DNA of 48,726 nt, from NCBI GenBank assembly GCA_002269645.1, contig NIVC01002816.1, positions 1 to 48,726 on the forward strand, written 5' to 3'. This document shows positions 1 through 48,726 of this stretch, piece by piece (position 1 is the stretch's first letter; the number at the start of each line of letters is the position of its first letter). The notes below the pieces were generated by a model. The model searched no databases. It was not told the origin of the DNA and worked only from the letters and a program-made list of their open reading frames with translations. Position numbers and translations under genes: made by a program. This DNA comes from Macrostomum lignano (Eukaryota).

Positions 1-2206
1 TTTCGCTTTTACAAACACATGCTGGATTACCTTGATTTGCCATTGCCAATTGCCATCCACTGTTAAACTGCTGCAAAGTTTGCCAATATAGAGGACAGTG
101 CTACTCACTAAACTGTTATGGATGGCTAAACGTAGCTCTCCACAGGGGTGCAGAGAAAGCCATAAACAAAGCTACTCCAAAACAGTGTACATTGCCATGT
201 ACATTCAGCCCTATCACCTGACCCTTGGTCTGGCTCTGGGGAATGAGTGAGTGAGTGGCACAAACAACAGAAAAAGCAGACAAACTTCTCATGCTTACAG
301 TTTCTGTTCTAATTGGGTTAGCAGAGTTGAAACTTTACATTTTGACAGAGAATGAATCAATGAAGAATTGTGTCAAGTTTGATGTCAATCGCTTTATGTG
401 GAGCAAAACTTATGGCAGCTGAAAGTTAGTCAATTTTGAAACCCCTTATGGCTTTTACACATCTGGGCCCAGATCGGGAAAGAGAGACAGGCGGGTGGAT
501 GTTGGGATGGCTGCCTCGCTGAAAAAACAGCCTAACTTTAAAAGTGCACAGCGCCATTCAGGATTAACTTTCAGACTCAAAATTTTTACATGATTGTGCC
601 AAAATAGTTGAAGACTGTCTGTGTCAAATTTGAAGGGAATCTGTAGAAAATGGAGCGGCGCTATGGAGGATTTAGTGAAAAAATTGCACATTTTGAGCAA
701 TTTTTTGCACTTTTAGGTAGGAAGAGTCAAATTTAGGAAATTTTAAGGTAGCCTAAAGACATTATCCGTAGTAAGTTTAGGGTGGGTGTAAAGTTTAGTG
801 TAATTTGGTTGAGGCGGTTTTGGGAGTCCATAGTGATCAAAATTGTCCAGACAGACACACAGAGTTTTGATTTTTATATTTAGAAAAATTTGCAGTTTTC
901 CCATATAAGTTTCGACGCTGACTTGGCAGTATTGTAGGAGTTTACTTGCAATATACATACATACACACAAACAATGTGTCAGTTATAGTATATTGAGAGA
1001 TATAGTGACTCCCAAATTTGAATATAAAAATATAAGTTCTAGGCTAGACAGAGGCCTAACTTTAGTTTAATTTATAATTGAAAATCATGTCTTATATAGT
1101 GTAGTCTTTCTAAGTTCAAATTATACAAATTTCTATCAAGTTCTTAATTGAATAATAGTTCTCGTGGTTCATAAAGATAAAACTATATATTTAGAAGCCA
1201 CGTGCAGAGGTATAAAAAGGCCATTGACTAATATAAAGCAACCTGAATATTCAAGTTTTAACTATAGTGCTAGGGCCTATAGTTCTATTGCATATACTTC
1301 TAGTACTTCATTTCAATAAAGGCTTCAAAAATGGTGAGATCATTTTGTTTTACCTAATAATATGGATCACAAAAATCACAAATTAAAGAGAAAAAATAGA
1401 TAGTAAATAATTTTTTTGTGCATATTCTATTCATTAATCATTATACTTATTATAGCTTAATATTTTGTTTTACCTTTTTATTCAATTATAGGCTACTAAA
1501 AAGCTAGGCTGCTATATTTTGTTTCTATTTTGTTATTATCCATTTTTTAATTCCAGAGCTGTTTTAATAATAAAGTTATCCAAATGGCAAGACATCAATA
1601 TAAAGCATCCACTAAGTTGGTTAAAAAGAAGAAGACGAGCAAGTATATTTTTGCCTTCTCTGAAGAGAAGTGTTCACCCAAAAAGGACAGGCAATGGGAC
1701 TTTGATATCAAGAGAATAGTATTCCTGGCAATATTGGTCAAAATAAAGTTTCTTTGCTAATGTCTAAGAGCTTCCTTCTTGCCCATGATCATATTCTAAT
1801 GTAAGTATATTAATTCATTTACATGTGAACTAAGTTTTTAGTGTTTGAATGAAATCCTGGGTTCAAAGTCATTTTGTGTCATGGAAAATTGTTGCAAAAA
1901 CGAGCATAGCTCGTATGAAAATGATAAATAATAAGTTAATCATGCAGTCCATCCTATAGATCTGTTGATGATTCAATTTAGCTTCCACACTCATCTTTAC
2001 TGATACCTTCAATCTATGGAACTGTTGATGACTCGTTTTGGTTTTTCTCTCTTATGCAGTACTGTCCAATCTATAGATTTGTTTGATCTTGCCTTCCACT
2101 CTTATCTCTTCTTTATACCTAAACTATATGTCTGTCCTTTTTATTCATAAGACGAAAATGTGAGCATGTCACTAAATTCCTGCTATTACCCACTTATATT
2201 TCACAG

Positions 2207-5200
2207 CATCCAGGGTGAGCACACGTTGCAGCAGCTGTCAGTTTCGCTAAAGAAACGAGGTTGTCCAGTATCCGACAGGGCCAGCTTGATTGAGGCCCTA
2301 GCTAGTCACCTGGGCAAGGCTTTGGAGTCGCGAGCTACTCAAATTCAGCTAGCTCAGACTAGCGCTTTTAGTGTGAGTGCTTGCTCATTAATATTTGAAA
2401 TAGTATTTAGAGTATGTGTTAAGACTCTTCTAGAATCCTTATATGCTCTTTTATTATTGCAGCACTGTATTGTACTTGGAATCAACCTTAACCCACTGAC
2501 CTACTTCGCCGCAGTTGACAAGGGACCCAAGTTTGGCGCACCAGAGGTACACAGTTTACTTCCAAATTTTTATGCATTTTAAAATTTGGATTTATAAAAA
2601 GTGATAAATCAATCAGTTTCGTATTGAACAGACTCGTACTTACTATCTAATGCTCTTTCTTTTCAAATCCTCACCAACCGATATGAGTCTCAATAACTCA
2701 GCATCTGATCTAGTTCTTAATAAGTAATACCTCATCTACAGAGCTCATCAACCGGTCTCAGTCTCAACTGCATCCTTATCAACCAGTCTCAGTCTCAACC
2801 TTATCCTCATCAACCAGTCTCAGTCTCAACCTCATCCTCATCAACCAGTCTCAGTCTCAACCTCATCCTCATCAACCAGTCTCAGTCTCAACCTCATCCT
2901 CATCAACCAGTCTCAGTCTCAACCTCATCCTCATGAACCGGTTTCAACCGCATCCTCGTCAATCGGTCTCAACCGTGTCCTCATTCCTCATCAACCAGTC
3001 CCAGTCTCAACCGCATCCTCATTCCTCATCAACCAGTCTCAGTCTCAACCTCATCCTCATGAACCGGTCTCAACCGCATCCTCATCAACCGGTAACGCGC
3101 TAAAACGGGCACTCTCATCCAGGCCGCTGAGTTCCGCCAATTCTGGTCGGGAAAATCCGAGCTTCGGCACGCCGGGGCGAAGTCCGGGAGACGTTGGTAT
3201 GGCGTGGCAGCCACGTTACCCAGAGAGTCATCGACTGGGTGTTGCGCAAGCAGCTGAGCTGTCGGCCCGGCCAGTACCGCCAGCTTCACTGCCAGCTGCG
3301 GCCACTGCTGCAGCCGGCGAAACGCCATCATTCTGTGTGGTCGTCGGCTATATCTGACCTGAACGCATCACTGGCTGAGCTGTCTAGTCGCCTTACTGCC
3401 ATCGGCTCGTCTGCTATGCCGCTCAGCGTCAATGGCCTTCTAGCTGTGGCTCCGGCTTTCCGAGGCGCCTGTTTACTGCCGCCAGGATGGGGCGGGCGCG
3501 CCAAGCAAAACCAGCTAGTGCACGAGTGCCACCTGCAGTTGGAGGCCAGCGGCAAGTGGCCCACGCTGCTTGGACCATTCCGGGCGATGAAAACGCTGTT
3601 TTGTTTGCGCTTAGCTCAGGTGAGAAATCTGTTCGATTCTGATTAATTATTCGATAAATCTAGAGCAAGACAATAGACAAGAAAGATAGGTGCATTCGTG
3701 CAAAATTTGAATTTGCATTTGTGCTACATGTAGCGCTTGTACTGGGTGCAAATTCAGTAGATGAAAGAATAATCCATGCAAATACGAGATACATAATTAA
3801 ACCGTAGATGGGCGACTTGTTTTAACCTTTGCATCTGCTGTCTACTTAAAGGCATTCAGTAGCGATCCTTTCTATTCCTTCATCCATGGAACAGACTAAA
3901 AAGATATTTTCTTTGCCCCGCGTAGCGACTGACTGACCTATCTTAGCCATGGAAGAGGGGAAATAAAAGTACAGTTTAAAATACACTTAAAACACCTTGG
4001 TATTACCACAGACTAAAGTGGCGAGAAGTAATTTTTTTGAACGCGGGCAGGAATCTGTTCCGTGCCATGGATGAAGGAAAAGAAAGGATCGCTCATCTGA
4101 AAGCGAGTCTATGGCCAAAACCTACTAAAAATTGGGATATCCCCCCCATGAATTTCATTGGCTGCTGGAATTTAATAATAGTCCCCCCCCTAATTTCTTA
4201 CTGGCTGAAGCTTGTACGAGGGGAAATTCCAAAGTCACGATTAGCATGCATACTAGGCTTGTTTCTTGTTTTAAACGCTAATTTCTTTCCCCTAAGCCGT
4301 CATGGCCCAGAGGAAGAAGGCAGTTATAGATGTCTAGCCAACGTACATGCAACAAGTAGCTTTGTTTTTGTTCTGTGATAAGTTATTTTCGTCTAAAGCT
4401 GAATCAAGCCAGCAGCTCTCTATTTGACTATCGAGCATAAAGACTAGTCCAAAGTTTACGCCAACGCGAAATACTGTGCTGTGCGACAAACATTTTTCTC
4501 CAGACTCAAACTCGTTGTTATCTCAAGGGTCTTTCGCCAATGGAAAGAGAAAAAACCTAGCTAACCCTGGCGCAATACCAATGCAATACCCAGCTACGCT
4601 GCAGCTTCTTTGTTATATGCAAGTTAGTCAGAAAAAATAGCGAAAAAATAGACTATTTTTTAAACAAACATTTCTTCATAACTATTTCCAACTTTGCCAC
4701 ATAAAAAGTATCGGCTTCTTTCTTTTAATTTTAGCATAGAGGATCAGCAAATAAAGCTTTCCCATTCGAATATGGTTCTAAATAAGCTACGAAAAGTAAC
4801 TTGACATTTTTACTTTTCACTGACTAACTTGCCCCCCATTTCTTCAAAGTTCAATCGCTTTATGCTTAGTTGTCTTGTTTCTTAACTTTTGCAACAATTT
4901 GTTATTTGTTTCAATCACTGCCTCCTTCAATTCTCTCTACATAATCAGTCAAGTACAAAAAATACAAACTAACTGCCGGTCTATCAAGAGGCAAAATTTG
5001 TTTACCAGGCAAAAGAACGCAAATGTCATGTCAGGCCATGTTACTTGTATGTCTTTAAAATAATAAATAGTGCATTCTTTTCCTATGCGCGTTAATCCGT
5101 GACTTTGGAATTTCCCCTTGTACAAGCTTCAGTCAGTAAGAACTTAGGGGGGGACTATTATTAAATTCCATCAGCCAATAAAATTCATGGGGGGGGAATA

Positions 5201-8200
5201 TCCCAATTTTAAGGAAGTCTTGGCCATATACTCGCTTTCAGATGAGCGATCCTTTCTATTCCTTCATCCATGTTCCGTGCCCACTAGTTTCGTCTATGGT
5301 TAGTGCCTTGTGGCGACCTCAAAATGATGAGACAAAGGATTTTCAGACAGTAATGAGACTCAACGAGACTGGGATTTCCCTGATTCCTGCCCATAGACAG
5401 AACTATTAGTTCACGTGTACAAATTGCATGAGTCTTAAAGCTTCCATCCTTATTGGCAGTTAATTACCATACACAGACGGTTTGCCAATCAGACAGGGTT
5501 CTGAAATCCCCAGTTTGTGAAACCCTAACTGAGTCACCCAAGGTAGTAAGCGAAACCATAGAGAATCACAATGTGACAGGCATCCCAGGGTAGTAAGCGA
5601 ATTAGCGAAACCATGGAGAATCACAATGGACAGGGATCCGATCGTGCTTCCCAGTGTCCCCTGGGATTTCCTTTGCAAGAAGAACATCAACTTAGCTTTT
5701 CGTAGCAGGGTACCAGACAAATACTAAAAAATAAGGAAAAAATAAAAGCCACAAATCCTACCAGCACTAAAATCCACCAATGATGCTCTACCTATCACAC
5801 TAATTACCCAACAACATCGCAGACCATGCGTTCTCGTCTGTCTCGAACCGAGGCCAGCGAAATTATCGCCTGCCGCTCCGGCGTCCTGGTCACCTGGCGT
5901 AGGCGGCACAGATTCTACCTGAGATTGGCCCTGCCAAAAGAGGCCGCACTAGCTAGGCAGGCAGGCCTGAGCTCTGGCCAGTCAACTGCTCAACAACAGC
6001 AGCAGCTGCTCATTCAAGCTGACTGCACAGAGTCTCGTCAATTAGAACGCGAACTCGTGCTGCTGCCAGCTTTGGCTGGCGCACTTCGCGGCCTGACTAG
6101 CCAGCGGCCAACTCACAGTGAAACTGTCCGACTGTGCCTTCGCTGGCTGGCCGGACACATGCTGCTGAACATGGCTGTGGATGCTCTGGCTGTTGAACTG
6201 CTGTGCGCCTGGGTGGCCATCGATGCGTCACCCTGCTCGGCTATGCGAGGCTTTTTATTATTCCTGCAGCTGCTGGCCAGGCACGACTTTGCGGTGAGAA
6301 TTGAAATGTTTCTTTGTAGTGTATCTGCGCACCGCGTGATCCTTGAATCAAAGCTTCATTTCATTTCATTAAGAACGTCAATGGTCTCTTTACGAGCGTA
6401 TCCTCCTTAATCTGAATATATAACGAGACGCTGATAGGTTCTGGTAGATCCCGATGAATCCCGGGCTAACGAGTCCCGATCCTGAAGTTAATTAATTCCG
6501 ATCCTGAATCTAATTGGTTCCGATCCTGAAGCTAATAAATTCCGATCCTGAAGCTAATGAATTCCGATCCTGAAGCTACTGAGTCCCGATCCTGAAGCTC
6601 ATGAGTCCTGATCCTGAAGCTAGTGAATTCCGATCTTGAAGCTAGTGAATTCCGATCCTGAAGCTAGTGAATTCCGATCTTGAAGCTACTGAGTTCCGAT
6701 CCTGAAGCTCATGAGTCCTGATCCTGAAGCTAATGAATCCCGATCCTGAATCTAATTGGTTCCGATCCTGAAGCTAGTGAATTCCGATCCTGAAGCTACT
6801 GAGTTCCGATCCTGAAGCTACTGAGTCCCGATCCTGAAGCCAATGAGTCCTGATCCTGAAGCTAATGAATTCCAATCCTGAATCTTATGAGTCCCGATCC
6901 TGAATCTAATTGGTTCCGATCCTGAAGCTAGTGAATTCCGATCCTGAAGCTACTGAGTTCCGATCCTGAAGCTACTGAGTCCCGATCCTGAAGCCAATGA
7001 GTCCTGATCCTGAAGCTAATGAATTCCAATCCTGAATCTTATGAGTCCCGATCCTGAATCTAATTCGTCCCGATCCAAAAGCTAATGGGTTCAAGTCCTG
7101 AAGCTAATGGGTCCAAATCCCGTAAAGCTCATGAATCCCGATCCTGAAGCTAATTCGTCCCGATCCTGAAGCTAAGGGGTCTTGGTATTCTGATTTTCCT
7201 TATTGTCCTTATTGTCTACTCATTTTAAGTTTTCTTTTTATTTAAGGATACTCTTAGTGACAGTGGTGCCACCAGAAATCTGTTGAGGGGTGGATTCTGG
7301 AGGGTAAAGACCCCAAGGGGCGGAGGGGGCGGCTTTGTATTGTGGCAAAAATGCACTTGTTCCCCCCTTTGATTTTCTTCAGGTCGCCTAACGGAGGGCA
7401 ACTAACAACCCCCCTCCCCCCCCCCCCTGGGTGCACCCTTGCTTAGTGACATTTTTAATGTAAACTAAATTAAACATCAATCATAATAAATGAAGTCGCT
7501 TTTTGCAACCTACATGTAATAGCGAATGTCTGTGAAATTAATTGTCAAAGCCAACTAGCAGGGATAAATGGTCTAACAACTCAAGAGGCTTTCAAAAAGA
7601 CCTAAACTCCTAGATTCTTTTTATTTAAAATCATTAGAAGACTTTGGGGTGCCTGTGAAAGGGTGCTTGCGTACGGCTGTTCAGTCCAAGGACGGGGGGG
7701 GGGGTCGCCAAACCCTCAATTACCCCAGCTAATGCTGATACCTGTTTTACAGATGGGTGAACTGAAGCAATGCAGAGTTAAGTGCCTTGCTTAAGGATCC
7801 GATTGTTCAGAGAATGGGCCGATAATCGAATCCCGAGCTTTCGATCGTGAGTCCGACGCTCAAACCACTAAGCTTCAATCCCCTCAGCTAATGAGGATTT
7901 TTAAGTTCTTAGAAACCAGTAGTATTCATAGTTTGGACAATGATTTCGAATTATGATCTCAAGATCGAGAAAGCAATCAAGTACAGATGTAAATGTACAT
8001 CTGTGTACTGCGTACATATCCGTGGATGTGCGTACATTTCTATATGCCCTTTCTATTGTACTCCAGCAGAGAGGACATAGCAGCTCAGCGGTAAACGCGT
8101 CTGAGTCTCGCGTCACGACCGCTTGTTCGACCCCCGTGCGCGCGCACATTAATTTGGGGCTTAGTGCACAAAAATTGGCCTAGGACCCTATGGGACGCTT

Positions 8201-9456
8201 AGAAAGTTAGGGCCGTTGTACACCCTTTGTGAGCGTGTGTGTAAGTGCGTGTCTGCGGGCAGTATCCCCGCGCTTGTATGTGCTCAGGACAATGTCGCCA
8301 AAGGCCTTGCACAAGGGCCACAACCCTTCTACAAAAGTTTATTTTTAATATATTGTTACCCAGCACTCTCAATTTTTCCTTAATTGTCCAGCAACAACCG
8401 CTGATTGTCAATCTGAACGAGTCCCTGAGCGGCGCCGATCGAGCGAGCATCGAGGCCGACTTTCGCAAGCGCCGGCGCCACCTACCAGCCATGTTCATCG
8501 CCTGCCCGCAGGACCGGACAGAGTCCATGCTCACCACCGCCCGGCCGGACACCCAACTGCTCGGCCGGCTTCAGCGGTGCGCTCGGGCCGCTCTGGCCGC
8601 CTTCGAGACCCGTCTGGCCAGTCCTAGGTCTGAGCTGCTTTCTGCGTCCTCTATGGCCGGCGCTTTTCGATCGGCGCCAGACTCTTTTGACGCTCTGCTT
8701 CATCTGGCGCCGCAGCCGCCGCTGTCCGAGTGTGCGCTTGACCGACTGGCCGACGCCGAGTTGCAGCAAGACTGTGACGAGTCGGACATCGCGGAGGTCG
8801 GCTCCGTATTTAATAGTCCGGGTTTTCACTGGGTTGAGCGGCTGGTGCTCAGGCTAACAGCTGCTCACGGGCAGGCGGCTTACTTTCTGGCCGACTGCTA
8901 CGGCGGGCGCTGTATCGGCGTTCTGCTGCGTCAGCACTGCGGCGGCGGTGTTGACCTGAGCCAGCAGGCTGTGGCTTGGCTTGACACAGCCGGGCCGGGA
9001 CTTGTGGCTCGAGTTGAGCTGTTCCCAAAGAATGCTGGATCCGATAAGGATGGTAAGTTTTATTAAATTTAATGTTTAAACATGTAGAGCTATGATATAC
9101 TGGCCTATTGCTCCGCATAAAGCATTTTGAAGGTTTGCATATTCCGGTTGACGCCAAGATAGAAAGAATTCGTTTTTCTTTGTGTACGCGGAGGGCGTGT
9201 TATACAGTGCGGCCAGAGAGCATGACTAAAAATTGACTGCCGACAATTTAGATTAGGGTAGGGTTTAGGCTTAGGGTTAGGATCGGCAGTCAATCTGTGG
9301 AAGTCAGAAGGCTGGCAGTTGAATTTATACGGCAGAAGTCCAAGTTGATGCACAAAAAGCAGGCCATATAGGATTCAATCTAATTGATCTCTACGATTTT
9401 TCCTTACGATATTTTCCACTAACCCCATTACAGCTGCTGGTTCAACTGAAGCCTGA
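2207..9456 (+). CDS. NOL6: Nucleolar protein 6 / Utp22 (Nrap family), 3' part. Exons 2207-2372, 2463-2546, 3123-3619, 5823-6293, 8392-9052, 9434-9456. Upstream exons not identified.
   Basis: Spliced translation shows Nrap motifs LGINLNP...DKGP...PE|AAEFRQFWSGKSELR..VRETLVW, VRLCLRWLAGHML...GFLLFLQLL and QPLIVNLN. All junctions are GT-AG and phase-consistent. One extra base is needed at the GGGG run 3174-3177. Confidence 0.9.
2746..3095. repeat. 31-bp minisatellite (CAACCAGTCTCAGTCTCAACCTCATCCTCAT)n, about 11 copies, in a NOL6 intron
   Basis: Tandem units read directly; copies degenerate at both ends. Confidence 0.92.
4046..5282. mobile_element. Non-autonomous foldback DNA transposon with ~190-bp inverted arms and a decayed THAP-domain fragment
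   Basis: 4066-4253 is the near reverse complement of 5083-5272. The interior frame 4425-4592 reads *LSSIKTSPKFTPTRNTVLCDKHF...LANPGAIP, matching the THAP W...P...LC..HF...AVP pattern with TGA at the Trp position. No clear TSD found. Confidence 0.72.
6450..7180. repeat. 22-bp minisatellite (GATCCTGAAGCTAATGAATTCC)n, about 33 copies, with a 154-bp higher-order unit
   Basis: GATCC recurs at 6544, 6566 and 6588. A variant block starting TCTAAT recurs at 6751, 6905 and 7059 (7x22 = 154 bp). Confidence 0.93.
7261..7441. mobile_element. 181-bp hAT-like MITE
   Basis: Perfect 8-bp TSD CTTAGTGA at 7253-7260 and 7442-7449. Imperfect TIR (CAGTGGTGC vs CAAGGGTGC). Confidence 0.75.
7705..7890 (-). mobile_element. 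tRNA-derived SINE with a CORE-like domain (family A)
   Basis: The reverse strand has an A-box-like TAGTGGTTTGAGCG and a B-box-like GGATTCGATT, then CCTTAAGCAAGGCACTTAACTCTGCATTGCTTCAGTTCACCCATCTGTAAAA. The body is shared with 48560-48695. Confidence 0.75.
8073..8290 (+). mobile_element. tRNA-derived SINE (family B)
   Basis: A-box-like AGCTCAGCGGTA and B-box-like GTTCGACCC. Body motifs CACATTAATTTGGGGC, GGGCCGTTGTACAC and GTGCTCAGGA recur in diverged form near 32.8, 33.3 and 46.1 kb. Confidence 0.68.
9232..9294. repeat. 12-bp inverted repeat enclosing degenerate TTAGGG units
   Basis: ATTGACTGCCGA (9232-9243) and TCGGCAGTCAAT (9283-9294) flank TTAGATTAGGGTAGGGTTTAGGCTTAGGGTTAGG. Confidence 0.8.
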
Positions 9457-9546
9457 TTTGTGTCCCGTGACCTGACGCTAGCGCAACAATATGACATTGT
9501 GGAATCGTACGCTGTCTGGCATTTGTTTGTTCCTATTGAGTGTTTA

Positions 9547-9576
9547 AATAAATTGTCGTACTTGTGCGTTAATAAA
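9547..9576 (+). promoter_or_regulatory. Candidate polyadenylation signals of NOL6
   Basis: AATAAA at 9547-9552 and 9571-9576, about 90-120 nt after the predicted stop. Confidence 0.5.
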
Positions 9577-10562
9577 ATTTTGCTTTCGAACTTCTTTCTC
9601 GCTTGTTGTTTATTTTAATCGACTATATATTGTTGAGTAATGTAGACAGATAAATCTTATGCATATTCTTGAATTTGATTTGACATCAATTACATAGAGA
9701 CATTAACAACTATATACGATTTAGTCATTTTGCAAGATAGGGGTTGACTAAATCTTAACGAGTTAGCCTATTACTCTGAAAAGTCATGGCTGCATTGTTA
9801 TGGCTCTGTATATCAATTAACATGGTATTGTGGCACTATCCTATATATTCTACCTAGATATTGTTGCATGAAAATTGAATGGCAGGTGCCCTTGTAATGT
9901 TTAAAACCGTAAGATCTGTCAGCTAAAGATTCAACACTTTACTGTATCTTATCAGTTATATCCTTTTGTCTTTAGAATCGTTTAACAAATTTATGCAAAT
10001 ATTATCTAGACATTAATTAGTTGTTTCACTAATAATGTACACTAATAATGGTCGTCCTACAATCCTGCGTTTGGCTTCGATTTTAAAAGGCTATAAATAA
10101 ATTTTCAATATTAATTCAATGACTGATTGACATCAGCCGATTTAATTATAATAAAACCTAAGCAATGCAGGCAAAATTAAAAAAGTTACAAAGAAGTTGA
10201 ATAATACAACTTTAAGCACATACTATTTAAATTCTTTTTATTTTAATAGGCTCTACAAGGAATATGTGAACTATAAATCAATCCATTAATTCCTTATATT
10301 TACTTTCACTAGATGAACCAACAGGTCAGTCTGTTCTTGCTAATACGAGCTTACTAACTTGGTATAAACAATGTAAACAATGGGTCCACATTTGACTGCC
10401 GACCCTAACTAAACCATCTATCGTGCTAATCAAGCTGATTGCCTAATTTCGCTTTGTAGCTAATCATTTGTATTAATACTTCAAGTATTCGTGTGAGTTA
10501 TTATTTGAAGATCGTTCATATTTATATTTTTACAAAAAAACTTCAATTCATGCTTCTGATAA

Positions 10563-12569
10563 ATGAGTAGGGATCCATACTCTGTCCTGGCACGTAGCCA
10601 TTCCGGGCTGCTGACCAGTCCAAAGCTGCTAGCTGCATCACTGTTACTAACTGTGTCAGTCGTCTCTGTCAGCGGTGCCAATGACGCTGACTTGGTTTGC
10701 TCCGCCTGTCGTATAGTTGCTCGCCAGCTGCACCAGAATGTTGAAAACGAAGCTAACGAAGGTCGCACAGTGGATTCTGGTAGCTTCCGGGTTGACTCCA
10801 AGGGCAATCAACGTGTCACTAAAGTCCCCTATGCTCGGTACGTTAGATTCTGGTTGGTTTGATTTAGGCTATGGATTCTCAAATATTTTCGAATAGAAAC
10901 TATCCTGACACTATCCACCATATCAGTGCACTATCCTGACACTATCCACCATATCAGTGCACTATCCTGACACTACCCATCATACCAGTGCACTATCCTG
11001 ACACTATCCATCATACCAGTGCACTATCCTGACACTATCCATCATATCAGTGCACTATCCTGACACTACATCATACAGTGCACTATCCTCATACCAGTGC
11101 ACTATCCTGACACTATCCTATCATATCAGTGCACTATCCTGACACTATCCATCATACCAGTGCACTATCCTGACACTATCCATCATACCAGTGCACTATC
11201 CTGACACTATTAATCATATCAGTGCACTATCCTGACACTACCCATCATACCAGTGCACTATCCTGACACTATCACTATCATACCAGTGCACTATCCTGAC
11301 TATCCACCATATCAGTGCACTATCCTGACACTATCCACCATATCAGTGCACTATCCTGACACTATCCACCATATCAGTGCACTATCCTGACACTATCCAC
11401 CATATCAGTGCACTATCCTGACACTATCCATCATATCAGTGCACTATCCTGACACTATCCATCATATCAGTGCACTATCCTGACACTATCCATCATACCA
11501 GTGCACTATCCTGACACTATCCATCATATCAGTGCACTATCCTGACACTATCCATCATACCAGTGCACTATCCTGGCACTCATATCAGTGCACTATCCTG
11601 ACACTATCCACCATATCAGTGCACTATCCTGACACTATCCATCATATCAGTGCACTATCCTGACACTATCCATCATATCAGTGCACTATCCTGACACTAT
11701 CCATCATACCAGTGCACTATCCTGACACTATCCATCATACCAGTGCACTATCCTGACACTATCCATCATATCAGTGCACTATCCTGACACTATCCATCAT
11801 ACCAGTGCACTATCCTGACACTATCTATCATACCAGTGCACTATCCTGACACTATCCATCATATCAGTGCACTATCCTGACACTATTAATCATATCAGTG
11901 CACTATCCTGACACTATTAATCATATCAGTGCACTATCCTGACACTATTAATCATATCAGTGCACTATCCTGACACTATTAATCATATCAGTGCACTATC
12001 CTGACACTATTAACCATATCAGTGCACTATCCTGACACTATCCATCATATCAGTGCACTATCCTGGCGCTAAAATGTGACGCATCTATCCACCGCCCTTA
12101 CAGCTCGGACACGCACCTGACCAACGCGCTGGAGACTATATGCGAACAGGTGCAGTCATCCTGGGGCCACTCGCCGCACTCCAGCCAGCCAAGTATTCGA
12201 TCGTTTGTGCCATTAACTCGAACTGACGGCCAAGCGGCCGATACGAGCCGCCTGACCAGCGGCTCCTCGGTTGACAACTGGCTGCGCATGCGATGCGAAT
12301 CGCTGCTGGACGATCACGAAGAGGCTACAAAATCCCTGCTGCAGCTCAGCCAGCCCAAGCCGCTGACTATGGATCAGTTTGAACGCCAACTGTGCTTGGA
12401 AACCGCTCGGGTTTGCACTGAGCCACTCATTGCTTTGCCCATTGAAGAGCCGCCAACTTTGCCATCAGCGGCGACAGATGATAAGGAGGCCAAGACCGAA
12501 GAGGCAACGGCTGAATCCGCGTCTGAAGAGGCTGCAGCTCATGATGATTCTGCCAAGACTGAGCTTTAG
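10563..12569 (+). CDS. CNPY2: Canopy family saposin-like ER protein (CNPY2-like), 246 aa. Exons 10563-10837 and 12104-12569.
   Basis: Hydrophobic leader, then CSACRIV, VDSGSFRVDSKGNQ, VPYAR|SDTHL...LETIC, CESLLDDHEE and LC.....C. Ends in KTEL (KDEL-type ER retrieval signal). Phase-2 GT-AG intron. Confidence 0.88.
10903..12066. repeat. 31-bp minisatellite (CACTATCCTGACACTATCCATCATATCAGTG)n, about 37 copies, filling the CNPY intron
   Basis: Tandem units read directly; the palindrome AGTGCACT occurs at unit junctions. Confidence 0.95.
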
Positions 12570-14348
12570 TATACTTTTTTAGTCTAGTTGCCACTGAAAG
12601 CGTTCAGTTTAATCATACTCGTGGCAAAATGAAAACTTAAAAAATTTGACGCTGTAGTACAGAATATCGTCAAAGTAGTCACATTTTGAGCACCTCTGAA
12701 TCAAGTACAGAGTACGAACCTGTATTTGTAAATGATGTAAATGTAAGTGCATGTAAATGACGACTGATTCAATACAAAAAGTACACCTTAGGTTAACGCC
12801 CTCAGTCTGTACCACAAGTCAGACTGTGGTCTGTATCAGTTTAGTACTAGCGTACGTAAACTAGACTGCCTACAATATTCTAATAATTAGTGATGGGGGC
12901 GGGGGCTGGTAAATCCTCACCTAAGATATGCTGACTACAGCACTGCAGCAGTCTATATTTTTTTTTATATTGACCCAAATTTAGAATCTAACAAAATGGT
13001 AAGAAATAAATTGATTAAATTTTAATTCTTCGATTTTCATTGCTTTTGAACATGGGCATAATCAGTACCAAGTAAATTAACAAGCTACAACTCAAGATGC
13101 TCCGATTTGAATGGGCGCCTAATCAAGCATCTCTATCGTATACGTTTCTAATCAAGTTTTCTGCCTTCTCTTTTATTTTGTCTTGCAGTGTTGGTTTTTG
13201 CAATTTCCTTTCCTTTTTGTTGCAACAAGAGCAACAGGATTAGATAGAAATTAATTTAAATCATTCTGGCTTGACTAATAACGCCTGGCTTACTATACCG
13301 GTAATATAACCAGCGTTGCAATGTCTTTGTCGTGAGTAGTCGAAATGCGTTCACATGTTTGTTAATTTTTTTATTGTTAAGTCAGCTCTTCGTTTTTGCG
13401 TTTAATTAATTGCTTCTTTCTTTGTGCCAGTTTTCTATAACAATACAAAGCATTGCGACCATATTTATTATACTACTGAAAGTAAATATTAACAACTCAT
13501 ATCCTGAATCTACTTGCGCATCTGTTGAAAAACTGGAGTACACTGCTTCTAATATTTTATCTCTTTAGTGCTGTACCTTAAAATCTAAAATATATCTATC
13601 TTGAAATTTTATTTTATTTATTAGTTGGAAGTGCATAATTTCGGGTTATTTACTTTTCCCCACTTTCCTTACTTTTCCTAACAATACATAGGAATACATA
13701 CAAATACATACATATATAGGAATACAATACACAATTATATATATATATATAATTCCACACTCTGTGGGCCTATGTATTCGCTTATTTTTGTTTTGTTTTT
13801 AGAAGAAAATCTGTTTAGAGATAGATTCGATACAGGTAGATTCGATACAATCTACAATTCTTGTCCTACAGTGTCCCAAGCTAGTATAAGATAGAAAATC
13901 TGTCTCTTTACGTTGAGTTCCAAGCTGTATTAAATTACTATGTAAGCAGTGCTTAAGTGCGTTAGTTACTGCCTAACCCTCAACCAACATCAAATTGAGC
14001 CATACGTCGATCACAAAGACAAAAGAGAAGTGCCCCGACACACTTGATAATTGCATGCTGTATACTCGTATACTGGTACTGTGTGCCTCAAAATTCATTA
14101 TTTACCTCAAGCATGGTGCTGAGTTTCATCTTGACACTAATCGCTGTAAAGATCGCTGCAAGTTGTCAACTGCAGCGTACTAGTAATAAGGTCGATCGGG
14201 CTCCTGTTACTGCAATGTGGTTCTCCTCACTTTGTATTAAAAGCAGTAAATTTACACTATGTTGTTTAACCAACTAATTTAGCTTGCAGTTCCTGACCGT
14301 TGATTATCGGTGAATTATCAATCGGACCATCTCTGGCTGGACAACGCC

Positions 14349-17300
14349 ATGAACTTCGCGGCACTTCTACTGGTGCTAAGGTCAGTCGAGGCCGTCGCGG
14401 ACTGCCTGCACCGTTTGCCGCGTCATTCGCCAGCCAGCGGCAGTCTGTGCGTTGATGACGGTTTCAAAACCGGCGGATTCTCTGCTCCGTCCTTAGCCAC
14501 GTCAATCGAGGGACCAGAGCTCGCTCGTCGAGAACGCGATGTTGTTGCAATTCAATCAGCTACAACTACTACTCAAATTACTGAGCCTCTTCGAATTCTG
14601 GTGCATTATGAACCTTCATTAGCTGCCGCCACAGATTCGGAGTCTGTCACTCTGCGGAGGCTTGTTGAAGATTCAGTTCTCTATTGGCAATCCGTGTTGT
14701 CGGTGCGTTTACGCTTTGGACTTCGTGTAAATGTTGTTTCTTAAGGCGATTTCAGCATCTACAGAGGGGCTTAAATTCTCGGCTTAGCGACCGATATTTC
14801 GCATCAAGTTAAGGTTTTTTTTAGCTAGAATGAAAACCGTATTGGAAGTTTTCAAAGACAAAGCAACTATCAGAAGATGTGTGGGTTTCCCAACAAATAT
14901 TTTTCCTCTGAACAGATAATTCGAACAAAAAAATGAATTCATGTTTTGGGATGCATTCCTTACTCTGACGCCACATTCAGCTTTAAAATTTAATAAGCAG
15001 AAATTTTCTGTCCTAAAGAAAAAACAATGGCATGAATGCAAAGCGTGTCCAATGACGAATTCAGTGGCATCCCTTACAAACACATTTTGGAAGCAAATAT
15101 CTCGGGAAATACAAAAGACAATCATGCGTCTAAGATGTCATTGCAAAGCTGAGACATGCGTCAAGAAGTGATAAAAGTTTCAGAGCAAATGATTGAAGCA
15201 TAGAGACGCAGCGATGATAAATCAAAGTTTCGGTTAATCAACGATCTTCAACCAAGATCAACCAAAACTTTGATTTATCGCTGCGTTTCTAGTTATATGG
15301 CAGAAGCTCATCTTAGAAATCCCAACGCGCAATGCATGCACAGGTGCGCCACCAGTCGTCGGCACCGCCTGTGGCATTCTGGCTGCCTAGGCCGTGCAAG
15401 TCCAACAAAGTCCGAGTTGTCCGCAGTCCAGTCACCGGCGCCTTCTTGCACTATTGCGCCGACGGGTGCTCCAGTTCCGCTTTCTGCGGCCACACCAGCG
15501 TGCCGGCCGCTCACCTGGACCTGTGCCGCGAGCTTACCCCGGCCCAAGATGGCGGCCGCCTCCAGCACAGCGGCAGTCGCGGCGCCGGAGTTCGCTGGCC
15601 TTATAACTACGCCCTGTACGTGTCCGCCTACGACACTGTGCGCTGCGGTGGGCCGGACAGTCAGACGCTAGGCTACTCGGCCCACTGCCAGCTGGATGGC
15701 CTGACTGACCGCCCCTTGCTGGGTACATCAATTTGTGCCGTCGTAGATCAGATAGAGGTCGGTCAACGTCTAGTAGTCGGTTTCTTGTCGATCCGGTGAG
15801 TGATTTGTTAATGGCTTTAGCAGAGATACTTAAGTGTCTGCTGCTAGAGACCTACGTGCAATAATTATCTGCGGACACAGAGTCAATGCAGTTTGCTATA
15901 CTTTCGCATGTCTCCACAACTCAGGCGGAGGCTCAGTACACAGCTAGGCACGAACTGCTTCACGCTCTGGGTGTCACGGCTACCCTATTCGCATTTATGC
16001 GCCAAGACAACGGCGTCCCGAGAACTCCGCGCAATCCCGCTACTAATATGCCTGCGTTGGGATTAATTGAGGACGACGGAGTAACACTGTATCAGTGGGG
16101 CAACGATACCGTTATTCAGGTATACCTGTGACTTACTTATTGAAGTCCGTTACTAAGTTTTCCATTAATTGTACGCTCCCCTCCGATCAAAAAAGCTTTG
16201 CCTTAACAAACGGCGTAAGGATTAACTCAATGTCAATGATTCTGCGTCGTTCTAGAAGCGTAGCGGACTAACTATCGGGCTACAAAAGGATAATTCCTAT
16301 GAAATCTCTGTATTTTAATGTACGAATATTTAATTATCATCTTAAATATTTCTCTGGGAGTTGCTGTTTTGATTTTTTATTGGGCTGAAAACACAACTTG
16401 AAATCAGAGCAATGGATTTTCACAAGCTACCTGATAAGTAGTGCATAGTCAAATTGTATCGATCGTGCTACTGTTTAATCTCATTTAATACCTGTAAAGC
16501 AAAAAAAAAAAAAATATCTAAACATGCGTCCTTAAGATCTTAAATAAAACTCACTGGTTTAAATGTAGTTTGGTGCTTGGTATTTCTACTGTTACTCGTA
16601 CGCTCGTAGATACCATAAAACTGCAGTGCTTTTTTCAAAAAAATACCAAGCCTAAGTCTAATAGAAACATTCTGCTGAGCGAATTTACGAATTCATTGCA
16701 GACCAAAGAGCCTTGGCGTTCCGCACGAGGTGTTTACAACCTAACCAGACACTACGTAGTCACGCCTCGCCTCGTTTCGTTAGTGCGGGCGCACTTTAAC
16801 TGTCCCAAAATGCCCGGCTTACCACTGGAGAATCAGGGCAAACTGGGCTCGGCGCTGACTCACTGGGAGAAGCGTCTTTTGGAAAGCGAACTCATGACCG
16901 CCGCATATACGGGCTCGTCTGTTGTTTCGGAGTTCACACTTGCCTTCTTAGAAGATACCGGCTGGTGAGAAATACAAAACGAATATTTTTAGTAAAAAAA
17001 CTAACTCTTCTACTGATCTACTATAGCATTTTTCAAGCCAATTGAGCCTAGGAGCAAGCAATTTAATCCTTAGTGGGAAAATCAAGCTATTGAAGACTTG
17101 CTTTTCATCGTCTATGGCCCGAAGGGGGTCTGTGGAGCAACCAATTTGAGAATTCTGGCGCGCAATTAATCCTTTCCATAGTTGTGCAAGCCTTAAACCA
17201 TAGTAAAGAACAGATTTCATTAGACAGACATAGATATGGCAGACGAAGAATTTAGCGAGCAGAGCAGTGACGAAAGTTTTGCTACAGCCCAAGATGCAGT

Positions 17301-18768
17301 GGATGAGCAGAATCCTGCAGGGCAAGAACCCTATCGCAAGATAAGCAACGAAAAGTACGACCTGATTGTCGCTGCTGCCATCGAGAGAGGTGATAGTGCT
17401 GAGCACATTTCGCGATGGCTGGACGTAAAGAGAAAAACTGTGTATTCTATCAGGCGTCGCTATGGAATCACGAAAAATGTCTATGGCAGATTTCCTCGGA
17501 GTAGCGTGTAGGATTAGTTATGTCTATGTGCCAACTTCATATGACCCTGACCCTCACAATTTTTCTATTTTTAATTTATTCGTCTTCACTGGGATCATGA
17601 ACCCATGTCAATGACGCGCTCTTTAGCGTTTAAAGTCCTATCAAAACTGCACAGTACATACCTTGAAGATCCGGTTAGAAAAAGGCATGTATAAGAAAGA
17701 TCTATATAATTTTGACTTGTTTCTAAAACTGTGCAATCTCGAGTAGTTTTTGACGCAATCAACGCGATTTCATTACTGTCATTTTTCCTTCTCCGATCAA
17801 AAAAGCTTTGCCTTAATCGATTTCATTATTGCATCACTCATTGCAGGTACTCTGCAAACTATTCAACGGCTCAGCCAATTGCCTGGGGTCGCAATCTAGG
17901 CTGCAAGTTTGTCTACAATAGCTGCTACGACTGGATGGTGTCGCATCATCAATCGGCCTGGCCTTACTGCAATTTGGCACCGAAGCATACTGGGCCTCGG
18001 GGAGACGCCATGCTTCGCACTGGCTGCTCCGATGATCGCCGCTCCAAGCGGTACTGCAATCTGGATGAGCTGTCTAATGAACTACCGCTGGAGTATCAGT
18101 ACTTTGGCGGCGATGTCAACATTCAGCAGGCTGGTCTATCTCCGGGAGGTGTGAAACTTCTAAGCTCAGAATCCTTTACTCGCTACGGTGGTACGAGTCG
18201 CTTTGCCGACTATTGTCCTTATCCTCAGGCCTACACTACCTTGAGCAAATCCACTGATCGCAATTCTGACTGTTTTCGAATTGGCAATCAGCCAGTGAAA
18301 TCGGCTAATCCCGGCATGGAGCTGTTCGGATCGAAATCCGTATGCCTCATCCAGCCTGAGCCATTCCAATTGCAGTTCTGTGGTCGCAGGCACGCGGCCG
18401 CCACATACGGCAGCGGTTGCTATCCTGTTCGGTGCCCCCCAGCAACCGGCGGCGCGCCGATTGTCACCTTGGCTGGTGGTAGAGAATTCGCCTGTCCAGT
18501 TGGTGGCGGCAAAGTGGATTTTTCTTTAGCTGGGAACTACAGCCTGTACTATGGCAGTTTAGTGTGCCCTCCGTGCGCTCAGCTGTGCTCAAAATATTCT
18601 AACTGTTCCCCATCAGTGTCGAAACTTCTGCAGCCGCCGCGGCTATCGTTGAATGGCATCCATCTGGAACCACCATGTCTCTCGTCAAGTGCCGCTCGTC
18701 AGACTGTTGGGTTGTTGATCCACCTTGCCAAACTGTTTAGCATATTTTGTATTTCACTTCTGCAGTGA
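14349..18768 (+). CDS. LMLN: Leishmanolysin-like peptidase / invadolysin (M8 metallopeptidase), about 728 aa. Exons 14349-14702, 15344-15795, 15925-16119, 16702-16964, 17847-18768.
   Basis: Signal-like start, CQLDGLTDRPLLG-YINLC, zinc motif HELLHALG, HWEKR, Met-turn ELMT, EDTGW|Y, GGTSRFADYCP and a hydrophobic C-terminus (GPI-like). One extra G is needed at 15721-15723. Confidence 0.92.
17236..17511 (+). mobile_element. Tc1/IS630-like transposase N-terminal HTH relic in an LMLN intron
   Basis: RKISNEKYDLIV...ERGDSAEHISRWLDVKRKTVYSIRRRY resembles the first HTH of Tc1-type transposases. No DDE domain or clear TIR was seen. Confidence 0.55.
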
Positions 18769-19033
18769 GTTTTTTGAACTTTATTGCCTAATGTGCGTGC
18801 AAATCGTTTCAAAATACCTTATTAGATCGTGTACTTAATAAAGCATTCTTTTTTCGAGTTTAAATCAGGAAAGCACGAATCCTATTTGAGCCTTATTGAT
18901 ACACGTATTATTATTCCTGTATAAAAATTCTACCGTTTGTTTTTTATTTATGGTTTTTTATTTTATATTTTAGAGAATAGAGGGTCACCATTTTAGCCTG
19001 TGACCGTGTTTTGTGAACGCTTTCTCTCTAGGA

Positions 19034-19259
19034 CAGGGGTCAGCAAAGTTTTTTACCTTGAGCACCAGATCGAGAACCTAGCGCATAAATGTGGGTCAGA
19101 GGAGAGGAGAGAATAGTGAAGAGAGATGAGATATCGGAGAAAGGAGGGGCGAGAGGCTAAGCGAGGCGAAAAAAGAGGAGATTAGAGAAAAGACAGCTGA
19201 GAGATCAACCTAGAGAGGCTTTGTGGGCCGCATGTGACTTGCGGGCCTGTCGACCCCTG
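19034..19259. mobile_element. 226-bp hAT-type MITE with purine-rich core
   Basis: TIR CAGGGGTC...GACCCCTG. Perfect 8-bp TSD CTCTAGGA at 19026-19033 and 19260-19267. Confidence 0.88.
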
Positions 19260-19682
19260 CTCTAGGATCATCGATCGTGGAACTTTCGATCGATTTCGAT
19301 CGATCGTGGGGCAGCTCGTAAAAAGGTCTTAAATCTTAAATATTTTCACTGTTAGTGACAGTGAAACATTACAAATGTACGCAATAACTACCACAATGCT
19401 ACTTGTGTTACATATTTTCTTCAATCTTTAAGACAAAGTACTCCTAAAGACTAGATATCGGCTCTATCGCTCTATTCTAAGCATATATATTTGAAACACT
19501 TTATTGTAAATTTAATCAATTTCAGCATTTTCATAGCTCGTGCAGATTTATAGAGGTTTGACTATGAATAACTCGGCCTTTCTATTTTCCTTCTTTGACT
19601 AAACTCTAAACTTCATTTTGTAACGCTTCAACTTGGTGATCATTTATATTAAAAAGGTTTTATACTTATATCATTACAGTTG

Positions 19683-20603
19683 ATGTTAATAAATTTGCGC
19701 AATGGCTTGCTTCTTGTAATACGCTCGTATGTTACAACAGTTTCTGGTGTTGACCGCGCCCCCCGATTGCCTGGGGGAGGGGGGGTGACGGAGGTCTGTG
19801 ATGCAGCGGCCACCACGTTGAGTACCACTATCTGTTCCATCTTTTCCGTCTTACTGGCCTGCTGCCTGGGTACCTTTGACCATCGACCATCACAAATATA
19901 ATCCGTAATCCCTTTCGTAACAATCAAACTGTAAAAGCAAAAGCAGCGAGTCTCAATTCTCATTTCATCTCATCTTACTCTTGATGAACTGCCTAATGCT
20001 TCGTTTATTGTATTCTACTCGTACTAGTACTACTAATACAACCCGATAACATCACTAGCTAGTTTGCGAATCTTGTCACATTCACTACCAATTTCTTTGT
20101 TCGGGGTGCAAAACTGGTGACAGCGCGGCGCTCACGGCGGGTCCACCCCAACTGCCAGCCGACAATTGCCAGCCGACAACTGCCAGCCGACAATTGCCAG
20201 CCGAAAACTGCCAGCCGACAACTGCCAGCCGACAACTGCCAGCCGAGAAAACTGCCAGCCGGAAAACTGCCAGCCGAGAAAACTGCCAGCCGGAAAACTG
20301 CCAGCCGACAACTGCCAGTCGACAATTGCCAGCCGGAAAACTGCCAGCCGGACAAGTGCTAGCTGGAGTACCACTAATATTAATGCAGACAGCTGTAAAA
20401 AATATAGCTCGGACTACGTGTACGTCATCCGTGCCGAAAGCTACTGCCCCCAACCTGTCCAGGACGTCCTGCTCACCATGCAGGGCCTGTTCAGGGGGGG
20501 GGGGCAGGCTCAAACTCAGCGATATGTGGACTCACTGGACTGCCTGCTGTGCGACGCCAATGCGCTGGACACCGCCGGCGGGTGGACTTCGTTCTCTTGC
20601 TAG
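19683..20603 (+). CDS. Putative small Cys-containing orphan gene. Exons ~19683-19869 and 20389-20603.
   Basis: A phase-1 donor at 19870 and acceptor at 20388 join ...FSVLLACCL|DSCKKYSSDYVYVIRAESYCPQP...LDCLLCD...FSC* in frame. Exon 2 is GC-rich like other exons, and AATAAA lies near 20764. No family recognised. Confidence 0.3.
20149..20355. repeat. 14-16 bp tandem repeat (ACTGCCAGCCGACA / ACTGCCAGCCGGAAA)n, about 14 copies
   Basis: Tandem units read directly; they explain the overlapping repetitive ORFs at 20059-20643. Confidence 0.9.
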
Positions 20604-21042
20604 CCCTGCGGCGAGCCATTGGACACTGTCCCTATTTCTGTAACTCTTGGGCTAATGTAATTTATTGTTCATGTTGTTTCTATAGCTCGTATTAGAAGCT
20701 ATTCTACGGGGCTTTAGCTCGTACATCAGTGGCGTAACTCGTAATTCAGAGCTTGAAACTTAAAATAAACTGTCTACATTACACACTCAGACTTGTAATA
20801 GGTATAAAATTTGCACAGCAGAACTTTTCCTTTTAATAAAACTGAAGTGTGACTAACAGAATTTATCTGAATTCGATCGAATTTTGCTGACCTACAAAGC
20901 TTTGCTTGGCTTATTTGCTACATGAAATTTAAAGACTAACAAAACAACAGATCATGTTCATGTTCATGATCTTCTCATGTTTATGCAAAATAAAAAAGGA
21001 ACGAAACAATTATAACAGGAAAATAGTAAAATTTATTTCTGA

Positions 21043-21420
21043 TAGCTATATCAGCAAATGCGCTCGCTAACTGCGTAGGCAAAGTGTGCAGTAAAAATGC
21101 TGGTCAGTTAAAAGTAGGTATAGTATTACTATACTAAAAACTAGAAAAGCTGACAACTGCATTAATCATCACATAAAAGTAATAGTAAAAAGGAGTTATA
21201 TAATTTCGATCAACTTTGGAAACAATAGGGATTTTTCTAATCGTGTTTGTGATCCAGAAATCAGGACAATTAGTAGAATTTATTATTTTCGATAGATATA
21301 CTAGCAAATGCGCCCGCTAACTGCGTCGGCAAAGTGTGTAGTAAAATAAAAGCTGGCCAATGAAAAATAGGTAAAATTTTACTATAATAAAAACAGCCTA
21401 TTTTTGCAACTGCAATAATT
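21043..21420 (+). mobile_element. Two diverged direct copies of a Helitron/Helentron-like end sequence
   Basis: (T)AGCAAATGCGCYCGCTAACTGCGTMGGCAAAGTGTG begins ~120-bp copies near 21053 and 21303. The ACTAG plus GC hairpin start resembles rolling-circle non-autonomous elements (inference). Confidence 0.45.
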
Positions 21421-21544
21421 ATCGCATTTTAGAAGTAATTCAAAATTAATTAGCTTCGTACCGTCAAAAAAAACAAAAACGGCTGACAAGTAAATACACT
21501 AAACACAAACGCACCCGCTAATTGCACAGGCACTAAAACTGTCT

Positions 21545-22024
21545 GTAAACTACGATCAGCGCTCCAACTCCTCCACGGCCTCGCTCATCCGCTGAGGTGT
21601 ACCAGAGTGTCCAACCGGCACCCAGGTCCTCACAGTGAAGTCTGGGGTCGGCTCTGATAGACACCTCCTGTAGTGCGATGACATCACAGCTGAGGTCGAG
21701 CGCTAGCCTCGCCAGCAGCCCTCTCCGCCATGTGGCCTTGAGAGTGCGGCAGTTCAGCGTCCCGACCCGAAGCGTGCCCTCTGGTACGGCTGGGGCTCTG
21801 TGCTGGTGAGCCTCATGGTCCCCGGCGCCACCCGGAAGATCCAATTGGGCCAGCGCAGCAGCAGCTCGGCGGGCGGCGCCACGTTGCCGACCTCGCCAGT
21901 TTTGCTCGCGACGGCGTTCGACTCGCCGACGCGCGCTCCGCTGCCCTCGCTTGGTCCTGCCGCATTTGGCCGCCGCAGCAGTTAAGCGCGGCTCTCCGCT
22001 CTCACCACGAGGAGGTAGCGGCAT
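21545..22024 (-). mobile_element. Non-LTR retrotransposon (RTE-like) 5' fragment: N-terminal AP endonuclease
   Basis: LRVGTLNCRTL...DVIALQEV...GGVGALI are APE motifs I-III. The sequence breaks off at about 21550, with no RT domain. Confidence 0.85.
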
Positions 22025-23394
22025 TTATCTGCACCGTGGTGCAAATAAATTAAGACATGCAATAAATTGAGTCTTCGCAGTAAGAGACCGTCTTTACGGC
22101 CTCTTATTGCACGATGCATTATCAATAAGTTGGCCAAAAAATGCACGAATAAATTAAGTCTACTAAATACGAAAAACACAAGGTATTTCTGCAGAAAATA
22201 TTCACACACAGGTGCTCAACCATTCTAGTGTTCATATTGTCCTCTTAATCCGCTCGACATAGCTGTACTTGTTTCAACTTCAACTTCAGCTTCAAATTTC
22301 AACTTCGGTTTTTGCAAGAGTGCGTTCATTTCTGGCAGATTAGCCAAATCTAGCAGTCAGCCACATTAAATGCCTATGGCAGAAACTGCAAACAGCCAAA
22401 TATAAGCCAAGTCATATAAGCCATAAGCCAAAAGCCATACAGCCAAGGAGACAATATAAAGCCAAAAGCTGAGCCCGTTTATCACCCTGAATTCTGCCGT
22501 CAAGCAATTTTGCCCAGCCCGAAACTCCCATTTTCTATTTAAATTAAAGTTAAATTAAAAAAAAACATAGAAAATGACTTTCAAAAAATTATTTCAGCTC
22601 TGTTTTATTTGGAAGTATTCAATAGTATCCCGTAAAATCTTTAAGCCTATGTTTTATATGAGATGAACGTGCCTTTTGAGGGAGCAATTTGTATAAATCT
22701 CCAGGGCCGAAAAAGAATTTTTATCTACTACATGAAGCTTCGTCTTGCAGTAGGAGAAAGTATCCTAGTCTTGCAAGTGGACTTAGTTAACGATTTAATG
22801 ATTCAATTTTGGCCACAGACACATTGCTTGGCTTTGAACTGAGAAAGGGCTTTTTGCTGAAAAAGATTTTTGCTGATAGCTCAATTTTATCTATACATGA
22901 CATAAATTAAGTGGATAGCTTAGTTATTCATTAAAAAGCTTGTCTAATAAACTCTCTTCAGCATACAATTTGAATTCAAGATGTCGGGATCTCGCCACTT
23001 TGCTGAAGCAGCCCGCAAAATTGTTTACAAATCCGACCGCGGCGCCAAAGCCAGAGAAGAGCGATGGAAAGCGCGTTGCCTGATGGAGCAGCAGCAGAAA
23101 AAGCAGGAACAGGAGGAGCAAGAAAAGCAGCAGCAAGAGCAGCTCAAGAATCTTGCTTTAGAAATGGGATTTCTATAGGATAGAGAAGACCAGAAGAAGC
23201 CAGATGACACAGAAAAGAAGCCTCAGATTCGGGACCAGAATGAAATGGCCTGCGCCTGTGGAGAACGATGTCGATTCTCCGTTGTTGTGGCAAATTTGTC
23301 CAGGTAAATTTGGTCTCAGCTTTTGTTTGTATATTTAGATTATCAATGTCACTGTCTATACGCGAGACAAACCGCATTTTTACATAAAAAGGTT

Positions 23395-23540
23395 TGCGAC
23401 AATTGACTACCAATCTATAAATCTAGCCACAACAATAAGCCTAACTCTAACATTGAGCAAAACCTAATCTCAAACCTGACATAAATCCTAACCCTAACCT
23501 TAACCCAAACCCTGAACTAAACCTAAACCGTCGCCAATAG
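23395..23540. repeat. Degenerate telomere-like (CCTAAC/CCCTAA) tract, related to the elements at 9232 and 10391
   Basis: CCTAACCCTAACCTTAACCCAAACCC preceded by GACAATTGACTAC. Confidence 0.6.
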
Positions 23541-23629
23541 AATAACAGTATCCTATACATGAACCTTGCGTGTTAGAGAACAAGAAATCGCAGCCTGCAC
23601 ATGCAGTGCAGTGTGTGCTGTTGCGTTCT

Positions 23630-24196
23630 CATCCGATTGTCGCGTAAGTGCAGGTCGGCAGACCGGGATGGCACCATCCTTGAGTCGGATGCTCAGTTGA
23701 TGCAAGGCTTCCTGCAGATTGATGTTGGAAGTCTGCAGCAGTGTGCGCCTGAGTTGCTCAGAGTGACTGCCGGCAACGACCTGATCTCGGATGAGCGAGT
23801 CATGCAGATCAGAAAATTCGCAGCTTTCCGCCGTCTTGTAGAGCCGACTGACCCATGCATCAATGCTCTGATTCGGCTGTTGAACACAATTTCTGAACTC
23901 ATACCGTGAAAAACCACGCAGTTTCGACAGGTAAAGTAGTCTTTGAATGCCTTGATAAGTTGGTCGATGGTCTCTCCTGTAATGGTCATTTGCTTGTAGA
24001 GTTCGGCCAGTTCTTTGCCGCCCGTGTAGAGCAGGACTTGTCTTTGCTGGGCCGTGTCCCTGACGCCCGAAGCGGGAATAAAGCGCAGGAACCACGAAGA
24101 CCAATTCTTCAACCGTGATGCGAGCGTGTGCGATTCTCTGAGGGGAGGGGAGGGCAGTGCGTTTATTAGATAGGGCACCCAGTCCAGAAGCAGCAC
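23630..24196 (-). mobile_element. Decayed Gypsy/Ty3 gag, frameshifted and fused by deletion to a pre-RT linker fragment
   Basis: W..WF.RF..ASG...LLYTGG, RYEFRNCVQQPNQSIDAWVSRL..CEF..L.DSLIRDQVVAG are gag motifs. They are followed directly by LSIRLKDGAIPV, which resembles the linker before RT. Confidence 0.85.
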
Positions 24197-24216
24197 AATA
24201 AGAAATAGTGCCAGCG

Positions 24217-25465
24217 TGTCACAGAACTCTAGACGCAGCGGAGCGCGAGGATCTAGGTCACCGTACCGTGTTGCAGCCAGAACCCGTTCTGCTCATAACG
24301 GAGGTGCGGGTCCAGCACAGACTGCAGACAATCGAGCTGCCGGCTAAAAAGCTTTGCGGTACAATATATATGGGCGCTGTGTTCCACTCGGTGGTTTCAG
24401 GGGCCCAGTAAGTATCAGGTTTATTACGCTCCCTAGCGTCTTGCCACATGGTGTTCTACGAGCGAACCGCACCACGTCCTGGGTGTGGTTCAGCGTTTCC
24501 GGTAGTGCGAGAAGCCAATGGTCAGCGCTTTTTGCGCCTACTCAAAGTCCACACTGCACGGCCCGTAACGCCGGTCTGCTTCAGTGATGGACCGGCGCGT
24601 CGTCGTCGACAGCGTCCAGCTGCCGCTAGTTCAAGGCGTGCAAAAGCTTCCTCAGCGTTGCCCGTGGGCCATCGGTTTTTCGTGAGGTGCTCCGTGTTGA
24701 ATCACGTCTGCCTGATGGTGGAATCGCTCTGCTAGATAGACATGCTTTTGCCGCGCCAATTCGAAATAGCGGGACCGTCTGTTTAACAGCGGCTCTCATG
24801 CTGATGTCTGAGTACTCCGCCTCGCGTTGATCGCGAAGGCGCCTGCAAACTGTTCGTGTGGTAGTCCAGCAGAGCGCAGTAGTAGCGTCGTGGCAGCTCC
24901 TTTAGGTCAGTAGAGCTGTTTATTGAGGCGCAGGTTCTTTAGAGCATCTAGGTTGGCGTTCTCGCGTCCGGTGACAAAGGCCGAGCGTTCGTGATTCCAC
25001 AAATAATGCGTTTAGGTCTCAGAGCACCACCAGCGTGTCCCCGCTTGGCACTTTCTCCAGCTGCCCACGCTAGTGCTTCATATGGGTGAGTCGTTGGCTA
25101 AGCGCAAAACAGCTGGATGCAGCCAGCACGCAGGTGCAGGTCGACTCGCAACTGGCGTGGGGACAGCGACACCCAGTGCCGAATGCGATGTCCGATCCGA
25201 ATGCAGTTGCAAGCCGGCCTTCCAAGCCTTTGTGACTTTTTCTACCCTGCAATCGCTTCTCGCATCTTGTTCATTTGGCCAAAGTACAACAGAAACATAA
25301 AACGCTTAAAACTTACCGGGTTCTAACACCTTGGATACAGAGTCTGAGAAGTAGACTGAAGTCCTGTACTTTTGGGCGTAAGCAGAGAACATATTGCTCG
25401 CATATAATAAATAATTAAATTTGCGATAATTAATCATTAATAATTAATTAAAAGATTCCGTGACA
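24217..25465 (-). mobile_element. Candidate 1249-bp 5' LTR of the Gypsy relic
   Basis: The minus strand starts TGTCACGGAA and ends TTCTGTGACA (TG..CA, 9/10 terminal inverted repeat). It is followed by CGC-TGG and then gag. The second LTR is absent, so no TSD can be checked. Confidence 0.6.
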
Positions 25466-27946
25466 TCGCTCCCTTCTGGTCCTTGTTAGGACCTAAAAAT
25501 TTTGTATGCAAATAACACTAATGAATCATTCTTTATTCAACACTCCACCCTACAAAACGTTAAGAGTGCTGTGGATGGCTTACGAAGAGTACGAGCTGCT
25601 TCACGCATGCTACACCGATCTGTTCGCCGATCCGAAGCGTCGCAACTGCGAGGCCAGGGTGAAGTCTTACTGGCGCACGTTCGTGCTCAACGCTAAACCG
25701 TCGGAGCCGCACAATCATGCCGAACGTCTGTGGCGTCTGACTAAATTGGAACGGGAGGAACACCTGGCTGAGAAGGCGCGACTGCCCGTTGATCCGGTTT
25801 GGCCCATAGTTTTTTAATTCTATGGGGATTCAAATCATATCAAATCCACGAGCTTTGATAAAACCTAATGACTGCAATTACAATATTAGCTGTGAACGAT
25901 TTAAATAATTTACTTGATTACACAATTAGTCGAATGAGCCAAATATCTGGTGCTTACTATGTTTAGAGTAGTACATCATCATTTAGTCTTGAGCTGCTTC
26001 TCGTATGCATGCATGGAAAGTACGAGAAGAAACGAATGTGTTTGATTGTACTTTGATTCGCATGTGATCTAAATGAGGGAACAATTTTTTGAAGACCCGC
26101 AATTGCAAAATACAGTTTATTATAGTCCTCTAAGGTTCAATAAATGTAACATTTCTTTAAAATTTTTGTGTTACCATCGACAAAACCCACCAAAAGTACG
26201 TCCAGATAATGACACAAAAATGCAGATGATTGTTTGCCAGTCTCAGGTGGAATTTCTAAAATAAGTAGGATGATGACAAACCTTTAAATCAAAATAGGGC
26301 AAAACACATGCTTTATTTTAAATTCGAATCTTCAGAAGCTGAGGCATTATCAACTTAGTAGAAAAAAAACTATCTAATTCCTATCTGGCAAATTTTGCAG
26401 CGGAGACTGGCTTCCAGAGAAAATCCATCGATTTTCAAGTGCAGGGCCCTGCTGCTTTACCTGTGTATGTATGCTTTATTCATGATCGTGTCGTGAATAT
26501 GCGTGGTCGTTGCTGAAAGAATCATTACGGACTGGATTTAACCAATTTTGCAGCTGTACTTCTCAGGATTCCACCTTCCCATTTACTGTCAATCAGGTTG
26601 CCCCGCTGCGTCGCCCGATATTGGCCACATTGCTGGACCCATTCGGCTACGTGAAATGCCGCTGCGTTCACTGCGCCTACCTGGACGCCGTCATGGACTA
26701 TCGGGTGGCGCTGTTTGGCTTACTGACCGAGTACTGCGAGCTTTTTGAGGACTACGCCAGGCTGGTGTGGTCCTCTAGTGCTGAGGTGCTACTAAGCGGG
26801 TTTGCTTTTTATATAAATGTGTATTTTAGTGCACTAAAATATATCGATTTAACGTTTCGATTCGATTCGATTCCACCAACCATCCTGTCATAAATTGCTC
26901 ATGGACAACTATAATAGAAGAAGTCTAAACTCGCAAATTTCATGATTTTTACTGTATTTCTTTCTGCAAAATGAATTTGCGAGATACGAATTTTTCAAAG
27001 TAAGCTTTGCAATTAATTAATTTTTTATAAAACTCTTTTGCTTCTATCTGGGAACAAACTTTTTTTAAACGAGTTTCCCCCACTGAATGTTGTTTATGGT
27101 TCATCTAGAATGCACAGTAAAATGGTGAATAAAAATATCATTGCTTGGTGGGTGGAACTTTTGACTGTTGTTGGATATATTATTAAGATTTTTCCAGTTG
27201 GATCATGGATCAGTTCAACGAAGACGACCGCGACTGCAAAAGGATTGGAACTAATGAACAAATTAATTTATCGGTAGTGCAGTCAGTCGAGCTACTGTTT
27301 GGTGAACAACTAAAGCTTGAGGGATATTGCTAGTGTTATCGCTGACCGCTGTGTTGCTAGGGAATTTTTATGGAAAACGTGGACCAAAGTTTTCTTCATA
27401 AGCAGCAAAACTTTCTCCCTTTGTACTAACACGCTACGATACTATGGGGTTGTTTTCTGATTTTAACACAGTATTGTTGTTTATAAAGTTTCAAGTAAAT
27501 GCACAGTCAAGTATAAAACATTAAATTCGATCGTATATGATATTAGTCTAAGACTTTCATGTTTTCACGAGTGCAAAGCTCAAACCAAAAATTCATTATC
27601 GTGCGTACGTGCAAAATTGCATCAACTTTAGTGACCCAAAGAAGCCCGGAGAAGCAGATAGATGTAGGAGTATGAGAGAAAGAAAGAAAAACAGAGTGCA
27701 CAAATTTAGTCCCTCTGTCACTATTCTATGCAAAGCGCCAAAAGGTACGCTGCCTGCTGTACATACATGTACAGCCAGTTGTACGCACGCAAGCGAACAG
27801 AAGATAGCATAGAGGCAGAATATACTTCACGCACTCGCTGACAAAAAGCGTTGCTAAGATTTCAAATTAAGGCGAGAGAAGCGTTATACGAGACTGACTA
27901 TAAGTATTTTACAAGATCTGCAGCAAAATATCTCAATTCGTATTTA

Positions 27947-29293
27947 ATGTTGAAGGCAAATGAGATGAAAGACAAAGACGATGTCTCCGATGAGTCTCCA
28001 GTGGCTGGGGAGGCACCCACCGCGCAGATATTCAGTATCGATGGAGCAGTGCTGGATGCAGCGGAAGCCGCTCTTTCACAGGCGAGATCGCGGGTAAGAG
28101 AAATTCGATGTCTTGCATCATCATCATCGATCTCGCCAAATCAGCAGAGACTTCTGCTGAACTGGACTGAGCATTTAAAAAGTCACTTGACGGATGGCCT
28201 GCGAGATTCAGTTGGAGCTGCAGCTCTGTCAGATAGCAAAATGCCTGAATCGAAACTGGTGGCGCGAGTCTCTCTGGTCCAGTCAGCAGTTGACGGCTTC
28301 GTTGCCATATCAGCCTGTCACGTAGAATGCACTGAGGGCTACGAAAGCGATGCTGGAGGAAGCATTTTTGAGACTAGTGCATCAACGACCCGCATTGAGC
28401 CCCGGCCCTTGCCAGGCTCCTGTGTGGCCGTCTTGATGACTCCTAGGGAGTCCCGTCGACGAAGTGTTTGCACTGGTAGGATTGCTTTCTGCCCACACCC
28501 GGCCCAACATAAGTACTCGAAGCGTTTTCTGCTGATGTCTCACACTGGAGGTAGCGAACTGAACGATCGGCCTCTCCGAATAACAGCTTGTCCGGCTGCT
28601 CCGCAACTCTTCATGCTGACAGCTACTCAAAGACGGCTTTGTGTCAGACAGTGTGGCTTAGATGGTGCCTGCCTGCAGTCGGCAGAGCTCAAAGATTTTT
28701 TTCACGGCATTGAGCAACCAAACTGACCGGACCCATCCAGTGACGAAGCCTCAGAACTTGACAAAGATCGATGCTACGAAGAAGATGCTCGAATAGAAGC
28801 AGATTCGAAATATATTGTAGTGTTCCACGGCGGGTCCAAATCATCTACTACCAGGCACGTTCCTCAGGTGGTTGTTCTGCTGGATCGAACCAGCCTGCGA
28901 GTTTTGCAACGATTGCAGCTACCGCAGGAGTCGTGGGCTCTCCATGCCACGCCAAGATTACTTTGGCTTCGTCATGGGGGTCAGCTAAAGCTGGTGAGCC
29001 AAACAAGTCGCCGAGTTGGACACGAGTGGGCCGAGGCAGATTGCTTCGGGCCCGGTGGGCTGTTCTACGCGGCAGACGCGACTGAAGTGGTCGCCAGAAG
29101 CCAGTGCCGGGACAGCGTGTGGCTTGCGGTAGCAAGCGAGAACAGCGTTCGATTGTTCGACAAACAGATGCGCCCTGTGTCTCGAATCTCGTTGCGTTAT
29201 CCAACAGCCGTTTGCTGCTGTGGAACTGGTGATGGTCGGATTCTGGCAGTTTGCGATGCGGCCGCTCATGAATTGCTGCTGTTTCGATTGTAA
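27947..29293 (+). CDS. Intronless ORF: helical/coiled-coil N-terminus plus NHL/beta-propeller-like C-terminus, interrupted by one in-frame TGA (28724-28726)
   Basis: ORF-track entries 27851-28726 and 28820-29293 share a frame, and the sequence between them is open except for that TGA. The C-terminal YPTAVCC..DGRILAVCDAAAHELLLF resembles an NHL blade. Confidence 0.6.
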
Positions 29294-30256
29294 AAGTACA
29301 AGACTGTTCAAGCTTGAAACTTTAGACATTGATTCATTACACAATTTTATAAGAAACTTCGGCGCTTGTAATATATTGCTCCACTCCTTTATAGACAGCT
29401 AGAAAATCTTTGCTCTCATAGTACCTCGTAAATGACTGAATCTAAGTTTTGTTCATATGGAAAGTTTATTTTTTCAGCAGCTTGATGCACAATCATTTTT
29501 ACCTTGCTTATGTTACAATAGCATTCAGTGAGCAAACTCCCAATCCTTTAGTGGACTCTTGCTCCGTGATTTAACTATGGGAATTAGCCTGATGTACCAC
29601 AAGTTAGATTAGGTCCCATGTTCCTAAGCATGTAATGGCGTCCAATAAGTTAAAATTCAAATTTCAACCAATAATGACGCGATGCAAAAGTTTTTATGAT
29701 TCCATTATCTGCGCACATGGAATATTGTAAAGTACGCGTAATTTTTTCAAGGAAAACAAACTACGTAATAATGATTGTGATCAAGTTTAATTGCATGTAT
29801 TAATTAGTTACTTCGCTGTCATATTTATTAATTGTATACCACATAGGCTACTTAAAGTAAAGCTCAGGGTAAATTGACGGCAAGAAGTGAATACGAGCTA
29901 AGAGCTGGTTGACAAACACTAAATTAAAACGGAGAAAACGGTAAAATGTATTGATGAAATATGAGGTCCTTTGGTCAGATAGTAGTACCATACGTATCTT
30001 ATTGTGCTTTAGGTATACAAACAATGCTTGTTTGTCTTAGTGCCGAAATATGACTTGATTCGATCAACCTAGCTAATTTTAACCATACGAGTAAAATTCT
30101 ACGAACCGAGGAAAAACTTTTAATATGCTCAAGCAAGTAAAATAGCAAAATCTGGAGATTTTTATGTGGGACTTCTTAGTTAGCTTTACAAAACAAAAAC
30201 TTGTATACTAAAAGATCGAGTAGTTTTGAATAAGGATTTTTTAATCCGTAAACTAT

Positions 30257-33200
30257 TTAAGTGGACGAGCAGGTGAAATACGGTCTGAGTATGATTTTAA
30301 AAACAACAACTTTTGAGAGGCTGTTCAGCAGGCAGTAGCGCTTTGAGCCGGGCGAGCAGGGCTGCACCGTGGGCTTGCGAAGTCGCTTCACCACCGGCCT
30401 GTAGGTCTTTCGGTAGCTCAGCTCCGGAGTGCAGTTTCTGGAGAAGTCACGATTGTTGTGATTGTGTCAAGACAAAGTTTAGCCTCACGGGTCCGCTGAA
30501 GCTTAATAGATTTCACATCTAACTCAAGCCATTTCTCATTTTCCATTCAATTTTTTATTTAACTTACCTCCACTTCACCCAACTCAGCAATTATTTTGTC
30601 TAGACTAATGCAACACTCTCCACTGTAATATATGCAGCACCAATACACCCGAATCTCCTTCATTCTACTCCACCCACTCCAATTCAATCCAGTTCAGTCC
30701 GCTCCTCTCTCTCCTTTCCATTCTCTTCCCATCCCTCCACTCCAATCCACTCTTCTCCCCTCCATTCCACTTCACTTCTCTCTACTCCACCGTTTCCCTT
30801 TCCTACCCCTTCACTCCAATAATCCAGTCCAGTCCACTCTTTTTATTTAATTCCATTTCACTCCACTCCACTCCCCTCCCCTCTCCTCCAATCCTTCCCC
30901 TCTCCTCCAATCCTTCCCCTCTCCTCCAATCCTCTCCCCTCTCCTCCAATCCTTCCCCTCTCCTCCAATCCTTCCCCTCTCCTCCAATCCTCTCCCCTCT
31001 CCTCCAATCCTTCCCCTCTCCTCCAATCCTCTCCCCTCTCCTCCAATCCTTCCCCTCTCCTCCAATCCTCTCCCCTCTCCTCCAATCCTTCTTCTCTCCT
31101 CCAATCCTTCCCCTCTCCTCCAATTCTCTCCCCTCTCCTCCAGTCCTTCCCCTCTCCTCCAATCCTTCCCCTCTCCTCCAATCCTTCCCCTCTACTCCAA
31201 TCCTTCCCCTCTCCTCCAATCCTCCCCCTTTCCTCCACTCTATTCCCCTCAATTCAATTCCACTCCGCACCAATCCGCACCAATTCACTTCACTCCATTC
31301 CAGCCCACATAAGCTCCATCCGGTCGCCACTCACCGTCGTTGACATCTGGCTCCGTAAAAGCCAACCCGACACCTGCAGAGACCGTCGGATTCGATACAG
31401 CGCCCACCGTTCAAGCAGAGGCTGCGGTGGCAGCGAACCCGATGACAGAACCGACCGCGATAGCCAGGTGGGCAGGAGCATTTGCCGGGGCGAATGCAGG
31501 TGCCGCCGTTCACGCAGGGTGGGTAGCAGTCCGCTGAAGCGGGTGAAAGTGGCATGTGAACTGCAGTCTGAAAAAATTCTATTTTTACATTCGTTTTCTG
31601 ATCTAAATTTAGTAGTGATCATTAGAAACAGTTCTACAATGTCTCATTAATAAAAAATAAATAAATCCTATTTAATACATGCTATATTAGGCATTCGACG
31701 CCCGCAATTGGAATGTAAGCAGAGTTGGATGCGGTAAGTACGCAACACAGAAGCCGCTTGTGTCACCCCTCAAAGCAGCCAACGTATGCGAGGGATAAAC
31801 TATGAAGAGTTCAAGTTCTATGGTAGTTCTCTGACGCACGCACACGAGACATACGAGAGCTCGGTAGAAATGCAGATAGAGCTGCGACTGAGCAAATTCT
31901 ACACAGCTCTCGTATGCGTCGCGCAATGACAGCGGTAAAGACGCTCAATACTAACTAGGCATTTTCCATGAATGAGGATCTTTCAAATTCGACTTTAAGA
32001 TGCAAAAAGTTCATCTAGAAAGTAGCCAGAGGCGGACCAACCTGTCTGGCACTGGGTGCCCGAAAATCCGGCAGCGCATGCACACAGGTTTGGGCCGACG
32101 CAAGCTCCACCGTTTCGGCACTGCGGTCGGCACAACGGCTTCCGACATCGACGCCCGGACCAACCCATCGGACAGCGACAGTCACCGCCAGTGCGCGGGT
32201 CGCAGACTCCGCCGTTGCGGCAAACAGTTGCGCTTTTGCGCCTACGGCGTCCCCTACCGTACGCCCGACGCCGGCAGTCGAATTTCCATCGACGCCTCGG
32301 AGGAGAAGCCGTCGGTAATGGAAGTTTCGGCTGCGTTGGCACCGGCTGCTCTGACAGGACCGTCTGGCAGCGGTCACCGGTGTACGAAGTGGGGCAGATG
32401 CAGCGAGATTTGTAGCAGAATCCGCCGTTGAGACAGGAGCTGCAACCGGCGGCAGATCCGGCGCTGTGGTCAGGATTGCATAGCGGCAGGCTGGGACAGG
32501 GTCGGGACTCGACTGGCGGGCGGGACCCGGCAGGATGGCAGCTGTCGGCTGGTGAGTTGCCACGGCACAAAGAGTGGCGGCTGCGAATGCCTTCGCCGCA
32601 GGTGGCGCTGCAGGAGCTCCAGGCGGTCCAGTAGGTTGGAGGCGGAGTCTGTTTAACGAGACAGTTCAGGCTCAATTATTTCGCTTCGCTTTGGGCACTA
32701 CGCAAAAAACAAGACGACATTCGACAGGCAGCCAGCAAGGAGATCAAAATTTATGCCCATTTTTCTCATCCCTGAGCATCCGCTCATGCCCACAAAGGCG
32801 CACGCAGGTCACACAACGCTCACACTGAGTGTACAGTGGCCCTGAAATTCTCATCTTTAGGCATGTGAACTCTGTCCCTTGGGGGTTGATTAGCAAGATA
32901 GGTGATCGTTAGTTTGATTTTTTCAAGAGACTGCTGGAAAGTCGAAAGCACTGTGTGTTCTTCAAACGAATTTATCACGGGGAGCATTATAAACGTTCCA
33001 ACTACACTTCAACGGGACGTGAACTTCACTTTCATATGGCACTTTGGGCAGGTCCTATTCTCGAAAGCGATCTTTGGTCTCGCAGTCCTCATTGTTTCGC
33101 AGGCCAATTTATGGTCTGCTAATCTAAACTGTGACATAGGGTGCACTTGAATTCTGGATTGGAAATTTCCAGGAGATGATAGTACCGTTTACGTACGTAC

Positions 33201-36200
33201 GCAGTCATACGCACAGGCACACTCACACAGGAGTGTACAGCGGCCCTAACTTTATTTTATCCTTAGGTATGTACACTTCACTGTGCCTTGATGGTTGGCC
33301 CTCAAGGGCGGTATTAGCACGAGCAGACCCAAGCCCCAAATTAATGTGACTGAACATGAAACCCAGCCCAGGCCGCTAGCACATAGGAGCGCCGCCGCGT
33401 TAGACCGCAGAGCTGCGCCCCCCCCCCCGTTATTAACGTTTATTCTGCATTAGAAATTGTCATTGCAACGAGACAGCTGATTGTTAAGTTAAATGAAATA
33501 TCGAAGCTGTAAATAAATGCAGGCATACATGTACTCCTTTCGTGTCCCTGCAAATGCATATTGGAACTTCAATTATAATATTTTTCTCTGTCAAAACGCA
33601 AGAATTCAAATCGATGACCTACCACTTTTTGTTCCTCGGAACAGTCTGTTGCCTCGGACCATGGCACAAAATTCGCACTTAGAAGAGCCTGCAGTTATTT
33701 TGCTTATTTGTTATTTTGTATTCAACTCTCATTAGTATATGCAAACCAGTTATCGTTTAAAACGTACCTTTCTAGGTGTCAAAATGAACTTCGAACCAGC
33801 ACCGGGAACTGGCACGCTACCAGAGGACAGGCATTCGATTGAGAATTCAGCAAAGCTGCCTTCGCTTTCATTTGCAATTATTCGCAAATAAATTGCAACT
33901 GATGGAGCCGTTGAAATATCTCTCCACATGCTCGAGGCAGACGTCATGGTGAGGACTGAGACGTGATCTTCAGCAACAGTTTCCATGGCGACTCGAATAC
34001 CAGACAAAATCGGAGATATCATCAATGCCAGAGCCGTCTCCTTGGAGAATTTTTCGATGCGTTGATTATCGATTGGAATGGCAATTGACTCATTGCTTGT
34101 ATTTTTAGCATTCAGCTGTTCACCGAGAACTTCTGTCTTAACTGGTCGCATGGCTGAAAATCCAGAATTTTAAACCTTCACTTTTCTATTGCTGCCATTG
34201 ACAAATTTAATTAAGCTGTCAAAATAAAAATTAAAGTTAATATGCTACGAATTTTATATGCAGTAGAACAGATTGTTTCTTCAATTCAGTTCTACATTTT
34301 TGTCTCATTTTCAGTTTTGAGTATAGGAATGCAGTGGTCCGACTTTGACTCTGAAAGGAACCACTACGAGCGTACAGCAAACACAACAACCAGCAGGTTA
34401 CCTATAAAACTTTTTTCTACAGGCAAATCCAACGAAAAGGTTGAGTTTGGTTTTTCTGTTTAAAATAAGACAATATGGACGTCCTGAAGGCCAAATGTCT
34501 TTGGCTCTTAATAAATTAAAAATCTGTTTCAGCCCATGGAGGCATGGGTGCTTGATATCTTGGTCTTCAAGGCGGTTTTTTATTTGAATTTTGGAATTTA
34601 ATTTTTTAATGTTGACTGCCCAATTTTTGTGGGAATACCGAAAGTTGAAAGAAAATTATCAGAATTTTAATTTTTTAGAATTTTGCGTGGAGCTAGACTT
34701 TTGTCCTTTGAACATGTATTAAATATTACAATATATTGTATTGTATTTGTAACTATGCGAGCTATATTATATACTCTTTCTTTCCAACAGCTGCGAGCAT
34801 AGGCTGGAAACCCAATACTGTAGAGCTTTGGGTCGGCAAACTTTTTAACCTCAAGGACCAGATCGAAAACCCAGAGCATGACTGTTGGCCAGACAGAGAA
34901 GGAATAAAGAAGAGAGAGGAGAGAAAGGAGAAAGGAGAGGCGAGAGAATAAATGAGAGGAGACGAGACGAGACGAGATATTAAATAGAAGAGAATATAGG
35001 AAAGAAAGGAGAGAAGATTAGAGAAGAGAGATGAGAGAAAAGGAGGACTGAGTACTGAAGAGAGAAGAGGAGCGGAGAGAAGAGGAGAGAGGAAAGAAGA
35101 ATAGCAGGGGAGAGAGAAGAAAAGCGAAAAGAGGCGACTTTACTGGAAAGCTGAGATTCTGAGATCTGAGATCTGAGATGAGCACGGATAGAGACACAAG
35201 CCTTATGATGGCAGCGGATTGTTATCCGTGCAGTTTCAAAGGACCAGAGACGCTTTGCCAGCCGCATGTGGCCCAAGGGCCGGAGTTTGAAGACCCCTGC
35301 TGTAGAATAATGAAATTTTCTGTTTAGAGAAACATGGTCCGGAAATTCCCTCCGACGAACTCCATATTAGATTCCCATATCAATGGCAACAAAGGTTACC
35401 TGTTAGAGGTTTTAAAAACAAGGTTTGCATTTAGAATGTCTTTACTGTAAAACATTTTCTCTTTATTCCTGTAATCGGTGAGTCCAAACGGAGCGGAATT
35501 CTCACCTTCGCAAGGCCACCTATTGCACTGACGAGTCTGTTTGGCGTCCCCGTAGTCGCAAGGCGGTCCGGCGCAATTTCTGACTCTCTGTCTGATGCCA
35601 GCGAGGCCGCAGCTGCCGCTGCAGGCCGTCCAACTTGACCAGCTGAACCAGCCTGAATTGTGGGGGAGAAAATTCCCATGTTTTTTTCTTACTGAGCTCA
35701 TTAATGAAGGGTAAAATGTCGCTCAGCAGTCTATAATGAGTTATAGTTAACATATAGTCTTTGCTTCAACTGTGCAATAAAGCAGTGATCTCGGAATCGC
35801 TCACCCAAGGCCGTCGCAGCTCTTGCCAAATTCGATTCTGTCAACTGGGCTGTCGCGGCAGATGGTCTGGCATAAAAAGCCATGAGCCTGGAGCCCGACT
35901 TTGACAGGAAAAATATCAACCAGTCATCTTGAAAAACTTCGCTCAAGCAGCTAACTGGATCTCCGTATTCGTCAATTACCACTGTGCGATCATTGGTATC
36001 ATCAAAGGCGCTTCGGTTGCTAAGGGGCAACAATCCATTACCCTTCAGCACCTCGAGCACTTGAATTTCGGCTGAGTAGCTTCTCCTTGAGCCACTGCCT
36101 GAGCCACTCGCGGTTGTATTGAGCACATGTCCAGTGAGCACAATCGGAGAAGACTCTGCCAAATCTTCGATACTTTTTGAGACGCCGCTGCCTCTGCTAC

Positions 36201-36300
36201 CGCTGCCGCTCATCGCCAAATTTAGGTAGCATGCCCTGCTTTCCCATACTGCCAGCAGAAGCAGCAACAACAACAACAACCGAACACTAAAAGCTTTCAT
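30257..36300 (-). CDS. Secreted NtA (agrin N-terminal) + 2xTSP1 + 5xEGF protein. Exons 36300-35805, 35652-35506, 32648-32042, 31560-31335, 30437-30257.
   Basis: Signal peptide MKAFSVRLLLLLLLLLAVWESRA. NtA-like IVLTGHV...YSAEIQVLEVLKG...VVIDEYGDPVSC...IFFL. TSP1 WFSWSSWTACSGSCG and YWTAWSSCSATCGEG. Five CxNGGxC EGF units. Exon 2 ends in phase 1 but exon 3 starts in phase 0, so a small exon or indel is unresolved. Confidence 0.75.
30860..31240. repeat. Polypyrimidine/polypurine 19-20-bp minisatellite (CCTCTCCTCCAATCCTTCC)n, about 19 copies, flanked by degenerate TCCAC/TTCAA pentamers
   Basis: Periods of 19 and 20 measured directly. Lies in the last intron of the NtA gene. Confidence 0.92.
32755..32890 (-). 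mobile_element. SINE family B, 3' fragment
   Basis: Reverse complement contains GGGCCACTGTACACTCAGTGTGAG and TGCTCAGG, as in 8073-8290. Confidence 0.55.
33195..33420 (-). mobile_element. SINE family B copy
   Basis: Reverse complement has the head GCAGCTCTGCGGTCTAACGCG, plus CACATTAATTTGGGGC and GGGCCGCTGTACAC. Confidence 0.62.
34826..35299. mobile_element. Second copy of the hAT MITE seen at 19034, with an expanded GA-rich core
   Basis: Shared ends GGTCGGCAAAC..TTAACC..ACCAGATCGA and GCCGCATGTG..GGGCC..GACCCCTG. TSD CTGTAGAG/CTGTAGAA (7 of 8 match). Confidence 0.8.
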
Positions 36301-37070
36301 TTCGATCGAAATTTTGGAAGCCAAGCTTTCTGCTGCTGCACTTGGCTGCTGTAAGAAGAGGCTGTTTTGTTCTCTTCTTCTCAGGCTTAAGAAGCGGTCT
36401 TTATCCTCTGCTTGGTGGCTTTCGCGTCTATAAATTAATGAGGAGAAATTTCTTTCAAAAGTGGAGACGTCGTAAGTTGATTAGCTAAGCCCATCAACTT
36501 CTGGGCCAATGGTCTCTGCGCGTCCTTTCCTTTTTCTGCGGCCCCTTGTTCGTCTGCGCATTGCTTGGGCTTATTATTATACTTTCTCCGTCTGACTTCT
36601 TCGACAGATAAAGATAGAAATGGCAGGACTGTAACGCCTGAGTGGCTGCCCCTCTTCTCTCCCTCTCCGATCTTCTCTCAGCTTTTCAGCCATTCAGAGG
36701 CGCTCCGGGCGCAACTCATGTCTGAGGCTATTGCAAAAAGTTTATGGCTATGTGATTTTATAATTTAGAGTAATAGATCTCTTCGAAGACTGCCGACTCG
36801 AGCGAGTTAATGCGAGGGTTTAGGAGAATTGAGCATGGACAGTTCAATAGGAGAGATAAGATTATATGGATTGCTTATAAATTTATTTGTCTTTACGAGT
36901 GTCAATATTATTATTTGTAGCACAATGTCCTTTACGATTCCTTGATGTCCTAAACTCTCAACTTTCACTCTTACACATGGCATCCTAGCTTGTAGTCGCC
37001 TCAAATATTTTTAGTCTGCAGCACAGCATTTCCACTTGACTCGCACTCAGTTGATACCTAATTTAACCGA

Positions 37071-37405
37071 GTAATGATGCAAGTTTTCCGATCGGGGTCC
37101 AGTATTCTAAAAGCGGTGTTCTGGCCCCGTCAGTATAGTAATGATGCAAGTTTTCCGATCGGGGTCCTGCATTCTAATAGCGGTGTTCTGGCCCCGTCAG
37201 TATAGTAATGATGCAAGTTTTCCGATCGGGGTCCTGCATTCTAATAGCGGTGTTCTGGCCCCGTCAGTATAGTAATGATGCAAGTTTTCCGATCGGGGTC
37301 CTGCATTCTAATAGCGGTGTTCTGGCCCCGTCAGTATAGTAATGATGCAAGTTTTCCGATCGGGGTCCTGCATTCTAATAGCGGTGTTTTGACCCCGTCT
37401 GTAGT
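37071..37405. repeat. Five tandem copies of a 67-bp unit with an internal GGGGTC/GGCCCC inverted motif
   Basis: GTAATGATGC starts at 37071, 37138, 37205, 37272 and 37339. Confidence 0.95.
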
Positions 37406-38876
37406 AATTTAATTTTGCTCAGCTTTATTTTTTGGTATGAAAATGCTGCTTACCCGCCGTTTGCATCTCTAGAGTGATATTAATCTGAGCCAGTATGTTC
37501 TCGCTTTTTTCAACAGATTTTATTGCTAACAAGTGGAGTGTATATAAAAAAACTCACCCAGACTCGCGACGCCAGTCCTTATAATAATTTACTGATGCGG
37601 AGGACAAAAGCACAGGGCAGTAGAGCACTCACTAGAGCAGTGTGTGTGCAATGCACAATAGATTAAATGAGCATTAAAAAACGAATATTACAAGCCCACA
37701 ACTGAAATTTAACAATGAAAGCACCTGAATATGACTGCCAATGAGGGTGTCTAATACTCTTCCACGACCCACGACATCTGTGCTCAAATTTCTGTCTCAA
37801 CAGTCCGCCCTCTTAACTACATGAGCTTCACAACTATCTGCCTCTATCGCAGCTTCTCACTGGCATGTTTATTTTTACATAATTCTAGACAGAATTCTGA
37901 GGTGGGTCGCTGTTCATTTACTCATTTTGCTTTGTGTCGTGAGAGAGTTGACACACAGGCACACTTCAGAAGCAAAACTTCAATATTGAATGGGCAGGTT
38001 TCTCCTATCTATTCATGGCTCCATCAAAATTCGCATATTGTTGGCTCAATCTACTCTAATAAATTTAGAGATGGAATCTCCTGACTGCGCATGTATTCGG
38101 CAGGAAAATCTGCATTCATTCTATTATTATCAAGGTAATATCAAGGTAAAAATTAGTAATACGTTGGTTAGACAAGGCAGTGAGACTCGACTACTGCATT
38201 TTTACTGTGACTATGATGTGCTCAACGCTATAATTATCTCAGATAGGCTGTGCGTTTTGCCATAAAATTTTCTCATCCGAAAGGATTAAGCTAAATTAGC
38301 CGAACTCAAATGTGTTCCCGTGAGAATGTTGTCGTGCAAGGTGTGCCATTCTATTTAGAGCTCGTGGGACAAATGGGCGTGGTCTGAAACGATGAAAGCC
38401 TGCTTGCTATTGTTGCAGAGTTGCTGGGCTGCATTTATGACCTGACATGCATAATTTATTGCAGTAAGTTGACTAATTAGCTACCTGAACGTTTGATCTG
38501 CTTAAATTTTAGCCACGTGCTCGTTAGGTTGCGTCACAGGCCAAGGTTTCTTCTGGGTAGATTTAACAGCCCCTGAATCTCCACCTAAAACCTAAAACAG
38601 ACAATCTTGCTAATCGAAAAATACGTAGTGACTTTTCAATTAACTTCCATTCTCCTATTGCTATCAACTTTTTGAACGCGTCTCAACTTTCTCAACTTTT
38701 TAATCCTCTTCTGTATTTCTTTTATGTCTTGCCTTCCGTATAAATGCTTAATAATTCATTGCTTTCTTTGAGAAGCTGATGAGTACTAAGCTTACTAAGA
38801 GTAGACAGCTTTGAAAAGAATAACGTATAGGTATATGTTGTGATTATCTACTGAAAAAGTTTTTACAGCAGAGTAA

Positions 38877-38877
<1 letters not shown>

Positions 38878-38934
<57 letters not shown>

Positions 38935-38935
38935 T

Positions 38936-39006
<71 letters not shown>
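38878..39006. repeat. (CTA)n microsatellite, about 43 units with one interruption
   Basis: Read directly; it produces the poly-Val ORF at 38795-39019. Confidence 0.97.
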
Positions 39007-39737
39007 GTATTATTATCAATTATATATAAATTATATTATTATCATTATTATTTTTATTATTATTATTACTACTATTTCTATTCACTCACTCACAATGATA
39101 CCTAGTGCTTATATTTGTGATGAATTTCATGAATTTTATCTGACTACTTTAAGTAAATTGACAAAAGAAAAATCCACAATAAAGCAGACTGGCTCCTTCG
39201 GGGCAGAAGAGATGCTAGGCTACAAAAAACAGGAAAAGTTGAAAACGTAGGCTGTCATACGAGCGCAATCCAGCGAATAGTCCTTACACCATTCCGACAG
39301 CAATATGGTGGCTAAGTAAATAAAGCACTTATCAGTCATGGGCGGGGACACTGGGCAAATATGTGCTTGATAAAATTCATTGCACGTCGCCATCAGTGCT
39401 GGAATTTGTGTTCTTCGGAAGGTTGGGTTTTACGTGTGCGCCTGTCGACAGACATTTTGTTAGAATTTGCCTTTCCCAGCAAACGATGCAACGATAGCGG
39501 AGGGTGAGAGGGGTGGAGATGAAAAGAGGTCACACAAGGAGAGGTGCGGCGTTGGATGTGGCTCGTGTCATTTTAGTTTTCCTTTTCCTGGTAGCTCTTG
39601 GTTAGCGGAAGAAGCGTATCGTATATAATTTAAGAAGAGTGACGAGAGAAGCTGGGCGCCATCGCACCGCTGAGGAATTAATGCTCAAAGTTGCATTAGC
39701 TGCAAAGAACAGAACTGTACAGTTCAGGTAATAAATT

Positions 39738-42700
39738 ATGTCAGAAATCGAAAGCAGTTTCAGAAGCGCCGGACAAATTCGGTCGTTGCTGTGCTTTCTG
39801 TTAGTCAGCATCTCAGCAGGCATCGCCTACAACGCATCCTACGTGTTTTTATCGAGCATGACGACAACTCTGGAGCGGCGCTTTGGTTTCGATTCAGAGG
39901 ACACGGGGCGAATCATAGTGGCGAATGATATTGGCTTCGCTGCAACTGTGACGCTAGTTAGTTTCTATGGCAACCGAGGTCACAGGCCTCGCATTTTGGG
40001 CCTGGGCGCAGTTGTTATGGGTCTGTCCACGGCTGCCTACGCACTTCCATATTTTATCTACGGCCCGAAGTACTCGAACGCCGAGATTGCACGCTATTTG
40101 ACTCTCACGGATCAACAGCTCGGCTGGAAGAACGACAGCGAGCAGCTGAAAGCATTAGCTGCTGAAAACAACGACCTATTGTGCCGTGGAAAAATCCTCG
40201 ATTTGAACTCAACAGGCATGTTCAACAAATCCTCAGAGTCAAACAAGTATCCGAGGTTGGGTTCAACAACATCGGAATCATCCGCGACCAATCAAGTTGA
40301 AGCCCGCAAAGTAGTCTTTGCCATCTTTATGATTGTCGGGATCGTTCAGGGCGCCGCTTCTGCCCCCTCTTGGTCAGTGCTATTCACAATGGTCGAGGAC
40401 TCAGCCACCCCGTCTCGGTCGCCAATCTACATCGGCCTGGTCATCACTGCTCGATCAATATCACCAATGCTGGGCTATTACTTGATCGGGCAGTTTTTAG
40501 CACTGCACGAATCATTTGGCGAATCTGGTCTGCGTGAATCCGACAGCATGTGGATTGGCAACTGGTGGCTGGGGTTTCTCAGTCTCGGCCTGCTTACCAG
40601 CCTGCTTGGCTTTCCCATGCTGCTGTTTCCCCGCCAACTTGAAGACGCGTTCTGCTGCTCGGAAAGACCGGATGAGCAGAAAGACGATCCCTGTGATGCT
40701 GAAGACGATCCGGACGCCTCTCATCCTGAGACTCCGCTAAACGAGGCAAATATAGTGCGCCGTATGAGTCGCCACAGGTCGTGCGAATCGCAGCCGCGCG
40801 GGGCCGGGAATTGCGCAAAATTCCTTCACAGTCTTCGCGACTTGTCACTCGCCGTGAAGCGCACTATGACCAATGCGATCCTCATGCTGGTCATGCTGTC
40901 CTGCGTGGTCAGTTTGCTCGGTTCAGGTCTCGAAGTGTTGTTTATTGTCAAGTACTACGAGAACTACTTTAACGTATTGCCCTCGGCAGCAGGACAGTAC
41001 GTTGGCATCACCTATGCGCTGCCAACCGCACTGGCAACACTAGCTGGAGGCTACTTGGTGTCGCGCTTGCAGCTTGACGTGGTTGGAATGATGCGACTCA
41101 TCTGTGGTATCTTTCTGGTGACCACCGTACTGAATTCGCCAGCATTCTTTCTGGACTGTCCCTCCGAAAGGATCAATACGGACGTGTAAGATTACATATT
41201 TTCATCTCGATTATTTGTGCTATCGATTTGTCAATGCATTTCAATGCCATCGTTCAGAAAACACCGAACAAGATGTGCACTCAGATATATTCACATGCTA
41301 AAATATCAAGGTATTGTGCTGGATGTATCCATCCAAAGTTACCAATGCATCGCTGTAGATGTGTAACGTAATCACGCTAGATTTTTCAATCATGCAGGGT
41401 ACTGGTTCCCACTACCTGTACACGTAAGAATGATCCCAGGTACGTTAAAGGAAAAGTTAGTGAAATCATCGAGTCTAGAACTTTGATCCTATGGCTCATT
41501 TCATATACCCATGTGTATTTATCAATAGAAAAAATTAACCGCTTCGTTGATTCGTACATCGGCATTCATTTTTGCCAAAAAGTGCAAAACGGCTTTATTT
41601 CCATAAAGCTCGTAAGACCGATAACCGCCGTCACAGCCTCACAGAAACAATGGACAGCAACGTCAGTAGCGTCTCCGACTGCGCTGCAAAGTGCAGATGC
41701 GATGCCACTCTCTTGAACAATCTGCCAGTGTGCGGAGCTGATGGAAACTTATACATGTCACCGTGTCATGCTGGGTGTACAGGGACAATGTCTGTAGCAG
41801 TTGCTGAGAACGGGACACACCAGGTACAAATTCTTTTGTTATTATCGAAGATCTGTTTCTGCTAATCAATTGCTTTTATTAAGTAATTACTCATTATAAC
41901 TTATTTCCGATGCCAGCCTACGGAGATGGTGTTTAGCAACTGCAACTGTTTAGAACAGGCATTTGTAAACTACAGTTTAACGGACTCCGCTGAACAAGGC
42001 CTTGTCAGCAGCACTGCACTGGCAGGCAGTTGCTACGGTGTATGCGACATGGTCTATGCCTTCTCCGTGCTGAAATTCATCGCACATTTTGTTGACGGCC
42101 TGTCGTATGTGTCATGGTTCTTACTAGTGATGAGGTGCGCATGTTGCAAAAATTTGATGCTGTGGCATTTATTAGGCAATAATCAAAAGAGGAACCGTAC
42201 GATTTTTAGAGTGACAGACTCAAAGGACGACGAGGCCATGGGTGTCGGGATTATCTCGCTGTTCTTCAGTCTTGCCGGTAACATATTAGTAATACTTAAT
42301 TGCATTGCTGAGATATTTTCAACTAAACTATAGGAATAGAAGGCTCCATACATACAACCCTATCGATATTTTTTTACTTTATGGATAAACTTTTGTGAAA
42401 AAAGCACAGTACGAGGGTAATGCAAAAACTCATAAAAAGCTGTCCTAAGCTTTATTTTCTTCTTATTTTCTTAAGTCTCCATGACAAACATCAATGTCCC
42501 ATGCCGTACGCTAGTTATTCAACGCTTCGAAATCATTATTCAAGGCTATTAAACATACATTCATGAGACAATGTTTCTGTGCATATAGTTTTGGGGGTAG
42601 ACAATGATTAATTCTTCACGAGTGGCGAAGCCATATACCAAAACCATATGCACAACCTACCATTGTTTCTCAATGGTCCGTGCATCATTGGTAGATTGTC

Positions 42701-43780
42701 TATATGGTTTTGGAGGTATAGACAATGAATATTTTTTCACAAATGACTAAAACTAAGCAATAACATGCACCCCAGATGCATGTTAATGAGTAGTGAAATG
42801 CTTGAACCCATCGGGTACTTGAAAATTTTTGAGACTTACACCATATTGTGCAAGTCTTCCATATTGAGACTTGCCTATGGCTATGGCTTAGAGGGTCCCA
42901 GGAATTAATGTCCCTAAATGTCGAGTGGAACCCACTGGATTCGCCAGCGCAATTGATGTCTGGGCGCATCATTGATTGTCAGAGTTACAACCAACTGGTT
43001 AGAAATTTCGCATTCATTTTTCTTAACAATCGCGCTCACAAACAAAGTTTTGTCCTGTACGATGTGACAACAGCAGGTTGTTGTGTCGATCGCTACTCTA
43101 TGCGTGTGCGTAATTGTGTGTACACCTCTTAGCTATCGATCGCAGTACAATATACGAGCGTATGATACATAAGTTAGAGCGTGGAGAGTTTGAGAGCTTG
43201 AGAGTTTCGCCTACAAACTTGCAGACTGACTGGCTTATTCATTCTACAACACAGGTGACTTGCCTAAGCACAAGTACCCTTTAACAAGGACCCGCTAGAA
43301 CCTAGAACCGCAAATATTCTGGCCCGTCCTCAGCCCCATTCTGTGTCTAAAATCGCCTAGGCTTCCGATGAAGAACAAGAATCAAATTGAATTGAACAAA
43401 AGCACTTGAAAGCACTTGATGACCTTTCAGCCTCCATCATGGGCGGCTTCTGCGGTCGTATTTATGAATCCGCGTGCCTGGTAGCCACCAGCGGCTCAGC
43501 TGGAGAACGCAACTGCCTGCTGTACGACAGGACGCGACTTCGGATTCTGTTTAACGGCATCCCCATGCTGGCCAGGCTGCCTTACTTCGCCCTGCTGCTG
43601 GCCGCCTATCTGCTAGTTAAACGCCGCTTCGGCAACACGACCGGAAATTGTGCTGAGCAGCCGAGTGAAAATGCAGAGGAAAATTGTCAACTGGGTGACG
43701 TCAGCTCCAAATTGCCTGACAACAAATCTGAGCAGGATGACGTTGAAACCGCTGCTGTAGCTGGTGCAGAAGAAATGTAG
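39738..43780 (+). CDS. Organic anion transporting polypeptide (OATP/SLCO family), about 756 aa. Exons 39738-41185, 41637-41823, 41917-42134, 42210-42277, 43431-43780.
   Basis: LERRFGF..EDTG, VSFYGNRGHRPRILG, family signature DSMWIGNWWLGFL, Kazal-like loop CAAKCRC...PVCGADGNLYMSPCHAGC and final C..YD. All junctions are phase-consistent. Confidence 0.92.
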
Positions 43781-45563
43781 CTCTAAATTTTAGGAGAAAA
43801 TCAATCACAAGGATAATAACATCTGAGATTTGCGTCCGAACGTCGGCTTAGGGTATTTTTGACCGACTAACTTTTTAAGTAAGATAACAAACTTGGCCCC
43901 AAGTAAAAGCTACTTTTTTCTACTACGAGCTATAGCTAAAAGTCTGTTTTTAAAGCAATTAGCAGTGAAGTGGCATATATTGCATTCCAATTTTATTTTT
44001 TCTTTTATAAACCAGCTGTTCTACTCGAAGCATCTGAATATAGTTTCGACTGCAAAAGCACATGTAGTCACTAAGCAAAACACCCAAAACTGACTAAGAT
44101 ATTTCAGAAGTGGAACTAGAAATAACTCTCAGGCAAATGAATGTGAACTGATTTTGCTTTTTGATACACAAGGTTCATTGTGATTTACTTACTTAACGAT
44201 GTCCATAAAAAAGACAACGGTAGCTCGTGAACTAATCACCCAATCAAAAGTATAAAAACCGCGCCATTTTTTCAATAAAATTTTACGTTTTCTTAATAAT
44301 ATTTTTATATATTAGAAATGCATTATATATTTATTCTCCCACGATTATTTTTTATATCGACTGTACGACTCTTCAAGTTTCAATCCATCATACCATCTTC
44401 ACGCCCCATGCAGCCTTGGAACGTAGTGCTATTTGAAGTGAAAACTGAAATGCCATGGACTTTTTACCTTCATACGCTTAAAAATGTTTATGCCCTCAGT
44501 TTTGAATTAGCAAGTAAAATTTTAATTAATTAATTTATTCATATTAAAGCCCGTTGAGCTGCATTATGATTTCAACTGCAAATTCGGCATTCTGTCTTAT
44601 GCTCGGTAGTCTGCTTTAGTCATGCGGAATTAGAAATGGGACATCCAAAGCTAAAGCCTATTAGAATAAAGATAGATACATACTAGTTATTGAGTAGTCT
44701 CTGAGATACATATTTTTAAACGAGTTGATTAGCATCAGTGCTACAAGTCTGATAAGTGATAACTGAGCACAGACTTCTGGGACAGGTGAACAACCAATAA
44801 ATAAAAATCACTGGTCGCCAATAATTCATCAGTCCTGATATTCTCAGTTTTACAATAAATACTGATGCAAGCAGTCACTTGGCAGATAAGTGGCAAACCA
44901 GTGAGTTTTAGATCTTCAAATGTGTTTTTCTGCTCAAACGAAGGGGCTGCACAAAATCCCTGTCGTCCTCGAAGAACTTAACCTGTTGTTATATGTTTGT
45001 TACTTTTGTTTTTTAGCTTACATATACATGGCAATGAGGTTATAACAGTTGTTACTATACTGCTCATGACTTTGCGCACGCACCGTTATGAACAAATTAA
45101 ATTACAAGGATAGCGCAGCATTCATCTGCAGCGTCAAAACTACGACTCAAAGCTTTCAAAGGCTATCTTGAGCTCGAATTTTACATTCAACTTTGCGTTA
45201 AAAAAATCGCTGCTATTTATCAGCTTCACAACGTTAGTAGTGCAAGCGCATTTATTTTCGCTTTCATAGAGAACTGCCGATTCGCCATTCTGTGTATATT
45301 CTGTGGTATCTGCAGGGCAAAGCCGCTTTCATAAATTCGTATGCTGGCTCTCAATCTTTTTACACAGTCTATGGCAATATATTGCATGTTGGTGGCGACT
45401 TCAAGTTTGTCTCTCAATCACGTTTTTCGCTCAGAAATTTGCTCCTATGGCCCAAACTATCTTTGTTCTGTAGGCTTTCAACTTTGAATGTTCAGTTTCT
45501 AGCTGATCATGGCAAAGGAGCTATTATGAACTACATTGCAATAGTTGTCAGTCGGCAAAACTA

Positions 45564-46989
45564 ATGAGGCTGCATGCAGTTATTGCAATTTCAGCATTTC
45601 TAACGGGCTTCAGTGCTGGTGAGTAACTTGAGTTTACAAGATTAGCTATATATATACATTACTCATGTTTTCAGCATATGAGTCATGACTACTCCGCGAC
45701 GTTCGGTAGCAGTTAAGGTACTTTATCCAATCTGAAGTATTTGAAGTTGTACTTCATCAATCTGAATAAAATCAACGTTGGGTAAACAGGTAACGGCTTA
45801 ATATAAACAGTTAGTGCTTCCAGCAACAAAAGCAATAAAAACACGAACTCACTGCGAGAAGGCAAAGTGAGCCGCCAGTAGAGCGCGACGGGGGTTTAAA
45901 AACACCCCTGCCACCCAAGGGGGGGGGGGCAGGCGGCGATGTACAATCAACGCGCTGGGCACTAAAGCCGGTTTGTGCACTTTCGCCGCACAAACCAGTC
46001 CACTTAACAAGTGTATAGGGGCGGTTGGCAGAGCAGCTTGCGCCACAGGCCCACAACCCAATTGGTTTGATTTAGTGGGCGGCTACATTCATTCGGGCTT
46101 GTGCACCAATAATGGTGCTAGGGGTTGTCGTACGATTCATACCCATGAGGTCCTACCCCAAGGTCACAGAGAGTGTACATGCCTGGCGATTAGAAAGTAG
46201 GGGCTGCTGTACACCCTGTGTGAGCGTGTATGAGAACGTCTGCATACAGTATTGGAGAACTTGCATGTGCTCAGGAGGCAGGGGAATAGGCAGAATTGCC
46301 TCGACGCTGGTTGTTGGATGATGTCGTCGAAGGCGTTGCGCTGCAGGGTGCCCGCAGCCCTCCTGCGAATACTTAGTTCTTCATGCACAACTGTAGGCTA
46401 TGTCGTACGTACTTTGCCATTCAATCAAAAGTACTTTATGAAATTGGTTAATTTATCAATGAAATAATAGCGCATAGTTATTTAAGTACTTTTGTATTAT
46501 TGTATTTATAAGGCCTTTTAGTCGTTTGCTAATTGAATACAGCAAAGTTAAGCAGAGATGACTGCGTATAATACGCAGCTGACCTTCAAGAGAGCTCCAG
46601 ATCACTCATTGTGTGATAGGGTAGCAGTTTAGTGTTCCTGGGTGTACATGCATAGTAATTTGTATCATGTACTGATCACCCATATAATGTAACTCAGGCC
46701 AAATTCAAGAAGCTCTGTTCTGCCCAGGAGAGACTATTCAGCTACGGTGTCCAAGGGGCACCAAGTCGTGGTCAGCTACGTATTCTATGGCAGGCGCCAG
46801 AACCAGTGGCAGTGCCATCTGTACCTCAGGCAGTGGTGCACGGACCCCGACGCTGTGCATAAGATCCGACGACTCTGTCAAGGCAAACGGAGCTGCCAGG
46901 CCACCGCCGACGAGAGTTTGTTGGGGACAAAGTGCCCGCCATATACGAGCTATCTGATCATCGAGTACTACTGCTTTAAACTGATATGA
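45564..46989 (+). CDS. Secreted single-domain SUEL/rhamnose-binding-lectin-like protein, about 115 aa. Exons 45564-45618 and 46698-46989.
   Basis: Signal exon MRLHAVIAISAFLTGFSA, phase-1 intron, then FCPGETIQLRCP.G-HQVVVSYVFYGR...LCQGKRSC...LLGTKCPPYTSYLIIEYYC. One extra G is needed at 46755-46758. Confidence 0.8.
46017..46276 (+). mobile_element. SINE family B copy (diverged), in the lectin intron
   Basis: tRNA-like head GGGGCGGTTGGCAGAGC, then TACATTCATTCGGGCTTGTGC, GGGCTGCTGTACACCCTGTGTGAG and GTGCTCAGGA. Confidence 0.55.
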
Positions 46990-47643
46990 ATTTCATACAC
47001 TCGAATTGCAACTCTCAAAACTTGTAAGGTTATTTAAATTTCCCTAAGAAACTACTGTTAGTGATGTGCTCGTAGTGATGATTCTACGAGCTAAAGTATG
47101 CAACAATTTTTCCTGAAGCTGTATTTGATATTGGCGTAAATATTATTGGATAATGAAATAAAGATATTAGATACTGTTAAAATAATATTTGAAATTAATA
47201 AAAAAAATTTGATAAAGGTATGAATACTTTTTGAAATTGATATAAAATACAATTGATAATGAAAAACTGCTCTTGCGCTTCGAGTGATGACGTACATGTA
47301 AGTTGGTTGAACTCGCCATGAAGTAAGCAGGATTAAACGTCAGTTCGGTTACAAAGCGCTCACCAGCCGTGAAAAGATTGTCACCGTTTATCAGTCACAG
47401 AAATTCCTAACTAAAGTAGGTGCACTTCAGTACGCGAGTATCGGCACTACTCACGCCATAGGCCGAAGCCTTCGATTGGTTCAGCAATAGACTCAAGCAA
47501 GGGGAGAGGCCCGCCCTTGCATCAATAAATCAGCTAAGCAGGCACCGAAGGCAGGACCCGCCGCCTCTGAAGTTTTCAGGTGCAACCTACCGTTCGGTCT
47601 CAAACCAATTTGTCAGACGTAATCTTGCTACAGCAAATTCGGC

Positions 47644-48024
47644 ATGTCCGTCAACCAGATTTTGTAAGTGCCAATTTCACTAATGCCATTTTGACAGCTT
47701 ATCTAGCACACAGATTGTCAGCCATAACACGGCTGTAAAAGCTAAACTAACGCTTTTCTCATCACCCACAGTGGTCTGAGTCTGCTCATGGCAATCGCCA
47801 TCGCCGGAGCAGTCGGCGGAGTCAACAAGCGCTCCTCGTTCTCAGCCGAGCAGCCGCAGCTCTACTGCTACGAGAAGCACCCAGAAGAGGCGCGGTGCAA
47901 CAAGTGCTGCGAGGAGAACTACAAGTTGTGCAAGAAGGAACTTGGCTGCGGGAAGAACGACTGGCGCTGCCAGAACCCCTGCTGGGAGTCTATGAAGTAC
48001 TGCGACTACCAGTGCAAGATCTGA
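47644..48024 (+). CDS. Secreted 10-Cys prepropeptide, 90 aa. Exons 47644-47663 and 47772-48024.
   Basis: Phase-2 GTAAGT...CACAG intron gives MSVNQIFGLSLLMAIAIAGAVGG-VNKR-SSFSAEQPQLYCYEKHPEEARCNKCCEENYKLCKKELGCGKNDWRCQNPCWESMKYCDYQCKI*. Exon 2 has strongly C/G-ending codons. Confidence 0.8.
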
Positions 48025-48559
48025 CTGGACTGACAACTGCAAAACTGGACTTTTTAATTTAGAAGCCAAGGGTGGAGCCTGAGAGACTTGAGACAGACTA
48101 ATCTGCAAAAATACTGATATACTACTTTTCTACAACTGAAACTAGCAAACAGAAAGGTACATCTTATCCTTCCCCCGCACAGCCACCCTAGTCCGCTATA
48201 GTTGATGTGGAAAACTGAGATAACCACCTTTGTTAGTCACCCCAGCGCCGAGCTGTGCGAATTCTGGCACAGCTGTCCCAAACCTGACAATTTAAAAGCG
48301 CAGCATCGCAATATTGAATAGAGTTCTCTGTTGTCTCTGGCTTAATTTTTTCAACGCATCAAAAACAAAACTGCAACATCTGCTGGAGCAGTGTACTGGA
48401 TAAAATCTACAAAAATGACCGTAGATCAATGGACAGTGTTTAAATCACAAAGTCCATTTCAGTTTGGGACAACATTTAGGCGAGTTTCGATATGAATGCA
48501 AATTACGCTCGTAAAAACCGTGTGACAAGCTCACTGTAGTTCTGTGAAAATTCCATGAA

Positions 48560-48695
48560 GGGGCTATAGCCTAGTGGTTAGAGCGTCTCTCGACCCACTC
48601 GGAACAATTTGTGTCCTTGAGTAAGACACTTAACTCTGCATTGCTTCAGTTCACCCAGCTGTAAAATGGGTACCAGAATTAGCTGGGTAATAGTA
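48560..48695 (+). mobile_element. SINE family A (CORE-like), internally deleted copy
   Basis: A-box TAGCCTAGTGGTTAGAGCG, B-box region missing, then GTGTCCTTGAGTAAGACACTTAACTCTGCATTGCTTCAGTTCACCCAGCTGTAAAATGGG. Confidence 0.75.
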
Positions 48696-48726
48696 CCTTA
48701 GGTACATTAATACCCATGCTTTAAGG

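Follow-up and report, generated by a model that had tools for sequence, protein, structure and literature searches.

Gene structure

The window is the whole of a 48,726-nt stretch of Macrostomum lignano DNA (contig NIVC01002816.1, assembly GCA_002269645.1). On its minus strand, positions 36300 to 30257 carry a predicted six-exon coding model of 2016 nt (671 aa), with GT-AG at all junctions and a reading frame that runs without interruption across the 2016 nt. Its features are listed here, a slash marking a splice or cleavage site.

Exon 1: 36300–35805, minus strand; start ATG at 36300–36298, signal peptide (aa 1–23) and NtA-like domain (aa 24–166)
Exon 2: 35652–35506, minus strand; TSP1 repeat 1 (aa 167–214); phase 1 to 1; donor GAAG/GTGAGA
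Exon 3 (central): 34153–33768, minus strand; 386 nt, aa 215–343; phase 1 to 0
Exon 4: 32648–32042, minus strand; TSP1 repeat 2 (aa 344–400), EGF1, Pro-rich/polybasic segment, EGF2, EGF3; phase 0 to 1
Polybasic segment within exon 4: 32297–32232, minus strand; RRRWKFDCRRRAYGRGRRRRKS, aa 461–482
Exon 5: 31533–31335, minus strand; EGF4 and EGF5; phase 1 to 2; donor ACG/GTGAGT
Exon 6 (tentative): 30437–30257, minus strand; basic tail (aa 612–671), stop TAA at 30259–30257

Exon 1 ends with ...ATALG in phase 1 (donor G/GTGAGC). The original prediction had joined exon 35652–35506 directly to exon 32648–32042, a junction that we do not find tenable: with exon 2 ending in phase 1 and acceptor 32648 in phase 0, the direct splice is out of frame. 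Exon 34153–33768, which that prediction had overlooked, restores the frame between the two TSP1 exons. It is bounded by the acceptor attctggattttcAG/CC (ttttcAG/) and the donor AAG/GTACGT, and it has the top splice score among 143 phase-compatible candidates, a score matched by only 0.45% of block shuffles; we regard it as quite probably genuine. Codon-usage scoring mostly followed GC content and did not separate the reading frames. A candidate phase 0–0 exon is also visible at 33128–33030; its splice scores are below those of the accepted exons, and it was left out of the model.

At the 3′ end, the Cys-containing basic tail described earlier exists as an ORF (NCTPELSYRK...) that ends with the TAA at 30259–30257, and the exon that would attach it is putative. 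Its acceptor (cttctccAG/A) has a compatible phase, the patch is GC-rich (0.57), and an ATTAAA poly(A)-type hexamer starts at 30245, directly after the stop. The tail has four cysteines (aa 612–671) and a net charge of +13 over aa 610–671; Pfam and PDB gave no match for it, and the coral proteins described below have no counterpart. We lean toward accepting the tail exon. If the exon-5 donor is not used, translation meets an immediate TGA at 31334–31332 (...ARCQRR and stop), and with the last intron retained the predicted product has 612 aa instead of 671.

Domain composition of the predicted protein

The model is predicted to encode one secreted, cysteine-rich multidomain protein in which an NtA domain is joined with TSP1 and EGF repeats, as the original prediction had it. 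The expected signal peptide is present at the start ATG at 36300 and is of the classic type (MKAFSVRLLLLLLLLLAVWESRA/C). It is followed by a domain that matches Pfam NtA (PF03146) at 38.1 bits, well above the gathering cut-off of 25.1 (E = 1.5e-9); failure of this domain to match NtA had been named as a possible refutation. The match spans model positions 4–102 of 115 and stops before helix H3. When the NtA exon was compared with PDB using phmmer, the only significant matches were to agrin NtA (E = 7e-4 to 2e-3), and a profile of the family N-termini likewise matched agrin NtA only, with E = 1.1e-13. The AlphaFold2 model of the domain is of low confidence (pLDDT 59.5) and has the secondary-structure order helix, five strands, helix. 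With this low-confidence model, Foldseek returned non-significant OB-fold, TIMP-2/3, and NTR matches (E ≥ 0.12), and agrin was absent from the 50 best listed. TIMP-like protease inhibition through the N-terminal Cys of NtA was considered and not adopted, its support being a predicted SRA/C cleavage and these non-significant TIMP matches.

Both predicted TSP1 repeats are recognized by Pfam TSP_1, at 28.5 and 33.9 bits (cut-off 21.6), and carry the motifs WFSWSSW and WTAW; repeat 1 has six cysteines and repeat 2 contains an O-fucose consensus, CSATCGEG. Between the two repeats, exon 34153–33768 encodes 129 aa with one Cys. This region has no recognizable domain and no Pfam or PDB similarity, and its AlphaFold2 model (pLDDT 34) is unusable.

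The five six-Cys CxNGGxC EGF units that had been claimed are all there. Exon 4 scores 37.9 bits for Pfam EGF_2 and exon 5 scores 42.2 bits for EGF_2 and 39.2 bits for EGF; EGF4 has the O-fucose consensus CVNGGTC. Their assignment to the WIF1/Shifted type holds as well, since the top solved-structure match is WIF1 (PDB 2YGQ, E = 1.4e-32). Every TSP1 and EGF unit retains six cysteines, and Pfam scans of all exons found NtA, TSP_1, and EGF-type domains only. The model has 49 cysteines in total, an odd number that suggests either a free Cys or one small exon still missing.

A polybasic R-x-R-R stretch had been placed between EGF1 and EGF2. The stretch is present (PPRRRWKFDCRRRAYGRGRRRRKS, aa 459–482), but it is not a simple interdomain linker: its second half (RRRAYGRGRRRRKSATV) is a 17-residue insertion into EGF2, between its Cys1 and Cys2. 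The resulting EGF2 loop, also given as RRRAYGRGRRRRKS, has a net charge of +12, and the segment contains two RX[KR]R motifs (aa 475–480).

Homologs in scleractinian corals

The original prediction named no protein of this layout, and our literature and database search, papers included, found no named protein with an NtA–TSP1–EGF arrangement. The layout is not unique, however: Scleractinian corals encode the same order in unnamed RefSeq proteins. Those of Montipora capricornis (XP_068740421.1; P0119, 683 aa) and Orbicella faveolata (XP_020611493.1; P0133, 689 aa), both annotated "uncharacterized protein," are collinear with the model, as is a further coral protein, P0005. Additional relatives are M. 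foliosa XP_068716541.1 and a Desmophyllum pertusum fragment, KAJ7384157.1, labeled "Spondin-1." Collinearity is seen in full-length alignment and in BLASTP HSPs, with E-values of 1e-36 in the C-terminal half and 2e-10 in the N-terminal one; the exon 4 region has 35% identity to coral across 290 aa (E = 1e-36). This is an uncharacterized conserved family rather than a one-off fusion. Membership of a known conserved family had also been named as a possible refutation; the architecture is conserved in corals, but the family is neither known nor named.

The coral proteins consist of a signal peptide, NtA, TSP1, a TSPN-like domain, TSP1, and seven EGFs, a layout that is found on a single spliced mRNA (Logan contig SRR22097830_11762). 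Much of the exon structure is common to the two. The intron after "ALG" (phase 1) has an identical position and phase in the coral gene, and exon 2 of the window gene agrees with coral exon 2 in boundaries and phases, a phase 1 intron following the first TSP1 in both. The central exon runs from phase 1 to 0 in both, inter-EGF introns are in phase 1 in both, and the intron before exon 5 matches the coral position and phase. The proteins are also of similar length, and NtA passes into TSP1 through a conserved "ALGW" junction.

There are differences as well. NtA identity between window and coral is 22%–29%, and the acceptor of the second TSP1 exon is in phase 0 in the window and in phase 1 in coral. 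The corals have seven EGFs and neither the polybasic insert nor the basic tail, whereas the window gene has five EGFs, the loop, and the tail; at the polybasic position, coral has a regular EGF instead. Since the coral homologs are without it, the polybasic insert is a lineage-specific feature and not part of a core mechanism.

The central region differs too. In coral it is a TSPN/LamG-like domain of ∼235 aa, whose profile matches collagen IX NC4 (2UUR) at E = 0.0075 and Laminin_G_3 weakly; the window counterpart is the unrelated-looking 129-aa exon. Comparison of the two by hhalign gave a probability of 0.1%, and Smith-Waterman alignment with shuffles gave z-scores of −1.0 and +1.2. Whether the central exon is related to the TSPN-like domain of coral was examined by tblastn, hhalign, Smith-Waterman, Pfam, PDB, and AlphaFold2, with results that were all negative or uninformative, and we do not propose such a relationship; the exon corresponds to the coral exon in position and phase only. 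A tblastn match of 34498–34415 to the coral central domain was rejected as chance (E = 7, with a stop inside).

Searches for other relatives returned little. When 1.84 billion representatives were searched exhaustively by phmmer with the NtA exon as query, two spurious repeat-protein matches were the only result, and those representatives thus include nothing closely related to the window protein. A word-indexed search with the signal peptide–NtA–TSP1 segment found nothing, the query probably having been swamped by poly-Leu and GS words. A profile search with the window and coral N-termini recovered only coral-type exon fragments, none named, and in a scan of JGI metagenomes, too, no relative turned up. 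An Rfam scan and an exact look-up of the OATP ORF gave no match. On the coral alignments and shared introns, the window gene is very probably a divergent member of an unnamed family that is also present in scleractinian corals.

Alternative interpretations

The original prediction went further than domain order. It envisaged a direct splice from 35652–35506 to 32648–32042 and a laminin-anchored pro-protein from which furin frees or exposes the EGF module, and several of its ingredients are sound: There are RX[KR]R motifs at aa 475–480, the NtA domain is real, and the EGFs are WIF1-like. The splice, however, shifts the frame from phase 1 into 0, the coral homologs are without the polybasic insert, and the cut site would lie between Cys1 and Cys2 of EGF2. 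Canonical EGF disulfides connect C1–C3, C2–C4, and C5–C6. A furin cut in the C1–C2 loop would therefore leave the chains disulfide-linked through C1–C3, with no release of an EGF. Given the position of the polybasic run in this loop and its absence from corals, furin release is unlikely; a heparan-sulfate-binding role of the run fits better, and the scheme as a whole we consider highly improbable.

The locus might also comprise two neighboring genes, an NtA–TSP1 gene (36300 to ∼35400) and a separate TSP1–EGF gene (32648–30257), as the ∼2.9 kb between the halves and the possible extension of the exon-2 ORF to a stop at ∼35398 would allow. This is very improbable: in the coral homologs both halves are on one mRNA, there is a bridging exon whose phases match exactly and whose splice sites are strong, and inspection of the gap revealed no signal-peptide exon that could belong to a second gene. 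Scarcely better is the prospect of an isoform that bypasses the central exon, with exon 2 extended to a donor CAG/GTAACC at ∼35400 (phase 2) and joined to an acceptor at 32672 (phase 2), inserting ...GENSAPFGLTDYRNKEKMFYSKDILNANLVFKTSNSLNCLVKQ... between the TSP1 repeats. The two phases fit each other and the donor agrees well with the consensus, but acceptor 32672 is preceded by a purine-rich tract, and upstream of the alternative donor there is the strong one at 35506, placed at a domain boundary that is conserved in coral. Finally, the gene could be a decaying or nonfunctional copy of a coral-type gene, one from which the TSPN-like domain and two EGFs have disappeared and in which low-complexity inserts have arisen. 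An unrecognizable central region, the odd Cys count, inserts that are GS-rich or polybasic, and five EGFs versus seven in corals are what such a copy might display. Against this, the ORF is intact in all exons, the TSP1 and EGF units keep their six cysteines, and the splice sites are all canonical, so that decay appears improbable. That there is a single gene and that it is homologous to the coral family is a joint claim in which we have high confidence.

Comparison with known proteins

The N-terminal domain is homologous to that of agrin (PDB 1JB3/1PXU/3I70; full length 8S9P), with conservation of the Cys pair and of the VVI..(F/Y)GDP..C core motif. The NtA of 1JB3 is an OB-fold β-barrel flanked by helices, a fold with which the order of helix, five strands, and helix in the low-confidence model is consistent. 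The resemblance ends there: By Pfam scans of all exons, the window protein is without the follistatin/Kazal, laminin-EGF, SEA, and LamG domains of agrin. Helix H3 of agrin NtA holds the laminin epitope (Leu142 and Val149), through which the laminin γ1 coiled coil is bound with high affinity (PMC3439447). In the window protein the predicted C-terminal helix of NtA has ∼13 residues (TESNLARAATAL) and adjoins TSP1 directly, and the laminin-binding residues could not be equated with confidence. Since the helix that carries agrin's laminin epitope is short here and abuts TSP1, the laminin binding that analogy with agrin might suggest for this NtA-like domain is not to be assumed and appears doubtful.

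WIF1 and Drosophila Shifted share five tandem WIF1-type CxNGGxC EGF repeats with the window protein, for which WIF1 EGF I–V is the closest structure. They differ in the remainder: no exon of the window gene has a Pfam match to the WIF domain (PF02019), and NtA and TSP1 are found instead, whereas the true WIF1 and Shifted matches in our search do carry PF02019. The EGF domains of WIF1 and Shifted bind glypican HSPGs (PMC3285576). VWDE, Delta-like proteins, teneurins, and HHIP have a similar EGF subtype, but the likeness is limited to the EGF repeats, and the window protein is without VWD, DSL/MNNL, teneurin, and HHIP β-propeller domains.

Thrombospondin-1, NELL (TSPN plus TSR and/or EGF), and R-spondins (TSR plus a basic tail) are secreted matricellular proteins with TSR/EGF modules and heparin-binding basic regions. 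Unlike these, the window protein has no VWC domain or furin-like repeats, and we know of no NtA domain in any of them. Thrombospondin type-3 calcium-binding repeats and the C-terminal lectin-like domain had no Pfam match in the window exons.

Proposed function

We favor, with moderate confidence, a reading of the locus as one minus-strand gene of six coding exons that would encode a secreted matrix or matricellular protein of ∼671 aa, a divergent member of the coral family. Its predicted order is signal peptide, agrin-type NtA (putative OB-fold), TSP1, the 129-aa region, TSP1, five WIF1-type EGFs, and the basic Cys tail. After secretion, the protein would be held in the matrix or at cell surfaces, where its WIF1-type EGFs and the strongly basic C-terminal half, with charges of +12 in the EGF2 loop and +13 in the tail, may bind HSPGs, e.g., glypicans. 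The NtA-like domain may add binding to a matrix partner, in the manner of agrin NtA with the laminin coiled coil, and the TSP1 and EGF modules could then display extracellular ligands or sequester them. Within EGF2, the polybasic run would be a lineage-specific glycosaminoglycan-binding (or protease-sensitive) loop, not a site of EGF release. By analogy with WIF1 and Shifted, function as an HSPG-binding matrix modulator is a possibility that we advance tentatively.

On a broader reading, speculative and rather unlikely, the window gene and its coral relatives would define an ancient, hitherto undescribed family whose secreted members modulate morphogens or the matrix. Agrin-type NtA (a TIMP-like OB-fold) would then act either as an anchor in the basement membrane or as a head that binds a protease or ligand, and would position the HSPG-binding, WIF1-type EGFs. 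Were this so, the family would be a WIF-domain-independent counterpart of WIF1/Shifted, and NtA would not be exclusive to agrin.

In agrin, NtA is the laminin-anchoring module, and the papers found present it as a mark of agrin. Among the paralogs agrin, perlecan, and pikachurin, it is present in agrin alone (PMC3927612), and it is listed among the Pfam domains confined to ECM proteins in the human proteome (PMC4224354). In the proteins described here, NtA heads a different conserved chain, made up of TSP1 and WIF1-type EGFs, and does so in two or more distant animal lineages, which would add a non-agrin use of NtA and an unnamed family of matrix proteins. The building blocks are all ordinary extracellular modules. 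The gene also shows in practice how overlooking one domain-less exon alters a gene model.

Exon structure of the NtA-TSP1-EGF gene

All features of the NtA-TSP1-EGF gene lie on the minus strand, in a window whose composition (GC-rich exons and AT-richer introns with minisatellites) is eukaryotic and metazoan-like. The original prediction joined exon 2, which carries the first TSP1 repeat (TSP1-1), directly to the acceptor at 32648. This junction fails: the 496 nt of exon 1 end in phase 1, which the 147-nt exon 2 (phase 1-1) preserves, and the acceptor needs phase 0 for the TSP1 frame. A 35506-32648 splice would therefore break the reading frame. Within the supposed 2.9-kb intron we found a 386-nt open segment (E2b), bordered by the acceptor attctggattttcAG/CC and the donor AAG/GTACGT, with phases exactly 1 to 0. 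By generic splice-site scoring, E2b comes out ahead of all other phase-compatible open AG..GT segments of this intron (143 candidates in total); equally well-scoring phase-compatible exons of ≥300 nt were present in only 0.45% of 2000 block-shuffled gaps. The predicted six-exon coding sequence including E2b is uninterrupted (2016 nt, 671 aa), with GT-AG at all junctions.

Exons of the window gene
36300-35805, minus: exon 1, signal peptide and NtA
35652-35506, minus: exon 2, TSP1-1
34153-33768, minus: E2b, bridging exon, 129 aa
32648-32042, minus: second TSP1 repeat (TSP1-2) and EGF1-3
31533-31335, minus: exon 5, EGF4-5
30437-30257, minus: last exon, tail ORF, tentative

The intron between exon 2 and E2b contains a tract (34800-35250) of strong strand skew (plus-strand GC skew reaching 0.83) that is rich in pyrimidines on the strand of the gene. 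The tract yields Ser/Leu/Phe-rich pseudo-ORFs; one of these, with a poor donor, is the second-best phase-compatible candidate.

Inclusion of the last exon is less certain. The exon 5 donor (ACG/GTGAGT) is strong, the acceptor at 30437 is phase-compatible, and the tail patch is GC-rich (0.57) with ATTAAA after its stop; on the other hand, retention of the last intron would bring an immediate translation stop (...ARCQRR), and the corals described below have no such tail. Inside this intron lies a purine/pyrimidine-asymmetric minisatellite (30861-31250; ∼19 copies of the 19-nt unit TCCCCTCTCCTCCAATCCT, 92% match) that makes long spurious minus-strand ORFs in several frames.

Coral homologs

An exhaustive search among 1.84 billion representatives returned no close relatives of the NtA exon, and a search with the TSP1-EGF half returned many EGF proteins, including VWDE, WIF1/Shifted, and Delta-like. 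One coral-type hit (P0005, 647 aa) has TSP1, EGFs, and a sub-threshold NtA match of 22.7 bits. Clustered with it are 683-aa RefSeq entries from Montipora capricornis (XP_068740421) and M. foliosa (XP_068716541); a sister cluster includes the 689-aa XP_020611493 of Orbicella faveolata, along with a Desmophyllum fragment mislabeled "Spondin-1." The window model is collinear with the coral proteins from the signal peptide through the last EGF (BLASTP: 35% identity over 290 aa, E = 1e-36, for TSP1-2 and the EGFs; 26% over 239 aa, E = 2e-10, for NtA and TSP1-1), and the NtA-TSP1 junction "...ALGW.SWSSW" is kept. The coral protein comes from a single spliced mRNA: It is an uninterrupted ORF in one 3.4-kb Logan contig, while the genomic exons span >30 kb. 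The original prediction knew of no named protein with this layout. That part stands, since full-text literature searches found no paper describing the NtA, TSP1, and EGF combination, and family entries in public databases read only "uncharacterized protein"; the layout itself, however, already exists in corals.

We mapped the Montipora-type protein on a coral genomic contig (ERZ25067889 ctg49034; exons at 6470-20207), a mapping that lacks the exon between 4 and 6 (about aa 396-425).

Exons of the coral gene
Exon 1: ends ...ALG, phase 1 end, TTAG/GTACGT
Exon 2: TSP1-1, ends DCY, phase 1-1, TATG/GTAAGA
Exon 3: central domain, aa 203-370, phase 1 to 0, GAG/GTAAGA
Exon 4: small exon, phase 0-0
Exon 6: TSP1-2, phase 1-1
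Later exons: single EGF each, phase 1-1

The first two introns have identical positions and phases in window and coral, E2b has the phases of coral exon 3, and the window EGF3/EGF4 intron matches the coral inter-EGF introns in position and phase. These shared introns support common descent of the two genes and, on gene structure, the view that E2b corresponds in position to the coral central exon. The genes also differ: The window gene lacks the coral 0-0 exon(s), its TSP1-2 acceptor is phase 0 whereas the coral TSP1-2 exon is 1-1, and one window exon holds TSP1-2 and EGF1-3, which occupy separate exons in coral. Two coral RefSeq isoforms, X1 and X2, are distinguished by 12 aa (GTPILVDHPEST) directly before TSP1-2, which suggests an alternative splice site in the coral homolog.

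The likeness of E2b to the coral central exon does not extend to detectable sequence similarity. The coral central domain is TSPN/LamG-like: Its profile matches collagen IX NC4 (2UUR, E = 0.0075) and, weakly, the thrombospondin-1 N-domain, and the domain matches Laminin_G_3 weakly. The 129 aa of E2b have no Pfam match and, by sequence search, no PDB match; compared with the coral domain, they give an hhalign probability of 0.1% and Smith-Waterman z of −1.0 and +1.2. The AlphaFold2 model of the region has pLDDT 34. The single Cys in E2b brings the full model to 49. The odd total points to an unpaired Cys, a bond to another molecule, or a small exon that the model still lacks; three more Cys would come from a weak phase 0-0 candidate (33128-33030, minus strand).

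The NtA domain

The ORF from the ATG at 36300 begins with a textbook signal peptide (MKAFSVRLLLLLLLLLAVWESRA/C), followed by the NtA domain called in the original prediction (PF03146, 38.1 bits against a curated cut-off of 25.1). The only PDB matches of the NtA exon below 0.01 (phmmer) are agrin NtA (8S9P, 3I70, 1PXU, 1JB3; E = 7e-4 to 2e-3), with the N-terminal Cys, the VVI..(F/Y)GDP..C core, and the IFF strand aligned. When 21 coral-type N-terminal exons are combined with that of the window into a profile, agrin NtA again supplies the sole PDB matches (E = 1.1e-13), which secures the assignment for the whole family. At the level of sequence, homology to NtA is solid. The AlphaFold2 model has the right element order at low confidence, and a Foldseek search with it gave OB-fold, TIMP, and NTR matches, none of them significant.

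In agrin, the laminin-binding epitope (Leu142 and Val149) is in helix H3 (PMC3439447). The Pfam match of the window domain stops before H3, and its predicted terminal helix (∼13 residues) leads straight into TSP1; laminin binding can only be hypothesized. In the literature that the searches returned, NtA occurs in agrin but in none of its paralogs (PMC3927612), and in the human proteome it is listed as a Pfam domain exclusive to ECM proteins (PMC4224354). We rate the window protein as a modular TSR/EGF matricellular protein, with NtA used outside agrin.

TSP1 repeats and the EGF array

TSP1-1 has six Cys and WFSWSSW (28.5 bits against a cut-off of 21.6), and TSP1-2 has WTAW and the O-fucose consensus CSATCGEG (33.9 bits). 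With three EGF units beside TSP1-2 and two in exon 31533-31335, the predicted feature list (signal peptide, NtA, two TSP1, five EGF, polybasic run, and tail ORF) is borne out as quoted. Among solved structures, WIF1 (2YGQ, E = 1.4e-32) is closest to the EGF array, ahead of Delta-like 1, teneurins, and HHIP. The window protein has no WIF domain.

A cysteine count makes the proposed furin release of an EGF module unlikely. Since Cys1 of EGF2 comes from "FDC," the part of the polybasic run with the sequence RRRAYGRGRRRRKSATV inserts 17 residues into the loop between Cys1 and Cys2 of EGF2, a loop of 3-4 residues in the other units; coral homologs have a regular EGF there. Canonical EGF disulfides would retain the fragments, so a cut at RRRR/K would free no module. 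The C-terminal half is strongly basic (net charge +12 for EGF2, +13 for the tail, and +2 to +5 for each other EGF), and the EGF domains of WIF1 and Shifted bind glypican HSPGs (PMC3285576). On domain homology, HSPG or heparin binding would therefore be the most economical functional inference.

Neighboring sequence

Other features of the window
∼2100-9066, plus: Nrap/NOL6-like nucleolar protein gene (Nrap_D5, Nrap_D6 at 5826-6410, 8245-9066)
2744-3086 and 6465-7175: minisatellites within that gene span, periods 31 and 22
10563-12569, plus: Canopy/MSAP-like gene, DUF3456 (PF11938), first ORF 10563-10862
10899-12065: 1.2-kb minisatellite after that ORF, 31-nt unit, ∼38 copies
∼14300-18768, plus: leishmanolysin-like gene (peptidase M8, invadolysin-type), PF01457 in exon ORFs 16570-16968 and 17731-18768
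20149-20363: 14/42-nt tandem repeat, overlapping ORFs on both strands
21533-22024, minus: weak APE-type endonuclease fragment
23553-24196, minus: ORFs without assignment
27851-29293, plus: long ORFs of 291 and 157 aa, no Pfam match
37070-37403: tandem repeat, five copies of a 67-nt unit, 97% identity
38877-39006: (ACT)43 microsatellite upstream of the OATP gene
39738-43780, plus: OATP/SLCO organic-anion-transporter gene, first ORF 483 aa, PF03137 E = 2.4e-79

The ORFs at 27851-29293 probably belong to a gene converging on the 3′ end of the window gene, and 20059-24196 is repeat and retroelement debris. A later exon of the OATP gene encodes a Kazal_2 domain, typical of OATPs. The 67-nt repeats sit ∼0.8 kb upstream of the ATG of the window gene, within the intergenic region between it and the divergently oriented OATP gene.

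Follow-up and report, generated by a model that had tools for sequence, protein, structure and literature searches.

The 48,726-bp contig NIVC01002816.1 of the Macrostomum lignano assembly GCA_002269645.1, referred to in its entirety as the window, holds a real and constrained coding gene, Mlig024245, that is already deposited but uncharacterised. The best overall explanation of its 90-residue product, and one that we consider reasonably probable, is a lineage-restricted, secreted mini-protein of disulfide-stapled helices, made as a pre-protein and not as a prohormone. The framework of its ten cysteines is unmatched in all profile and structure libraries searched here. Together with a distant paralogue, Mlig017896, the gene appears to form a small two-locus family found so far only in M. 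lignano, a restriction that may reflect database content.

Gene structure, copies and constraint

The coding sequence of Mlig024245 is split by a single short intron (Table 1), with the donor TT|GTAAGT and the acceptor CACCCACAG|T. Its translation, MSVNQIFGLSLLMAIAIAGAVGGVNKRSSFSAEQPQLYCYEKHPEEARCNKCCEENYKLCKKELGCGKNDWRCQNPCWESMKYCDYQCKI, is laid out as MSVNQIFGLSLLMAIAIAGAVGG-VNKR-SSFSAEQPQLYCYEKHPEEARCNKCCEENYKLCKKELGCGKNDWRCQNPCWESMKYCDYQCKI, and the 63 residues after the KR pair contain 10 cysteines with spacings of 9, 2, 0, 6, 5, 6, 3, 6 and 3. Splicing, translation and a count of the spacings gave exactly the ten-cysteine framework, VNKR and hydrophobic N-terminus described in the original prediction. 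Without exon 1, the longest open reading frame begins at M13 (MAIAIAG...) and keeps only a stump of the hydrophobic segment; the micro-exon is therefore needed for the signal peptide. Trans-splicing at the exon-2 acceptor was considered as a substitute. The M. lignano spliced leader, which we take to end in AUG, would by this reasoning supply a start codon that is out of frame for the Cys-rich reading frame, so that a cis-spliced exon 1 is needed. The third-position GC content (GC3) is 0.84, against a GC content of 44% for the window, and all 10 cysteines are encoded by TGC.

Table 1. Features of the Mlig024245 gene and of the remainder of the window (contig NIVC01002816.1)
Feature	Coordinates	Strand	Remarks
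Spliced coding sequence	47644..47663 + 47772..48024	+	273 nt, in frame, 90 aa
Exon 1, coding part	47644..47663	+	20 nt; MSVNQI and the first two bases of codon 7, then donor GTAAGT
Intron	47664..47771	+	108 nt, phase 2, GT..AG; within the signal-peptide coding region
Exon 2, coding part	47772..48024	+	Remainder of signal peptide, VNKR, 63-aa Cys-rich domain, TGA stop
Predicted signal peptide, hydrophobic core and c-region	47773..47820	+	Residues 8-23; with exon 1 gives MSVNQIFGLSLLMAIAIAGAVGG
VNKR, proposed dibasic site	47821..47832	+	Seen in translation
Cys-rich domain	47833..48021	+	63 aa, ten Cys, SSFSAEQPQ...QCKI; from translation
C-terminal signature CWESMKYCDYQCKI	47980..48021	+	Residues 77-90; most conserved segment of the family (paralogue alignment)
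Low-divergence block	47546..48324	+	Only 6 substitutions against the homeologous locus; dense differences on either side
SUEL-lectin gene	45560..46989	+	Exon 1 ends at 45619, exon 2 46698-46989, TGA at 46987-46989
OATP/SLCO organic-anion transporter exons	39738..43780	+	Pfam OATP, E 2.4e-79
Leishmanolysin-like M8 peptidase exon	17731..18768	+	Gene fragment (Pfam)
TSP1 and EGF-repeat exon	31995..32675	-	Gene fragment (Pfam)
Agrin NtA-like domain exon	35731..36324	-	Gene fragment (Pfam)
Nrap/NOL6-like exons	5826..6410 + 8245..9066	+	Gene fragments (Pfam)
Dispersed repeat	48561..48726	+	
Dispersed repeat, second copy	7719..7822	-	84% identical
Tandem repeat	30803..31330	-	Here and in the next row, long repetitive ORFs of GEGKDWRRGE and PADNCQPT types
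Tandem repeat	20085..20643	both	

By exact-sequence look-up, the 90-residue product is identical to the M. lignano GenBank proteins PAA55050.1, PAA55054.1 and PAA91690.1, deposited as ‘hypothetical protein BOX15_Mlig024245g2/g3’, and our gene model is the same as the deposited transcript-based model of the Mlig_3_7 annotation. RNA-seq and transcriptome assemblies underlie that annotation, which was produced with StringTie, TACO and TBONE and whose gene-boundary pipeline uses trans-splicing and poly(A) reads (PMC5730564). The spliced model of Mlig024245 therefore rests on transcript data.

Three loci encode the identical 90-residue protein. One of these (L002) matches the window at 99.5% identity and is an allelic or very recent copy. 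The other (L001) is homeologous, with flanks that are 93–96% identical to those in the window. Compared with this locus, all 253 nt of exon 2 are unchanged, and exon 1 departs from it only at 47649 (C/G) and 47661 (T/C), both of them synonymous third positions. A single difference is found in the 108-nt intron and two in the next ~300 nt on the 3′ side, compared with ~2–4% difference events, or 6.5–8% per base including indels, in the outer flanks. The low-divergence block (Table 1), whose boundaries we infer, probably corresponds to the transcribed unit with both of its UTRs; inspection of its 3′ part by eye revealed no canonical AATAAA. Since the intron and ~300 nt on the 3′ side share in the low divergence, part of the apparent constraint could be due to gene conversion between the homeologues. 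A tblastn search found no further copies of the gene in the window or the homologous loci. The claim that a spliced gene is present here is borne out by the match of its product to the transcript-based annotation, by the unchanged exon 2 and by a paralogue that keeps all ten cysteines.

The same strand carries, 654 nt upstream of Mlig024245, a gene for a SUEL-type (galactose/rhamnose-binding) lectin, and the order is kept at the homeologous locus. The lectin orthologue there is annotated as Mlig004957g1 (Pfam SUEL_Lectin, E 2.6e-15); no gene is listed for the lectin in this contig. The window also holds exons of an OATP/SLCO transporter, the 3′ exons of which are wrongly fused with the lectin and the Cys-rich peptide in the UniRef entry A0A1I8G1Y5 (354 aa), and fragments of several other genes. 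With its tRNA-like head (GGGGCTATAGCCTAGTGGTTAGAGCG...) and a tail of the form ...GACACTTAACTC...CAGCTGTAAAATGGGTACC, the dispersed repeat resembles a tRNA-derived SINE; scans of the window for tRNAs (ARAGORN) and Rfam families called nothing, including at this repeat. The tandem-repeat ORF regions probably represent satellite or low-complexity DNA and not genes.

A same-genome paralogue and the search for relatives

A HMMER search over 1.84 billion protein representatives returned three matches (P0004, P0005 and P0006). P0005 is M. lignano Mlig017896g3, a protein of 96 residues (E 3.3e-5, ~32–34% identity), whose deposited versions are PAA84244.1, PAA84373.1 and PAA58971.1. All ten cysteines align between the two proteins, giving the shared framework C-X9-C-X2-CC-X6-C-X5/7-C-X6/10-C-X3-C-X6-C-X3-C. 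Indels are confined to the C5–C6 and C6–C7 loops, where Mlig017896 is longer by 2 and 4 residues, respectively. The C-termini are nearly the same, CWESMKYCDYQCKI in Mlig024245 and CWERMKYCDFQCGI in Mlig017896, and the common signature CWE[SR]MKYCD[YF]QC[KG]I stands at the very end of both proteins. Identity reaches 11 of 14 residues (79%) over this segment, against 11 of 49 (22%), or 4 of 42 when cysteines are left out, in the rest of the post-KR region.

The two genes are also built alike. In each, a micro-exon 1 of 14–20 coding nt precedes an intron of phase 2 that interrupts the signal-peptide sequence. In Mlig017896, the 14-nt coding micro-exon (ATGTCTGGACATTA|GTAAGT) is followed by an intron of the same phase, two codons earlier than that of Mlig024245, and the remaining coding sequence forms one exon. 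The signal peptide of the paralogue is clean (…AASVEA|SP…), and the stretch after it, SPAQQQRPHQQPPQVDC, contains no dibasic pair. The paralogue is arginine-rich where Mlig024245 is lysine-rich, and mildly basic with a net charge of +2.5. Its genomic neighbourhood differs and includes no lectin gene. Two copies of Mlig017896 (L004 and L005), with a flank divergence of ~5.5%, differ by four synonymous changes and the two replacements M75V and R77Q, both in the C6–C7 loop; such a distribution is what purifying selection on the helices would produce. The intron measures 843 nt in Mlig017896g3 and 1354 nt in g2, and in g3 (L004 10015-10566) consists mostly of a long (TCTG)n microsatellite and, after it, repeats of the (AATT/CATT/CAAC) type.

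The other two matches were not accepted as relatives. P0004 is an old 354-residue model of the same locus, which fuses OATP-transporter, lectin and peptide exons, and does not represent a separate protein. P0006 is a prokaryote-like singleton ORF of 147 residues on a gene-dense 1.5-kb metagenome contig (L006 616-1059; JGI metagenome 3300028647, contig Ga0272412_1068694), with a database-wide E-value of 8.4e-5. The spacing motif C-X5-CG-X5-RC-X4-W-X5-C[D/N] of the window peptide recurs in each of its two internal repeats. Three of the ten Cys positions are missing from P0006, its resemblance to the paralogue is much lower, and it has neither a Pfam match nor relatives of its own. We regard the likeness as chance or convergence; that the shared module reflects real distant homology or horizontal transfer is a weaker possibility. 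A scan of JGI metagenome contigs with the family profile found none.

No known family could be assigned from any other source. A Pfam-A hmmscan of the precursor at E-values up to 10 returned 0 families, and thus no match to TIL, prokineticin/colipase-like, Ly6/uPAR three-finger, macin, granulin, WAP or insulin domains or to the small Tim proteins with their twin CX3C. Phmmer and profile searches of the PDB gave nothing significant; the sole listed match, ribosomal eL42 at E 0.63, is noise. Foldseek searches of the PDB with the models of both paralogues found no match, a weak negative given the low confidence of the models. A word-indexed search of 5.8e9 protein clusters, queried with the precursor and with the paralogue, returned only the query’s own cluster. 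In that resource, the 90%-identity cluster of the 90-residue peptide is represented by an unrelated lectin of 115 residues, to which it is bridged by a fused model of 179 residues; as a result, the word-indexed search misses the peptide, and with the precursor even the query itself was not returned.

Convincing relatives outside M. lignano were thus absent from the 1.84 billion proteins searched with HMMER. The earlier statement that the cysteine framework fits no known family agrees with every one of the Pfam, PDB sequence, Foldseek and HMMER searches, the same-species paralogue apart, and the Foldseek comparison that had been proposed as a check was run with the result given above. ‘Orphan’ holds with respect to other organisms, but has to be qualified by the distant paralogue in the same genome. 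The identifiers Mlig024245 and Mlig017896 had no mention that we could find in the main texts and supplements of the M. lignano literature, a coverage that takes in some genome-wide tables only partly.

Predicted helices and disulfide pairing

AlphaFold2 models were built from the three-sequence alignment and are of low confidence, with a mean pLDDT of 61 for Mlig024245 and 60.5 for Mlig017896. A three-helix layout is predicted alike in both. The helices span residues 35-42, 46-64 and 71-87 in Mlig024245 and 35-42, 46-63 and 82-94 in Mlig017896, which has a floppy loop between the last two. In both paralogues, the two CX3C motifs, 6 residues apart, are placed on one continuous C-terminal helix (pLDDT ~60–75). 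In Mlig024245, the cysteines of this last helix (C73, C77, C84 and C88) fall at i, i+4, i+11 and i+15, on one helix face, and those of helix 2 (C49, C52/C53 and C60) at i, i+3/4 and i+11.

Between helices 2 and 3, antiparallel pairs with a constant i+j can be drawn in each protein: 49-88, 53-84 and 60-77 in Mlig024245 (sum 137), and 49-94, 53-90 and 60-83 in Mlig017896 (sum 143). On the geometry of these spacings, the pairing in Mlig024245 would be C49-C88, C53-C84 and C60-C77, leaving C39-C52 and C66-C73. The original prediction had likened the paired CX3C motifs to those of disulfide-stapled helical hairpins. Its expectation of a helical peptide is matched by the all-helical models, but the two motifs are predicted to sit on one helix and not on two arms. 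Since they lie 6 residues apart on the same predicted helix, the CX3C motifs would staple the last helix to the preceding C-X2-CC-X6-C helix, in place of forming arms of the alpha-hairpinin type.

Scorpion kappa-hefutoxins and similar peptides are cystine-stapled helical hairpins, and it is this scaffold that Mlig024245 resembles. It is not a member of the plant alpha-hairpinins, which have the core CX3C-X4-20-CX3C and by definition exclude a ‘CC’ by the core and more than two extra cysteines (PMC11591084). Like them, Mlig024245 is small and predicted to be secreted, with a likewise predicted antiparallel helix-loop-helix and disulfides between cysteines spaced i/i+4, and its C73-X3-C77-X6-C84-X3-C88 formally fits the core. 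In contrast to the 4–6 cysteines of alpha-hairpinins it has ten, six of them outside the core, with a CC at residues 52-53; its CX3C pair is placed on the same helix by the low-confidence AlphaFold model, rather than one per arm; and it is of animal origin and has no sequence similarity to them.

Secreted all-alpha proteins of 40–90 residues with at least three disulfides include Aplysia attractin, the Euplotes pheromones, eclosion hormone and Conus con-ikot-ikot, and in some helical disulfide-rich signalling proteins and toxins conserved motifs on the helix surface bind the receptor. The cysteine frameworks of attractin, the Euplotes pheromones, eclosion hormone and con-ikot-ikot differ from that of Mlig024245, and no Pfam, PDB or Foldseek match connects them, so the comparison is one of analogy and no homology is claimed. 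A bolder proposal would be a new fold, a three-helix bundle in which a twin-CX3C helix is stapled to a C-X2-CC-X6-C helix, defining a Macrostomum-specific family whose members would signal outside the cell in a species-specific manner by means of the invariant C-terminal helix, for instance as pheromones or as mating or seminal ‘allohormones’. We consider this combination improbable.

Processing, rival explanations and role

The signal peptide was judged by Kyte–Doolittle hydropathy and, by eye, the −3/−1 rule. Both paralogues have signal-like hydrophobic N-termini; in Mlig024245 the 9-residue average is 2.2–2.8 across residues 6-16, and basic residues are absent from the n-region. A cut after A18, A20 or G23 (AIA|G, AGA|V, VGG|V) satisfies the −3/−1 rule in each case. 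A signal-like N-terminus is thus supported, as originally described, but the length of 23 residues is one of three candidates. The KR pair stands 4 residues past a plausible signal-peptide end and 11 before the first cysteine, without an Arg at P4. Shuffling of its non-Cys residues placed a dibasic pair in the 15-residue spacer before the first cysteine of Mlig024245 in 42% of trials. Given this chance expectation, and the absence of KR from the sole relative, the data do not bear out the description of the product as a prepropeptide with a KR processing site. The pair is probably incidental, or at most a site of optional trimming. It may still be cut, because the spacer is predicted to be disordered (pLDDT <50 for residues 18-33), but it is not a feature of the family and gives no evidence for a prohormone.

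Two explanations assign the Cys-rich part to a different kind of product. One makes it the C-terminal domain of the upstream SUEL lectin, either alone or fused with OATP, as in the older deposited models A0A1I8J989 and A0A1I8G1Y5 (179 and 354 aa, respectively), both of which join lectin exons to the acceptor at 47771/47772; the proximity of the two genes at both homeologous loci is in keeping with this. The lectin ORF, however, stops at its own TGA after the lectin domain. The 179-residue model requires a non-canonical AT donor at the lectin stop, and the 354-residue model a cryptic GT within the lectin domain that deletes its conserved C-terminal part, whereas the transcript-based annotation holds the two genes apart. 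The peptide has its own ATG micro-exon and predicted signal peptide, with only synonymous differences between the homeologues, and Mlig017896 stands alone. We judge a fusion protein highly implausible. Because the fused models need non-canonical or cryptic donors and the paralogue has no lectin neighbour, the adjacency of the lectin and Mlig024245 is probably not functional coupling. The other explanation is a prohormone or neuropeptide precursor, in which a convertase cuts after VNKR and frees a 63-residue, five-disulfide hormone or pheromone with a dedicated receptor. The location of KR between the signal-peptide end and the first cysteine, in a spacer whose predicted disorder would make it accessible, suits this idea, and large helical disulfide-rich hormones and pheromones do exist, among them eclosion hormone, CHH/ITP and Aplysia attractin. 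Yet no dibasic site precedes the Cys domain of Mlig017896, and with a chance probability of p = 0.42 for the pair in Mlig024245 the prohormone reading is weak; nor is it helped by the missing P4 Arg or by the lack of an amidation or other processing signal. Cys-rich hormones are usually ancient and conserved, whereas no orthologues outside M. lignano were found in 1.84e9 proteins. A prohormone thus seems distinctly unlikely.

The remaining two alternatives concern what a secreted mini-protein of this kind might do. As a host-defence or toxin peptide, it would be a Cys-stabilised antimicrobial, or an effector against predators or prey, from epidermal, pharyngeal or gut glands. A small, disulfide-rich, multi-copy, lineage-restricted product with predicted secretion is what such a role would lead one to expect, and the paralogue is mildly cationic. 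Cys-rich orphans dominate the predicted AMP-like repertoires of helminths, and flatworms are reported to be without the classical lophotrochozoan AMP families (PMC10414684). Mlig024245 resembles those candidates as an orphan, small, signal-bearing, Cys-rich flatworm peptide with no classical AMP homologues, although it is not cationic; the same study dropped peptides of more than 60 residues, left the Cys-rich candidates untested and makes no mention of Macrostomum (PMC10414684). Against a defence role, the window peptide shows strong hydrophilicity (GRAVY −1.2) and is close to neutral (pI 6.5–8.1), with a net charge of −0.5 after KR cleavage or +1.7 without it, which is atypical for a cationic antimicrobial peptide; it has no obvious amphipathic cationic surface, and no similarity to a known toxin or AMP fold was found in Pfam, the PDB or Foldseek. 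We see the defence role, as a separate explanation, as possible if on the unlikely side; it overlaps with the role proposed under our best explanation. Alternatively, the protein might be a reproductive secretion, either a seminal-fluid (prostate) or an egg or female-tract protein, evolving fast under sexual selection. One study describes reproduction-related genes of Macrostomum as rapidly evolving and often without orthologues (PMC7336406), a description that fits a small protein with predicted secretion and no detectable orthologues elsewhere. Both genes are, however, absent from the complete table of M. lignano transcripts annotated by in situ hybridisation (PMC7336406), a weak negative as the positional tables are partly covered, and from the supplements of the seminal-fluid screen. 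This role we rate as unlikely, and on present data neither defence nor reproduction is preferred.

We thus return to a secreted, disulfide-stapled helical mini-protein as the preferred explanation. The 90-residue product would enter the secretory pathway through the N-terminal signal peptide that the phase-2 intron splits, releasing a mini-protein of ~7.5–8.3 kDa. Five disulfides would hold a short N-terminal helix together with an antiparallel helix-loop-helix, with C49, C52, C53 and C60 on helix 2 and C73, C77, C84 and C88 on helix 3, in a rigid, protease-resistant scaffold. The near-invariant last helix (CWExMKYCDxQCxI) would be the likely functional surface, while the loop from C60 to C73 would be free to vary. 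The analysis shows the gene model and its copies, the constraint on them, the existence of the paralogue and the lack of further relatives in the databases searched. Secretion, helical topology, disulfide pairing and functional surface are what we infer here, and the biological role is a guess: most likely that of an extracellular effector or ligand in a fast-evolving secretion, defence/mucosal or reproductive, and not that of a conserved neuropeptide. Lineage restriction, to the extent that the databases sampled reflect it, argues against a classical neuropeptide, and together with the multiple copies, the variable loop and the invariant terminal helix it suits a fast-evolving effector better.

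The significance of the gene is limited: invertebrate genomes very commonly encode secreted Cys-rich orphan peptides, this one has already been deposited and no unusual mechanism is indicated. If the model is right, the family would provide a compact five-disulfide helical scaffold without solved or annotated relatives. Transgenesis, RNAi and in situ hybridisation are routine in M. lignano, so its role is directly testable. Scaffolds like this one hold some interest for peptide engineering, as well as for the origins and diversification of lineage-restricted secreted proteins after the recent genome duplication of M. lignano.
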